This document shows positions 1 through 64,000 of a stretch of DNA of 64,000 bases, in pieces. The notes below the pieces were generated by a model, which made no database searches, was not told the DNA's origin, and saw nothing but the letters and a program-made list of their open reading frames with translations. The stretch is from Gammaproteobacteria bacterium (GTDB taxonomy: Bacteria > Pseudomonadota > Gammaproteobacteria > CAJXQU01). Numbering within the stretch: the first letter of the stretch is position 1; every line of letters starts with the position of its first letter. Made by a program: the position numbers and the translations under genes. The stretch spans positions 1,376,001 through 1,440,000 of the forward strand of contig CBDEGZ010000003.1 of assembly GCA_965238175.1 (NCBI GenBank). The letters run 5' to 3'.

Positions 1-232
1 TCACGAGTGTGGCGGTTATCAAGACATAGCACGCAACGGCTGCCGGTGGTGGAATAAAATAACGTGTTGCCGAGACAATTAAAGACGTGATCGTAAAAAC
101 GATAAAAAAAATGATACCCATGCTGATGCTTAAAGTGAGTGAATAAGAAATGGCCAGTAGTGGACTCAAGCCGATCAAACGAAACAATACCGGATTGTCG
201 TGCAATAAGGCGCTGAAGATTTGAGCGTTCAT
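1..232 (-). CDS. rnfE: RnfE/RsxE-like membrane subunit, 5' part (runs off window start)
   Basis: Hand translation from ATG at 232: MNAQIFSALLHDNPVLFRLIGLSPLLAIS...; NPV..LG.(C/S)PLLA pattern; ATG overlaps the rnfG stop. Confidence 0.75.
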   Translation of the reverse strand, partial: MNAQIFSALLHDNPVLFRLIGLSPLLAISYSLTLSISMGIIFFIVFTITSLIVSATRYFIPPPAAVACYVLITATLV

Positions 233-846
233 GGTTGTGTTACCGGCTGAGGCTTTGCCCATATTTTTTCTTTCTCACGTTGATAAAAGGCAAGACATTT
301 CTTTATGGTTTTAATCACGGCATTTGAACTAATTGTTGCACCAGATATGTGATCAACATTTAAAATTTTATCTTTATCAGGATAAACAAATGATGAACCG
401 ATAAAGCGTTTTAACCAATCCGAAACTTTTTGATCGATAGCATCGCCGAACCCCGGTGTTTCAGTATGCTGAATCACCCCTGTCGCGAGAATTTCTCCAT
501 CATAACTCAAACTTATCGCCAGGCTAATTGGGCCATTATAGCCATTTGGAGCGATAGGCAGAATAATAATCCCTAGAGGATTTCCATTATCTCGCGCGCG
601 ATAAATGGGAACAGGCTTGGCAGTTCCCAAGTCACCTAATAAGATCAGTTCAACTTTGTCGTTTATTAGATCATTATCGTATTCTAAGGGCATTAATTGT
701 TTGATCAGCAAATGTTGTTTGTTTGTTTTAATCTGGCTGATGGGAATGCGAGTATCATTATAAAAATAATGCGCGATCAAAAAGCTCGATAAGATAAAAA
801 AAAGTAGAGGTGCAATTAATGAAATTCGCGAGAAAGTCATGATCAA
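229..846 (-). CDS. rnfG: RnfG/RsxG-like FMN-binding subunit
   Basis: GYNGPI, HTETPG and D.ISGATISS flavinylation motif; N-terminal TM; follows rnfD. Confidence 0.85.
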   Translation of the reverse strand: MIMTFSRISLIAPLLFFILSSFLIAHYFYNDTRIPISQIKTNKQHLLIKQLMPLEYDNDLINDKVELILLGDLGTAKPVPIYRARDNGNPLGIIILPIAPNGYNGPISLAISLSYDGEILATGVIQHTETPGFGDAIDQKVSDWLKRFIGSSFVYPDKDKILNVDHISGATISSNAVIKTIKKCLAFYQREKEKIWAKPQPVTQP

Positions 847-856
847 TTAGCCAAAC

Positions 857-1831
857 TTAACTAGGTGCTTGAGGTCGAAAAAAGTGATCAAGTACGGGGA
901 CGGTAGCATTCATCATTAAGACGGCGAAAGCTGCGCCTTCTGGATATGCGCTCCAGGTTCGAATGACATAAATGACTATGCCGATCAGAAACCCATAGAT
1001 AAAACGTCCTTTTTTTGTGCTCGGCGAGGTGACGGGATCGGTTGCAACAAAAAAAGCACAGAGCATGGTTGCGCCACTGAATAAGTGAAAAGATATTTCC
1101 GGATAATGGTCGGCATCGGATATTTGAAAAAGTACAGAGAATAAAATGAGTCCACAGAGAACACCGACGGGAATATGCCAGCGAATGATTCTTTTTTGAA
1201 TCAAAATCAATCCACCGATTAAAAAGGCGATGTTGATCCATTCATGACCAGATGAAGCAAAATTTCCAAAAATGCCAGTATTCTGGATTTCTGAAAGCAT
1301 ATGTGCAAGTCGCAGGCTGGTTTGCAAGCTATCTAACGGGGTTGCGCTACTTTGACTGTCTATGCTTATTGCCCATTGATTCATTTCTGCCGGAAAGCTG
1401 ATCAATAATGCCACAACTCCGACCATCGCAGGATTAAAAATATTGTTGCCAGTACTACCGTAAGCATATTTTCCAAGTGTGATCGAAAATGTGATCCCAA
1501 TCAATAGTATCCACCAGGGAAGAGATGGAGGGAGTGATAAAGCAAAAATAATAGCCATTACTGCGCCACTGCCATCTAAAGCAAAGGTTTGCAGATTATT
1601 GCCACGAAGGTGATGCAAGCCCACTTCTAGAATAAAGCCACAACAAATGGTTAGAATCAAATTGATCAAAACACCATAACCAAAAATGAAAATGCTCAAC
1701 AGCGTTCCTGGAATAAGGCAAAAGCCGACCAAAAACATCGCTCGCTGAACAGAGGGATTCACCAGCCAATAGTCTTGGATCTGAAGTATCTTCTGCAAAC
1801 CGTCAACTTGTTGGTCTGTGCTTTTTTGCAT
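857..1831 (-). CDS. rnfD: RnfD/RsxD-like membrane subunit
   Basis: NIFNPAMVG, SATPL (FMN-Thr), FVATDPVTSP, YPEGAAFAVLMMN motifs. Confidence 0.9.
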   Translation of the reverse strand: MQKSTDQQVDGLQKILQIQDYWLVNPSVQRAMFLVGFCLIPGTLLSIFIFGYGVLINLILTICCGFILEVGLHHLRGNNLQTFALDGSGAVMAIIFALSLPPSLPWWILLIGITFSITLGKYAYGSTGNNIFNPAMVGVVALLISFPAEMNQWAISIDSQSSATPLDSLQTSLRLAHMLSEIQNTGIFGNFASSGHEWINIAFLIGGLILIQKRIIRWHIPVGVLCGLILFSVLFQISDADHYPEISFHLFSGATMLCAFFVATDPVTSPSTKKGRFIYGFLIGIVIYVIRTWSAYPEGAAFAVLMMNATVPVLDHFFRPQAPS

Positions 1832-1913
1832 AGGCGAAATGTACCATTATTTTGCCGATATAATCAGTACTACGTTAGAATGAGATTATTTTCTTTGAAG
1901 GGAAGGAGATTTT

Positions 1914-3131
1914 ATGCATGGAATGAAACCGCGACGCGATTGTGTTGGTGTCAAAGTAGGGGAAATTACTATTGGTGGTGGTGCTCCGGTGGTTGTTCAA
2001 TCGATGACTAATACTGACACGGCTGATGCACTTGCGACAGTGAAGCAGGTACAACAGCTAGCGGCTGCCGGATCAGAGTTGGTTCGGATCACCGTTAATA
2101 ATGAAGACGCCGCAAAGCAGGTAGGCAAGATCAAAGACATGCTTGATGCGGCCGGTTGTGCTGTTCCATTGGTTGGTGATTTTCATTATATCGGGCATAA
2201 ACTGTTGACCAAATATCCTGAATGCGCTGAAGCACTGGCTAAATACCGAATTAATCCGGGTAATGTGGGGTTTGGTAAAAAGCGTGACTCTCAGTTTGCT
2301 GCTATGATCGAAACCGCAATTGAATATGATAAGCCAGTACGTATAGGCGTTAACTGGGGCAGTTTGGATAATGCATTAATCACCAAAATGATGGATGATA
2401 ATGCAAAACTCCCAGAACCACGATCTCCCGAAGTTGTAACTCAAGCAGCGTTGATAGCATCTGCTATAGACAGCGCTAAACTTGCAGAAGATATTGGTTT
2501 GTCACGCGATAAGATTGTTCTTTCTTGCAAAGTCAGTGGCGTTCAGGAATTGATCTCGGTTTATTCTGAACTCGCTTCCCGTTGTGACTATGCATTGCAC
2601 CTTGGTTTAACTGAAGCGGGTATGGGATCAAAAGGTATTGTTGCTTCAACCGCAGCGATGGGCATTTTATTACAACAGGGGATCGGCGATACGATCCGTG
2701 TTTCACTAACACCAGAACCTAATGGTGATCGGACAAAAGAAGTGATCGTCGCACAGGAAATTTTGCAGACGATGGGGATCAGATCATTTACGCCTTTGGT
2801 AACTGCATGTCCGGGTTGTGGCCGAACAACGAGTACTTATTTTCAGGAATTGGCTGATTCTATTCAGGCTTATGTCAGAACTCAAATGCCAATATGGCGA
2901 GATCAATATGACGGAGTTGAAGATATGAGTCTAGCCGTAATGGGTTGTGTAGTGAATGGGCCAGGGGAAAGTAAGCAGGCCGACATAGGGATTAGTTTGC
3001 CGGGTACTGGTGAAGCACCTGTTGCGCCAGTGTTTATTGATGGTGAAAAGGTTGCAACTCTGCGAGGTGATAATATTGCCGAAGAATTTCAGGGGATGGT
3101 GGATGAGTATGTACAGACGAATTATTCATAG
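1914..3131 (+). CDS. ispG: (E)-4-hydroxy-3-methylbut-2-enyl diphosphate synthase
   Basis: [39 protein letters not shown]. Confidence 0.97.
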
Positions 3132-4794
3132 ACCTAGTATTTCAATAGTCACGCCTTCCAAAGTAATGTTAGTTGGATTATTTTTATTATCATCATTTTT
3201 AGTCCATGCGACTGAAGTAGTCTACCCAAAAACCAAACTCCTAGATGAGTGGATCTATACAGTTAAGCAAGGAGATAATCTTTGGAATTTAACGGAAGAT
3301 TTTCTGGTTGATATGCGTTATTGGCGCAAGTTGCAAAGACTTAATAATATTAATCAACCGTCAAAAATACTTCCGGGATCGACTTTACGCATACCACGTG
3401 CCTGGTCACGTATTCGTCCATCAGAAGCAACAATAAAGAGCTTTTCAGGCAATGTTAGTGTCACTGTTTTAGAAAAAAACCAAGCCGTCTCTGTTGATAT
3501 GAAATTAGTAGCGGGTGACCGGATCCAGACTGGCGCAGGGGCTTTTGCCAGATTGTTATTTGAAGACGGATCTGTCCTTATCCTAAGAGAAAACAGTGAG
3601 CTTATTGTGGAGACACTAGAATCTTATGGAAATAAGGATGTCTTCAATACCAACCTGGAGCTCAAGCGAGGGCGGTTGGATAATAAAGTTAACCCCGATA
3701 AAAAACCGGGTTCACGGTTCGAGATTAATACACCTTCGGCAACCGCCGCAGTACGCGGAACAAGTTATCGCTTAAATGTTATTGATCAGGAATCGATAAC
3801 AACCGAAGTACTAGAGGGCGAGGTTAATGTTGCCAATGAAGTGGGTGGAATCGGAGTTGAAGGTGGTTTCGGCACCCTTGTTAAGCAAGGAGTGCCACCA
3901 ACACCTCCAGTTGCTTTATTACCAGTGCCAGAGTTGTCTCAAATACCGACCTTGTTTGAACAATTGCCGATTAAATTCCAGTTGCCGGAGATAAAAGATG
4001 CACATGCTTATCGAATTCAAATAGCGCCCGACTCTGCATTTTTAGCCTTAAATTATGATGACCTATCGCTGTCAACAACGGTCAGTATTGATGAACTCAG
4101 GGATGGTGAATATTTCATAAAGGTTCGTGGCGTTGATCAAAATGCTTTGGAAGGCTTTGATTCATTGCACGGATTTATATTAAACGCAAAACCGGATGCT
4201 CCATTATTGATAGAGCCGCAAAGGGGACAAACTGTATCGAGTGAATATCGCAAATTTTCGTGGACAAAAAATGCTGACGCGACAGCTTATCATTTTCAGT
4301 TGGCAGATAATCTAAATTTTGATCAACCACGCATTGATATTCCAGAATATAAGGAAACTACCACTACAATTTCACACCCTTTACCACCCGGGAAATGGTT
4401 CTGGCGTGTTTCTGCATTGGACGCAGAAGGTGCAGGACCTTTAGGAAGTGTCAATGAATTTCAGGTAATGAAACCCGGGAAAAAAGTTGATGTTGCTTTA
4501 ATAGACGAAGCAGAAATTGTTTTTCGTTGGCCTGATGGTGAGGAAAGTGATCGATATCAGATCCAGATCGCGAGTGATATAGTCTTTCAGAAATTGATCG
4601 TTGATACAGAAGTTGATCAAGTCAGATACATCTTTCCACGACCGAAATTGGCGAGTACTTTATTTGTACGTATAAGGGTTATTGAAGCCGATGGATTTGA
4701 AGGTTCCTGGGGTTCTGTACAACAAGTTGATATCCCAGATGAACATCCTTTCTGGTTACTTGCTCTGGGACCTCTTTTATTGTTCTTGTTATGA
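3109..4794 (+). CDS. LysM + FecR domain + fibronectin-III-like repeats, C-terminal membrane anchor
   Basis: [10 protein letters not shown] (LysM), [11 protein letters not shown] (FecR), signal-peptide-like N-terminus, hydrophobic C-tail; start uncertain (3103/3109/3166). Confidence 0.8.
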
Positions 4795-4840
4795 AACAAG
4801 AATGATTATGAATATGAACAAGAATGACCAACTGTGAAGC

Positions 4841-7800
4841 ATGAAAACTGATTTAGATCGGGTAGATAAAATAATGCTGGGATTGTTGTTGATCCTAGTG
4901 ACAGCAGTTTTAAATTACACACACCTCACTCAAAAACTGGATAACTTTATTTATGATACACACTTGGGTCTTTGGTCGAGAGCACCCATAGAAGATATTG
5001 TGCTAGTCACGATTGATGATCGTAGTGTAGAACAGTTAGGGCGTTGGCCATGGCCGAGACGTTTCCATGCAAAGCTGCTAGAAGTGTTATCAGACAGTAA
5101 GGCCGTTTCACTGGATATTCTTTTTTCGGAGCCAGATACTAATGACCCGAAAGGTGATCAGATCCTTGCAGAGGCTATTGTTACGCACGGTAAAGTAATT
5201 TTGCCTGTCGCGTTAACGGATTCAGAAAATCCAACAGGACAAGCTCCCATGCTGGGTGAATTAAGTTCATTGCCTATTTTTGATCGTGCGGCTGCGAGTA
5301 GAGGCCATGTGGATGTTGAGCTTGATGATGGAATTAGCCGCAGTATTTTTCTTAAAGGAGGGGTGAATTCACCACAAATAAGTGCCTTGCCATTGGCTAT
5401 GATAGAGCAATATCAACAGATTGAAATACCGGGACAGAGAAATAAAAAATGGATAACAGTAGAAAAAATTCGTAGCAAGAATGATGGGGTTTCTCGTTGG
5501 GATGAGAACAAATGGGCCAAAAACAAATGGGTTAGAGATTACCGAATCTTGCTACCTTTTTCTAAAGATCCGCAACATTTCAAAAAAATATCCTATATTG
5601 ATGCTATAGACGAGCAATTTGATCGAACCATATTTACGGATAAATGGGTTTTGGTCGGTATGGATGTAACAGGTTTGGGTGATCGTATTTCTACACCGGT
5701 CACTCATTCAGCACAGTCTATGGCAGGTGTTGAGTTTGAAGCACATGTTTTGGATATTTTACTGAATGATCTCGCTATTCAGCCTTTAGATGATCATCAA
5801 AACTTGTTAGTGGCGCTGCCATTTTTAATTGCGCTCGTATTATTGTTTAATTTTTTTCGCGCAGACAGAACCTGGTTGGTGGCGGTACTACTGGTACTCG
5901 CAATAATAATGTGTTGCTTTGTTTTATCCCGACAAGGTTTTCTGGGAACACATTTCTGGTTTAGACCTGGTTCGGTATTGGTCGCACTTTTTATTGGTTA
6001 TATTTTATTACATCGTCAGCAGCTAGCGGGATTCATTTTCTTTTTAGGAAAAGAAAAAGAGCATGCGGAAGTCGCGTTAACGACAGTTAGCAATGCGGTT
6101 GTCATTACAGATAATCTGGGATGTGTAGCATTTATGAATCCTATTGCTGAAACGTTAACGGGTTACACATTTGAAGAAGTTCGAGGACAGCCATTATCTG
6201 ATGTGGTGCAATTTCAAGATCATAATGGAGTGCCTTCGCAGATTGATCTGGTAGCAAGAAGTCAAAGTACTCAAACCAGGGTCGAGCTTCCTGAAAATTA
6301 CTTTCTCAAACAGCATAATGGGAAGCTATTGGCGGTAAAGGCAAATGCTAAACTCTTCGTTGGTGATAGGGAAGAGGTGACAGGTGTCGTGGTCGCATTT
6401 GATCAACAAAATCCGCAACTACATCAAGCGACGGGTGTCATAGATCCGCTTACGGGCCTACCAGCATGTCCACTGTTAAAAGACCGATTAGAACATGCAA
6501 TTTCTATCGCAAGTCGAACAAAGCGTTTGATCGCTATTTTGTATTTGAACATTAATAATTTTAACAAAATTATTGATGGTGTTGGTATGAAAAACGCTGA
6601 TAATTTATTAAAAGAAATCGCTTCGCGGCTGACTGCTCGTGGTAGAAGTTGTGATACTGTCGCCAGGATAGAAGACGCTAATTTTGTCGTTGTTTTGGAG
6701 AACCTTGAAGATCTCGATTCTGTAGCGTCGGTGGCAATGACACTACTTGATGCAATTGGCAAGCCTTTCAGGATTATGGAACAGGTGGTTAGTGTAGAGC
6801 CAAATATCGGTATCAGTACTTATCCTAAAGACGGTATGAGCGCTGAAATATTGAAGAATAATGCGCTGATAGCAATGAATCGAGCGCGGAAAAGTCAGAA
6901 AGAAAATATCTCACAGTTTCGATTTTATTCTCAAGAAATGCATAAAAAGACATTGGATCAGATGTTATCTGAAAAAGATCTGCGTACTGCATTAACGGAG
7001 AAAAATTTCGAACTTTATTATCAACCCCGAATAGATTTTAGTAACGGGAATATTATTGCTGTAGAGGCTCTGATTCGTTGGCGTCGAAATGTTGGCGATG
7101 GTGAAGAGCTACTTTTACCGAGTAGCTTTATACCTTTGGCTGAGCGTTGTGGTCTGATTACAGAAATTGGAACTTGGGTTTTAGAGACAGCGTGCATGCA
7201 ACTAAAAACATGGGAAGAGGCCGGTTTGCAATGCCCTCGCATGGCGATCAATTTATCACCCAGACAGTTGCAGCATGATTTGCTAGATACTATTGCCCGT
7301 GTTTTAGACACGCTAGCATTGGAGCCACAGATACTTGAACTGGAAATTACTGAAAATGCGCTTGTCAGAAATGCTGATAGATGCATTGAAATTCTTAAAG
7401 AGTATAGAGCGGTAGGCGGTAAAGTTTCGATTGACGATTTTGGGGCAGATTATTCATCATTGAATTACCTTAAAAACTTTCCTGTGGATACGTTGAAGAT
7501 TGATCAGGTTTTTATCAATGATGTTTTGACGGAATCAGAGCATAAGGCAGTTACGTTAGCAGTTATTAGTATGGCTCATAGTCTAAACCTGCAAGTTGTA
7601 GCGCAAGGTGTCGAAACTAAGCCACAGTTCGATTTCTTACGTGCAAAAGGTTGTGATGAGTTGCAGGGAGATTTCTTTTCTAAGCCACTTTCATGTTTCG
7701 AGATGACAAAGATATTAGAAAAAAATCAGCATATCGAACTTGACGACGTTTCTGAACAGCTTGAGAGAACCTTGTTATTATTTGATGAGGATAGTGAAGC

Positions 7801-8131
7801 TCTGAGCCGTCAGGGGATGATGCTTGCGAATGAAGGTTATCGAATATTGATGGCCGATAGCGAAGAGCATGCTTTAAGCCTGCTTGCTAAACATCCCGTT
7901 GGAGTCGTGGTTTGTGACGAAGTAATAGGGCAGATGCATGGTTATAAATTGCTTGAGAAGATCAAAAGTTTGTATCCAGAAACAACATGTATATTACAGA
8001 TGTCTTCTATGGATCGAATAACAACATCTAAGATGAATAACTCTGGTGCTATTTCCAAATTTATCAATAAGCCAATATCAGAACTTGAATTCAAAGAATT
8101 ACTCAGAGAAAGTTTTAATCTTGACCTTTAA
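4841..8131 (+). CDS. CHASE2-PAS-GGDEF(degenerate)-EAL-REC signalling protein
   Basis: LGRWPWPR (CHASE2), 3 TM, PAS (FMNPIAE), DPLTGL, EALIRW, DDFG, C-terminal receiver-like domain. Confidence 0.88.
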   Translation: MKTDLDRVDKIMLGLLLILVTAVLNYTHLTQKLDNFIYDTHLGLWSRAPIEDIVLVTIDDRSVEQLGRWPWPRRFHAKLLEVLSDSKAVSLDILFSEPDTNDPKGDQILAEAIVTHGKVILPVALTDSENPTGQAPMLGELSSLPIFDRAAASRGHVDVELDDGISRSIFLKGGVNSPQISALPLAMIEQYQQIEIPGQRNKKWITVEKIRSKNDGVSRWDENKWAKNKWVRDYRILLPFSKDPQHFKKISYIDAIDEQFDRTIFTDKWVLVGMDVTGLGDRISTPVTHSAQSMAGVEFEAHVLDILLNDLAIQPLDDHQNLLVALPFLIALVLLFNFFRADRTWLVAVLLVLAIIMCCFVLSRQGFLGTHFWFRPGSVLVALFIGYILLHRQQLAGFIFFLGKEKEHAEVALTTVSNAVVITDNLGCVAFMNPIAETLTGYTFEEVRGQPLSDVVQFQDHNGVPSQIDLVARSQSTQTRVELPENYFLKQHNGKLLAVKANAKLFVGDREEVTGVVVAFDQQNPQLHQATGVIDPLTGLPACPLLKDRLEHAISIASRTKRLIAILYLNINNFNKIIDGVGMKNADNLLKEIASRLTARGRSCDTVARIEDANFVVVLENLEDLDSVASVAMTLLDAIGKPFRIMEQVVSVEPNIGISTYPKDGMSAEILKNNALIAMNRARKSQKENISQFRFYSQEMHKKTLDQMLSEKDLRTALTEKNFELYYQPRIDFSNGNIIAVEALIRWRRNVGDGEELLLPSSFIPLAERCGLITEIGTWVLETACMQLKTWEEAGLQCPRMAINLSPRQLQHDLLDTIARVLDTLALEPQILELEITENALVRNADRCIEILKEYRAVGGKVSIDDFGADYSSLNYLKNFPVDTLKIDQVFINDVLTESEHKAVTLAVISMAHSLNLQVVAQGVETKPQFDFLRAKGCDELQGDFFSKPLSCFEMTKILEKNQHIELDDVSEQLERTLLLFDEDSEALSRQGMMLANEGYRILMADSEEHALSLLAKHPVGVVVCDEVIGQMHGYKLLEKIKSLYPETTCILQMSSMDRITTSKMNNSGAISKFINKPISELEFKELLRESFNLDL

Positions 8132-8246
8132 AATATTGCATTAACACAAAGAGAATAAAGCCATTTCCACAAATTTTTTTTAACTTATATTTTCGCTGTG
8201 ATCCTACTCAGTTTTTTGTTGTCAATGGTATCGAAGTGTTAAATAA

Positions 8247-8292
8247 ACACTATATATAGTTGAAAAAATACTAGAAACACAATATATTGTGC
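8247..8292 (+). promoter_or_regulatory. Tandem NrdR boxes
   Basis: ACACTATATATAGTTG (8247-8262) and ACACAATATATTGTGC (8277-8292) match the NrdR consensus acaCwAtATaTwGtgt, about 3 helical turns apart, upstream of an RNR gene. Confidence 0.88.
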
Positions 8293-8387
8293 TTTCGCAG
8301 GCGTTGGGAGGAATCAGCGTTGTTCATCTGAAAAGTGCTTTTCTGCACTTTTTCGTGGTCTATAATAAAACAATGAAAGGGGAAAGT

Positions 8388-10541
8388 ATGGAATCAGCAT
8401 CTGTTGTTATCGTTTCCGACGCAGAAGGGGGAGTTGATCTGCAACCTGCATCGCTCGATATCTGGGATAAGAAATATCGATTAAAAACTAAAGAAGGTGT
8501 TGCCGTTGATCAGGATATTGATGCAACTTATCGACGTGTTGCCAAGGCACTTTCAGAGGTGGAAACGACACCTGAGAAGCAAGAGCTTTGGCATAAGAAA
8601 TTTCTTTGGGCATTACGCCATGGTGCAATACCTGCAGGTCGGATAACCTCTAACGCTGGCGCGCAAGCATATAAACCAGCAACCTCAACGATCAATTGTA
8701 CTGTTTCTGGTGTGGTTCGTGACTCCATGGACGATATTCTTAATAAGGTGCATGAGGCCGGTTTAACCCTGAAGGCTGGTTGTGGTATTGGTTATGAGTT
8801 TTCTACCTTACGACCAAAGGGAGCTTATGTTTCCGGTGCAGGTGCTTATACGTCGGGTCCACTGTCTTTTATGGATATCTACGACAAGATGTGTTTTACC
8901 GTATCTTCTGCGGGTGGCCGCCGTGGCGCACAAATGGCGACATTCGATGTAGGTCATCCTGATGTGCTCGATTTCATTCGTGCGAAGCGCGAGGACGGTC
9001 GTTTGCGACAGTTCAATTTATCTTTATTGATCACTGATGAATTTATGCAAGCGGTGAAAAATGACGGGCAATGGAAGTTGGCATTTCCTCTGGATGATAA
9101 AGAAGTCGAACAAGATGGCATTGATCTAAATGATCAAAAACAAGTGATCTGGCGCGAGTGGCCAACACATAAAGGCTACATTGTTAATGAAACAGGTAAG
9201 GTTGCTTGCAAGGTTTATAAAACGATCCCTGCCCAACGACTTTGGGATGCGATTATGTCATCCACTTACGATTATGCTGAACCGGGTTTTATTCTGATCG
9301 ATGAATACAATGAAATGAATAACAATTGGTTTTGCGAAAATATTCGTGCGACCAATCCATGTGGTGAACAAGGGTTGCCTCCATACGGGGCTTGCCTCCT
9401 TGGTTCGATCAATTTGACGACCTTTGTATCTGCTCCCTTTACTGATAAAGCAGAATTTGACTGGGAAACCTTCCATTCAGTGGTTCGCGTATTTACCCGT
9501 ATGTTGGATAACGTTGTAGAGATCAACGGCCTGCCACTGGAAAAACAACGTGATGAAATTGAGCGCAAACGTCGCCATGGTATGGGTTACCTGGGTCTAG
9601 GCTCAACATTAACCATGCTAAAACAGAAGTACGGCAGTGATGAATCACTGGAATTCACTGAGCGTGTTAGCCGCGAGTTAGCGATGGCGGGCTGGCAAGA
9701 AGCACTGAGCTTGGCGGAAGAAAAAGGTTCGGCGCCAGTGATGGAAGAAGACTTTGAAGTCACAACTGAGATGCTCAGTCGTCGGCCAGAAATGATCGAT
9801 GATGGTTTCAAAGTTGGTGACACCGTTAAGGGTAAAGTACTGCATGCAAAGTATAGCCGTTATATGCAGCGTATCGCTAAGGAAGATCCTGATCTAGTAG
9901 AGCAACTGGCTAAAGTGGGGGCTCGCTTTACACATCACAGTTCCATAGCACCGACAGGGACGATCTCCTTATCATTAGCAAATAACGCCAGTAATGGTAT
10001 TGAGCCGAGTTTCGCACATCACTACTCACGCAATGTTATCCGTGAAAACAAAAAGACCAAAGAAAAGGTCGATGTTTTTTCATATGAATTATTGGCCTAT
10101 CGTACTTTAGTGAACCCTAAGGCGATGCCTTTCTCTGAAAATCCAGAAGAACAGTTACCGGACTATTTCATTAGTGCTGATTCAGTCGTACCTAAACAGC
10201 ATGTGGATATCCAGGCGGCATCACAAAAATGGATCGATTCTTCGATTTCTAAAACAGCGAATGTCCCTACAGATTTCGCCTTTGAAGAATTCAAAAACAT
10301 TTATGAATATGCCTATGATAAAGGTTTGAAAGGATGCACAACCTTCCGTTTCAATCCAGAAGTTTTCCAGGGTGTACTGGTCAAAGAAGCAGATCTGGAA
10401 AATACGACCTACCGTTTCTCACTGGAAAATGGTGATGTGATAGAAGTAAAAGGTAATGAAGAGATCGAATACGATGGTGAAATGCATACCGCTGCGAACC
10501 TGTTCGATGCACTTAAAGAAGGCTATTATGGTAAATTCTAA
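8388..10541 (+). CDS. nrdJ: Class II (B12-dependent) ribonucleotide reductase, NrdJa
   Basis: PAGRI, TINC, ATNPCGEQ, IAPTGTIS; ATG 8388 has an RBS, whereas the ORF-track GTG start 8289 lies inside an NrdR box. Confidence 0.93.
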   Translation: MESASVVIVSDAEGGVDLQPASLDIWDKKYRLKTKEGVAVDQDIDATYRRVAKALSEVETTPEKQELWHKKFLWALRHGAIPAGRITSNAGAQAYKPATSTINCTVSGVVRDSMDDILNKVHEAGLTLKAGCGIGYEFSTLRPKGAYVSGAGAYTSGPLSFMDIYDKMCFTVSSAGGRRGAQMATFDVGHPDVLDFIRAKREDGRLRQFNLSLLITDEFMQAVKNDGQWKLAFPLDDKEVEQDGIDLNDQKQVIWREWPTHKGYIVNETGKVACKVYKTIPAQRLWDAIMSSTYDYAEPGFILIDEYNEMNNNWFCENIRATNPCGEQGLPPYGACLLGSINLTTFVSAPFTDKAEFDWETFHSVVRVFTRMLDNVVEINGLPLEKQRDEIERKRRHGMGYLGLGSTLTMLKQKYGSDESLEFTERVSRELAMAGWQEALSLAEEKGSAPVMEEDFEVTTEMLSRRPEMIDDGFKVGDTVKGKVLHAKYSRYMQRIAKEDPDLVEQLAKVGARFTHHSSIAPTGTISLSLANNASNGIEPSFAHHYSRNVIRENKKTKEKVDVFSYELLAYRTLVNPKAMPFSENPEEQLPDYFISADSVVPKQHVDIQAASQKWIDSSISKTANVPTDFAFEEFKNIYEYAYDKGLKGCTTFRFNPEVFQGVLVKEADLENTTYRFSLENGDVIEVKGNEEIEYDGEMHTAANLFDALKEGYYGKF

Positions 10542-11236
10542 TGACGATTAAAATAGATAATAAAATTGTTGGTTATAAAGTTATAAAAGAAAATGACGAA
10601 ACTTTACAGGCAGAAGAAGCCTCTCCGCTTGAAGATAAGCAGGAAGATAATGTTGTGCAGATGCATGAAAAAGTTGAACGACCAGACATGCTTTTGGGTT
10701 CAACTTACAAAATCAAAACACCATTAAGTGATCACGCACTCTACATTACAGTGAATGATATTGTCCTCAATGCGGGAACCGAGCATGAGCTGCGTCGCCC
10801 ATTTGAAGTGTTTATAAATTCAAAAAGCATGGATCATTTTCAATGGATTGTCGCTTTAACACGGATCATTTCAGCCGTTTTCCGTAAAGGGGGTGACGTT
10901 ATATTTCTGGTTGAAGAATTACGATCTGTTTTTGATCCAAGTGGTGGTTATTTTAAACCCGGTGGTAAGTTTATGCCATCGTTAGTTGCTGAGATTGGTG
11001 ATGTTTTGGAAAACCATATGCGTCTAATTGGTTTAATCAAAGATAGTGGGCCTGACAAGCATCAAAAAAAAATGATCGAAGAAAAAAAGGTAGAACTAAA
11101 AAAGTCACAAACCAGTGACGATGAGGGAGAATTTCCAAACAGTGCGACACTCTGTGTTAAATGTAATACGAAAGCGATGATTCAGATGGACAACTGTCTT
11201 ACTTGTTTGAATTGTGGTGAGAGTAAGTGCGGTTAA
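10541..11236 (+). CDS. nrdJb: NrdJb (TSCPD domain with C-terminal Cys motifs)
   Basis: RPFEVFINSK, ISAVFRKGGD, CVKC...CLNCGESKCG; start overlaps nrdJa stop. Confidence 0.88.
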   Translation: MTIKIDNKIVGYKVIKENDETLQAEEASPLEDKQEDNVVQMHEKVERPDMLLGSTYKIKTPLSDHALYITVNDIVLNAGTEHELRRPFEVFINSKSMDHFQWIVALTRIISAVFRKGGDVIFLVEELRSVFDPSGGYFKPGGKFMPSLVAEIGDVLENHMRLIGLIKDSGPDKHQKKMIEEKKVELKKSQTSDDEGEFPNSATLCVKCNTKAMIQMDNCLTCLNCGESKCG

Positions 11237-11260
11237 ATAATTTTTCTTGGTAAAGAAAAA

Positions 11261-11977
11261 ATGAAAAAATTTCATATAGAAGAAAGAGTTAGCGAACTAC
11301 ACTTGAAGATTTGGGAGAAGTATAAAGAGAAAATCCGAGGTGGTGGGCTAGAATTTATCGATTGTCTCTCACCTGAAATTGCGTGTGATCTTCTTGGTAT
11401 TTACTACGAAGAGTCAGAGCGGCTTGGTAATTTTGGAGATGATAAAGGACGTTTCGAGGTCGCTGGATGCGTTGATATTAAGCAAAAAGAAATTTATGTT
11501 TCAAAGGTTTTTCCAGCAAGAGCTAGACGTTTTACTGCTGGTCATGAAATTGGGCATTACTGTCTTCATTCTGATCAACTTGGAATAATGCATAAGGATC
11601 GGCCTGTAGGTTTTTCCAATACTCAGAAGATAAGGCAACCGTTACGGGAAAGGGAAGCTGAATATTTTAGTGCTTGTTATTACATGCCTGCTAAGGTTAT
11701 CAAAAGAGAATTTGAATTTAGATTTGGAAAAGTACCTTTCCAAGTAAATGGAGCTGCAGCTTATTGGCTTAGTCCAAGTGAACCTGATGTTTTATTAAAT
11801 TCAGGTGAGGAAAATGTAGCAAAAGCAATTGCTTCATGTGAGAATTTTAATAATAAACCAATCATCTCTATTGCTGATAGGTTTCAAATATCTAGTCAAG
11901 CCATGGCTATTCGTTTAATAGAATTAGGTATGTTTAACTTAGATAGTCAATCCCAATTCCAGAACAATTGGATGTAA
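11261..11977 (+). CDS. ImmA/IrrE family metallo-endopeptidase
   Basis: RRFTAGHEIGH (HExxH) plus EREAEYFS..MP; C-terminal IADRFQIS..A..IRL. Confidence 0.85.
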   Translation: MKKFHIEERVSELHLKIWEKYKEKIRGGGLEFIDCLSPEIACDLLGIYYEESERLGNFGDDKGRFEVAGCVDIKQKEIYVSKVFPARARRFTAGHEIGHYCLHSDQLGIMHKDRPVGFSNTQKIRQPLREREAEYFSACYYMPAKVIKREFEFRFGKVPFQVNGAAAYWLSPSEPDVLLNSGEENVAKAIASCENFNNKPIISIADRFQISSQAMAIRLIELGMFNLDSQSQFQNNWM

Positions 11978-12111
11978 TGTTATCGGTTTGCTAAATTTTC
12001 ATTGAATTATAGTATTTTCATATTCATTTTTTTTGCAAATAATAGTGATTTAAAAGATCGTAACCAGATTTGATTATTTAAATAAATATAGGTATTCAAT
12101 TAAAACTATTT

Positions 12112-14019
12112 ATGAAAGCGGCCTATTTTATTGGTTTTGTTTTTCTTTTATTTTCAATCTTTTTTTCATCTAAACTTTTTGACCAAGAACATTGTCTCGA
12201 ACTAGATAAAGGACTACAAGTTTGTGCTGCTAGTGATATGGCGAAGATTACTCGAACTGGAAAAACACCTTTCGAAGATGAAGCCTTTGACCTTTCAAAA
12301 GGAGAATTAATTCTTGATGCCGCACGTAATGAAACCATCGCTTTTCAGCTTATTTTAAAAACCAAAAAACCGCAACTTACTACAGAAGTAAAAATCAGTT
12401 TTAATGATTTCACCGGATCTAAAAACACAGTTATAGACTCAACAAAAAACGTTAGTCTTTTTAAGGCGCATTACCATTGGGTTGAATTCGGGAGCTATTA
12501 TTGGGGGACGAAAAGTGAAGTGCTCGATTGGCCAGATGACTACCCTGATGCCTTAATTCCGCAATTGAATACATGTCAAAGTTTTGAACAGAATATTGAA
12601 CAGATTAAAGCTCAAAGTGATCAAATATTAAATTTCGAAACAATTTCCCTTCCACAAAAAAGCGACGAGAACCAATCGGTTTGGATTGATATTTTTATTC
12701 CAAAAGATAAACCTTCAGGTGAGTATAAAACGTCTATAAAAATTCAATCAGGAAAGTTTATTAAAAAGATCCCATTAACGGTAAAAGTTTGGGATGCGAC
12801 TCTACCAGATAAGCCAACTATTGATGCGGTTGGTGAATTATATGACAGCTACGAGCAGGAAGGATTAGGTAGAGATTTTAGTCACGAAAAATGGAAAAAA
12901 ATGTCTCATTGTTATCAACAAATGGCGCATAGACATCGCATGGTTTTTATTGAACGTCTTTCTGTAAAACAAGGTGAGGCTTGGGATAATTATAATAAAA
13001 TTTATGACCCGATTTTGAATGGAAGTTTATTTACAGATCAATATGGTTATGTTGGCCCAGGTGTTAATACACCGGTTGCAATTTGGCGTACTCCGTGGCT
13101 ACAAAATTATAATGCGAGAGTTGCTAAACCTATTTCTGATCAGAAGATAGAAAGTTATGAATTTCTAGCCAAAAGTTGGTTAAAAAACATTGAGCAGAAC
13201 AACTGGGATAAAACCGATTTCTTTGCTTATATTTTCGATGAGGTTGATGGTGCAACTGATGGAGATAAGTTGGGTGATGTTGGTGAAGATTATATTTCCA
13301 TGGTGCACCAGCAAATGGATCGTGTGCAGAAAGCGATCGATAAAGGAATGAAAAAATCCCAAAATAATAAAACAAACAATAATAAATCGATAGATTTGAT
13401 TTGGACTAGTCATACAGATCCACAGACATGGCAAGGAATGGTGAGTGAAGATCTACAAGATATTATTCGTTTATGGGCACCAAGCGCGAATAGCGCAAAT
13501 GTCGATTATCTAACAGAACGTAAAAGTGAAGGCGATAAGATTTGGTTTTATCATAACGGCCATCCAGCAGTTGGCATTCATAGTATTAACGCTTCTGGAA
13601 TTGAAATGAGGAGCTGGGGTGTGATCACGGCAAAATATAATTTTGATGGTCATTTCATGTGGGCATTAAATCTATCAGATCAAGAGAAACCGTATCATTA
13701 CCCTAGTTATAAAAAAGAAGATGATCGGTTTGGAAATGGAACGATGGTTTATGCTGGAAACAAGCTTGGTACGATAGGAATGGAACCAATACCAGGCCCG
13801 ATTCCAACGATGCGTCTTAAGGCCTGGCGACGAGGCTTACAGGATGCGGAACTGATTCTGTTGGCTAAAAAATCTGGTTATCAAAAAGAAGTTGATCAGA
13901 TGTTAGAAAAATTAATTCCAACTGCTTTATCTAAAGGGCAAGGGCAAGCGAGTTGGTCTGATAATCCACAAGACTGGATCAAATTCCATCGTGAATTATT
14001 AAGGCTTGTTTCTAATTAA
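12112..14019 (+). CDS. Secreted DUF4091/GH123-like glycoside-hydrolase-type protein
   Basis: N-terminal signal/TM, ARNETIAFQL, YIFDE, C-terminal TMRLKAWRRGLQD typical of DUF4091. Confidence 0.6.
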   Translation: MKAAYFIGFVFLLFSIFFSSKLFDQEHCLELDKGLQVCAASDMAKITRTGKTPFEDEAFDLSKGELILDAARNETIAFQLILKTKKPQLTTEVKISFNDFTGSKNTVIDSTKNVSLFKAHYHWVEFGSYYWGTKSEVLDWPDDYPDALIPQLNTCQSFEQNIEQIKAQSDQILNFETISLPQKSDENQSVWIDIFIPKDKPSGEYKTSIKIQSGKFIKKIPLTVKVWDATLPDKPTIDAVGELYDSYEQEGLGRDFSHEKWKKMSHCYQQMAHRHRMVFIERLSVKQGEAWDNYNKIYDPILNGSLFTDQYGYVGPGVNTPVAIWRTPWLQNYNARVAKPISDQKIESYEFLAKSWLKNIEQNNWDKTDFFAYIFDEVDGATDGDKLGDVGEDYISMVHQQMDRVQKAIDKGMKKSQNNKTNNNKSIDLIWTSHTDPQTWQGMVSEDLQDIIRLWAPSANSANVDYLTERKSEGDKIWFYHNGHPAVGIHSINASGIEMRSWGVITAKYNFDGHFMWALNLSDQEKPYHYPSYKKEDDRFGNGTMVYAGNKLGTIGMEPIPGPIPTMRLKAWRRGLQDAELILLAKKSGYQKEVDQMLEKLIPTALSKGQGQASWSDNPQDWIKFHRELLRLVSN

Positions 14020-14106
14020 CCTGATGTGATGGTCTCCTCCCCCTAACGGCATCTAGGTGCCATGATTGAACTGACATACACACAATCAAAAGAGGAGAAG
14101 ACCAAA

Positions 14107-15120
14107 ATGAAGACTACAACAATCGGGTTAGACATAGCAAAAAACGTATTTCATGCTGTCTGCTGTAATCAACAAGGGCGTATAATCAAAAAGAAAATGT
14201 TAAAGCGAGCGCAGGTACTCTCCTTTTTTCAATCTCAACCTCCTTGTTTAGTCGCAATAGAATCTTGTGCAACGTCACAGTATTGGGCCCGAGCGATACA
14301 ACAACAGGGACATCAGGTGAAATTACTACCACCTCAGCATGTTAACGCATTTCTAATCGGCAATAAGAATGATTATAACGATGCCTTGGCCATCGCCGTT
14401 GCTGCGAAACAACCTCATTTAAAAAGTGTGGGCATTAAATCAGTTGAGCAACAAGACAACCAGGCACAACATAAAGCAAGAGACTTAGCGGTCAGACAAA
14501 GAACCGCATTATGTAACCAAATGAGAGCGCTTGTTGCAGAATATGGCATTAGCCTTCGTCCCGGCCTAAATACCCTACGTCAATCTATCCCGTTGCTATT
14601 AAGTGATGAGAACGAACGGTTGTCCGTTACTTTCAAAAGGATACTGCGCCAGCTAAAGGAACAATGGCAATCACTTGATGCCTGTATTGCGACATTTGAC
14701 CAATTGATCATTCAATCGGCAAAAAACAATGCGATTTGCCAACGCTTACAAACTATTCCAGGGTTTGGGCCGATGGTCTCGAGCGCGTATTTTAATGAAG
14801 TGGGAAACGGCGCTCATTATCACAAAGGGCGCGATGTGTCCGCCTCATTAGGACTTGTTCCACGACAGTACAGTAGTGGTGGTAAAGAGGTGCTACTGGG
14901 GATCAGTAAACGCGGCAATAAATACCTTCGTTGTTTGTTAATTCTAGGCGCGAAGGCCGTGGTATCAAGAGCCAAAACGAAAGGCGATAAACTGAGTCAA
15001 TGGATTAATCGTTTAGTTGAGACGCGGGGGCATAATCGAGCGTGTGTGGCGTATGCCAACAAAATGGCAAGAATGGCCTGGGCTATAACGGTTTCTGGTG
15101 ATGACTACTCACCGGCCTAA
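14107..15120 (+). CDS. IS110-family DEDD recombinase/transposase
   Basis: IGLDIAK, AIES, KNDYNDA, GLVPRQYSSGGK (catalytic Ser); GAGGAG RBS before ATG 14107. Confidence 0.95.
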   Translation: MKTTTIGLDIAKNVFHAVCCNQQGRIIKKKMLKRAQVLSFFQSQPPCLVAIESCATSQYWARAIQQQGHQVKLLPPQHVNAFLIGNKNDYNDALAIAVAAKQPHLKSVGIKSVEQQDNQAQHKARDLAVRQRTALCNQMRALVAEYGISLRPGLNTLRQSIPLLLSDENERLSVTFKRILRQLKEQWQSLDACIATFDQLIIQSAKNNAICQRLQTIPGFGPMVSSAYFNEVGNGAHYHKGRDVSASLGLVPRQYSSGGKEVLLGISKRGNKYLRCLLILGAKAVVSRAKTKGDKLSQWINRLVETRGHNRACVAYANKMARMAWAITVSGDDYSPA

Positions 15121-15124
15121 ATAG

Positions 15125-15340
15125 AGAGAACAAATCATTTCAACGAATTGCGAAGGTAAAACTAAAGATGGCATAACAGGTCAAACCAGCCTATTGAAAA
15201 CCTGTCGAGCTCAGGGGTAACTAATACCGATAACCTGATAAGGAAAATAGGCGCGTAATACATCCAGGTCAGAAGTTGAAAACTTCATTGAAGGCCGTAT
15301 ATATGACAGCAATCCTGTCCCTGTTATCTGAATGTTTTAT
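15125..15340 (+). ncRNA. Putative bridge/seek RNA of the IS1111-type element
   Basis: Segments matching the target (GAGCTCAGG 15207-15, TAACCTGA 15231-38) lie inside a GCCTATT/AATAGGC stem; segments matching the donor junction (ACATC 15260-64, ATATATGA 15299-306) flank a hairpin; RNA ends approximate. Confidence 0.7.
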
Positions 15341-15403
15341 CTTGCAATACGGGAGGAGACCATATATGAATTCGGGATAAGAATGACTATAAAAACATTA
15401 AAG

Positions 15404-16629
15404 TGTAGAAATTCAGATTTGATCTGACAGTTACCCAATTATCAGTAACCGACTGTCAGGTTAAGTTTAATTCACAAACTTTTCCTTCCAGATAGCTTGT
15501 CCGTCGATGAGTGTTTCCATCGGCGTCCTCCCGCAGCACATTTTGCCTTGGTGAGTTCGTTGAGTATTGTATTTGAGCAACCATTCGTCAAGGTCGAGTT
15601 GCAGTTCATCAATCGATTGGTAAATTTTCTTACGCAAAGCGACTTGATAAAACTCATTGAGGATCGTCTTATGGAATCGCTCACAAATACCATTCGTCTG
15701 AGGTGATTTGACCTTGGTTTTGGTGTGTTCGATATTGTTCAACGCCATATAAAGCTGATAATCATGCTGGTCAGCTCGCCCACAATACTCCGTCCCTCTA
15801 TCTGTCAAAATGCGCAACATAGGCAAACGTTGTTGTTCGTAGAATGGGAGGACGCGGTCATTGAGCATGTCAGCTGCCGTAATCGGTGTTTTAGTCGGGT
15901 ACAGTTTCGCGTGAGCGACCTTGCTGTAAGTATCAACAAACGTTTGTTGATAAACCCGACCAATGCCTTTGAAAGTACCGACATAGTAAGTATCTTGCGA
16001 GCCAAGATAACCAGGGTGTGCCGTCTCTATCTCGCCACAAGCCTCATCGTCGTCTTTCTTGCGTTCCATCGCCGCGACTTGAGACTCAGTGAGGATCAAG
16101 CCTTCACCAGCTACCTTATCAGACAATGCCTTCAGGCGATCTTTAAAGCAAGCAAGACCATGACGAAGCCAGATACAACGAACGCCACTGGGTGAGACAA
16201 ATGTTCCCCGTTTGCGCAGCTCGTTACTGGTGCGCGTTTGACCATGTGCGGGCTCTTCCAGTGCATACTCGAGCACAACGGTTTCAATAGCCGGGTCGAT
16301 TCTGTTTTTAAGATTTGGGGTACGCCGATTACGATCAAACAAGGCTTCTACACCGCCTTCATCAGCCGCTTCTTTGTAGCGATAAAATGTATCTCTGGAC
16401 AAACCCATCATCTTGCAGGCTTTTGAGACATTGCCGAGTTCTTCAGCGAGATTGAGTAGACCAACTTTATGTTTTATAACTTTGTCATTAGTATGAATCA
16501 TGAGAGTTACCTCTTTGTGTTTTGATGTTTACGTTGCAGTTACATCAAAGCGGGTAACTCTCACTAAATCAAGCGTCGCTACGCTCCGCTTGATTTAGTG
16601 ATGTGTCAGATTGGGTCTAAACTTCTACA
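15404..16629 (-). mobile_element. IS481-family insertion sequence
   Basis: 26-bp imperfect terminal IRs TGTAGAAATTCAGATTTGATCTGACA / TGTCAGATTGGGTCTAAACTTCTACA; no target duplication seen. Confidence 0.9.
15467..16501 (-). CDS. IS481-family transposase (HTH + rve DDE)
   Basis: NVSKAC..G.SRDTFYR HTH, GSQDT, LTDRGTEYCG, PQTNGICERF. Confidence 0.95.
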   Translation of the reverse strand: MIHTNDKVIKHKVGLLNLAEELGNVSKACKMMGLSRDTFYRYKEAADEGGVEALFDRNRRTPNLKNRIDPAIETVVLEYALEEPAHGQTRTSNELRKRGTFVSPSGVRCIWLRHGLACFKDRLKALSDKVAGEGLILTESQVAAMERKKDDDEACGEIETAHPGYLGSQDTYYVGTFKGIGRVYQQTFVDTYSKVAHAKLYPTKTPITAADMLNDRVLPFYEQQRLPMLRILTDRGTEYCGRADQHDYQLYMALNNIEHTKTKVKSPQTNGICERFHKTILNEFYQVALRKKIYQSIDELQLDLDEWLLKYNTQRTHQGKMCCGRTPMETLIDGQAIWKEKFVN

Positions 16630-16866
16630 ACTTATGGTTGTGTTCCTGTGGTTCCAGATCGGCTTGCTTATCGTGAGTTTATAACTGATCAATTTCGTTA
16701 TGTTTCTTATTTTGATGATGCAGAAAAAGAGGTACAGGAATTAGCCAATCAATTAGAAAGTTTGTCGCAGGATTTTGAAAATAATAATTTGATCGAAGCA
16801 CTCGATTTATCGACATTATATTGGGAAAATTTAAAACAAAAATATCGGCAGGAATTCTCATTGTGA
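16630..16866 (+). pseudogene. C-terminal remnant of a GT-B glycosyltransferase (DUF3524/GTDC1-like) truncated by IS481
   Basis: Frame right after the IS end reads TYGCVPVVPDRLAYREF, resembling the GC.P..PDRL.Y.E motif of this family; no N-terminal part nearby. Confidence 0.55.
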
Positions 16867-17207
16867 ACAATAAAAAAGATCAAAAAATTCGTGAAAAGCT
16901 GATGGCGATAAGAGACGAAATTTTATCAACTGAAGAAACCGGCAATGATGCAACTAAAGTCGTTGAGTTAGATCAATCAAGTGTTGGTCGGCTTTCCCGC
17001 ATGGATGCAATGCAAGCGCAAGCGATGTCATTAGAATTAAAACGAAGACGCGAGTTGGAATTAAAAAAGATTAGTGGAGTATTACTAAGACTGGATTCTG
17101 GAGGTTATGGTTTCTGCGTCGCTTGTGATGAAGAAATTTCTGCCGGACGCTTGGATTTTGATCCCACAACGCCGTTGTGTCTCGATTGTGCGGAACAAAA
17201 AGACTAG
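16863..17207 (+). CDS. TraR/DksA C4-type zinc finger protein
   Basis: VELDQSSVGRLSRMDAMQ, YGFCVACDEEI...RL..P...CLDC; GTG start overlaps the upstream stop. Confidence 0.9.
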   Translation: MNNKKDQKIREKLMAIRDEILSTEETGNDATKVVELDQSSVGRLSRMDAMQAQAMSLELKRRRELELKKISGVLLRLDSGGYGFCVACDEEISAGRLDFDPTTPLCLDCAEQKD

Positions 17208-17268
17208 GGGCTGATCCAGATAATACAACTTGAAGTATTATCTTAAAGATAAGAAGTCGTCGTTTAAG

Positions 17269-17344
17269 TAACCTGATGTGATGGTCTCCTCCCCCTAACG
17301 GCATCTAGGTGCCGTTAGGGGGAGGAGACCATCACATCAGGTTA
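17269..17344. repeat. 76-bp near-perfect palindrome made of two inverted IS1111 left ends
   Basis: 17269-17313 identical to 14017-14061; second arm is its reverse complement, joined at GGCATCTAGGTGCC. Confidence 0.95.
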
Positions 17345-17470
17345 TTTATGTTGACGAATAAGGCAGAATTTATGCCATTGTCTTGAGAAACTTGGTAGAT
17401 GTCACTCACTGACGAGCTTATTTGCGGACGGCTAGAAATTACCGGGGGTAGTTACTCAGATATTTCTAAT

Positions 17471-18364
17471 TTAATGAAGTGAAGAATTCCCGTCACTGAT
17501 CTGGCTATCGAAAACGCGTTCGACATCGATGGCATCTAACGAATATTGTGTATTACAGAAATCGCAGTTAATTTCGATTTTTGTATGTTCGACAATAATT
17601 TTATTGGCTTCAGATTTTCCAATTGATTGGATCATTTCTTCAATCTTTTGTTGGGAACACGAGCATTGATAGCGGATATCTTTTGGTTCAAACAAGCGTA
17701 AATTTTCTTCATGAAACAGACGATGAAGTAGTGTTTTTATATCTAAAGTTAATAACTCTTCTGCTTTAACAGTGTCACTAAGGGCAACTGAGCGATCCCA
17801 ACCGTCGTCATCTAGAATATTAGTCTGATCATATTTTTGATCGGGCAAACTCTGCAATAACAAACCTGCAGCTGAACTGTGATCAGCGGCGAGATGTACT
17901 TTGGTTTGCAATTGTTCAGAATGCTCAAAGTAGGTCTGTAAACAATCGGAGAGAGTTTTGCCTTCAAGGTTGGTGATCCCTTGATATCGTTCGTTATCTT
18001 TATCCGTAATCACTGAAATGACAATTTGACCTTCACCAAATAGATCCGGAAAATCAGACTCTGACAGATCATTTTCTTCCGATTCCCAATTAGCCATACC
18101 ACGAATTTCACCTTCGGAAGTGGCTTGCATAACTAACATTGAGACTGGCCCGCTACCGTTGATCTGCAATATTAGTGAGCCTTCAAATTTGATCGTGGCT
18201 GATAATAGACAGACGGCTGCAGCGGCTTCCCCAAGTACGTTTTGCAAAGCGGCCGGATAAACAGTATTACTGAGGATTTCTCCCCAGGCTTTGTCAAGAT
18301 GCACCCATTCGCCACGAATCTGGGTATTTTCGATCAAAAATCGGTGTAGGGTATCTTGTTCCAT
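17471..18364 (-). CDS. hslO: Hsp33 redox-regulated chaperone
   Basis: RYQG, YFEHSEQL, C-terminal CSCS...CDFC zinc centre. Confidence 0.95.
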   Translation of the reverse strand: MEQDTLHRFLIENTQIRGEWVHLDKAWGEILSNTVYPAALQNVLGEAAAAVCLLSATIKFEGSLILQINGSGPVSMLVMQATSEGEIRGMANWESEENDLSESDFPDLFGEGQIVISVITDKDNERYQGITNLEGKTLSDCLQTYFEHSEQLQTKVHLAADHSSAAGLLLQSLPDQKYDQTNILDDDGWDRSVALSDTVKAEELLTLDIKTLLHRLFHEENLRLFEPKDIRYQCSCSQQKIEEMIQSIGKSEANKIIVEHTKIEINCDFCNTQYSLDAIDVERVFDSQISDGNSSLH

Positions 18365-18365
18365 T

Positions 18366-19883
18366 TTAGCTCGTCTTTTTTTCTAAAATGATCTTCTGCC
18401 ATTCTTTCGGTCCTGTTTGATGAACCGCAGAACCATTCACATCAACAGCGACAGTAACAGGCATGTCTTCCACTTCAAATTCATGAATAGCTTCCATACC
18501 CATATCTTCAAAAGCAACAACGTGTGATTTTTTGATCGCTTTGGAGACGAGATAGGCAGAACCACCAACAGCCATCAGATAAACCGCTTTATGTTTTTTG
18601 ATCGACTCGATAGCAATAGGGCCACGCTCTGCTTTGCCGACCATGCCTATTAAACCGGTTTCAGCTAGCATCATTTCTGTGAATTTATCCATTCGTGTTG
18701 CTGTTGTAGGACCTGCAGGGCCTACAATTTCATCGCGTACAGCATCAACTGGCCCGACGTAATATATAAAGCGATTGTTAAAATCGACACCGTCAGGTAG
18801 GGCTTCACCTCTTGCAAACATGTCTTGAATACGTTTGTGTGCGGCATCACGCCCGGTGAGCATTTTGCCGGAGAGTAATAATGTTTGCCCTGGTTTCCAA
18901 GTGGCGGTTTCTTCACGGGTGATCGTATCAAGATTTACCTTCTTCGCAGTGGGACCAACATCCCAGGTGATCTCTGGCCAGTCGTCAAGATTCGGTGGGG
19001 TTTGTAAAGCTGGGCCCGAACCATCCAATACAAAATGTGCGTGTCGGGTTGCGGCACAATTAGGGATCATCGCGACCGGAAGATTGGCTGCGTGAGTTGG
19101 GTAATCCATGATCTTAACGTCAAGCACCGTTGTTAAGCCACCAAGACCTTGTGCACCGATGCCAAGATCGTTCACTGCATCTATGATCTCGATGCGTAAT
19201 TCTTCAGCACGGTTTTTGGGGCCACGTTCACGTAGCTCATGAATGTCGATGGGATCCATTAATGATTCTTTGGCCATGATCATGGCTTTTTCAGAGGTGC
19301 CACCGATACCAATACCGAGCATACCGGGTGGACACCAGCCAGCACCCATTGTTGGAACTGTTTTGACGACCCAGTCAACAATGCTGTCTGAAGGGTTGAG
19401 CATAACAAATTTAGATTTTGCTTCTGAACCACCACCTTTGGCCGCGACTTGTATATCGACAGTATTACCGGACACGACTTCCATATTGATCACCGCAGGT
19501 GTGTTATCGCCGGTATTTTTTCGGGCACCGGCTGGATCAGACATGATTGATGCACGTAATTTATTATCGGGGTCGTTATAAGCACGACGCACACCTTCAT
19601 TGATCATATCGGCGACACTCATTTGTGCATCCCACTGTACATCCATACCAATTTTAATGAAAACCGTAACAATACCAGTATCTTGGCATATCGGTCGTCT
19701 GCCTTCAGCACACATTCGAGAATTGATCAAAATTTGAGCCATTGCGTCTTTTGCGGCCTGGGATTCTTCTTTCTGATAAGCGGCATGTACCGCTTTGATA
19801 AAATCAATAGGGTGATAACTGGAGATAAATTGTAGCGCGTCAGCAACGCTTTCGATCAGATCTTTTTGTTTGATTAGGGTCAT
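18366..19883 (-). CDS. fumA: Class I (Fe-S) fumarate hydratase
   Basis: PICQDTG, KGGGSE, GWCPP, NCAATRH, GPTTATRM. Confidence 0.93.
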   Translation of the reverse strand: MTLIKQKDLIESVADALQFISSYHPIDFIKAVHAAYQKEESQAAKDAMAQILINSRMCAEGRRPICQDTGIVTVFIKIGMDVQWDAQMSVADMINEGVRRAYNDPDNKLRASIMSDPAGARKNTGDNTPAVINMEVVSGNTVDIQVAAKGGGSEAKSKFVMLNPSDSIVDWVVKTVPTMGAGWCPPGMLGIGIGGTSEKAMIMAKESLMDPIDIHELRERGPKNRAEELRIEIIDAVNDLGIGAQGLGGLTTVLDVKIMDYPTHAANLPVAMIPNCAATRHAHFVLDGSGPALQTPPNLDDWPEITWDVGPTAKKVNLDTITREETATWKPGQTLLLSGKMLTGRDAAHKRIQDMFARGEALPDGVDFNNRFIYYVGPVDAVRDEIVGPAGPTTATRMDKFTEMMLAETGLIGMVGKAERGPIAIESIKKHKAVYLMAVGGSAYLVSKAIKKSHVVAFEDMGMEAIHEFEVEDMPVTVAVDVNGSAVHQTGPKEWQKIILEKKTS

Positions 19884-20071
19884 GGATAACTCGAATAGAT
19901 GGTTAGACGGTGCATTGTATCTCAGGATTGATGGAGGCAGTATTGAAAAAGAATGTTTTACCTTTGGCTTAAAGTGTAAGAAAATGTTAAATACAGCTGG
20001 GCTTTCTTAATAAGCTAGAAGCAAAGTTGTGAATAATTTTAATAATATAATAATAAGAAGGAGGATATTTT

Positions 20072-20341
20072 ATGGAACAGTTAATGCCTTTACTGATCAA
20101 TCTGATCACGGGTGCCGTTGGCGGTAATCTTTTTGGAGCACTTTTAAAGAATTTCAGCCTCGGCACGTTGGGTAATACAATCGCGGGTGTTCTTGGTGGT
20201 GGACTTGGAGGTCAGCTGTTGAGTGGGCCGCTTGGTTCTATGTTAGGTAGTGGAATGATCAGTGGTATTGTGGGTTCATTTGTAGGTGGTGGCGGTTTGA
20301 TGGTGATTATTGGTTTGATAAAATCGATATTAGCCAAATAA
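20072..20341 (+). CDS. Small glycine-rich membrane protein
   Basis: Strong RBS AGGAGG; GAVGGN/GGGLGG glycine-zipper-like helices. Confidence 0.75.
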
Positions 20342-20383
20342 TTTTAGCTGAGTCTCTTGCGATCATTTGATCGTAAGGGGTTA

Positions 20384-20495
20384 TATACCGAAACCACTTG
20401 AAAATGCAGATATCAATGCGGCCAAACCGCTACGCAACAAGGCATCGTGTGCAGAGAATGGTGGTTCCGTTTTCAAATGTGCTAACACCGTTGGT
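20384..20495. repeat. Degenerate intergenic repeat/MITE-like remnant
   Basis: Starts TATACCG-AAACCACTTGAAAATGCAG like ERIC-type repeat ends; no intact second end. Confidence 0.35.
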
Positions 20496-20499
20496 AGAT

Positions 20500-30499: not shown

Positions 30500-30716
30500 T
30501 AAATCTTGAGTTCTTTCAAGCCAAAGTATTTGATGCTTCTCAGGCATCATAACTGTCTGCTTAAATTTGCTTGAAATTAAGTCTTGAAGAGCACTATATT
30601 CTTATATTGAATTAGTATATACCTATAAATTATAGTCTTTCCTGTTAGGAAACTTAAATACCCTATACGTCATTTTCTAAGATTAGCCTAGCTAGATGTT
30701 GTAGGAGAGCGGCTGG

Positions 30717-30734
30717 TAAGGATATTTACGTATT
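30717..30734 (+). promoter_or_regulatory. Shared regulator site upstream of mtoX
   Basis: TAAGGATATTTACGTATT, identical to 54126-54143; 15-bp core also at 44226. Confidence 0.75.
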
Positions 30735-30885
30735 TACCACCTGTGGCAAAAAGCTATTATTGCTACGCTGCTTTTAGAGTATCGAATGGTATTTTTTATG
30801 ATCGTTATTTAGATATCCTTAAATATCGATAAAAATAATTCTAATGAATGTAGGCAAATTGATAAGGGTCTGATGGAGAATAAAT

Positions 30886-32271
30886 ATGAAGAAAATAATG
30901 AGTAGTTTAAACAAGGGGAAGTATTCGCTTGCTGCAATTGCCTTGGTTTTTGGTATTGGCGCTTCGCATCAAGCTGTAGCTGATGAAACTTGTATGTCAC
31001 CTTATATGGTGAAAATTGTTGGGCAAGAAGACTTTGCCTATATCTGGACTTTAGGTGTTGAAGGCTTGGGTGATGGTCAAGATAAAATGGTCACAATTGA
31101 TGTGAACCCTAAGTCTGATCATTATGGAAAAGTAGTTCACGCTGAGTCTGTTGGTGGAAGAAATGAAGCACATCACTCTGGCTTTACGGATGATCGTAAA
31201 TATCTTTGGGCGGGTGGTTTAGATTCTAATAAAATCTTTATATTCGATGTTCATACTGATCCTGCAAAAGCAACTTTAGTAAAAACGATTGATGACTTTG
31301 TAAGTAAATCAGGTGGCGTTGTTGGCCCACATACAACTTACGCACTTCCTGGCAGAATGATCATTACTGGTTTATCAAATAATCAGGATCACGGTGGTAG
31401 AACTGCGTTAGTTGAGTATACAAATCATGGTGAGTACATCGCTACATACTGGATGCCGACTGATGATAATCTTCATGGTGCTAAGAAATCTGGCAAAATT
31501 GCTGACGGTTATGGTTATGATATCAGAGCATTACCACGACGTAATATCATGTTGACTTCATCTTTCACAGGATGGTCAAACTACATGATGGACTTTGGTA
31601 AAATGCTAGGTGATTCAGAAGCAATGAAACGCTTTGGTAACACAATGGTTGTTTGGGATTTACATAGTCGTAAACCTAAGCAAGTACTTGATGTTCCAGG
31701 TGCACCACTAGAAGTACGATGTGCATGGGGTGCGGAAAATAACTATTGTTTCACTACAACTGCATTAACTTCGCAAATTGTCCTTGTCGAAGAGGATATG
31801 GCAGCTGGTGAATGGAAAGCAACGAATGTAGCTGATATCGGTAACCCTGCAGACATTCCATTGCCTGTTGATATTTCAATCAGTAGTGATGATTCTACTC
31901 TTTGGGTCAATACTTTTATGGATGGAATGACACGTGGCTTCGATATTACAGATCCACATAATCCTGTTCAAAAATATGAAAAACATATTGGTAGACAAGT
32001 GAACATGGTCTCTTCAAGCTGGGATGGAAAACGTTTGTACTATACAACATCTCTACTTGGTAACTGGGATAAAAAAGGCGAAGATAACGATCAATTCTTG
32101 AAGCTATATCATTGGGATGGCAAAGATATGACAGAGCAATTTGTTGTTGATTTCAACGCTGAAAAATTGGGTCGTGCTCATCAAATCCGATTCGGTGCCT
32201 ATTCTCTTTATGGTCAACAAGCAAAATATGGTCAAGAAGAAGGTGCTAATTTAGCGATGCAAGCTGAATAG
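30886..32271 (+). CDS. mtoX: Methanethiol oxidase (SBP56/SELENBP1 family)
   Basis: Signal peptide, DETC.SP, EAHHSG, GPHT, SSFTGW and SLLGNWD (TTQ Trp positions); followed by SCO/MauG. Confidence 0.9.
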   Translation: MKKIMSSLNKGKYSLAAIALVFGIGASHQAVADETCMSPYMVKIVGQEDFAYIWTLGVEGLGDGQDKMVTIDVNPKSDHYGKVVHAESVGGRNEAHHSGFTDDRKYLWAGGLDSNKIFIFDVHTDPAKATLVKTIDDFVSKSGGVVGPHTTYALPGRMIITGLSNNQDHGGRTALVEYTNHGEYIATYWMPTDDNLHGAKKSGKIADGYGYDIRALPRRNIMLTSSFTGWSNYMMDFGKMLGDSEAMKRFGNTMVVWDLHSRKPKQVLDVPGAPLEVRCAWGAENNYCFTTTALTSQIVLVEEDMAAGEWKATNVADIGNPADIPLPVDISISSDDSTLWVNTFMDGMTRGFDITDPHNPVQKYEKHIGRQVNMVSSSWDGKRLYYTTSLLGNWDKKGEDNDQFLKLYHWDGKDMTEQFVVDFNAEKLGRAHQIRFGAYSLYGQQAKYGQEEGANLAMQAE

Positions 32272-32296
32272 TAGGTTGTTGAGTAAAAGCTAATAC

Positions 32297-34294
32297 ATGA
32301 AATATCTTGGTGCTAAAATAAATGTAATTTTATTTTCAATATTTTTATCAAGTTTAAGTTCAGCAGAGGAAGCTGCTGGAGATAAGAAGAAGCAGGTAGA
32401 ATTACTTGCACCAGGATATGGAGAATTAGATTTTGAAGCACCAAAAGCAGGTAGTTATAAGCTGCCTGCTTTTGGTTTTGCTAAGGATGCTAAGGTCCTG
32501 AATGTTGATCGTGAAGAGGTCAGTTTCCACGATTTATTTAAGAACAAATACACCCTGCTTAGTTTTATCTATACAAGTTGTAATGATGTTAATGGTTGTC
32601 CATTAACTCACCTTGTTTTTAATCGCATAAAAAGTCTTGCCGAAGAAACTCCGGCATTAGCCAAAAATCTTAGGTTAATCAGTATGAGTTTTGATCCTAA
32701 GAATGATACTCCAGAAGCTTTAAAGGTACTCACGCAAGAAGATCATAGTCAACACGAAGGTCATCATGGTGATCATCAAGGTCATGACATGTCTAAAAAA
32801 GATGAAGTTGACTGGGTTTATTTAACAACAGACTCGACAGTCACTTTAGATCCAATTTTGGATGATTATGATCAATCGGTACAAAATCAAATAAATGAAG
32901 ATGGGACTCAATCAGAAAATTTTTCTCATATATTGCGTGTTTATCTAATTGATCCCAAAAATAATATAAGAAATATTTATAGTGTTGCGTTTTTACACCC
33001 TGATATCATTATCAATGATGTTAAGACACTATTAATGGAAGATAATATTTCGTTAGATGGAGAAACCCAACTCTTTAGTAAAATAGCGTTAGATGAGGAG
33101 CGTGTACGCATAGGTCCTGGAGATAGTAAAGAAGGTTACGATTCGGTGGACTACAAAAGTGATTCCATCGCAATTGCAGCACGAAAAGGACAAAAAACAG
33201 ATCTAATGAAAGTGGTTGAAAATCCACCTTTAGGTTTGCCTGAAATTCCCATTCCAGAAGATAATCCTATTACTAATGAAAAAGTCCAGTTAGGTAAAAA
33301 ACTGTTTTTTGATCGCCGCTTGTCACTAAACGAGACTATCTCCTGTGCCATGTGTCATATTCCTGAGCAAGGCTTTAGTAGTAATGAAGTGGAGACTTCA
33401 CTAGGATTTGAAGGGCGTTCTGTACGGCGTAATGCACCAACAGTCTATAACACAGCCTACCTGACAAAACTTTTTCATGATGCGCGAGAAACGACTCTTG
33501 AAAATCAGGTGTGGCAGCCTCTTATCGCACGTAATGAAATGGCTATGCCATCGATTGGCAAGGTTATCGAAAAGATCAGAAACTTATCGGATTACAAAGG
33601 TTTGTTCGAAGAGGCATTTGAAGGCAAGCACGCAGATGTTGTGAATATAGGTCAGGCAATAGCGAGTTATCAACGTACTTTGGTTTCTGGCAACTCAGCT
33701 TTTGATCGGTGGTATTACACGAAGGAAGAAGGTGCTATTTCTGAAGATGCAAAACGGGGTTTTGAATTATTCATAGGTAAAGCTGGATGTGTAGCCTGTC
33801 ATCAGATCAATGATGAGTATGCATTGTTTATGGATAATAAATTGCACAATACAGGTCTTGGTTGGAATATCTCTATGCGCAAAGAACCTGAAAAGGAAAG
33901 GATGCTAATCGCACCAGGTGTTTATTTGGATGTGAAAAATTCTGCGAGAAAGAAGGTAGGTCATGCGGTTGAAGGTGATGTTGGATACTATGAAGTAACA
34001 CAAAATCCAGCCGATAGATGGCGTTATCGTACACCAACCTTAAGGAATGTTTCACTAACCGCACCTTATATGCACGATGGTTCCATGAGCTCTTTAGAGG
34101 AAGTTGTAAAATTTTATAATCAAGGTGGTTTTAAAAATGAAACACAATCACCATTAATGAAACCACTTAACTTATCAGAGACAGAAAGAAATGAACTTGT
34201 TGGATTCTTAAAGACTCTTACAGGAGATAATGTTTCTGAAATCATTTCAGATGCGTTCGCAACACCCATTGGTGATGTTCATAATTCAGAATAG
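32297..34294 (+). CDS. SCO1/SenC-MauG (di-haem cytochrome c peroxidase) fusion, MtoX maturation
   Basis: FIYTSC....CP (SCO), His-rich loop, CAMCH and CVACH haem sites, TPTLRNV..TAPYMHDG. Confidence 0.88.
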   Translation: MKYLGAKINVILFSIFLSSLSSAEEAAGDKKKQVELLAPGYGELDFEAPKAGSYKLPAFGFAKDAKVLNVDREEVSFHDLFKNKYTLLSFIYTSCNDVNGCPLTHLVFNRIKSLAEETPALAKNLRLISMSFDPKNDTPEALKVLTQEDHSQHEGHHGDHQGHDMSKKDEVDWVYLTTDSTVTLDPILDDYDQSVQNQINEDGTQSENFSHILRVYLIDPKNNIRNIYSVAFLHPDIIINDVKTLLMEDNISLDGETQLFSKIALDEERVRIGPGDSKEGYDSVDYKSDSIAIAARKGQKTDLMKVVENPPLGLPEIPIPEDNPITNEKVQLGKKLFFDRRLSLNETISCAMCHIPEQGFSSNEVETSLGFEGRSVRRNAPTVYNTAYLTKLFHDARETTLENQVWQPLIARNEMAMPSIGKVIEKIRNLSDYKGLFEEAFEGKHADVVNIGQAIASYQRTLVSGNSAFDRWYYTKEEGAISEDAKRGFELFIGKAGCVACHQINDEYALFMDNKLHNTGLGWNISMRKEPEKERMLIAPGVYLDVKNSARKKVGHAVEGDVGYYEVTQNPADRWRYRTPTLRNVSLTAPYMHDGSMSSLEEVVKFYNQGGFKNETQSPLMKPLNLSETERNELVGFLKTLTGDNVSEIISDAFATPIGDVHNSE

Positions 34295-34325
34295 AGATTT
34301 TATATAGTAAGAACTTTAATATTCT

Positions 34326-34823
34326 ATGCGCACAATAATAATTTTTATCCTTCTTATATTCGCGTCAATTCTCCCTGCGGTAGATGAGCCTTTGATGACT
34401 CAACTTGATGTGCCAGTTGCTGCAACAGATTTTACTTTGCCGGATATCAATAAAGATCTAATTAAATTTTCTGATTATAAAGGTAAGTTTATCTTGGTGA
34501 ATTTCTGGGCGATGTGGTGTCCACCTTGTGTAAAAGAATTTCCATCAATGCAAACACTATATGAAACTATTGGGAATGAGAATCTTGAAATAATTGCTGT
34601 TCATGCAGGACCAGTAGAAAGTGATATAGAATCGTTCGTGCAAACTCATAATATTTCTTTTAAGGTTCTTATTGACAAAGATGTAATCGTTAAAGGTTGG
34701 AAAGTAGCAGGGTTACCAATAAGTTACTTGGTTAACCCAGATGGAAAAATTATATATCAGGCAATCGGCCCAAGAGATTGGGACGTTGATGCAATGAGAG
34801 AATTGATTAGTTTTATAAATTAA
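34326..34823 (+). CDS. TlpA-family thioredoxin
   Basis: VNFWAMWCPPCVKE, GLP. Confidence 0.88.
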   Translation: MRTIIIFILLIFASILPAVDEPLMTQLDVPVAATDFTLPDINKDLIKFSDYKGKFILVNFWAMWCPPCVKEFPSMQTLYETIGNENLEIIAVHAGPVESDIESFVQTHNISFKVLIDKDVIVKGWKVAGLPISYLVNPDGKIIYQAIGPRDWDVDAMRELISFIN

Positions 34824-34837
34824 AGTTTATCCCTTTT

Positions 34838-35788
34838 TTAGAAACTATCTTCTTCCATTTCACGAAAAAGTCTCGCAGCATTTTGTTTAGCGAGTTCTTC
34901 ATAGGTATCTAAATGTTCATATGCAGATTGATCAATAAGATACGCGTCGTCGAGCTCCATATCATCATCTAGTAATTTTTCTATCTCACCGCGCATATAT
35001 TCCAGATAACCTTTTGTATATTTTGTAACAGTTTCTATATCGGTAGGCACACCGTGACCAGGAATAATATGAGTCACATTCAATGCAGCAAATTTATCAA
35101 AAGATTCTAACCAGCTAGCCGTATTTGTTTCAGAAAATACGGGTAACATCCGTTGATGAAATGCCATATCCCCTGCGATGATAACGTCATCTTCAGGAAG
35201 GTAAACAGAAATATCTCCCGTCGAGTGAGATGGTCCAAAATAAACGAGTTCAATTCGTTTGTTTCCTAGCTGTATAATTTTTTTGTCTGAAAAACTGATA
35301 TCAGGGATAACAATACTGGTATTTTCAGATCGATCTTTATTGTATTTTTGCATACGTTCAAGTGAATCAGAACCGTGTTCAATAATCTCATTGATCGCAT
35401 CATCATGAGCAATAATGCTAACACCTTGTTCGCGCCAATAACTGTTACCTAGCATAGCGTGTCCTTGCGCATTTTCATCGACAACATATCGTATAGGTTG
35501 ATCCGTAAGAGCCCGAATTTCACTGTGTAAGCTCTTCGCTAATTGGTACGAAGCACCACCATTAACTACGAGTACACCATCATGGCTGATCACAAAACTA
35601 AGATTATTATTATGTCCAGCATTTTCATAGGTTGGTGGTTGTGTTGCACCAATTGCTGACCAAACACCAGGAACAACCTCGATCGGTTTTGAATAAAGTT
35701 CAGATTTAGGATATTTGTCTGGATCATCATCTGCTATGCAGCCAAAACTGATCATTAAAAAGAAGTTGATTAGATAAAGTTTTAGCAT
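34838..35788 (-). CDS. Periplasmic MBL-fold protein (SoxH-like, metal motif degenerate)
   Basis: ENAQGHAMLGN in place of HxHxDH, AGD, IPGHG. Confidence 0.75.
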   Translation of the reverse strand: MLKLYLINFFLMISFGCIADDDPDKYPKSELYSKPIEVVPGVWSAIGATQPPTYENAGHNNNLSFVISHDGVLVVNGGASYQLAKSLHSEIRALTDQPIRYVVDENAQGHAMLGNSYWREQGVSIIAHDDAINEIIEHGSDSLERMQKYNKDRSENTSIVIPDISFSDKKIIQLGNKRIELVYFGPSHSTGDISVYLPEDDVIIAGDMAFHQRMLPVFSETNTASWLESFDKFAALNVTHIIPGHGVPTDIETVTKYTKGYLEYMRGEIEKLLDDDMELDDAYLIDQSAYEHLDTYEELAKQNAARLFREMEEDSF

Positions 35789-36093
35789 AGTGATATTCCA
35801 AATTGTTAGACGAGTGGAATTAATTATGGGTATATATAATTTCTACATTCATAATAATGGAGTAGATATATGCTCTCAATATAGCTTTAGATATATGTAC
35901 TTATATTTTTGCCTAAATAGATCTAAAAATATGCTCAAAATTAGATAAATCTATACGTACTAATACGAGTTAGATTCTATTCTAATTATGTATACAGTTT
36001 TTGACTGTATAATTCCGTTTAGTGTTGAAGAACGGAAGGATTTATTTAGCGCTTATCGGCTGTTTCACAATAAATAATTAAAGAGAAACAATT

Positions 36094-37128
36094 ATGTCTG
36101 AGAATACTTTCTACACAGCAGAACAACATGGCGAATTTGATGTTTATGAACTAGGTGATTTTGCTCTCGAAAAAGGTGCGATATTAGAGAAAGCTACCTT
36201 AGCTTACAAAACATTTGGTCAACTGAATGACAATGGTGACAATGCGATTTTATTTCCTGTTATGTTCTCTGGGACGCATGCAGCAATGGCGCCGTACGTG
36301 GGTGAAGGCTTGCCGTTTGATCCAGCTAAATATTTTATTGTTATTCCAAATCAACTAGGAGGGGGATTGTCTACTTCCCCGCATAATAGTCAAGAGCCGA
36401 CTTCTTTTCCTGAATTAAGTATCAGTGACGATGTGCGTGCTCAACATCAGTTATTAACAGAACATCTGGGCGTGAAACATTTACAATTGGTGACAGGGTG
36501 GTCGATGGGAGCACAACAAACTTATGAATGGGCCGTGCGTTATGCCGATATGGTTGAACGAGCTGCGCCTATTGCAGGGACTGCGAAAACAACGCATCAC
36601 TGTGCTTTATATGTAGATGTTTTCTGTGAAGCATTAACTTCTGATCCAGCATGGGATGAAGGCACATACTCAAACTCAACTGATGTCGATCAAGGTTTGA
36701 GACGTATGGCGCGAGTTTTTGCCATGATGGGTGCTTCTCATGAACTTTTTAATAGTGAAGGGTGGAAGGATATTGGTATTCCTTCTAAAGAAGGATTTCT
36801 GAGTGGTTTTTGGGAAGCCTGGTTTGCACCAATGGATCCTAACAATCTACTGGCTATGGCTAAAAAATGGCGTTCTGGTGATGTGAGTTCACATGCGGAT
36901 GGTGACTTGGCGAAAGCATTAGGACAAGTAACTGCAAAAGTTTTTGTAATTGCTTTTGAGAGAGACATGTTTATAGATCTGGCCGATTGTGAAAAAGAAC
37001 AAAAAATGATCAAGGGCAGTGAATTGGTTACGATACCAGGCTTATGGGGACATTTCTCAATGTTAGGTGTTAATCCTAAAGACTTTGAAACAGTTAATAA
37101 AAGTTTTGAGAGATTATTGGCTCTTTGA
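36094..37128 (+). CDS. MetX/homoserine-acetyltransferase-like alpha/beta hydrolase
   Basis: LAYKTFGQLN..GDNAIL, GWSMGAQQ nucleophile elbow, D and WGH triad positions. Confidence 0.8.
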   Translation: MSENTFYTAEQHGEFDVYELGDFALEKGAILEKATLAYKTFGQLNDNGDNAILFPVMFSGTHAAMAPYVGEGLPFDPAKYFIVIPNQLGGGLSTSPHNSQEPTSFPELSISDDVRAQHQLLTEHLGVKHLQLVTGWSMGAQQTYEWAVRYADMVERAAPIAGTAKTTHHCALYVDVFCEALTSDPAWDEGTYSNSTDVDQGLRRMARVFAMMGASHELFNSEGWKDIGIPSKEGFLSGFWEAWFAPMDPNNLLAMAKKWRSGDVSSHADGDLAKALGQVTAKVFVIAFERDMFIDLADCEKEQKMIKGSELVTIPGLWGHFSMLGVNPKDFETVNKSFERLLAL

Positions 37129-37313
37129 GTATCTTCAATTACCTAAATATTTTTTAATTAATAGCTAGAATGGGGTTAATAGTTATCACACGAATTATCT
37201 TAATGATAAAAAGTACAAAGTTAATCTGATACAGTTCGTATGGAACGTTACAGTCGTTTATTTGAAGTTAGTTTAAATAATAAATTGTTTATTAAGTTTT
37301 AAGGAAAATAATT

Positions 37314-38477
37314 ATGTATTCGGATGTTAGTAAAATTATTGATACCTTCGGCGATATTAGCCGGGGTGTAATCGCTGAAGATGCTGAAATTACAGATAGT
37401 CAGGCTAAATGGCCTGAACGTGGTATTCGTATTTTACAGAATGAGGGTTTAGGTGGCCTTACGATCCCTAAAGAGTATGGAGGTTTAGGGCAAGGCACAA
37501 AGACACTTGCTCAGGCTTGTGAAATTATTGGGCAGCATTGTGCAAGTACATCAATTTGTTTTGGTATGCATTGTGTAGCAAGCGCCGTTATTGCTTCAAA
37601 AGTGACAGATTACCAGCAAGAGAACTATTTAATCCCAATCTGCGAAGGCAAGCATCTGACGACTTTATCGCTCAGTGAAGCAGGTTCAGGATCACATTTT
37701 TATTTACCAGAAACACGTATGCAGCGCACATCAATACGTGAGCACAAGGTGCATGGTGAGAAAACATTTGCAACGAATGGTGGGATGGCTGATTCGTACG
37801 TTGTTTCTGCAGTGTCTGAAGACCCTGAACAACCGTCTGGACAGTTTAATTGTGTCATGATCAATAACGATAGCCCAGGGCTTCGCTGGGGAGATCCATG
37901 GGCTGGACTTGGTATGCGAGGAAACAGCTCAAGGAGTATGAATCTCGAAGGTGTTAAGATTTTAGATGATGACATATTAGGAAATTACGGTGATCAGATC
38001 TGGTACGTTTTTAACGTGATCACTCCCTACTTTTTGACTGCGATCGCAGGGGCTTATCTTGGTGTAGCACGTGCTGCGATAGAGGAGGTAAGGCAGCATG
38101 TTAAGGCTAGAGTGTATTCACATAATGGTAAGAGCCTTGCGTCTTCTTCTGTGACTCAATATCAGCTAGGTATTTTGTGGTCGAAATATGCGCGAACGCG
38201 TGCGTTAGTCTATTACGCAACAGAATGCTACGACAGAGATGTTAGTGAGAATATGGTTGATCTGTTTGCGGCCAAGTCAGAAGTTGCAGACTCTGTTGTA
38301 GAAATCGTCAATGATGCAATGACACTTTGTGGGGGTACTGCATATCGAGATGGTTCTAAACTCAATAGAATGTTGAGAGATGCACGTGCTTCACATGTGA
38401 TGTCACCAACGACCGATATGCTTAGAGTATGGACAGGTCGTTATCTACTTGATCAGCCATTACTAACAGATACATGA
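37314..38477 (+). CDS. Acyl-CoA dehydrogenase-like flavoprotein
   Basis: IPKEYGGLG, LSEAGSGS, GEKTFATNG, GMRG, RMLRDA. Confidence 0.85.
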   Translation: MYSDVSKIIDTFGDISRGVIAEDAEITDSQAKWPERGIRILQNEGLGGLTIPKEYGGLGQGTKTLAQACEIIGQHCASTSICFGMHCVASAVIASKVTDYQQENYLIPICEGKHLTTLSLSEAGSGSHFYLPETRMQRTSIREHKVHGEKTFATNGGMADSYVVSAVSEDPEQPSGQFNCVMINNDSPGLRWGDPWAGLGMRGNSSRSMNLEGVKILDDDILGNYGDQIWYVFNVITPYFLTAIAGAYLGVARAAIEEVRQHVKARVYSHNGKSLASSSVTQYQLGILWSKYARTRALVYYATECYDRDVSENMVDLFAAKSEVADSVVEIVNDAMTLCGGTAYRDGSKLNRMLRDARASHVMSPTTDMLRVWTGRYLLDQPLLTDT

Positions 38478-40408
38478 GCACTCGAATTTCCTTACTTTCA
38501 ACGGAGAAGTCTTTACTTGATTATTTAAATAAGTGGTTGAGTGCTGGAGCCTATTTAGAATATCTCGAACAGCCTGAGTCTCTCTATCATTGTTTAAAAG
38601 AAAATTGTGGTGCGCCGGATATCGTTGTAGTTGGATTAACTGTACAAGAGCCGATCAGGATCGCAGAACATATTCTTGTGATGAAACGCGGGATCAAGAT
38701 TGTTATTCTTTCTACGAACAGCCAACAGAATGTTTTACAGAAGGCCATACAGTTCTCACCTTTCTTAAACTCGGATGTCATTTCATATGAATTCAAAGAA
38801 CAAGAACAACTACTTAAGAAGTTACAGAGTCTAGTCAATATTCTTGAGAAGCAAAGGGTCTATGCAAACACCATCGCTGGAGTAGAGAAAGAAAGAAAGG
38901 CTATTTTACCAACGAGACCATTAGTCGCTAATTATCTAGATACGCTATTAGATAGAATACCCATTGGTATTATTAACCTTGATGCTAAGGGGAGAATTCT
39001 AAATCTCAATAGCCGTGCTCAGAGCTTGTTAAGGCACAGTGAAAGGGAGCTGGTGGGTACGATTTTCCCGACCTTGTTTTCAGATCAAGAAGTACAAAAT
39101 GTTGAGCAGATGGTCGAGCATTCACTTAGAGGTGATGAGGAGAATAATTCACATATAGTGTGCGTATCGTTTTCCGATCAAAAACGATACCTTGATATTA
39201 GTATCTCGTTAATTTCAGGTAATACTTTAGAAGCCATTCTGACCGTTATTATGCAAGAGGTTACAGATAAGGTGCGAGAGGAAAGGAAAAGGAAAAAAGC
39301 TGAGAAAGCATTGAAAGAAAATGAACAGCAGATGAGTTTGGTTATAGATTCAATTCCTGAACTCATTGCCTACGTAGATGCAGATTTGGCTTATCAGTTT
39401 AACAACAAAGCATTTGAGAACTGGTTTGGTTTCACTCGTGATGAAATAAAAGGGAAAAAAGTCTGGCAAGTCATTGGAAAAAAACCATATGCGGTGTTGG
39501 AGAAATACGTCAAGAAAGTAATGGCCGGGGTAACGATCACGTTTGAAGAAAAACTCAACTATCCTTACCGTGGCGAAGTGTATATCCGAAGTACTTATGT
39601 GCCGAATTTTGACGACGAGTGTAAAGTCTGTGGATTCTTTCTACTAACATCTGATATTACACAATCTAAAAATAATGAAGAAGGTGAGAAGAAGCATTTA
39701 CTTGAACTTGCTCACACTTCAAGGATTATTACACTGGGTGAGATGAGTTCGCAATTGTCACATGAACTAGCGCAGCCACTTACTTCTATAGAAACATACA
39801 GTCGCGCATGTATCAAGTTGATTGAAAAAGGTCGGATTGAGATGTCCGAGATAAAAGATACTTTCGAGAATATCTCTAGTCAGGCTATGCGTGCACATGA
39901 TGTTATGCATGAGCTTAGAAACTTTGTTAAAAAAGATGCATCTCGAACAAATGTATCAATTAATGATCTGATCAAATCGGCTATAAAATTATTGCAAATT
40001 GAGTTTCGCGAACCTCAACCAGACATTAATCTTGAGTTGAGTGAAGCACTACCACAGATTTTTGCTGATCGTACATTAATCGAACAAGTTTTGATTAATT
40101 TGGTGAAAAATGCTTTAGAAGCAATGGAGGCACTCGAAAAGTCAAAACGTAATTTGACCTTGCAAACAGAATTGCTAAAAGGCTCTGAGATCATGGTTTC
40201 GGTTCAGGATAGTGGTCCAGGTTTATCGGATTACGAATTCAGTAAAATTTTTGAAGCATTTTATACAACAAAACCTGATGGTATGGGTATGGGGCTGGCA
40301 ATTACTCGATCAGTAATAGATGCACACGGTGGTGAGTTGAAAGTTATGCCAAATAGTTTAGGTGGAACAACATTCAACTTTACCTTACCTACAATAAACA
40401 CTCATTAG
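38474..40408 (+). CDS. Cytoplasmic pseudo-REC/PAS-PAS sensor histidine kinase (FixL-like)
   Basis: HELAQPL H-box, QVLINLVKNA, DSGPG, GMGMGL; two PAS domains; no TM; ATGA overlap with the ACAD gene. Confidence 0.9.
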   Translation: MSTRISLLSTEKSLLDYLNKWLSAGAYLEYLEQPESLYHCLKENCGAPDIVVVGLTVQEPIRIAEHILVMKRGIKIVILSTNSQQNVLQKAIQFSPFLNSDVISYEFKEQEQLLKKLQSLVNILEKQRVYANTIAGVEKERKAILPTRPLVANYLDTLLDRIPIGIINLDAKGRILNLNSRAQSLLRHSERELVGTIFPTLFSDQEVQNVEQMVEHSLRGDEENNSHIVCVSFSDQKRYLDISISLISGNTLEAILTVIMQEVTDKVREERKRKKAEKALKENEQQMSLVIDSIPELIAYVDADLAYQFNNKAFENWFGFTRDEIKGKKVWQVIGKKPYAVLEKYVKKVMAGVTITFEEKLNYPYRGEVYIRSTYVPNFDDECKVCGFFLLTSDITQSKNNEEGEKKHLLELAHTSRIITLGEMSSQLSHELAQPLTSIETYSRACIKLIEKGRIEMSEIKDTFENISSQAMRAHDVMHELRNFVKKDASRTNVSINDLIKSAIKLLQIEFREPQPDINLELSEALPQIFADRTLIEQVLINLVKNALEAMEALEKSKRNLTLQTELLKGSEIMVSVQDSGPGLSDYEFSKIFEAFYTTKPDGMGMGLAITRSVIDAHGGELKVMPNSLGGTTFNFTLPTINTH

Positions 40409-40418
40409 TGGGAATGAT

Positions 40419-41033
40419 ATGGAAAATGTATATATAGTTGATGATGATCCAGCGGTACGTGATTCTTTATCGATGCTTCTAAAATCTGAAGATTACAATC
40501 CTACTCAGTTTTCTAATCCTAAGGATTTTCTTAAGAGTGCGGATGGCTTATCCGAGGGTATTATTATTCTTGATCTATGCATGCCAGAACTAACGGGCCT
40601 AGAGGTAATGCAAGAGTTGATCAAACAAGGGAATACATTACCAATTATTTGTATTACTGGGCATGGTGATGTTCCTACTTCAGTTCAGGCGCTTAAAATG
40701 GGCGCTTACGATTTTCTTGAGAAGCCTTATGACTCTTCGTACTTAATAGAACGAATTAAAGACTGTACAAAAGATGAGCTTGGCCAAAGACACTGGGATA
40801 TTAACAGTCTTCGTGCAAAAGAAATGATCACTAAATTAACGCCTAGAGAATATGAAGTGATGGAAGGCATGGTTGATGGTTTTAGAAATAAACAAATTGC
40901 CTATAACATGGATATTAGTATTAGAACTGTCGAGCTTCACCGCGTTCATGTGATGGATAAATTTGAAGCAAAGTCGCTTGCAGATGTTTTGAAGATTGCT
41001 ATTGCAGCAGACTACAAGTACTCAAAAATATAA
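40419..41033 (+). CDS. FixJ/TodT-like response regulator (REC + LuxR HTH)
   Basis: VDDD, LDLCMP, TGHGDV, LTPRE..V, NKQIA..IS.RTVE.HR. Confidence 0.92.
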   Translation: MENVYIVDDDPAVRDSLSMLLKSEDYNPTQFSNPKDFLKSADGLSEGIIILDLCMPELTGLEVMQELIKQGNTLPIICITGHGDVPTSVQALKMGAYDFLEKPYDSSYLIERIKDCTKDELGQRHWDINSLRAKEMITKLTPREYEVMEGMVDGFRNKQIAYNMDISIRTVELHRVHVMDKFEAKSLADVLKIAIAADYKYSKI

Positions 41034-41100
41034 TACTATTAATAGATCAAAATCATTTTGATCTGAATCGTTCTACCTGGATCATTCTACTCGAATTATT

Positions 41101-41916
41101 CTAAAATAGTGTTTCGATCATTTCGTGTAATACAACAATAATTTCCCGATCGTCCGATAAAATATTAGCAATAGCGCATTTACAAGCCGCTGATGGTTCA
41201 AAGCCACGGTTAATTAATTTTGCTGTATAGACTAATAAACGTGTGCTTGCTCCTTCACTCAAGCCGTTACCGACGAGATTACGCGTCATGCCTGCAAGTC
41301 TAACAAGACGTTCACATAATTCCTCTGTGAGGCTTGTTTCATCATGAATGATTTTCGTTTCAAATTTTTCCTCAGGATAATCAAAGTCAATGGAGATAAA
41401 TCGCTGTCTTGTACTTGGTTTAAGATCTTTAACGGCGCTTTGATAACCCGGATTATAGGAGATAGTGAGACTAAAATCATCGGTTGCCGGCAACAGTTCA
41501 CCCAGTTTTTCTAGTGGTAGTATTCTTCGATCGTCACACAGAGGATGTATAACGACTGTTGTATCTTTTCTAGCTTCAACAATTTCATCGAGATAGCAGA
41601 AACAACCGTGCTTTACCGCGATTGTCAAAGGACCATCTTGCCAGACAGTGTTGTCTCCTTGAATTAAATAACGTCCTACAAGGTCAGATGTGGTTAAGTC
41701 ATCGTGGCAGGAGACGGTAATTAATGCTCTTTTGTGGTACCAACTCATATATTCCATGAATCTTGTTTTGCCACACCCTGTTGGGCCTTTTAAAAGGACT
41801 GGAATTTTATCAGCAACGGCAGAGTTGAAAATTTCAATTTCATTGGCTGTTGCTAGGTAGTAAGGTTTTTCTTTAATGTAGTTATTCCAGCTTTCTATTA
41901 CGTTTTCTGAGATCAT
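41101..41916 (-). CDS. CbbQ/NirQ/NorQ-family MoxR AAA+ ATPase
   Basis: LKGPTGCGKTRF, DLVGR, YLDEIVEAR, SYNPGYQ, STRLL. Confidence 0.92.
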   Translation of the reverse strand: MISENVIESWNNYIKEKPYYLATANEIEIFNSAVADKIPVLLKGPTGCGKTRFMEYMSWYHKRALITVSCHDDLTTSDLVGRYLIQGDNTVWQDGPLTIAVKHGCFCYLDEIVEARKDTTVVIHPLCDDRRILPLEKLGELLPATDDFSLTISYNPGYQSAVKDLKPSTRQRFISIDFDYPEEKFETKIIHDETSLTEELCERLVRLAGMTRNLVGNGLSEGASTRLLVYTAKLINRGFEPSAACKCAIANILSDDREIIVVLHEMIETLF

Positions 41917-41920
41917 ATTT

Positions 41921-44038
41921 TTATGCCGTTAGGTATTTATAAATAGTTGATATTTGTACTGGTAACTGTGAGATATCTGATATTAATTGATAGCGATTTG
42001 ATCCCAGCATATGAGGCAAATAATCGAGGCCTTCTTTATCAAAGGTTAAAACAAAAGGGTTTAAGGCCAGCGCGCTAGCTTCCTGGACAGCTTTGCGTGT
42101 ATCTTCAACTCCATAGTGGCCACGGTAACTATCAACATCATCGGGCTTACCATCTGTGAGCATGAAAAGTATTTTTGTTTTAGCTGAAGTTTCCAATAAA
42201 ATTTTACTCAAATGTCTGATCGAAGCTCCCATGCGAGTATATTGTTGTGGTTGCATAGCAAAAATACGTTGTTTAATCGATTTGCTATAGGGTTCGGAGA
42301 AATATTTGATTGGATAAATACGACAGCTATTTCGACCAGATCCAGAGAAGGCATAGATAGCATGTTGATCACCGAGTTTTTCCAAGACTTTACATAGTAG
42401 CCATGTAGATTGCTTAATGGCTTTATTCTTCCAACCGGATGTAGAACCGCTTATGTCGACAGCGAATAAAATTGCGACATCACGCTTATTTCTGTTGTTA
42501 CGGAGATAGAGTTTTTGATAATCACCTGTGTTTTTATTGATATTTGATCTGGCAGATATCCATGCATCAATATCGATCTCATCACCATCCGATTGATAGC
42601 GTATATATTTTTGATCGTTTAATAATAGATCAAATATTTTTTTGATCCGCTGTTCAGCATATTTCAACGAGTCTTCGGACTCATTGAGATCAGAAATCAT
42701 ATCTTCCGGTAACGGATCGACAGCGACTTCTTTAATGCAACACCAGTCTTTTCTATAATTATGTAATGATGCATCCCATTCCTTATAGTAAAAAATATCG
42801 TCAGCGTTATGTTTTACTACTGATAGATCATCTTGCAATTCACTTTCTTCAGGTTGTACTGGTAATGAGTCCCAAAGTTCCCGTCCAGTCTCACTTATTA
42901 GATCGGATTTTTGTTGCTCTTCTGAAAGAGGAGTACTGCGAATAAAAACGCGACTGTCTGATTTTATCTCCGTGTCTATATTCGCTATTAAGTTATCGAC
43001 ATTTTCAGTGGGGTTCATTATCTGTGGGCTATGAGCATCAGGCGTAAGTCCATTAATAATTTTGTCGGGTAGGAAATCTGGTTGATAACTAACGTTAGGT
43101 AATAGATATTTTTGATCAATTAGTTTGTTTGTGAGATCAATACTGCTTTTGACTGAAGTATGATCATAATCCACAAAAATATTTTCTGGATAATCGACCT
43201 GATTTTTGATATTCAGTGATTCGATATCTCGCCAGATCCCAGGATAGTCATGACGAATAGTTTGATCAATCCTTAATGTTTCGATTGTAGAGAATAATTC
43301 TAGATAACTTTGACCGTATCTTTCTTCAGTATCCTGTAATGCTTGCACGGCGTCCCATGTACGGTAATGAACCTGACCAACGAGATGAAATATTAATATT
43401 TTATAAAGTTTGTAATTATCCGCATAATTATCAAAAGTTGCGATGCTTGAAGGTAAATATAGTTGATGGCCATCAGTATAGGCAAAACTGCCATCCTTAG
43501 TTTGTATCGAAATAGGTATTTGAGATTTGTGAATGCTTATGGCTAATTTATCGATCGTATCTATTACCTTATTTAATTCTACAACGTGGATTTGAACGTT
43601 ATTGATCCTAGTGTAGTTTTTATAGTCACTAATTAAATCGCTAGCCGCTTTTGAATCATTTGCTTGCAGATAATGTTGAACATCCTCGAGCCAATGTTCA
43701 TATTGATCTTGTTCCATATTATCTAAAACGGAAGATGAAGCTAATAAAAGCTGATAAGCATGCTCTGATGACAGATTAGATATCAAGCGTAGTTGTGACA
43801 AGAAAAAAGACTGAGTTGGATGACTACGTTTTGCTAATTCATTAGCCGGTTTTATTATCGGTGCTTTAGATTTTAAATTGCCTAGAATCAATTCAATTCT
43901 AATTTTAAGTTCGGTACTGCTCATACCTCCACACGAACCTGTTTGTTTTGATTCCAGAGAACCATGCTTTTCTGAACGTAACTTGTTTAGTTTATTAGAA
44001 TGGCCTGTACGATCAAACCATTTTGATAAAAACTTCAT
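41921..44038 (-). CDS. CbbO/NorD-like von Willebrand A protein
   Basis: AYTDG, Y.EWD...Y..DWC, DISGST MIDAS, YTRMGA.IRH, LTDGKP.D; start uncertain (TTG 44086 possible). Confidence 0.88.
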   Translation of the reverse strand: MKFLSKWFDRTGHSNKLNKLRSEKHGSLESKQTGSCGGMSSTELKIRIELILGNLKSKAPIIKPANELAKRSHPTQSFFLSQLRLISNLSSEHAYQLLLASSSVLDNMEQDQYEHWLEDVQHYLQANDSKAASDLISDYKNYTRINNVQIHVVELNKVIDTIDKLAISIHKSQIPISIQTKDGSFAYTDGHQLYLPSSIATFDNYADNYKLYKILIFHLVGQVHYRTWDAVQALQDTEERYGQSYLELFSTIETLRIDQTIRHDYPGIWRDIESLNIKNQVDYPENIFVDYDHTSVKSSIDLTNKLIDQKYLLPNVSYQPDFLPDKIINGLTPDAHSPQIMNPTENVDNLIANIDTEIKSDSRVFIRSTPLSEEQQKSDLISETGRELWDSLPVQPEESELQDDLSVVKHNADDIFYYKEWDASLHNYRKDWCCIKEVAVDPLPEDMISDLNESEDSLKYAEQRIKKIFDLLLNDQKYIRYQSDGDEIDIDAWISARSNINKNTGDYQKLYLRNNRNKRDVAILFAVDISGSTSGWKNKAIKQSTWLLCKVLEKLGDQHAIYAFSGSGRNSCRIYPIKYFSEPYSKSIKQRIFAMQPQQYTRMGASIRHLSKILLETSAKTKILFMLTDGKPDDVDSYRGHYGVEDTRKAVQEASALALNPFVLTFDKEGLDYLPHMLGSNRYQLISDISQLPVQISTIYKYLTA

Positions 44039-44225
44039 ATTTTTAAAGATTCTACATTCAAATGTAGTTAGCTTAGATTGAATCAACAGACGCTTTATAT
44101 ACGTACTTATACTGAATAATTACTACAAGAGAAACACTCTGGTTGAGATCGATTATACATTCAGTCCGCGGTGCTGAAGTTGAGCAGTTTTTGACAAATT
44201 ATTACTAGCATGCTTAACAAGATAG

Positions 44226-44244
44226 GGATATTTACGTATTCACA
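44226..44244 (+). promoter_or_regulatory. Shared regulator site upstream of the monooxygenase operon
   Basis: GGATATTTACGTATTCACA, identical to 54129-54147. Confidence 0.75.
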
Positions 44245-44373
44245 GCTTAATTGTTTATAACTTATTGTATTGACATGTTCGGAGGAAATTCGAGCAAAAA
44301 GGTGGAGTGGGATTAGGAGTTAATTCCCAACAATAACAAATTAACAGTAATAAAACATGAGGTGTTAAATACG

Positions 44374-45555
44374 ATGAATAAGTTTTTAATCAATATTCGG
44401 TATTTTATGGCGCCAATACTCATACTAGTGAGTATGTTTGGCGTTTTAATTGGCGGTCCATTTGTATGGACAGGTGTCGTACTTTTTGGTGTTGGGATTA
44501 TCTTAGATACTCTTACCATGTCTATGCATCCAGATGGAGCTGGTGTCGATGAAGATGGTGACACAAATGGTATTCCTGGATTGCAGAACATGGTGATGTA
44601 CATCATGTTGCCAGTATTTGCACTTCTTCAAGTCGCTATGGCTTGGCGGATCTACCAATACGTAGGTGGTGTACCTATGGAACCGGGGATGCTCTTTGGT
44701 ATGTTGCCTGTGCAAAATGGAATAACAGGAGCACAGTTAGTAGGTGCGACTATTTCTACGGGTGTCTTTGCCGGTATCGGTATTATCTATGGGCATGAGT
44801 TAGCTCATACTAAAGGGTTTAGCTTTGTAATTTCACGCTTAATGATGGGTTTAAGTGGTTCTGCACATTTCTGCTATGCACACGTTTATAACCATCATCT
44901 AGAGCTTGCACATGAAGATGATCCTGCAACTTCTCCAAGAGGTCGCGGTATCTATAGGCACTTTTGGTTGTCGCATATGGGGCAATCAAAATTCCTTTTC
45001 CGAATGGAAAAAGAACGTTTGGCTAAATTAGGCAAGTCTTTCATATCTTTAGATAACCGTTGGATCCGCGGTTATTTCATGAGCTTACCAACAATTCTTT
45101 TATTCTTGTGGGTTGGTGGACCTATTGGAATCGCTTGCATGTTTCTGATTTGGACTGTGTCTAATTTTGAATTAGAAGCACTTAACTATATGGAACATTA
45201 TGGTCTTATCCGAGAAAAAGGTCAGCCTATCGATTACCGACACTCATGGGATAACGATAATTTATTCAGTGCTTGGTTCTTTATTGAAATAGGTAGACAA
45301 GGTGATCATCATGATCGTGGTGAAACACATTTTTGGGAATTAGATAACGTTGGATCTCCTAATGCAAGATGGGGATATTTCACAGAGTTTACCTATGCAT
45401 TAGTTCCTCCCCTATATCATGCAGTCATGAAAAATAAGCTTGCGACATGGGACAAAGAGTTTGCTAGTGAAGGTGAGCTTGAGATAGCAGCCCGGATTAA
45501 TAAACAGGCTAATTATGAAGTGTCAGAAGATTTCACTGATTACGCCAAAATATAA
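44374..45555 (+). CDS. Membrane di-iron monooxygenase, AlkB/XylM superfamily (atypical)
   Basis: HELAH, HVYNHH, DPATS, NYMEHYG, RQGDHH boxes; multiple TM helices. Confidence 0.88.
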   Translation: MNKFLINIRYFMAPILILVSMFGVLIGGPFVWTGVVLFGVGIILDTLTMSMHPDGAGVDEDGDTNGIPGLQNMVMYIMLPVFALLQVAMAWRIYQYVGGVPMEPGMLFGMLPVQNGITGAQLVGATISTGVFAGIGIIYGHELAHTKGFSFVISRLMMGLSGSAHFCYAHVYNHHLELAHEDDPATSPRGRGIYRHFWLSHMGQSKFLFRMEKERLAKLGKSFISLDNRWIRGYFMSLPTILLFLWVGGPIGIACMFLIWTVSNFELEALNYMEHYGLIREKGQPIDYRHSWDNDNLFSAWFFIEIGRQGDHHDRGETHFWELDNVGSPNARWGYFTEFTYALVPPLYHAVMKNKLATWDKEFASEGELEIAARINKQANYEVSEDFTDYAKI

Positions 45556-45648
45556 TTCATAACAACTATGTTAATAGGTCTGGGACATCAAGTCTCAGAT
45601 CTATATTTAATAAAGTTACGAATATTAAAAAAGGTAAAGGAGAACATC

Positions 45649-46008
45649 ATGAGTGAAAGTTTATATGACAGGCTTGGTGGACATGATTCTATAAAGGAAC
45701 TTGCAGCAACAGTCTTTGCAAACCACTGCAAGAATCCATCGATAAAAACGCGTTATGCGGACAGTGATACAGATGAAGTAGTGCGAAAAGTAACAGAGTT
45801 TATGTGTGCAGGTTTTGGTGGTACAGAAACTTATACCGGACAAGATATGTTGACTGCACATACAGGAATGAACATTTCTGAAGCTGAGTTTAATGCGGTA
45901 GTTGATGACGTTATGTCAGCACTGGACACTCATCGTGTTGGTGATGTTGAGAAAAATGAAATCCTTTGTGCTCTTTGGTCAATGAGACCAGAGATAGTAC
46001 ATGTATAA
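45649..46008 (+). CDS. Group I truncated haemoglobin (cytoplasmic)
   Basis: SLYDRLGG, GG..Y.G.DM..AH.GMNIS..EF; AAGGAG RBS before ATG 45649. Confidence 0.9.
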   Translation: MSESLYDRLGGHDSIKELAATVFANHCKNPSIKTRYADSDTDEVVRKVTEFMCAGFGGTETYTGQDMLTAHTGMNISEAEFNAVVDDVMSALDTHRVGDVEKNEILCALWSMRPEIVHV

Positions 46009-46057
46009 AAGGATTTATAGAAAGACAACATAAATAAAAATAAAGAGAGGTTCTAAG

Positions 46058-46237
46058 ATGAAAGTTGAATGGGATGAGAAAGCATGTCAACACGCAGGAG
46101 TATGCGTTAAAACATTACCAGCTGTTTTTAAAATAGAGGATGGAAGTTTCGTTATAGATCCTCCAGCAGCCTCTGAAGAAGAAGTAAGGGATGTTCTCGC
46201 TAAATGTCCATCAGGTGCTTTAACTGCGAAAGATTAA
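46058..46237 (+). CDS. Small divergent 4Fe-4S monocluster ferredoxin (Fer4_19/YjdI-like), 59 aa
   Basis: Below the ORF-track cut-off; MKVEWDEKACQHAGVCVKTLPAVF...KCPSGALTAKD with GAGAGG RBS. Confidence 0.85.
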   Translation: MKVEWDEKACQHAGVCVKTLPAVFKIEDGSFVIDPPAASEEEVRDVLAKCPSGALTAKD

Positions 46238-46287
46238 AAACAATTTTTCATATAATAAAAATTATATAGTTTTTGGAGGAGAGTTAA

Positions 46288-46974
46288 ATGTCTATTGGAG
46301 ATCATTTATCAGACGTAAAAGTACTTTGGGGGGTTGCAGGTTGTGCAAACACAAGTAAATGCCTTCTAACCGCAGCAGAAAAGGGGGTTGATATCGACGG
46401 AAGATCAGTTGATATGCAATCAGAGTCAGCAATGAACGAGATATTAAGTTTCTCACCATTTGGCTTGCTCCCAGTCCTGAAAGATGTTGATTTTTACGTC
46501 TATGGAACAAGCGCAATAATGTCTTACCTTGATGATAAAGGTTTCGGCAATTCATTGGTTCCACGTAATGCAGTTGCAAGAACTCAACAATATCAATGGA
46601 TTCATATTGCGAACGACGTATTTTCTAAAGCAGTAGAGAAATTAAGTGGTGATAGTAATGATGCTTCAGCAATTTCTGAAGTGAAAAATATATTGTCAGC
46701 GTTAGATGCACGGTTAGGATCGAAACAACAAAGAGGTGATTATATTATTGGTGATTTCAGTCTTGCTGATATTCACTGGGCACCATACATTCATCACTGC
46801 TGTTTATATGGGCAAGAATCATTAGTTGATGCTCTTCCAAATGTTAAAACATGGTGGAGCCATATGAAAATAAGAAAGAGTACAAGCAAAGAAAATTACA
46901 CAGCTTATACCGTCTTGCCATCACTTGATGAAATTCGTAGTAACAAGTTGCGATCTGTCAGTATTAATGTCTAA
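46288..46974 (+). CDS. Glutathione S-transferase family protein
   Basis: SPFG.LPVL.D, AIMSYLDD, GDFSLADI. Confidence 0.85.
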   Translation: MSIGDHLSDVKVLWGVAGCANTSKCLLTAAEKGVDIDGRSVDMQSESAMNEILSFSPFGLLPVLKDVDFYVYGTSAIMSYLDDKGFGNSLVPRNAVARTQQYQWIHIANDVFSKAVEKLSGDSNDASAISEVKNILSALDARLGSKQQRGDYIIGDFSLADIHWAPYIHHCCLYGQESLVDALPNVKTWWSHMKIRKSTSKENYTAYTVLPSLDEIRSNKLRSVSINV

Positions 46975-47011
46975 AGTTTTTGAATTATTAACTCGGCAAG
47001 GATGAGTATTT

Positions 47012-48106
47012 ATGTTTGGTTTTTTTAAAAACAAAAAACAAAATTATGAGGCTGAGGTTATTTCTGCTAGGAAGACGCTGACAGTAAAGCCTGGTGAGAA
47101 TTTACTAAAAACAGCACTTGAAGCAGGAATAGCCTGGCCGAATGATTGTCGGGTTGGCAGTTGTGGCACATGTAAATGTCGATTGGTAGATGGAAAGATC
47201 AAACCACTTGCCGACTTTAGTTACGTACTTGAAGGAGACGAACTTAGAGATGGTTACATACTTGCTTGCCAGACGGCTTTAAAAACTAATATCAAAGTAG
47301 ATGTTGAATTACTTGAAACGAATGGTGTTGAGCAAACTAAACTTTGGGGATCTGATGCGCTTATTTCAGAGATCAATGATTTAACTCATGACATTAAGGA
47401 AATAGTTGTTCAGATAACTGATCCAAAGCTTTTAGCTTCTAGCGATATTTTGTACAAGGCTGGAGAGTGTGCAGAGCTTAAATTGCCTCATATTGATCAG
47501 GCACGATCCTATTCATTTGCAAGTGCTCCAAAGCCAGGGCAAAAAGATTTTCGTTTTTACATCAGATTAGTTCCTGGTGGTGAATTTACTACTTGGTTAT
47601 TTGATGCAGATAGAACAGGTGAAGCATTAAAAATATCGGGGCCATATGGTGGTTTTTGGTTAAGAGAAGAGACTACACCGATTATTTGTGTTGCAGGTGG
47701 CAGTGGCATGAGTGCAATTATTGGGATTTTACAAGGTGCAATGCAAGAAAATATTAAACGTGATGTACGTTTTCTATTTGGTGCGAGAACACAAGCAGAT
47801 CTTTATTGTGACGAAATAATTAGTGAATTAGCTAACTATTGGGAAAGTCAGAATCTTGGGAAATTCGAATATATACCTTGTTTATCTGAGGAGCCTGAAG
47901 GCACTTCATGGCAAGGTAATAAGGGATTTGTAACAGAGTTTATAACTAATGGTTCAAGTGATCAGATAGTTGGACAAGCTTATCTATGTGGTCCTCCGGG
48001 GATGATCGATGCCGCTATCAGCGTTTTTGAAGAAAATGGCATGAATAGCGAAGCAATATTCTTCGATAAATTCCTCGATAGTAGCAGTATGCCTGGAGGC
48101 AGGTAA
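47012..48106 (+). CDS. 2Fe-2S ferredoxin/FAD-NAD(P)H reductase (XylA-like monooxygenase reductase)
   Basis: CRVGSCGTCKC...LAC, RSYSFAS, AGGSG, YLCGPP, FDKF. Confidence 0.92.
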   Translation: MFGFFKNKKQNYEAEVISARKTLTVKPGENLLKTALEAGIAWPNDCRVGSCGTCKCRLVDGKIKPLADFSYVLEGDELRDGYILACQTALKTNIKVDVELLETNGVEQTKLWGSDALISEINDLTHDIKEIVVQITDPKLLASSDILYKAGECAELKLPHIDQARSYSFASAPKPGQKDFRFYIRLVPGGEFTTWLFDADRTGEALKISGPYGGFWLREETTPIICVAGGSGMSAIIGILQGAMQENIKRDVRFLFGARTQADLYCDEIISELANYWESQNLGKFEYIPCLSEEPEGTSWQGNKGFVTEFITNGSSDQIVGQAYLCGPPGMIDAAISVFEENGMNSEAIFFDKFLDSSSMPGGR

Positions 48107-48170
48107 TTATTAAAAGCTTAAGGCACACAAAAAAGCCTTATTTAAAAACTAAAAGTAGGAGGTAAGGAAA

Positions 48171-48377
48171 ATGGCTTCATTTAGAGCGCTAATAGTAATG
48201 GCAATTTGGACAGGAATTGTTGGTTATGGTCTGTACCAAATAGGTGCACACGTTAATTACAGAGATCCTTTGTGGGCACTTGGAACAGGCACAGCATTGC
48301 TAATAACTCATATGGTTAATATGTACATTTATTTCAAAGTGGCAGGAGAAAAACCATTTCAGTGGTTCGCTAGTTAG
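48171..48377 (+). CDS. Small two-TM membrane protein
   Basis: Strong RBS, two hydrophobic segments, in operon position. Confidence 0.7.
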   Translation: MASFRALIVMAIWTGIVGYGLYQIGAHVNYRDPLWALGTGTALLITHMVNMYIYFKVAGEKPFQWFAS

Positions 48378-48538
48378 CCTGGTTTTTTATTAGTAATTAG
48401 TGGGAAGAATAAGTGGAACACTAGCAAGTGACATAAAAAAGTATGTCTCTTTCGATAAGTCAAATGAGGGTTACTTATTGTTAGATAACATAGATAGATA
48501 TAAAAATAATTTAACGTATCCTGAGGGAGTATTTAACA

Positions 48539-49753
48539 ATGAAACGAAAAATATTAGCGGTAGTGATGGCGTCGTTATATATACCAGCAAGCCAAGCTGG
48601 AACATTTGGTACGGATTTAAATAATAACATGTTGCCAGCCACAGGGGGGATGGGTGGAGCATCTATTGCACGTACGGTCGAACCTGCAGCGGCAGTGTTT
48701 GGAAATCCAGCAACTTTAACAGAGTACAACGAAGGCACTAGTTTTACTTTTGGAGCAACATTTTTTGATCCGACACTTGAGGCTGAGCATGATGGTAGTA
48801 TCACTGGTACAGCTTGGGAAGGGACATCCAATGCAAATGACTATTTGGTACCTACAGTTGCTGTCACACAAGCATTTAGCCCTAACCTGGTAGTTGGACT
48901 AGGTTTAACTGCAACTTCAGGTGTTGGTTCAGATTTTAGAGGCACACCGAATAGTTTAGACCCTACTGGGGAGTTAATATTATTTGCTGCAAACCTAGGG
49001 GTTGGATATAAATTATCCGACAACCTATCACTGGGTGCGACGGCAACAATAGGTAATGGCTATTTTCAAGCCAGTTTGACTAATGATACAGGTTCAGCGC
49101 ATGATTTTGGCTTCAGAATTACAGCTGGTGCAAAGTATGATATTGGTGCTACAAGTATCGGTGCTTATTACCGAAGTAAGCTAAATATTGAATATGAACA
49201 ATATATTGCTAGAGGTGATGGTACATTTTGGGATGATCATGTTGCACAACCAGAAGAATTCGCAATTGGGATAGCGAATAACAGTTTGGTGGGAGGAAAC
49301 CTCCAGGTTAATTTAGACGTTATTCATAAAGACTGGTCAGATGCACAGTTCTACAAGGATTTCTATCGTGATCAAACAGTAGTTGCACTTGGCACACAAT
49401 TAACTACAGGACCGGCTCAATGGAGAATTGGATATAGTCATGCACGAGATCCTATCAAAAGAAACCTGCCACTTACGACTGTTATAGGCATAGGAAATAA
49501 CACAGAAATCGGTGCGCCAGGTGGTGGTAGTATTCCAGTTACGGGTGCTGTTGTGGAATATTTCCAAGCAACGAATGCAGCTGCGATATGGGAAGATACA
49601 ATAACAGCAGGTGTTGGTTATCAATTGTTACCTAATATTAAAATCGATTTACATGCAGCGTATACACTAGATGAAGATCAACAAATTGGTGGTACTAAAG
49701 TTGATATTGATGCTTGGCAACTTGGTTTTGGATTCACATGGTCTTTTAAATAA
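48539..49753 (+). CDS. FadL/OmpP1/TodX-type outer-membrane hydrophobic-solute channel
   Basis: Signal peptide, GMGGA..A....AAVFGNPA hatch motif, terminal aromatic beta-strand. Confidence 0.85.
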   Translation: MKRKILAVVMASLYIPASQAGTFGTDLNNNMLPATGGMGGASIARTVEPAAAVFGNPATLTEYNEGTSFTFGATFFDPTLEAEHDGSITGTAWEGTSNANDYLVPTVAVTQAFSPNLVVGLGLTATSGVGSDFRGTPNSLDPTGELILFAANLGVGYKLSDNLSLGATATIGNGYFQASLTNDTGSAHDFGFRITAGAKYDIGATSIGAYYRSKLNIEYEQYIARGDGTFWDDHVAQPEEFAIGIANNSLVGGNLQVNLDVIHKDWSDAQFYKDFYRDQTVVALGTQLTTGPAQWRIGYSHARDPIKRNLPLTTVIGIGNNTEIGAPGGGSIPVTGAVVEYFQATNAAAIWEDTITAGVGYQLLPNIKIDLHAAYTLDEDQQIGGTKVDIDAWQLGFGFTWSFK

Positions 49754-49789
49754 ACCAGGTAAATAAGAAAAAATAAGAGAGAAATTAAT

Positions 49790-50275
49790 ATGAAAAGTTT
49801 AACGAAAAACCTACGAGTATTATTCGTAATTTGTGCGCTGTTCATGTCGTATAGTGTATATGCTGCTGATCATAGTGATGCACCCGTTGGTCCATCACTA
49901 TTTGATCGCATTGGTGGAGAAGCTAAAGCGCATCAAATTGTTGGTGATATTTGGACTAACCATACTCAAAATCCTATCGTCAAAGATCGATTTGCAAATA
50001 GTGATCCTGCCTATGTAAAAGCAAGGGTGTATGAAATCTTTGCTGCGGCAACTGGTGGACCTGTTGAGTACACTGGCAAAGATATGAAAACCACCCATGC
50101 AGGAATGAACATTAGTGAAATGGAATTTAATGCGGTAGTAGACGATGTACTAGCAGCTCTTGCTAAACATGGAGTAGCCCAGCAGGAGCAAAATGAAGTA
50201 CTAGCAATTCTTTGGTCTGTTAGAGGCGATATTGTAAATTCAAACATAACAACTAAAACACTAACTGCTGAATAA
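49790..50275 (+). CDS. Group I truncated haemoglobin with signal peptide (periplasmic)
   Basis: Signal peptide (VYA-A), SLFDRIGG, TGGP..YTGKDM..THAGMNIS..EF. Confidence 0.88.
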   Translation: MKSLTKNLRVLFVICALFMSYSVYAADHSDAPVGPSLFDRIGGEAKAHQIVGDIWTNHTQNPIVKDRFANSDPAYVKARVYEIFAAATGGPVEYTGKDMKTTHAGMNISEMEFNAVVDDVLAALAKHGVAQQEQNEVLAILWSVRGDIVNSNITTKTLTAE

Positions 50276-50317
50276 AAAAGTATTAGCTGTTTTCAACGCA
50301 ATGTAGAAAACAAAGCT

Positions 50318-50356
50318 AAACATCAGGCTCTAATTCATTAAAGGGCCTGATGTTTT
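50318..50356 (+). terminator. Rho-independent terminator after the monooxygenase operon
   Basis: AAACATCAGGCTC...GGGCCTGATGTTTTT stem plus U tract. Confidence 0.7.
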
Positions 50357-50432
50357 TAATAATTAAATAATTATCTTTATTTAATACAGTAAAGAATTTC
50401 GAGTCATTTGAAAATCATCCGGAGGAATAAAA

Positions 50433-50708
50433 ATGCCTAAGTATCTTATTGAAAGAGATATACCAGACGCTGGTAGTTTGAAAGCAGAAGAATTAACTGG
50501 AATCTCACAAAAATCTTGTTCAATTTTAAAAGAAATGGGGCCTGAAATTCAGTGGGTTCATAGTTATGTAACAGACAATAAAGTATATTGTGTGTACAAC
50601 GCACCTGATGTAGAAGCAATTCAAACACATGCTGAAAAAGGTGGTTTTCCAGCAAACAGTATTTCTCAGATCAAAACAGTAATTGATCCTACAACTGCTG
50701 AAGGTTAA
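50433..50708 (+). CDS. DUF4242 (SCO4226-like) small protein
   Basis: MPKYLIERDIP, WVHSYV..K.YCVY.AP, HA..GGFPAN.I. Confidence 0.85.
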   Translation: MPKYLIERDIPDAGSLKAEELTGISQKSCSILKEMGPEIQWVHSYVTDNKVYCVYNAPDVEAIQTHAEKGGFPANSISQIKTVIDPTTAEG

Positions 50709-50748
50709 TAGTTTAATTGATGAATTATTTTTAAGATCCTTAACTCTA

Positions 50749-51816
50749 ATGACTGTCCAGAATAATCTTACTGATATGCTCGGTATCGAATCGCCTATCA
50801 TACAAGCGCCAATGATAGGTGGGTTTACTGGTCCAGAAATGGTAGCAATGGTATCGAATTCTGGTGGCCTTGGTTGCTTTGCTGGCGGAAATTTACCGGT
50901 TAATAATTTGATACAACAATGCGAAGAAATCAAGAAGAAAACAAACAAAAATTTTGCTGTGAACTTGTTTGTCGGTAATCCACTCGTAGAAAAAAGTTAC
51001 AAACCGAATGTTTCAGTTCGTAATACTTTACAACCGTATTTTGATGAATTGGAAATTACTGAAGGAATTCAACAAGAGTACAGTTTGCCGACCAGCTCAA
51101 GTCTATCTGATCTGGTAGATGTTATCTTTGATTTAGATATACCAATCGTTTCATTTACTTTTGGTCTACCCTCAAAGGAGGTGATCTTAAAGCTTAAGAA
51201 GAAAAATGTAATAACGATTGCTACAGCAACAACATTACTTGAGGCAAAAATAATTCAAGATGCTGGGTTTGATGCGGTCGTGTTACAGGGTATAGAGGCA
51301 GGTGGGCATAGAGGAAGTTTTCCAGCAACTAAGGTTGCTGATTCTCAAGGATTAATATCTCTAATAGCCCAAGTTAACGCATCTTTAGCAATACCGATTA
51401 TTGCAACAGGCGGTATTATGAATGGATCAATGATATCGGCTTGTATGCAATGTGGTGCTGATGCGGCTCAACTAGGTACAGCTTTTCTTTTTACAGAAGA
51501 AGCAGATCTTGATAATGAATATCTTCAAGCATTAGGAGACTCTAATAATCAAACCTGCCTTACTAAAAGTTTCACTGGTAAGTATGCTCGGGTATTAAAA
51601 AATAGATTCACTGAGGAAATGGAAGGACTAGAAACAGCAAGTTTCCCGTATCAAAATATCCTAACTACGCCTATTCGAAAAAAAGCGACTGAAGTTGGAA
51701 AGGAAGATTTATTGTCTTATTGGGCTGGTCAGTCTGCATCCGTTGGACGTAAAGGTACTGTAAAGTGGCTAATGCAAACCTTAATTGAAGAACTGCATAC
51801 CGCACAAAATAAATAA
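50749..51816 (+). CDS. Nitronate monooxygenase family flavoprotein
   Basis: PIIQAPM, QGIEAGGHRG, IATGGI, QLGTAF, FTGK.AR, WAGQ. Confidence 0.88.
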   Translation: MTVQNNLTDMLGIESPIIQAPMIGGFTGPEMVAMVSNSGGLGCFAGGNLPVNNLIQQCEEIKKKTNKNFAVNLFVGNPLVEKSYKPNVSVRNTLQPYFDELEITEGIQQEYSLPTSSSLSDLVDVIFDLDIPIVSFTFGLPSKEVILKLKKKNVITIATATTLLEAKIIQDAGFDAVVLQGIEAGGHRGSFPATKVADSQGLISLIAQVNASLAIPIIATGGIMNGSMISACMQCGADAAQLGTAFLFTEEADLDNEYLQALGDSNNQTCLTKSFTGKYARVLKNRFTEEMEGLETASFPYQNILTTPIRKKATEVGKEDLLSYWAGQSASVGRKGTVKWLMQTLIEELHTAQNK

Positions 51817-51909
51817 ATCCCAACTTATATTAGTAATTAGTCTCTGAAAGATTAATTGCTAAAGTCTTACCAATTTATTTAAAGTCTCATTATATAAATA
51901 ATTTCAGTT

Positions 51910-53115
51910 ATGGTAGATCTTGTATTACATAAAGCTGAAAAATATATCCAAGAAGATCTGGACTATTATTTTTCGAAGCAAAGGGACATGCATAACCATG
52001 TTCGACCTGGAAATGATCTCTATAGCTTAACCCCGGACTCTGATCATATTAATGTTAGTTTAGATGATGGGAAAATCGGAAATCTGTTTTTTCCATTTAC
52101 ACCTTTTTCATTGGAAAGAATTTATATCGGAATAAGTTTTCCATTATTTGCTAATAATTGGGGTACTTCTTTTTTAAGGTACTTACTAACGCGTATTAAA
52201 CCTTCGGGCTGTATCATAATGCCTGTCTATCCAGAAATGCAGGCAATAGAGAAAAATTATTGGTCTCGAAGTTTATTGGAAAATATTTTCTTAAGTAGAA
52301 CTCGCTGGTTAGGTATTAGTAATATACATGCAGAAAATGATGGTGTTATGTCACTACGAGTAGGCAGGAGGTGGCCACCCAATATCGTAAGTTGTGCTAA
52401 ATATCTTTTTTCACAAAATAGCAATATCTTACTTAGAGAAGAAATGTCTCAACGATTAGGTGAAAATTCTTTACATGATAATTTCTTAAAGTTACATGAT
52501 TCACATTGGAAAAATGTTACTACCAGTGCAGTTACAGAAAAGATTATTCACGATCATTTTGGAATGAAAAAAGAAGTGCAACTTTGTGATATTAGTGATA
52601 ATCACGGCTTATCAGCAATAGAATGTTTATTAAGTTCATATATAAACGTGGGTGGTGCCGTTTGTTATGTCAAAGATATTGATCCGTTATTAGATACAAG
52701 ATCAATTTCTGATCATTTTCATCATAAGGTTAAAGAACGGTTTGTAGTAAAGCCGACTATAGATTCTTCACTCGATGGTTCTGAATTATACGATGTAATC
52801 TGCATTACGAATATTATCAGCACGATGAAGAATTCTAAGCAGAAAAAGATCTTACAAAGATCTTGGCAAAAATTAAGTTCTGGTGGCTTGCTGATTATTT
52901 ATGAAAATACTGACGAACTGAATGACGGTATTAATTCTGATCAACTCGAAGTTATGCTTAGTGGCTTTGGTACGATTAGTTATTACTCGGATGAAGTTAC
53001 ATCCAGATTTATAGAAGGCGAAGAAATTTCACACTATTCTTCCATTATAGAAGAAGAACTTAAGCAGGAAATGGAAGATAAATTTCATGTTTTTCGAGTA
53101 GTTCAAAAACAGTAA
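51910..53115 (+). CDS. Hypothetical protein with SAM-methyltransferase-like segments
   Basis: YDVI....L..GGLLII and IKPSGCII resemble class I MTase motifs II/III; GxGxG not evident. Confidence 0.45.
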   Translation: MVDLVLHKAEKYIQEDLDYYFSKQRDMHNHVRPGNDLYSLTPDSDHINVSLDDGKIGNLFFPFTPFSLERIYIGISFPLFANNWGTSFLRYLLTRIKPSGCIIMPVYPEMQAIEKNYWSRSLLENIFLSRTRWLGISNIHAENDGVMSLRVGRRWPPNIVSCAKYLFSQNSNILLREEMSQRLGENSLHDNFLKLHDSHWKNVTTSAVTEKIIHDHFGMKKEVQLCDISDNHGLSAIECLLSSYINVGGAVCYVKDIDPLLDTRSISDHFHHKVKERFVVKPTIDSSLDGSELYDVICITNIISTMKNSKQKKILQRSWQKLSSGGLLIIYENTDELNDGINSDQLEVMLSGFGTISYYSDEVTSRFIEGEEISHYSSIIEEELKQEMEDKFHVFRVVQKQ

Positions 53116-53137
53116 TTATTCGGAAATATTTTATATC

Positions 53138-54091
53138 TTAAAAATCTGCACTTTCTATTTGTAGAAAAATTAAACTAATATTTTTACCGAGCTCAGTTTC
53201 AAAACCATACCATTCTGAAAATTTATTCATCTTAGTTGCGACTTGATCTTTCATTTCAAAGTCAGATAAATCTTCTTCATAATAATATTTTACAGATTCA
53301 TAGAGTGTGTTTAAGTATTCCATATATAGCGCAACCACAGAAGCATCGCCACTGGGGCCGTGTCCTGGTACATAGTATTTGTTTGAAGTTTTAAGAATAT
53401 TTTCTAGTGCATTAATATTTCCAATAACATCACCTTCATCTAGTCTTGGCAGACGATTCAAAAAAGCATTATCACCTAAGAAGACTGTCTGATATTCAAC
53501 GGCTTCGATCATTATGTCGTTGTGTGTATGACTTTTATCATTATGGTGGATCCGGAAGGTAGTCTCTCCAATAACTATTTCATCACCATTTTCGACAGGG
53601 TGGGTAGGAACTTTGATTTGCGTACCTTTGCTTGCGTCTTTAGTTAACTGTCCCATTAGTGAAAGCCAACTAGTTCCTACGCCATTATTTAGACTTTCTA
53701 TCATTTTAGAATGTGCATAAATGGGTATATTCGGATATGCGTCAATAATGGCATGGTTTCCCAACCAATGATCACCATGCTCATGTGTGTTGAATACCGC
53801 TATTACTGGTAGCTGGCTGACCTGTTTAATATTTTTAAGCACCATCTGACCTATGGCTAAACTACTTCCAGGATCAATAACAACAACACCTTTTCTCACG
53901 ATTACAAAAGCAGGGTTATTGATGAATCCCTGGTTATCCGCATTTGGATCTGCCGTTGGACCATGGATGACATAAACATTTTCTGTAAGTTTTTCAGCAG
54001 TAATATTATTTAAAAATTCATTGTTGGCAAAAACAAGAGAAGGGAATATTACGGTCACAATTTTGATGGCTACTAATATTGTTTTTTTCAT
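53138..54091 (-). CDS. Periplasmic MBL-fold metallohydrolase (SoxH-like)
   Basis: THEHGDHWLGN, GD, VPGHG; divergent from soxC. Confidence 0.8.
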   Translation of the reverse strand: MKKTILVAIKIVTVIFPSLVFANNEFLNNITAEKLTENVYVIHGPTADPNADNQGFINNPAFVIVRKGVVVIDPGSSLAIGQMVLKNIKQVSQLPVIAVFNTHEHGDHWLGNHAIIDAYPNIPIYAHSKMIESLNNGVGTSWLSLMGQLTKDASKGTQIKVPTHPVENGDEIVIGETTFRIHHNDKSHTHNDIMIEAVEYQTVFLGDNAFLNRLPRLDEGDVIGNINALENILKTSNKYYVPGHGPSGDASVVALYMEYLNTLYESVKYYYEEDLSDFEMKDQVATKMNKFSEWYGFETELGKNISLIFLQIESADF

Positions 54092-54125
54092 AGAATTATT
54101 TTACTTAAAACTAACCAATAAGAAT

Positions 54126-54170
54126 TAAGGATATTTACGTATTCACAAATAAATTTCAAAGAGTTAGAAT
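54126..54170 (+). promoter_or_regulatory. Shared regulator site abutting a sigma70-like promoter of soxC
   Basis: TAAGGATATTTACGTA followed by TTCACA-N17-TAGAAT. Confidence 0.75.
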
Positions 54171-54208
54171 TTATTTATATTATATGCATATATCAAAAAA
54201 GAATATAA

Positions 54209-55540
54209 GTGCGAGGTAGGGTGAAGAAAATATCTAAGGATACAGGCGAACTGCTCAAAGAAGTTAAACAAGAAGCAGCACAACTACCTCAGAAGAAAAG
54301 AAGAGATTTTCTTTTGAATGGCGTCAAACTGATTTCTGGTACTGCAGTAGCAGCCAGTGTCGGCAATGTTTTCGCAAACGAAAAATCGCTACCGCCTAAT
54401 GTACCAACATGGACACGATCATTAGGAAGAGGAGTTGTTTCAGTTCCTTATGGGCAACCATCTAAGTTTGAAGATGACGTTGTACGGCGTACGGTCTCCT
54501 GGTTGACTGCAGATCCAATTTCTTCAATAAGTATGACACCTCTTCATGAAATGAAGGGGATTATCACGCCGAGTGGTCTTGTTTTCGAACGATATCATGC
54601 AGGTGTACCTGAAGTTAATCCTGACGAACATAGAATCATTATCCATGGAATGGTTGAAAGACCTATTATTTTAACCATGGAAGAACTGATGGGTTTCCCA
54701 TCGGAATCGGTGATCAATTTTCTTGAATGTCCCGCCAATGGTGGTATGGAATGGCGCGGGACTCAAATGGAAGCGTTACAATTTACACATGGCATGTTGA
54801 GTTGTTGTGAATGGACAGGTGTAAAACTGTCCACACTACTAGGCGAAGTCGGGATCAAAAAAGAGGCAAAATGGGTATTGGCAGAAGGCGCTGATGGCGC
54901 GGCAATGACACGTAGTATTCCTATCGAAAAAGCGCTTGATGACACACTCGTTGTGTATGCACAAAACGGTGAGATGTTAAGACCAGAGCAAGGTTACCCA
55001 GTACGTTTATTTAATCCAGGTTGGGAAGGTAACACCAGTATCAAATGGTTGCGCCGATTAGAAATTGGTGACAAACCATGGTACCAACGAGAAGAAACTT
55101 CTAAGTACACAGATTTAATGCCTGATGGACGAGCTCGAAAGTTTAGCTTTGTTCAAGAAACAAATTCAGTTATCACATCGCCGTGTCCAGAACGTCCTAT
55201 GTTACGTAAAGGTGTGCATGAGCTTGAAGGTATAGCCTGGTCTGGTCGAGGCAAGATAAAAAGGGTGGATGTTTCATTAAATGGTGGTGTTTCCTGGCAA
55301 CCAGCGAGGTTAAAAGGATTGGTCTTATCAAAAGCAATTACTCGATTTAGCTTAGAGATAAATTGGCAGGGTGAACCACTATTACTACAAAGTCGATCAG
55401 TTGATGAAACTGGTTATATTCAACCGACACTAACGCAACTCAGATCAGAGCGTGGTAGTAACTCTATTTACCATAAGAACTCCATTCATACCTGGAAATT
55501 AGATACAGATGGGACGATTAGCAATGTACAGCTTGGTTAA
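54209..55540 (+). CDS. soxC: Sulfane dehydrogenase molybdoprotein SoxC
   Basis: Tat RRDFL, TPL...GIITPSG.VFER.H, FLEC.ANG, RPEQGYP.R. Confidence 0.93.
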   Translation: MRGRVKKISKDTGELLKEVKQEAAQLPQKKRRDFLLNGVKLISGTAVAASVGNVFANEKSLPPNVPTWTRSLGRGVVSVPYGQPSKFEDDVVRRTVSWLTADPISSISMTPLHEMKGIITPSGLVFERYHAGVPEVNPDEHRIIIHGMVERPIILTMEELMGFPSESVINFLECPANGGMEWRGTQMEALQFTHGMLSCCEWTGVKLSTLLGEVGIKKEAKWVLAEGADGAAMTRSIPIEKALDDTLVVYAQNGEMLRPEQGYPVRLFNPGWEGNTSIKWLRRLEIGDKPWYQREETSKYTDLMPDGRARKFSFVQETNSVITSPCPERPMLRKGVHELEGIAWSGRGKIKRVDVSLNGGVSWQPARLKGLVLSKAITRFSLEINWQGEPLLLQSRSVDETGYIQPTLTQLRSERGSNSIYHKNSIHTWKLDTDGTISNVQLG

Positions 55541-56510
55541 AAAAATCAGACTATTAGTCGTTCTTTTTTTAGGAATAGGAGTTTGGGCCTTGATAGGTAC
55601 TACTTCAGCAGTCTATGCAACTGATCCTGGATATTATGGTTTAGGACGTATAGCCACAGACGAGGAGATTGCTGGTTGGAATATAGATGTTCGTCCAGAT
55701 GGACAAGGTTTGCCGCCGGGTAGTGGATCCGTTGAAGATGGCGAAACATTGTATGAAGAAAAATGTTCAGTCTGCCATGGATTGTTTGGAGAAGGCGAAG
55801 GCAGATGGCCAAAACTTGCCGGCGGCTTTGATACATTATCTGAGGATAGACCAGAGAAAACAGTAGGGAGTTATTGGCCTTACGCAAGCACACTGTGGGA
55901 CTACATTCACAGAGCAATGCCTTTCACTCAGCCGCAATCATTGAGTGATGATGAAACATATGCAATCACTGCTTACGTTTTATATTTGAATGAGATTGTT
56001 GAAGAAGAATTTGTACTGACACCAGAGACTTTTAAAGAAATAGAAATGCCAAATAAAGATGGTTTTTTTATTGATCCTCGTCCAGATGTAATTAATTCAG
56101 ATTGCATGGAAAATTGTAAAGATCCAGAGTCGATAAAGGTAACTTCTGCAATTAAAGGTATTACTCCATTACAACACTTAGAGAAAAAAAATGGTGTTAG
56201 TCAAAGTGATAAGGCCTCTGCAGAAGAAAGTTCTGATCCAGAAAAAGAAAATACATCAGAACAAGGTGCCGCCATCTATCAACAGTCTTGTTCAGTTTGT
56301 CATGGACAGGGTGTCGCAGGTGCGCCTGTGACGGGTGAAAAGTCTGAATGGGAAGGCCGAATCGTTAAAGGAATAGACGTGTTAGTAGAGCATGCCATTA
56401 ATGGTTTTACTGGAGATGCGGGCGTAATGCCTGCAAAAGGTGGAAATGTTGGACTTACAGATGAGGAAGTTAAACAAGCCGTTGAAAGTATGGTTGAGCA
56501 GAGTCGTTAA
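55524..56510 (+). CDS. soxD: SoxD di-haem cytochrome c
   Basis: YGLGR.AT..EI..W.IDV.PDG.GLP.G.G, KTVGSYWPYA, two CSVCH. Confidence 0.92.
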   Translation: MYSLVKKIRLLVVLFLGIGVWALIGTTSAVYATDPGYYGLGRIATDEEIAGWNIDVRPDGQGLPPGSGSVEDGETLYEEKCSVCHGLFGEGEGRWPKLAGGFDTLSEDRPEKTVGSYWPYASTLWDYIHRAMPFTQPQSLSDDETYAITAYVLYLNEIVEEEFVLTPETFKEIEMPNKDGFFIDPRPDVINSDCMENCKDPESIKVTSAIKGITPLQHLEKKNGVSQSDKASAEESSDPEKENTSEQGAAIYQQSCSVCHGQGVAGAPVTGEKSEWEGRIVKGIDVLVEHAINGFTGDAGVMPAKGGNVGLTDEEVKQAVESMVEQSR

Positions 56511-56556
56511 AGGTTCGATAGAAATAGAGCATCAAATAAAAATAGAGAGGATGTGG

Positions 56557-56922
56557 ATGTTAAATCTAAAAATGAAGAACTTAACATGGTTAATACCACT
56601 AGTAGTTTTATGTTCATCAAGCCTTCCATCTGCTTTTGCATCAGATGATCAGGTAATAGCACAAGGAAAAGAAATTGCCTTTGATAGAAAAAAAGGCAAC
56701 TGCCTAGCCTGTCATATTATGGATGATGGAGAGTTGGCAGGTGTAGTCGGGCCTCCATTGATTGGGATGCAAGCGAGATACCCTGATAAATCAAAGTTAA
56801 GGGATCAAATTTGGGATGCAACAGTACGCAACCCATTAACGTCAATGCCACCATTTGGCCGACATAGGATGTTGACCGAAGAAGAAATAGATAAAGTCGT
56901 TGAATATATAAATTCTTTATAG
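56557..56922 (+). CDS. soxX: SoxX cytochrome c
   Basis: KGNCLACH, GPPL, MPPFG; start refined to ATG with RBS. Confidence 0.92.
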   Translation: MLNLKMKNLTWLIPLVVLCSSSLPSAFASDDQVIAQGKEIAFDRKKGNCLACHIMDDGELAGVVGPPLIGMQARYPDKSKLRDQIWDATVRNPLTSMPPFGRHRMLTEEEIDKVVEYINSL

Positions 56923-56952
56923 CGATTAGATAGGAAATATTGGAGAAAAATA

Positions 56953-57399
56953 ATGCTTTATAAACGAAGATTACTATTACGTAGTGTCGCTATGCTTAGT
57001 GCTATTGCGCTGATTCCGAAAACTGTTTTTGCTAAATGGTCAGAAGCATTTGACTTGGAAAATACAGATGATGCTTTGATGGGTTTATATGATAGTAAGG
57101 AGCTCGTAGAAAGTGATCAAATCCATTTAAAACTTCCAGAAATTGCCGAAAATGGTGCGGTAGTGCCGGTCAATGTTAAGACAGATTTAACTAATGTTAA
57201 TACGATAAGTATTTTTGCACAGAAAAATCCACAACCACTAGCGGCTTCATTTACTTTGCCTGAAGGAACAGCTGCAGATGTATCTATACGAATTCGTTTG
57301 CTTGAAACGATGAGTGTGATGGCAGTTGTAGAAGCAGATGGCAAGTTATATAGCACGCAGAAAGAAGTCAAAGTTACGATTGGTGGCTGTGGCGGTTAA
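56953..57399 (+). CDS. soxY: Sulfur carrier SoxY
   Basis: Tat-like RR, PEIAENGAVVP, C-terminal VKVTIGGCGG. Confidence 0.96.
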   Translation: MLYKRRLLLRSVAMLSAIALIPKTVFAKWSEAFDLENTDDALMGLYDSKELVESDQIHLKLPEIAENGAVVPVNVKTDLTNVNTISIFAQKNPQPLAASFTLPEGTAADVSIRIRLLETMSVMAVVEADGKLYSTQKEVKVTIGGCGG

Positions 57400-57432
57400 T
57401 AATTTCGATCACGATTTATTGAGGATTTACAG

Positions 57433-57735
57433 ATGAAAGTCAAAGCAAAAATTAAAAAAGAGTTGGTTCTGGTTAAATTATTAGCTAAACACCCAATGGA
57501 AACTGGTTTGCGAAAAGATAAGAAAACGGGTGAAATTATTCCTGCACATTACATACAAGAACTTATTTGCAAGCATCAGGATAAAATAGTTTTTATAGCA
57601 AATTTTGGCCGGGCTGTTTCAAAAAATCCATATGTGTCATTTTCGTTTGCAGGTGGTAAATCGGGTGATCAACTGTCACTGAGTTGGGTTGATAATCTTG
57701 GTGAAACCGAAGCGGTTGATGTGGCAATAAAGTAA
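57433..57735 (+). CDS. soxZ: SoxZ
   Basis: HPMETGLRKD, PAHYI, VSKNPY, WVDN.G. Confidence 0.95.
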   Translation: MKVKAKIKKELVLVKLLAKHPMETGLRKDKKTGEIIPAHYIQELICKHQDKIVFIANFGRAVSKNPYVSFSFAGGKSGDQLSLSWVDNLGETEAVDVAIK

Positions 57736-57769
57736 ATGAAAAATGAGTCCACTAAGGGATCTTAATATC

Positions 57770-58606
57770 ATGAAAAAATTAATATTTTTATGCATAGTGA
57801 TGATCAGTTATGCCTCACTAGTGAATATAGTAAATGCAGAACCGGAATCTGATCTGGAAACAATGCAAAGTTATTTTAAAAACCGTTTTCCAGATGTAGT
57901 GATGGACGATTATATCAATGGCGTCTATGCGTTAGATGAGAACTCAAGATCACAATGGGAATCGATTGAAGAGTTTCCTCCTTATGAAATCGCAGTTGAT
58001 GAAGGTAAAGAATTATTTGAAACGCCATTTGCGAATAATAAAACTTATGCAGATTGTTTTGCGAATGGTGGAATTGGAATAAAACAAAATTACCCTAAGT
58101 TTGATCAAGAAAGTGGACAAGTGATTACTCTGGAACTGGCAATTAACAATTGTCGTGAAGACAATGGTGAGAAACCACTGAAATATGGAAAAGGTGAAAT
58201 CGCACTTCTTTCAGCCTATATGGCTTATACCTCTCGTGATGAGCTAATTAATGTTGAAATTCCAGACGATCCACAGGCACTTGCAGCCTATGAACAAGGT
58301 AAGAAATTCTTTTATTCTCGTCGTGGGCAGCTCAACATGGCATGTTCAACTTGTCATATATCAAATGCTGGAAACTTAATTAGAGCAGATATTTTAAGCC
58401 CAGCATTAGGTCACACGAGTCATTTCCCTGTTTATAGATCTAAATGGGAAGCTTTGGGTACCTTACACCGTCGATATGTGGGTTGTAATAAACAAGTAAG
58501 GGCAAAACCTTTCGCTTTACAAAGTGAGGAGTATAGAAACCTCGAATATTTCCATACCTATATGAGTAATGGTCTAGTTGTAAATGGACCAGGATCAAGG
58601 AAGTAA
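57770..58606 (+). CDS. soxA: SoxA (mono-haem type) L-cysteine S-thiosulfotransferase
   Basis: RRGQLNMACSTCH, FPVYRSKW, GCNKQVRA; first haem site degenerate. Confidence 0.93.
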   Translation: MKKLIFLCIVMISYASLVNIVNAEPESDLETMQSYFKNRFPDVVMDDYINGVYALDENSRSQWESIEEFPPYEIAVDEGKELFETPFANNKTYADCFANGGIGIKQNYPKFDQESGQVITLELAINNCREDNGEKPLKYGKGEIALLSAYMAYTSRDELINVEIPDDPQALAAYEQGKKFFYSRRGQLNMACSTCHISNAGNLIRADILSPALGHTSHFPVYRSKWEALGTLHRRYVGCNKQVRAKPFALQSEEYRNLEYFHTYMSNGLVVNGPGSRK

Positions 58607-58610
58607 GCTA

Positions 58611-59000
58611 ATGAATATAAAATATTTACAAATGTCGATGGTCATTTTTTGTTCAGTATTTTCACTTGTATCTTGTTCAGAGTCTGACGAGAAAGGCGAT
58701 AGCGATTCTATGTCGGAAACAAGTGAGATGAGTAAGGTAGTTGAAGAAAAAATTTCAGAAAGTATCGATATAGATGAGCTTGTTAAACAAACTGAACAGA
58801 CTAGGGAACAAGCGGACAAATTGGGTTTTGAATGGAGTACGACTAAATCCTTAATTGATAAGGCTCATGCTGCAATGAAAGAGAGTAACAGTGAGCTTGC
58901 AGTATCATTGCTTCAAGAAGCAAAAGTACAGTCTGAACTAGCAATTAAACAGGCACATTATGCCAATGAGCATTGGCAGTCATACGTACCAAAAAATTAA
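58611..59000 (+). CDS. SoxK/SoxAX-binding-protein-like lipoprotein
   Basis: Lipobox LVSC, FEWSTT..LI..A...A..Q pattern; directly after soxA. Confidence 0.6.
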   Translation: MNIKYLQMSMVIFCSVFSLVSCSESDEKGDSDSMSETSEMSKVVEEKISESIDIDELVKQTEQTREQADKLGFEWSTTKSLIDKAHAAMKESNSELAVSLLQEAKVQSELAIKQAHYANEHWQSYVPKN

Positions 59001-59038
59001 TCCATAAACAATTACGAATCTAAGAAAGGGAGCGAGAT

Positions 59039-59701
59039 ATGAAGATCAGATTAATAAGTATTTTTTCAGTAATATTAACATTTTCTATGGCAGGAAATGT
59101 TTCAGCGGCTGATGAACCTAAGGTGCATATTACACCAGAACTTGCGCATGTTGAAGTTATGCATAATGGTGAAAAATCTACCATTATGCGAAACCAGAAT
59201 ACGAAGAATACAGTTAAATCAGACTATGCGTTAACATCAAGAGCATGTCCTCCATTCTGTATTCGACCTATTGAATTAGCACCAGGTATAGAAACGTTAG
59301 GTGAGTTAGAAATCATTCATTATATTAAAATGAAGAGTGATGGGGATGATTCAATTTTAGTCATCGATTCAAGAACTCCAGATTGGGTTGCAAAAGGCAC
59401 TATTCCAGGTTCGATCAATATTCCATGGACGCATCTAGATACAGCTAAAGGGGCAAGTCCATTTGATATTGCAGAAATATTACAGGCAAAATTTGGCGTG
59501 GTAGAACAAGAAGGTCTGTGGGATTTTTCTAAAGCCAAAACACTAGTACTTTTTTGCAATGGAATGTGGTGTGGTCAATCACCTAGAAATATTTTGTCGT
59601 TATTGAAGTTTGGTTATCCTGCAGAAAAAATAAAATGGTATCGAGGTGGCATGCAAAATTGGGAAGCATTGGGTTTATCCACTGTTAAACCAGTGTCTTA
59701 A
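59039..59701 (+). CDS. Periplasmic rhodanese-like sulfurtransferase (SoxL-like)
   Basis: CPPFC, IDSR..W...TIPG.INIP, FCNGMWCGQS, YRGGMQ.W. Confidence 0.85.
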   Translation: MKIRLISIFSVILTFSMAGNVSAADEPKVHITPELAHVEVMHNGEKSTIMRNQNTKNTVKSDYALTSRACPPFCIRPIELAPGIETLGELEIIHYIKMKSDGDDSILVIDSRTPDWVAKGTIPGSINIPWTHLDTAKGASPFDIAEILQAKFGVVEQEGLWDFSKAKTLVLFCNGMWCGQSPRNILSLLKFGYPAEKIKWYRGGMQNWEALGLSTVKPVS

Positions 59702-59716
59702 ATTAAGCGACATCTT

Positions 59717-59925
59717 TATACCTGCGATATTTGGAAATGCGTATTTTAGACGACTCCAGGGATAGAGTCGGTAGAGCGATGCAGGAAGCCAGAGCGGAGT
59801 GTATCCCTTTTTCTTCAGGGCAAGGCGTGACGATGTGCATGGCCGCCCCCTGCAAAGAGGAGCAACACTGCCATGGATGAAAAGGAACCTGCTATAAATA
59901 GGCATTTCCAAATATCACGGGTATA
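59717..59925. mobile_element. MITE/ERIC-like element with 24-bp terminal inverted repeats
   Basis: TATACCTGCGATATTTGGAAATGC ... GCATTTCCAAATATCACGGGTATA (22/24), TA ends, GC-rich interior. Confidence 0.7.
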
Positions 59926-59949
59926 TATAGTAAAAATTTACTGTTCTTC

Positions 59950-60003
59950 CCACTGCTCGAATGACTTCACACCTACCCATTCTTGTGAGCAGTGGGCTTT
60001 TTT
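59950..60003 (+). terminator. Terminator-like hairpin upstream of soxB
   Basis: CCCACTGCTC ... GAGCAGTGGG followed by CTTTTTT. Confidence 0.5.
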
Positions 60004-60032
60004 ATCTTTTTATAACCACTATGTTGTCCAAT

Positions 60033-64000: not shown

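What the first reader, a model, noticed from the sequence alone, without database searches (positions are those of the whole stretch)
44374..50275. Atypical AlkB/XylM-type monooxygenase operon inside a methanethiol/sulfur oxidation island: candidate undescribed DMS (methyl-sulfide) oxygenase system
Seen: eight co-oriented genes ending in a terminator: membrane di-iron monooxygenase, cytoplasmic truncated globin, 59-aa ferredoxin, GST, XylA-like reductase, 2-TM protein, FadL channel and periplasmic truncated globin. No rubredoxin, alcohol/aldehyde dehydrogenase or aromatic ring-cleavage gene is in the window. The operon lies between mtoX and sox/pdo/sqr and shares an upstream motif with both. 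Established: AlkB/XylM enzymes hydroxylate methyl groups; MtoX oxidises methanethiol to formaldehyde plus sulfide; the characterised DMS oxygenases I know (DmoAB, Dso-type) are unrelated soluble enzymes. Inference: C-hydroxylation of DMS gives a hemithioacetal that decays to methanethiol plus formaldehyde, which would feed MtoX and methylotrophy.
Basis: partly seen in the sequence, partly recalled or inferred. Interest (0 to 1): 0.88.

Follow-up and report, generated by a model that had tools for sequence, protein, structure and literature searches.

The report
Candidate membrane-bound dimethylsulfide monooxygenase operon
An operon for an unusual membrane-bound iron oxygenase sits beside the gene for methanethiol oxidase and nearly always occurs in the same genomes, which makes it a strong but untested candidate for the missing enzyme by which marine bacteria break down the climate-active gas dimethylsulfide.

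Summary
The eight-gene operon is real. It encodes an AlkB/XylM-superfamily membrane di-iron hydroxylase ("ALK"), a cytoplasmic globin, a small ferredoxin, a GST, a XylA-like reductase (39% identical), a 68-aa membrane protein, a FadL-fold channel and a signal-peptide-bearing globin.

ALK belongs to a tight, isolated clade. Members are 55-100% identical to each other, and the next full-length relatives are at most 38% identical. All 84 clade members carry Gln where AlkB and XylM carry one of their nine iron-binding His.

- In 400 genomes of the class, 15 of 16 with ALK also have SBP56/MtoX, against 33 of 384 without ALK.
- In two genera the same genomes carry both genes (3 of 37 and 2 of 7).
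- In three other genera ALK and mtoX lie in one co-directional cluster.
- An 18-nt motif occurs only three times in this genome, upstream of mtoX, ALK and soxC.

Coupling to methanethiol oxidation is well supported. DMS C-hydroxylation is the best inference (about 0.55) but no experiment has tested it. None of the nine full-text searches found this proposal.

The parts
29903..30499 (+). MarR-family regulator directly upstream of mtoX; one of two candidate binders of the shared motif
   Evidence: Pfam MarR_2, E 3.9e-12. The role is inferred.
30720..30737 (+). Motif copy 1 (GGATATTTACGTATTTAC), 149 nt upstream of mtoX
30886..32271 (+). mtoX, SBP56-family methanethiol oxidase
   Evidence: Pfam SBP56, E 2.1e-43
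32297..34294 (+). SCO1/SenC-MauG fusion, the usual mtoX maturation partner
   Evidence: Pfam CCP_MauG and SCO1-SenC. The same fusion is described in PMC6548844.
34326..34823 (+). TlpA/AhpC-like thiol-disulfide protein of the mtoX cluster
36094..37128 (+). Alpha/beta hydrolase. It travels with the ALK cluster in the Methylophaga-type loci.
   Evidence: Pfam Abhydrolase_1; synteny
37314..38477 (+). Acyl-CoA-dehydrogenase-fold flavoprotein, a conserved neighbour of the sensor kinase
   Evidence: Pfam ACAD domains; best PDB hits are true ACADs at E 2e-38; found in 9 of 80 loci, and in L085
38474..40408 (+). PAS-PAS histidine kinase, the candidate substrate sensor
   Evidence: conserved beside ALK in L001, L007, L008, L010, L020, L084, L085
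40419..41033 (+). NarL/LuxR-type response regulator, a candidate binder of the palindromic motif
   Evidence: Pfam Response_reg + GerE. Binding is inferred.
41101..41916 (-). NorQ/CbbQ-type MoxR AAA+ ATPase, divergent from ALK
   Evidence: Pfam AAA_5 + CbbQ_C; in 10 of 80 loci
41921..44086 (-). NorD-like VWA protein
   Evidence: Pfam VWA; in 12 of 80 loci
44226..44243 (+). Motif copy 2, 131 nt upstream of ALK. It overlaps a -35-like TTCACA.
   Evidence: A related GGATAT[A/T]TACGTAT lies 130-150 nt upstream of ALK in L001-L007, L010, L038 and L081.
44374..45555 (+). ALK: integral-membrane di-iron hydroxylase of a distinct AlkB/XylM-superfamily clade, with signature IGRQ[G/A/C]DHH
45649..46008 (+). 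Cytoplasmic truncated globin (the ORF opens at 45568)
   Evidence: Pfam Bac_globin; start judged
46058..46237 (+). 59-aa single-cluster ferredoxin with C10-x2-A13-x2-C16...C50-P. Three Cys suggest a [3Fe-4S] cluster (inference).
   Evidence: Pfam Fer4_19, E 5e-15; sequence; in 25 of 80 loci
46288..46974 (+). Glutathione S-transferase
   Evidence: in 37 of 80 loci
47012..48106 (+). XylA-like [2Fe-2S] ferredoxin-FAD-NAD(P)H reductase
   Evidence: in 36 of 80 loci and in all three mtoX-fused clusters
48171..48377 (+). tm68: conserved 68-aa two-helix membrane protein, predicted to bind ALK
   Evidence: No family; 35 of 80 loci; alignment A2; complex prediction
48539..49753 (+). FadL/TodX-fold outer-membrane channel
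49790..50275 (+). Group 1 truncated haemoglobin with a signal peptide (periplasmic)
50318..50355 (+). Hairpin running into a short T tract; terminator-like
   Evidence: not found by the scanner
50433..53115 (+). SCO4226-like, NMO-like and orf401 (methyltransferase-like lead). These continue the cluster in Methylophaga-type relatives.
54129..54146 (+). Motif copy 3, 63 nt upstream of soxC
   Evidence: The same arrangement is seen in L001 and L008.
54209..56510 (+). soxC-like and soxD-like molybdoenzyme and cytochrome c genes; the third operon carrying the motif

Best explanation
The operon encodes a multicomponent, O2- and NAD(P)H-dependent membrane monooxygenase that works directly upstream of methanethiol oxidase.

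Proposed route.
1. A small hydrophobic methyl-sulfur compound, most likely dimethylsulfide, crosses the outer membrane through the FadL-type channel.
2. Electrons pass from NAD(P)H through the XylA-like FAD/[2Fe-2S] reductase, probably via the 59-aa ferredoxin, to the di-iron centre of ALK. ALK sits in the inner membrane with the 68-aa subunit.
3. ALK hydroxylates a methyl C-H of DMS.
4. The hemithioacetal CH3-S-CH2OH falls apart into methanethiol and formaldehyde.
5. Methanethiol reaches periplasmic MtoX, which yields formaldehyde, sulfide and H2O2.
6. Formaldehyde enters the Fae/H4MPT route.
7. Sulfide goes to the SQR, PDO and Sox genes of the same island.

A PAS kinase with a NarL-type regulator, or the MarR next to mtoX, switches on mtoX, ALK and soxCD together through a shared operator.

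Shown here: gene content, family placement, the conserved catalytic motifs, the partners, co-occurrence and fusion with mtoX, and the shared motif.

Inferred: the substrate, the site of oxygenation and the products. Also inferred are the roles of the accessory genes: the GST (thiol or formaldehyde handling), the globins (O2 supply, or sulfide/thiol buffering) and NorQ/NorD (iron insertion).
For: 1. ALK is an AlkB/XylM-type hydroxylase.
- It matches AlkB 8sbb by phmmer at E 2.3e-29, with the His boxes aligned.
- Its only significant Foldseek hit is AlkB 8f6t (E 2.2e-8, TMq 0.68), on a model of pLDDT 68.
- It is 27% identical to XylM of pWW0 over residues 4-383.

2. Its electron supply is of the XylA type, not the rubredoxin type.
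- The reductase is 39% identical to XylA.
- No PF00301 (rubredoxin) hit was found in the genome.

3. ALK and SBP56/MtoX occur in the same genomes.
- Class draw: 15 of 16 ALK-positive genomes have SBP56, against 33 of 384 ALK-negative.
- Genus of M. sulfidovorans: ALK in 3 of 37 and SBP56 in the same 3 of 37.
- Own genus: both genes only in G000 and G002, of 7 genomes.
- Further ALK genomes reached through loci: 4 of 5, 5 of 5 and 4 of 5 have SBP56.

4. ALK and mtoX are physically joined in several lineages.
- L083, from a 1.1-Mb genome: ALK-fdx-gst-red-tm68-omp-mtoX-sco1/mauG-tlpA.
- L084: HK-RR-x-x-ALK-globin-red-mtoX-sco1/mauG.
- L085: ALK-tm68-globin-mtoX.
- On the same contig, ALK and mtoX lie 1.3 to about 35 kb apart in G000, G002, G018, G380, G223, G376, G181, G343, G080, G041, G042, G043 and L002.

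5. L084 and L085, two of the mtoX-fused members, are the deepest branches of the clade.

6. The regulon motif occurs only upstream of mtoX, ALK and soxC in the genome. A related motif is conserved upstream of ALK in 10 relatives.

7. The formaldehyde route exists: two Fae genes and no RuBisCO.

8. Literature.
- M. thiooxydans and M. sulfidovorans degrade DMS via methanethiol and lack dmoA and ddh. The primary enzyme is unidentified. A 'fatty acid desaturase', an NAD(P)H flavin reductase and a FadL-like porin were highly up-regulated on DMS versus methanol (PMC6548844; passages and sections 23 and 24 read).
- M. sulfidovorans carries the whole cluster (L038).

9. Recalled, not from a call: AlkB-type enzymes hydroxylate terminal methyl groups, and DmoA makes the same products from DMS.
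Against: 1. No experiment and no expression level was obtained here.

2. PMC6548844 (introduction passage) reports that DMS monooxygenase activity was not detected in DMS-grown M. thiooxydans. A methyltransferase had been proposed instead.

3. The DMS-induced 'fatty acid desaturase' of that paper cannot be equated with ALK.
- The three Methylophaga-genus genomes with ALK hold 2-3 PF00487 genes each.
- The supplementary tables are closed.

4. mtoX lies within +-10 kb of ALK in only 1 of 80 loci.

5. Two Rhodobiaceae MAGs with ALK (1.3-1.4 Mb) show no SBP56. Neither does G141, which is 80% complete.

6. A one-step reaction does not explain several genes that travel with ALK in some lineages: the GST, the two globins, the ACAD-like protein, the NMO-like protein, the hydrolase and the methyltransferase-like gene.

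7. A Methylophaga reported to grow on DMS lacks mtoX, and only 3 of 37 genus genomes have ALK. ALK is therefore not the only route.

8. The active-site region of the model is below pLDDT 50, so pocket size could not be judged.

9. Related genomes are not independent, so the co-occurrence counts overstate the number of independent events.
Confidence: 0.55

Rival explanations
1. ALK oxidises a different methylated or reduced sulfur compound. Candidates are methanethiol itself (CH3SH to HOCH2SH, then HCHO + H2S, as a cytoplasmic-side route parallel to periplasmic MtoX), dimethyl disulfide, or a larger methylthio compound whose breakdown releases methanethiol.
For: Every item of co-occurrence, fusion and co-regulation evidence fits any substrate in the methanethiol pathway equally well. 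The extra genes (GST, ACAD-like, hydrolase, NMO-like, methyltransferase-like) suggest more chemistry than one hydroxylation.
Against: - A second methanethiol-removing enzyme inside the same operon as MtoX is redundant.
- The minimal fused clusters hold only ALK, the reductase and one or more small partners before mtoX. That fits one step before MtoX.
- Methylophaga with this cluster are known DMS users that lack any known DMS enzyme.
Confidence: 0.17
2. ALK is an ordinary hydrocarbon hydroxylase (n-alkanes or methyl-aromatics), and its association with sulfur genes reflects a shared niche.
For: - It has the AlkB fold and His boxes, a XylA-like reductase and a FadL/TodX/CymD-type channel.
- Sources annotate it as alkane 1-monooxygenase.
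- The PAS kinase plus NarL-type regulator resembles TodST- and StySR-type hydrocarbon sensors (recalled).
Against: - The window holds no rubredoxin and no alcohol or aldehyde dehydrogenase. The pWW0 xyl locus and the AlkB loci I fetched do carry them.
- Identity to any named AlkB or XylM is only 26-30%.
- The clade is retained in duplicate in 1.1-Mb genomes, and one of those copies is fused to mtoX.
- Niche sharing does not explain a single operon, or a genome-unique shared operator.
Confidence: 0.08
3. ALK S-oxygenates DMS to DMSO, the same outcome as Tmm, DdhA or DsoB.
For: Recalled, not from a call: AlkB of P. putida can sulfoxidise methyl thioethers. The replacement of one iron ligand (His to Gln) could change reactivity.
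Against: DMSO formation gives no reason for the tight link to methanethiol oxidase. I scanned 57 window ORFs and found no DMSO-reductase-type gene among them.
Confidence: 0.06
4. ALK is a lipid desaturase or hydroxylase that repairs or adapts membranes under H2O2 or sulfide stress from MtoX. This is the reading given to the DMS-induced 'fatty acid desaturase' in PMC6548844.
For: - ALK is in Pfam family PF00487.
- The published interpretation is in the passage read.
- In sponge-symbiont, Thiothrix-labelled and Porisulfidus-labelled genomes one ALK copy lies next to fabA and a MerR/B12-binding regulator.
Against: - Its nearest structural and sequence relatives are AlkB and XylM, not acyl-lipid desaturases.
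- A dedicated outer-membrane uptake channel, reductase, ferredoxin and sensor kinase fit a catabolic enzyme.
- The fabA-adjacent copies are identical in protein sequence to the copy in the fdx-gst-reductase operon of the same genome in 8 genomes. They are therefore not a separate function.
Confidence: 0.05

Closest known systems
Xylene monooxygenase XylM/XylA (TOL plasmid pWW0) and the related p-cymene monooxygenase CymAa/CymAb
   Same: - Membrane di-iron hydroxylase with AHV..HH-type second His box.
- A separate [2Fe-2S]-FAD-NAD reductase, 39% identical to XylA.
- No rubredoxin.
- A FadL-family channel in the system; CymD is the only PDB sequence hit of the channel below E 0.001.
- Both hydroxylate a methyl group. 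For ALK this is inferred.
   Different: - The hydroxylase is only 27-28% identical and falls outside XylM in the tree.
- Gln replaces the first His of the last motif.
- ALK has extra partners that XylMA lacks: a small ferredoxin, tm68, a GST, two globins and NorQ/NorD.
- It has no benzyl-alcohol or benzaldehyde dehydrogenase genes, which flank xylMA on pWW0.
- It is linked to mtoX rather than to aromatic catabolism.
Alkane 1-monooxygenase AlkB with rubredoxin AlkG (FtAlkB, PDB 8F6T/8SBB)
   Same: The fold, and eight of the nine iron-binding His, are conserved. So are the Glu near Fe1 and the Leu equivalent to FtAlkB L274.
   Different: - 26-30% identity.
- FtAlkB H321 is replaced by Gln309.
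- In ALK, W301-F302-F303 stand where FtAlkB has L313-I314-L315, going by my hand mapping of the alignment onto the FtAlkB numbering read. This is the vestibule helix; any effect on the pocket is inferred.
- No rubredoxin anywhere in the genome.
- No alkJ-, alkH- or alkK-type genes.
DMS monooxygenase DmoAB of Hyphomicrobium sulfonivorans
   Same: The same proposed overall reaction (DMS + NADH + O2 to methanethiol + formaldehyde) and the same position upstream of MtoX. The reaction is as described in the passages of PMC13360808 and PMC6548844 read.
   Different: DmoA is a soluble flavin-dependent enzyme and is unrelated to PF00487 (family recalled, not from a call). PMC6548844 reports no dmoA homologue in the Methylophaga genomes. 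ALK would be a non-homologous replacement.
mtoX-SCO1/MauG-tlpA methanethiol oxidase cluster (Methylophaga, Hyphomicrobium)
   Same: The window's mtoX cluster has the published gene order: mtoX, SCO1/MauG fusion, TlpA-like.
   Different: The passages I read describe the published clusters without any oxygenase. Here, and in L083-L085, the ALK system is adjacent to the cluster or fused with it.

Membership tests
AlkB-type integral-membrane alkane 1-monooxygenase | Four His-rich motifs that supply nine His ligands to the two irons (FtAlkB; PMC10110569, passages read) | tested here: not met
   Eight His are conserved. The first His of the last motif (FtAlkB H321) is Gln in 84 of 84 clade rows (IGRQ[A/G/C]DHH). 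It is His in 5 of 5 outgroups and in 24 of 24 nearest non-clade representatives.
AlkB-type integral-membrane alkane 1-monooxygenase | AlkB fold | tested here: met
   The only Foldseek hit with E <= 0.001 is 8f6t (E 2.2e-8, TMq 0.68). The model is only pLDDT 68 and is poor around the active site. phmmer against 8sbb gives E 2.3e-29.
AlkB-type integral-membrane alkane 1-monooxygenase | Rubredoxin (AlkG) as electron donor | tested here: not met
   No PF00301 match in the 97.7%-complete genome, and none in the operon.
AlkB-type integral-membrane alkane 1-monooxygenase | Alkane substrate, with neighbouring alcohol/aldehyde dehydrogenase or acyl-CoA synthetase genes | tested here: not met
   None among the 57 window ORFs scanned. 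The substrate itself cannot be tested with these tools.
XylM/XylA-type methyl-aromatic monooxygenase | XylA-type [2Fe-2S]-FAD-NAD(P)H reductase partner | tested here: met
   39% identity over 332 aa to the pWW0 protein next to xylM, E 3e-82.
XylM/XylA-type methyl-aromatic monooxygenase | Hydroxylase groups with XylM | tested here: not met
   27-28% identity. The 84 ALK rows form their own clade (SH-aLRT 99) apart from XylM and the AlkBs. This is a quick tree with very long outgroup branches, so the order among outgroups is unsure.
XylM/XylA-type methyl-aromatic monooxygenase | Linked benzyl-alcohol and benzaldehyde dehydrogenase genes | tested here: not met
   Present on pWW0. Absent from the window.
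DMS monooxygenase DmoAB | Flavin-dependent soluble DmoA with a flavin reductase | tested here: not met
   ALK is a PF00487 membrane protein. No DmoA sequence was available to me for a direct comparison. The DmoA family assignment is recalled.
DMS monooxygenase DmoAB | Catalyses DMS + NADH + O2 to methanethiol + formaldehyde | not testable with these tools
   Inferred from context only.
FadL/TodX outer-membrane hydrophobic-compound channels | FadL-type barrel fold | tested here: met
   FadL, TodX, TbuX and CymD are the top hits, E 4e-21 to 7e-16 and TM about 0.6-0.67, on a model of pLDDT 64 whose N-terminal 40 residues are unreliable. Pfam gave only a generic OMP_b-brl hit.
Group 1 truncated haemoglobins (trHbN) | Sequence membership | tested here: met
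   Pfam Bac_globin for both globins. The periplasmic one matches group 1 trHb 7tt9 at E 7e-29 and HbN at E about 1e-14. Haem binding was not tested.
NorQ/NorD (MoxR AAA+ with VWA) metal-insertion chaperones | AAA_5 + CbbQ_C ATPase paired with a VWA protein | tested here: met
   A role in iron insertion into ALK is inference only.

The most novel reading that the evidence does not exclude
This clade is the long-sought, non-DmoA enzyme that converts DMS to methanethiol in marine Gammaproteobacteria. Its carriers include free-living methylotrophs such as Methylophaga, MAGs labelled Thiothrix and Cocleimonas, genomes reduced to 1.1 Mb, and MAGs labelled as sponge symbionts.

On this reading it would be a new kind of AlkB-superfamily oxygenase with three distinguishing features:
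- an eight-His-plus-Gln di-iron site;
- a dedicated two-helix membrane subunit;
- globin partners.

It would be co-regulated with MtoX and Sox as one DMS-to-sulfate regulon.
Probability: 0.5. Interest if true: 0.92.

Novelty: new variant of a known kind. Interest (0 to 1): 0.86.

Why it matters
DMS is the main biogenic sulfur gas leaving the ocean, and most of it is consumed by microbes before it escapes.

The gap in the field:
- The papers I read still list only DmoA, DdhA, Tmm and DsoB as DMS-consuming enzymes (PMC13360808, June 2026).
- They mark the Methylophaga route as 'unidentified' (bioRxiv 10.64898/2025.12.05.692484; PMC9563715).
- They call for new DMS enzymes (PMC6524544).

What this finding offers:
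- A conserved, easily recognised gene with the signature IGRQxDHH, found in many marine metagenome proteins. If confirmed, it would give the field a marker for DMS-to-methanethiol turnover.
- An explanation for how mtoX-bearing bacteria without dmoA obtain methanethiol from DMS.
- A new substrate class, a changed metal site and a new subunit for the AlkB enzyme family.
- A directly testable question, because cultured Methylophaga strains carry the whole cluster.

Tried and rejected
Expression evidence.
- I looked for public RNA runs holding the operon of a related genome (L081). Four RNA-seq runs of one study (X1-X4) hold all sampled words.
- They are kept only as assembled contigs. Laying them gave one flat depth per contig, with contigs up to about 150 kb, so no expression level or induction can be read. 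This is not used as evidence.

Local synteny.
- mtoX lies within +-10 kb in only 1 of 80 related loci.
- Genome-level searches reversed that reading.

Terminator.
- The scanner found no terminator at the operon's end. A hairpin was found by reading and folding the sequence.

Outer-membrane protein.
- Pfam and NCBIfam gave only generic or BamG-like weak hits. The fold search settled it as FadL-type.

Pocket size.
- The ALK model is below pLDDT 50 at residues 164-187 and 280-332, so I made no cavity analysis.
- The W-F-F versus L-I-L comparison rests on sequence alignment only.

Nitrogen-oxide or nitroalkane reading.
- I considered this because an NMO-like protein, an ACAD-fold protein, trHbN globins and NorQ/NorD occur together.
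- Nothing else supports it, and these genes are missing from the minimal mtoX-fused clusters. Their roles remain unexplained.

Lipid role from the fabA/MerR-B12 neighbourhood.
- Rejected because those copies are identical to the operon copy in the same genome.

Other DMS routes in this genome.
- A search for Tmm (PF00743) found only two 41-residue N-terminal nucleotide-binding matches.
- DmoA could not be searched for lack of a sequence or a specific model.

Naming the DMS-induced genes of PMC6548844.

Full report
WHAT IS THERE. Window 44374-50275 holds eight co-oriented genes with short gaps. In order (Pfam):
- an integral-membrane PF00487 protein, here called ALK, of 393 aa starting at the ATG at 44374;
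- a truncated globin;
- a 59-aa Fer4_19 ferredoxin;
- a GST;
- a Fer2-FAD-NAD reductase;
- a 68-aa hydrophobic protein with no family (tm68);
- a 404-aa outer-membrane protein;
- a second truncated globin that carries a signal peptide.

A NorQ-like AAA+ gene and a NorD-like VWA gene lie divergently upstream. Further upstream are a PAS histidine kinase with a LuxR/NarL-type regulator, an ACAD-fold protein, an alpha/beta hydrolase and the mtoX-SCO1/MauG-tlpA cluster. Downstream are SCO4226-like, NMO-like and orf401 genes, an MBL/PDO-like gene, soxCD, soxY, a SoxA-like gene, a rhodanese, a SoxB-like gene, another MBL and an SQR-like fusion.

THE HYDROXYLASE. ALK aligns with AlkB structures over residues 115-356 (8sbb, E 2.3e-29). 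The AlkB-AlkG complex 8f6t is the only significant fold match of its model (E 2.2e-8, TMq 0.68; model pLDDT 68). It is 27% identical to XylM of pWW0 over its full length, and 26-30% identical to named AlkBs.

It belongs to a very tight and isolated family.
- The best 120 database hits are 66-100% identical.
- In a library of 1.84 billion 50%-identity representatives the family collapses to one full-length representative (69% identical, 627 bits) plus fragments. The next full-length proteins are at most 38% identical, and the best of them scores 193 bits at 34%.
- In a tree of 89 rows the 84 family members form one clade (SH-aLRT 99) apart from XylM and four AlkB-type outgroups. The tree is a quick search with very long outgroup branches. 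L010 and L080, 2 of the 80 loci, are not in it because no clustered ORF was called for them.

A clade signature emerged. Where FtAlkB has H321, one of its nine iron ligands (PMC10110569, passages), ALK has Gln309. This holds in 84 of 84 clade rows. His stands there in 5 of 5 outgroups and in 24 of 24 nearest non-clade representatives. The other eight His are conserved, as are the Glu near Fe1 and the Leu equivalent to L274.

THE PARTNERS.
- The reductase is XylA-like (39% identity), and no rubredoxin was found in the genome. The electron path is therefore of the XylMA kind, with an added small ferredoxin. Its three Cys suggest a [3Fe-4S] cluster, which is an inference from the sequence.
- tm68 is a conserved two-helix protein, found in 35 of 80 loci (alignment A2).
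- A complex prediction supports ALK-tm68 binding but does not show it. The score was 0.89 in each of three runs, and the best of 3 controls was 0.00. The mark was reached by 58 of 80 solved complexes and by 2 of 110 mismatched pairs in the tool's calibration; those counts hold only roughly because my own alignments were used. The runs agree in all contacts, and the partner's pLDDT is 91. I know of no solved AlkB complex with such a subunit (recalled).
- The outer-membrane protein has a FadL/TodX/CymD fold.
- The periplasmic globin is a group 1 truncated haemoglobin.

Across the 80 related loci from species-representative genomes, the neighbours of ALK are as follows:

| Neighbour | Loci of 80 |
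|---|---|
| GST | 37 |
| reductase | 36 |
| tm68 | 35 |
| ferredoxin | 25 |
| globin | 23 |
| FadL-type channel | 15 |
| NorD / NorQ | 12 / 10 |

THE LINK TO METHANETHIOL OXIDASE. There are four independent kinds of evidence.

(a) Regulon. GGATATTTACGTATT[C/T]AC occurs three times in the window against 0.09 expected. At up to two mismatches it occurs nowhere else in the 3.35-Mb genome. All three copies are on the + strand, at 149, 131 and 63 nt upstream of mtoX, ALK and soxC. A related motif with the palindromic core ATATACGTATAT lies 130-150 nt upstream of ALK in ten relatives, including M. sulfidovorans.

(b) Presence and absence within genera.
- In the genus of M. sulfidovorans, ALK is found in 3 of 37 genomes and SBP56 in the same 3.
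- In the window's own genus both are found only in G000 and G002, of 7 genomes.

(c) Class-wide draw.
- Of 400 scored genomes, 16 have ALK at E <= 1e-60, a threshold I fixed before the mtoX search. Of those 16, 15 have SBP56. The exception, G141, is 80% complete and in 870 contigs.
- Of the 384 without ALK, 33 have SBP56; 30 of those 33 pass the curated cut-off. Three of the 33 are unpublished genomes.
- The 16 genomes fall in 13 genera. Related genomes are not independent.
- Ten further distinct ALK genomes were reached through loci: 9 have SBP56, and the tenth is a Rhodobiaceae MAG. One more Rhodobiaceae MAG, counted, also lacks it. Both negative MAGs are 1.3-1.4 Mb.
- Over all distinct ALK-positive genomes, 27 of 30 have SBP56.

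(d) Fusion.
- In a 1.1-Mb genome (L083) the order is ALK-fdx-gst-red-tm68-omp-mtoX-sco1/mauG-tlpA.
- In L084 it is HK-RR-x-x-ALK-globin-red-mtoX-sco1/mauG.
- In L085 it is ALK-tm68-globin-mtoX, with the reductase, RR, ACAD-like gene and HK divergent.
- L084 and L085 are the deepest branches of the clade, so the association looks old.
- In one Methylophaga-genus genome the 17-gene cluster lies 7.8 kb from one of two mtoX copies. A paralogue of the FadL-type channel lies 5 kb from the other copy.

LITERATURE. I read passages and sections 23-24 of PMC6548844.
- M. thiooxydans and M. sulfidovorans are the two of six Methylophaga with mtoX. They have no dmoA or ddh. [quoted passage not shown] The authors read this as lipid homeostasis.
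- M. sulfidovorans carries the whole ALK cluster, and NCBI names its ALK 'fatty acid desaturase'.
- I could not verify that the induced genes are the ALK genes. The supplements are closed, and these genomes hold 2-3 PF00487 genes.

Passages of a June 2026 review, a December 2025 preprint and a 2022 paper still list only DmoA, DdhA, Tmm and DsoB, or mark the Methylophaga enzyme as unidentified. Nine full-text searches found no paper that links an AlkB/XylM-type enzyme to DMS or mtoX. Subscription journals are not covered by that library.

MECHANISM. The best-supported reading is as follows.
1. DMS enters through the FadL-type channel.
2. NAD(P)H electrons reach ALK-tm68 through the reductase and the ferredoxin.
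3. ALK hydroxylates a methyl group of DMS.
4. The hemithioacetal collapses to methanethiol and formaldehyde.
5. MtoX oxidises the methanethiol.
6. Fae/H4MPT takes the formaldehyde; the genome has two Fae genes and no RuBisCO.
7. SQR, PDO and Sox take the sulfide.

The components, their conservation and the coupling to mtoX are shown. The substrate, the regiochemistry, the products and all accessory roles are inferred.

AGAINST, AND OPEN.
- DMS monooxygenase activity was reported as not detected in DMS-grown M. thiooxydans. The usual assay may miss a labile multicomponent membrane enzyme, but that is my argument and not a result.
- Local linkage is rare in the 80 loci (1 of 80).
- Two alphaproteobacterial MAGs lack SBP56.
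- The GST, globins, ACAD-like, NMO-like, hydrolase and methyltransferase-like genes are unexplained.
- Methanethiol itself, or another methyl-sulfur compound, would fit the context almost as well.

VERDICT. It is a new, sharply defined variant within the AlkB/XylM superfamily, and a concrete, testable candidate for a long-missing step of the marine sulfur cycle.

Noticed in passing
Locus pairs L015/L016, L053/L054, L055/L056, L051/L052, L048/L049, L071/L073, L031/L044, L040/L046: In 8 gammaproteobacterial MAGs (in the same tree clade as MAGs labelled Candidatus Porisulfidus), the two ALK copies of one genome are identical over the 382 kept alignment columns, while copies differ between genomes. 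One copy sits in the fdx-gst-reductase operon and the other next to fabA and a MerR/B12-binding regulator. This suggests gene conversion or repeated recent duplication.
   Followed up: partly
L018:8809-9783 (-) and its relatives (cluster 4, 23 loci): A MerR regulator with a sub-threshold B12-binding-domain match (PF02607, 22.3 bits against a cut-off of 23), CarH/LitR-like, lies divergent from the second ALK copy. This hints at light control of that copy.
   Followed up: no
G223 and G376 (L083, L086): Genomes of only 1.1 Mb at 99% completeness keep two ALK copies, one of them fused to the mtoX cluster.
   Followed up: partly
window 51910-53115: orf401 has no Pfam family above threshold. It looks like a class I SAM-dependent methyltransferase by language-model features (0.93-0.95) and by a sub-threshold CheR match. 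It travels with ALK in 8 of 80 loci. A methyltransferase was once proposed for DMS breakdown in Methylophaga.
   Followed up: partly
window 14062-15120 (+) and 15467-16501 (-): An IS110-family transposase and an integrase-core (rve) transposase lie side by side about 15 kb upstream of mtoX.
   Followed up: no
window 23588-24490 and 25159-25563: A full MTS-type methyltransferase gene is followed 0.7 kb later by a 134-aa ORF with the same N-terminal domain hits. It may be a partial duplicate. A 2OG-Fe(II) oxygenase gene lies between them.
   Followed up: no
G080:C16:166072-167250: A 33%-identical paralogue of the FadL-type channel lies about 5 kb from a second mtoX copy. FadL-type channels may therefore be a regular part of mtoX clusters.
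   Followed up: partly
window 35789-36093 and 44096-44112: A second, shorter TACGTAC-centred repeat (TATACGTACT) occurs next to the norD start, and twice upstream of the hydrolase gene.
   Followed up: no
L016, L019 and relatives (type B loci): In 12 MAGs labelled Gammaproteobacteria (same tree clade as the Porisulfidus-labelled MAGs), the ALK operon follows directly and co-directionally after infB-rbfA-truB-rpsO-pnp-msrB, so methionine sulfoxide reductase B is its immediate upstream neighbour.
   Followed up: no
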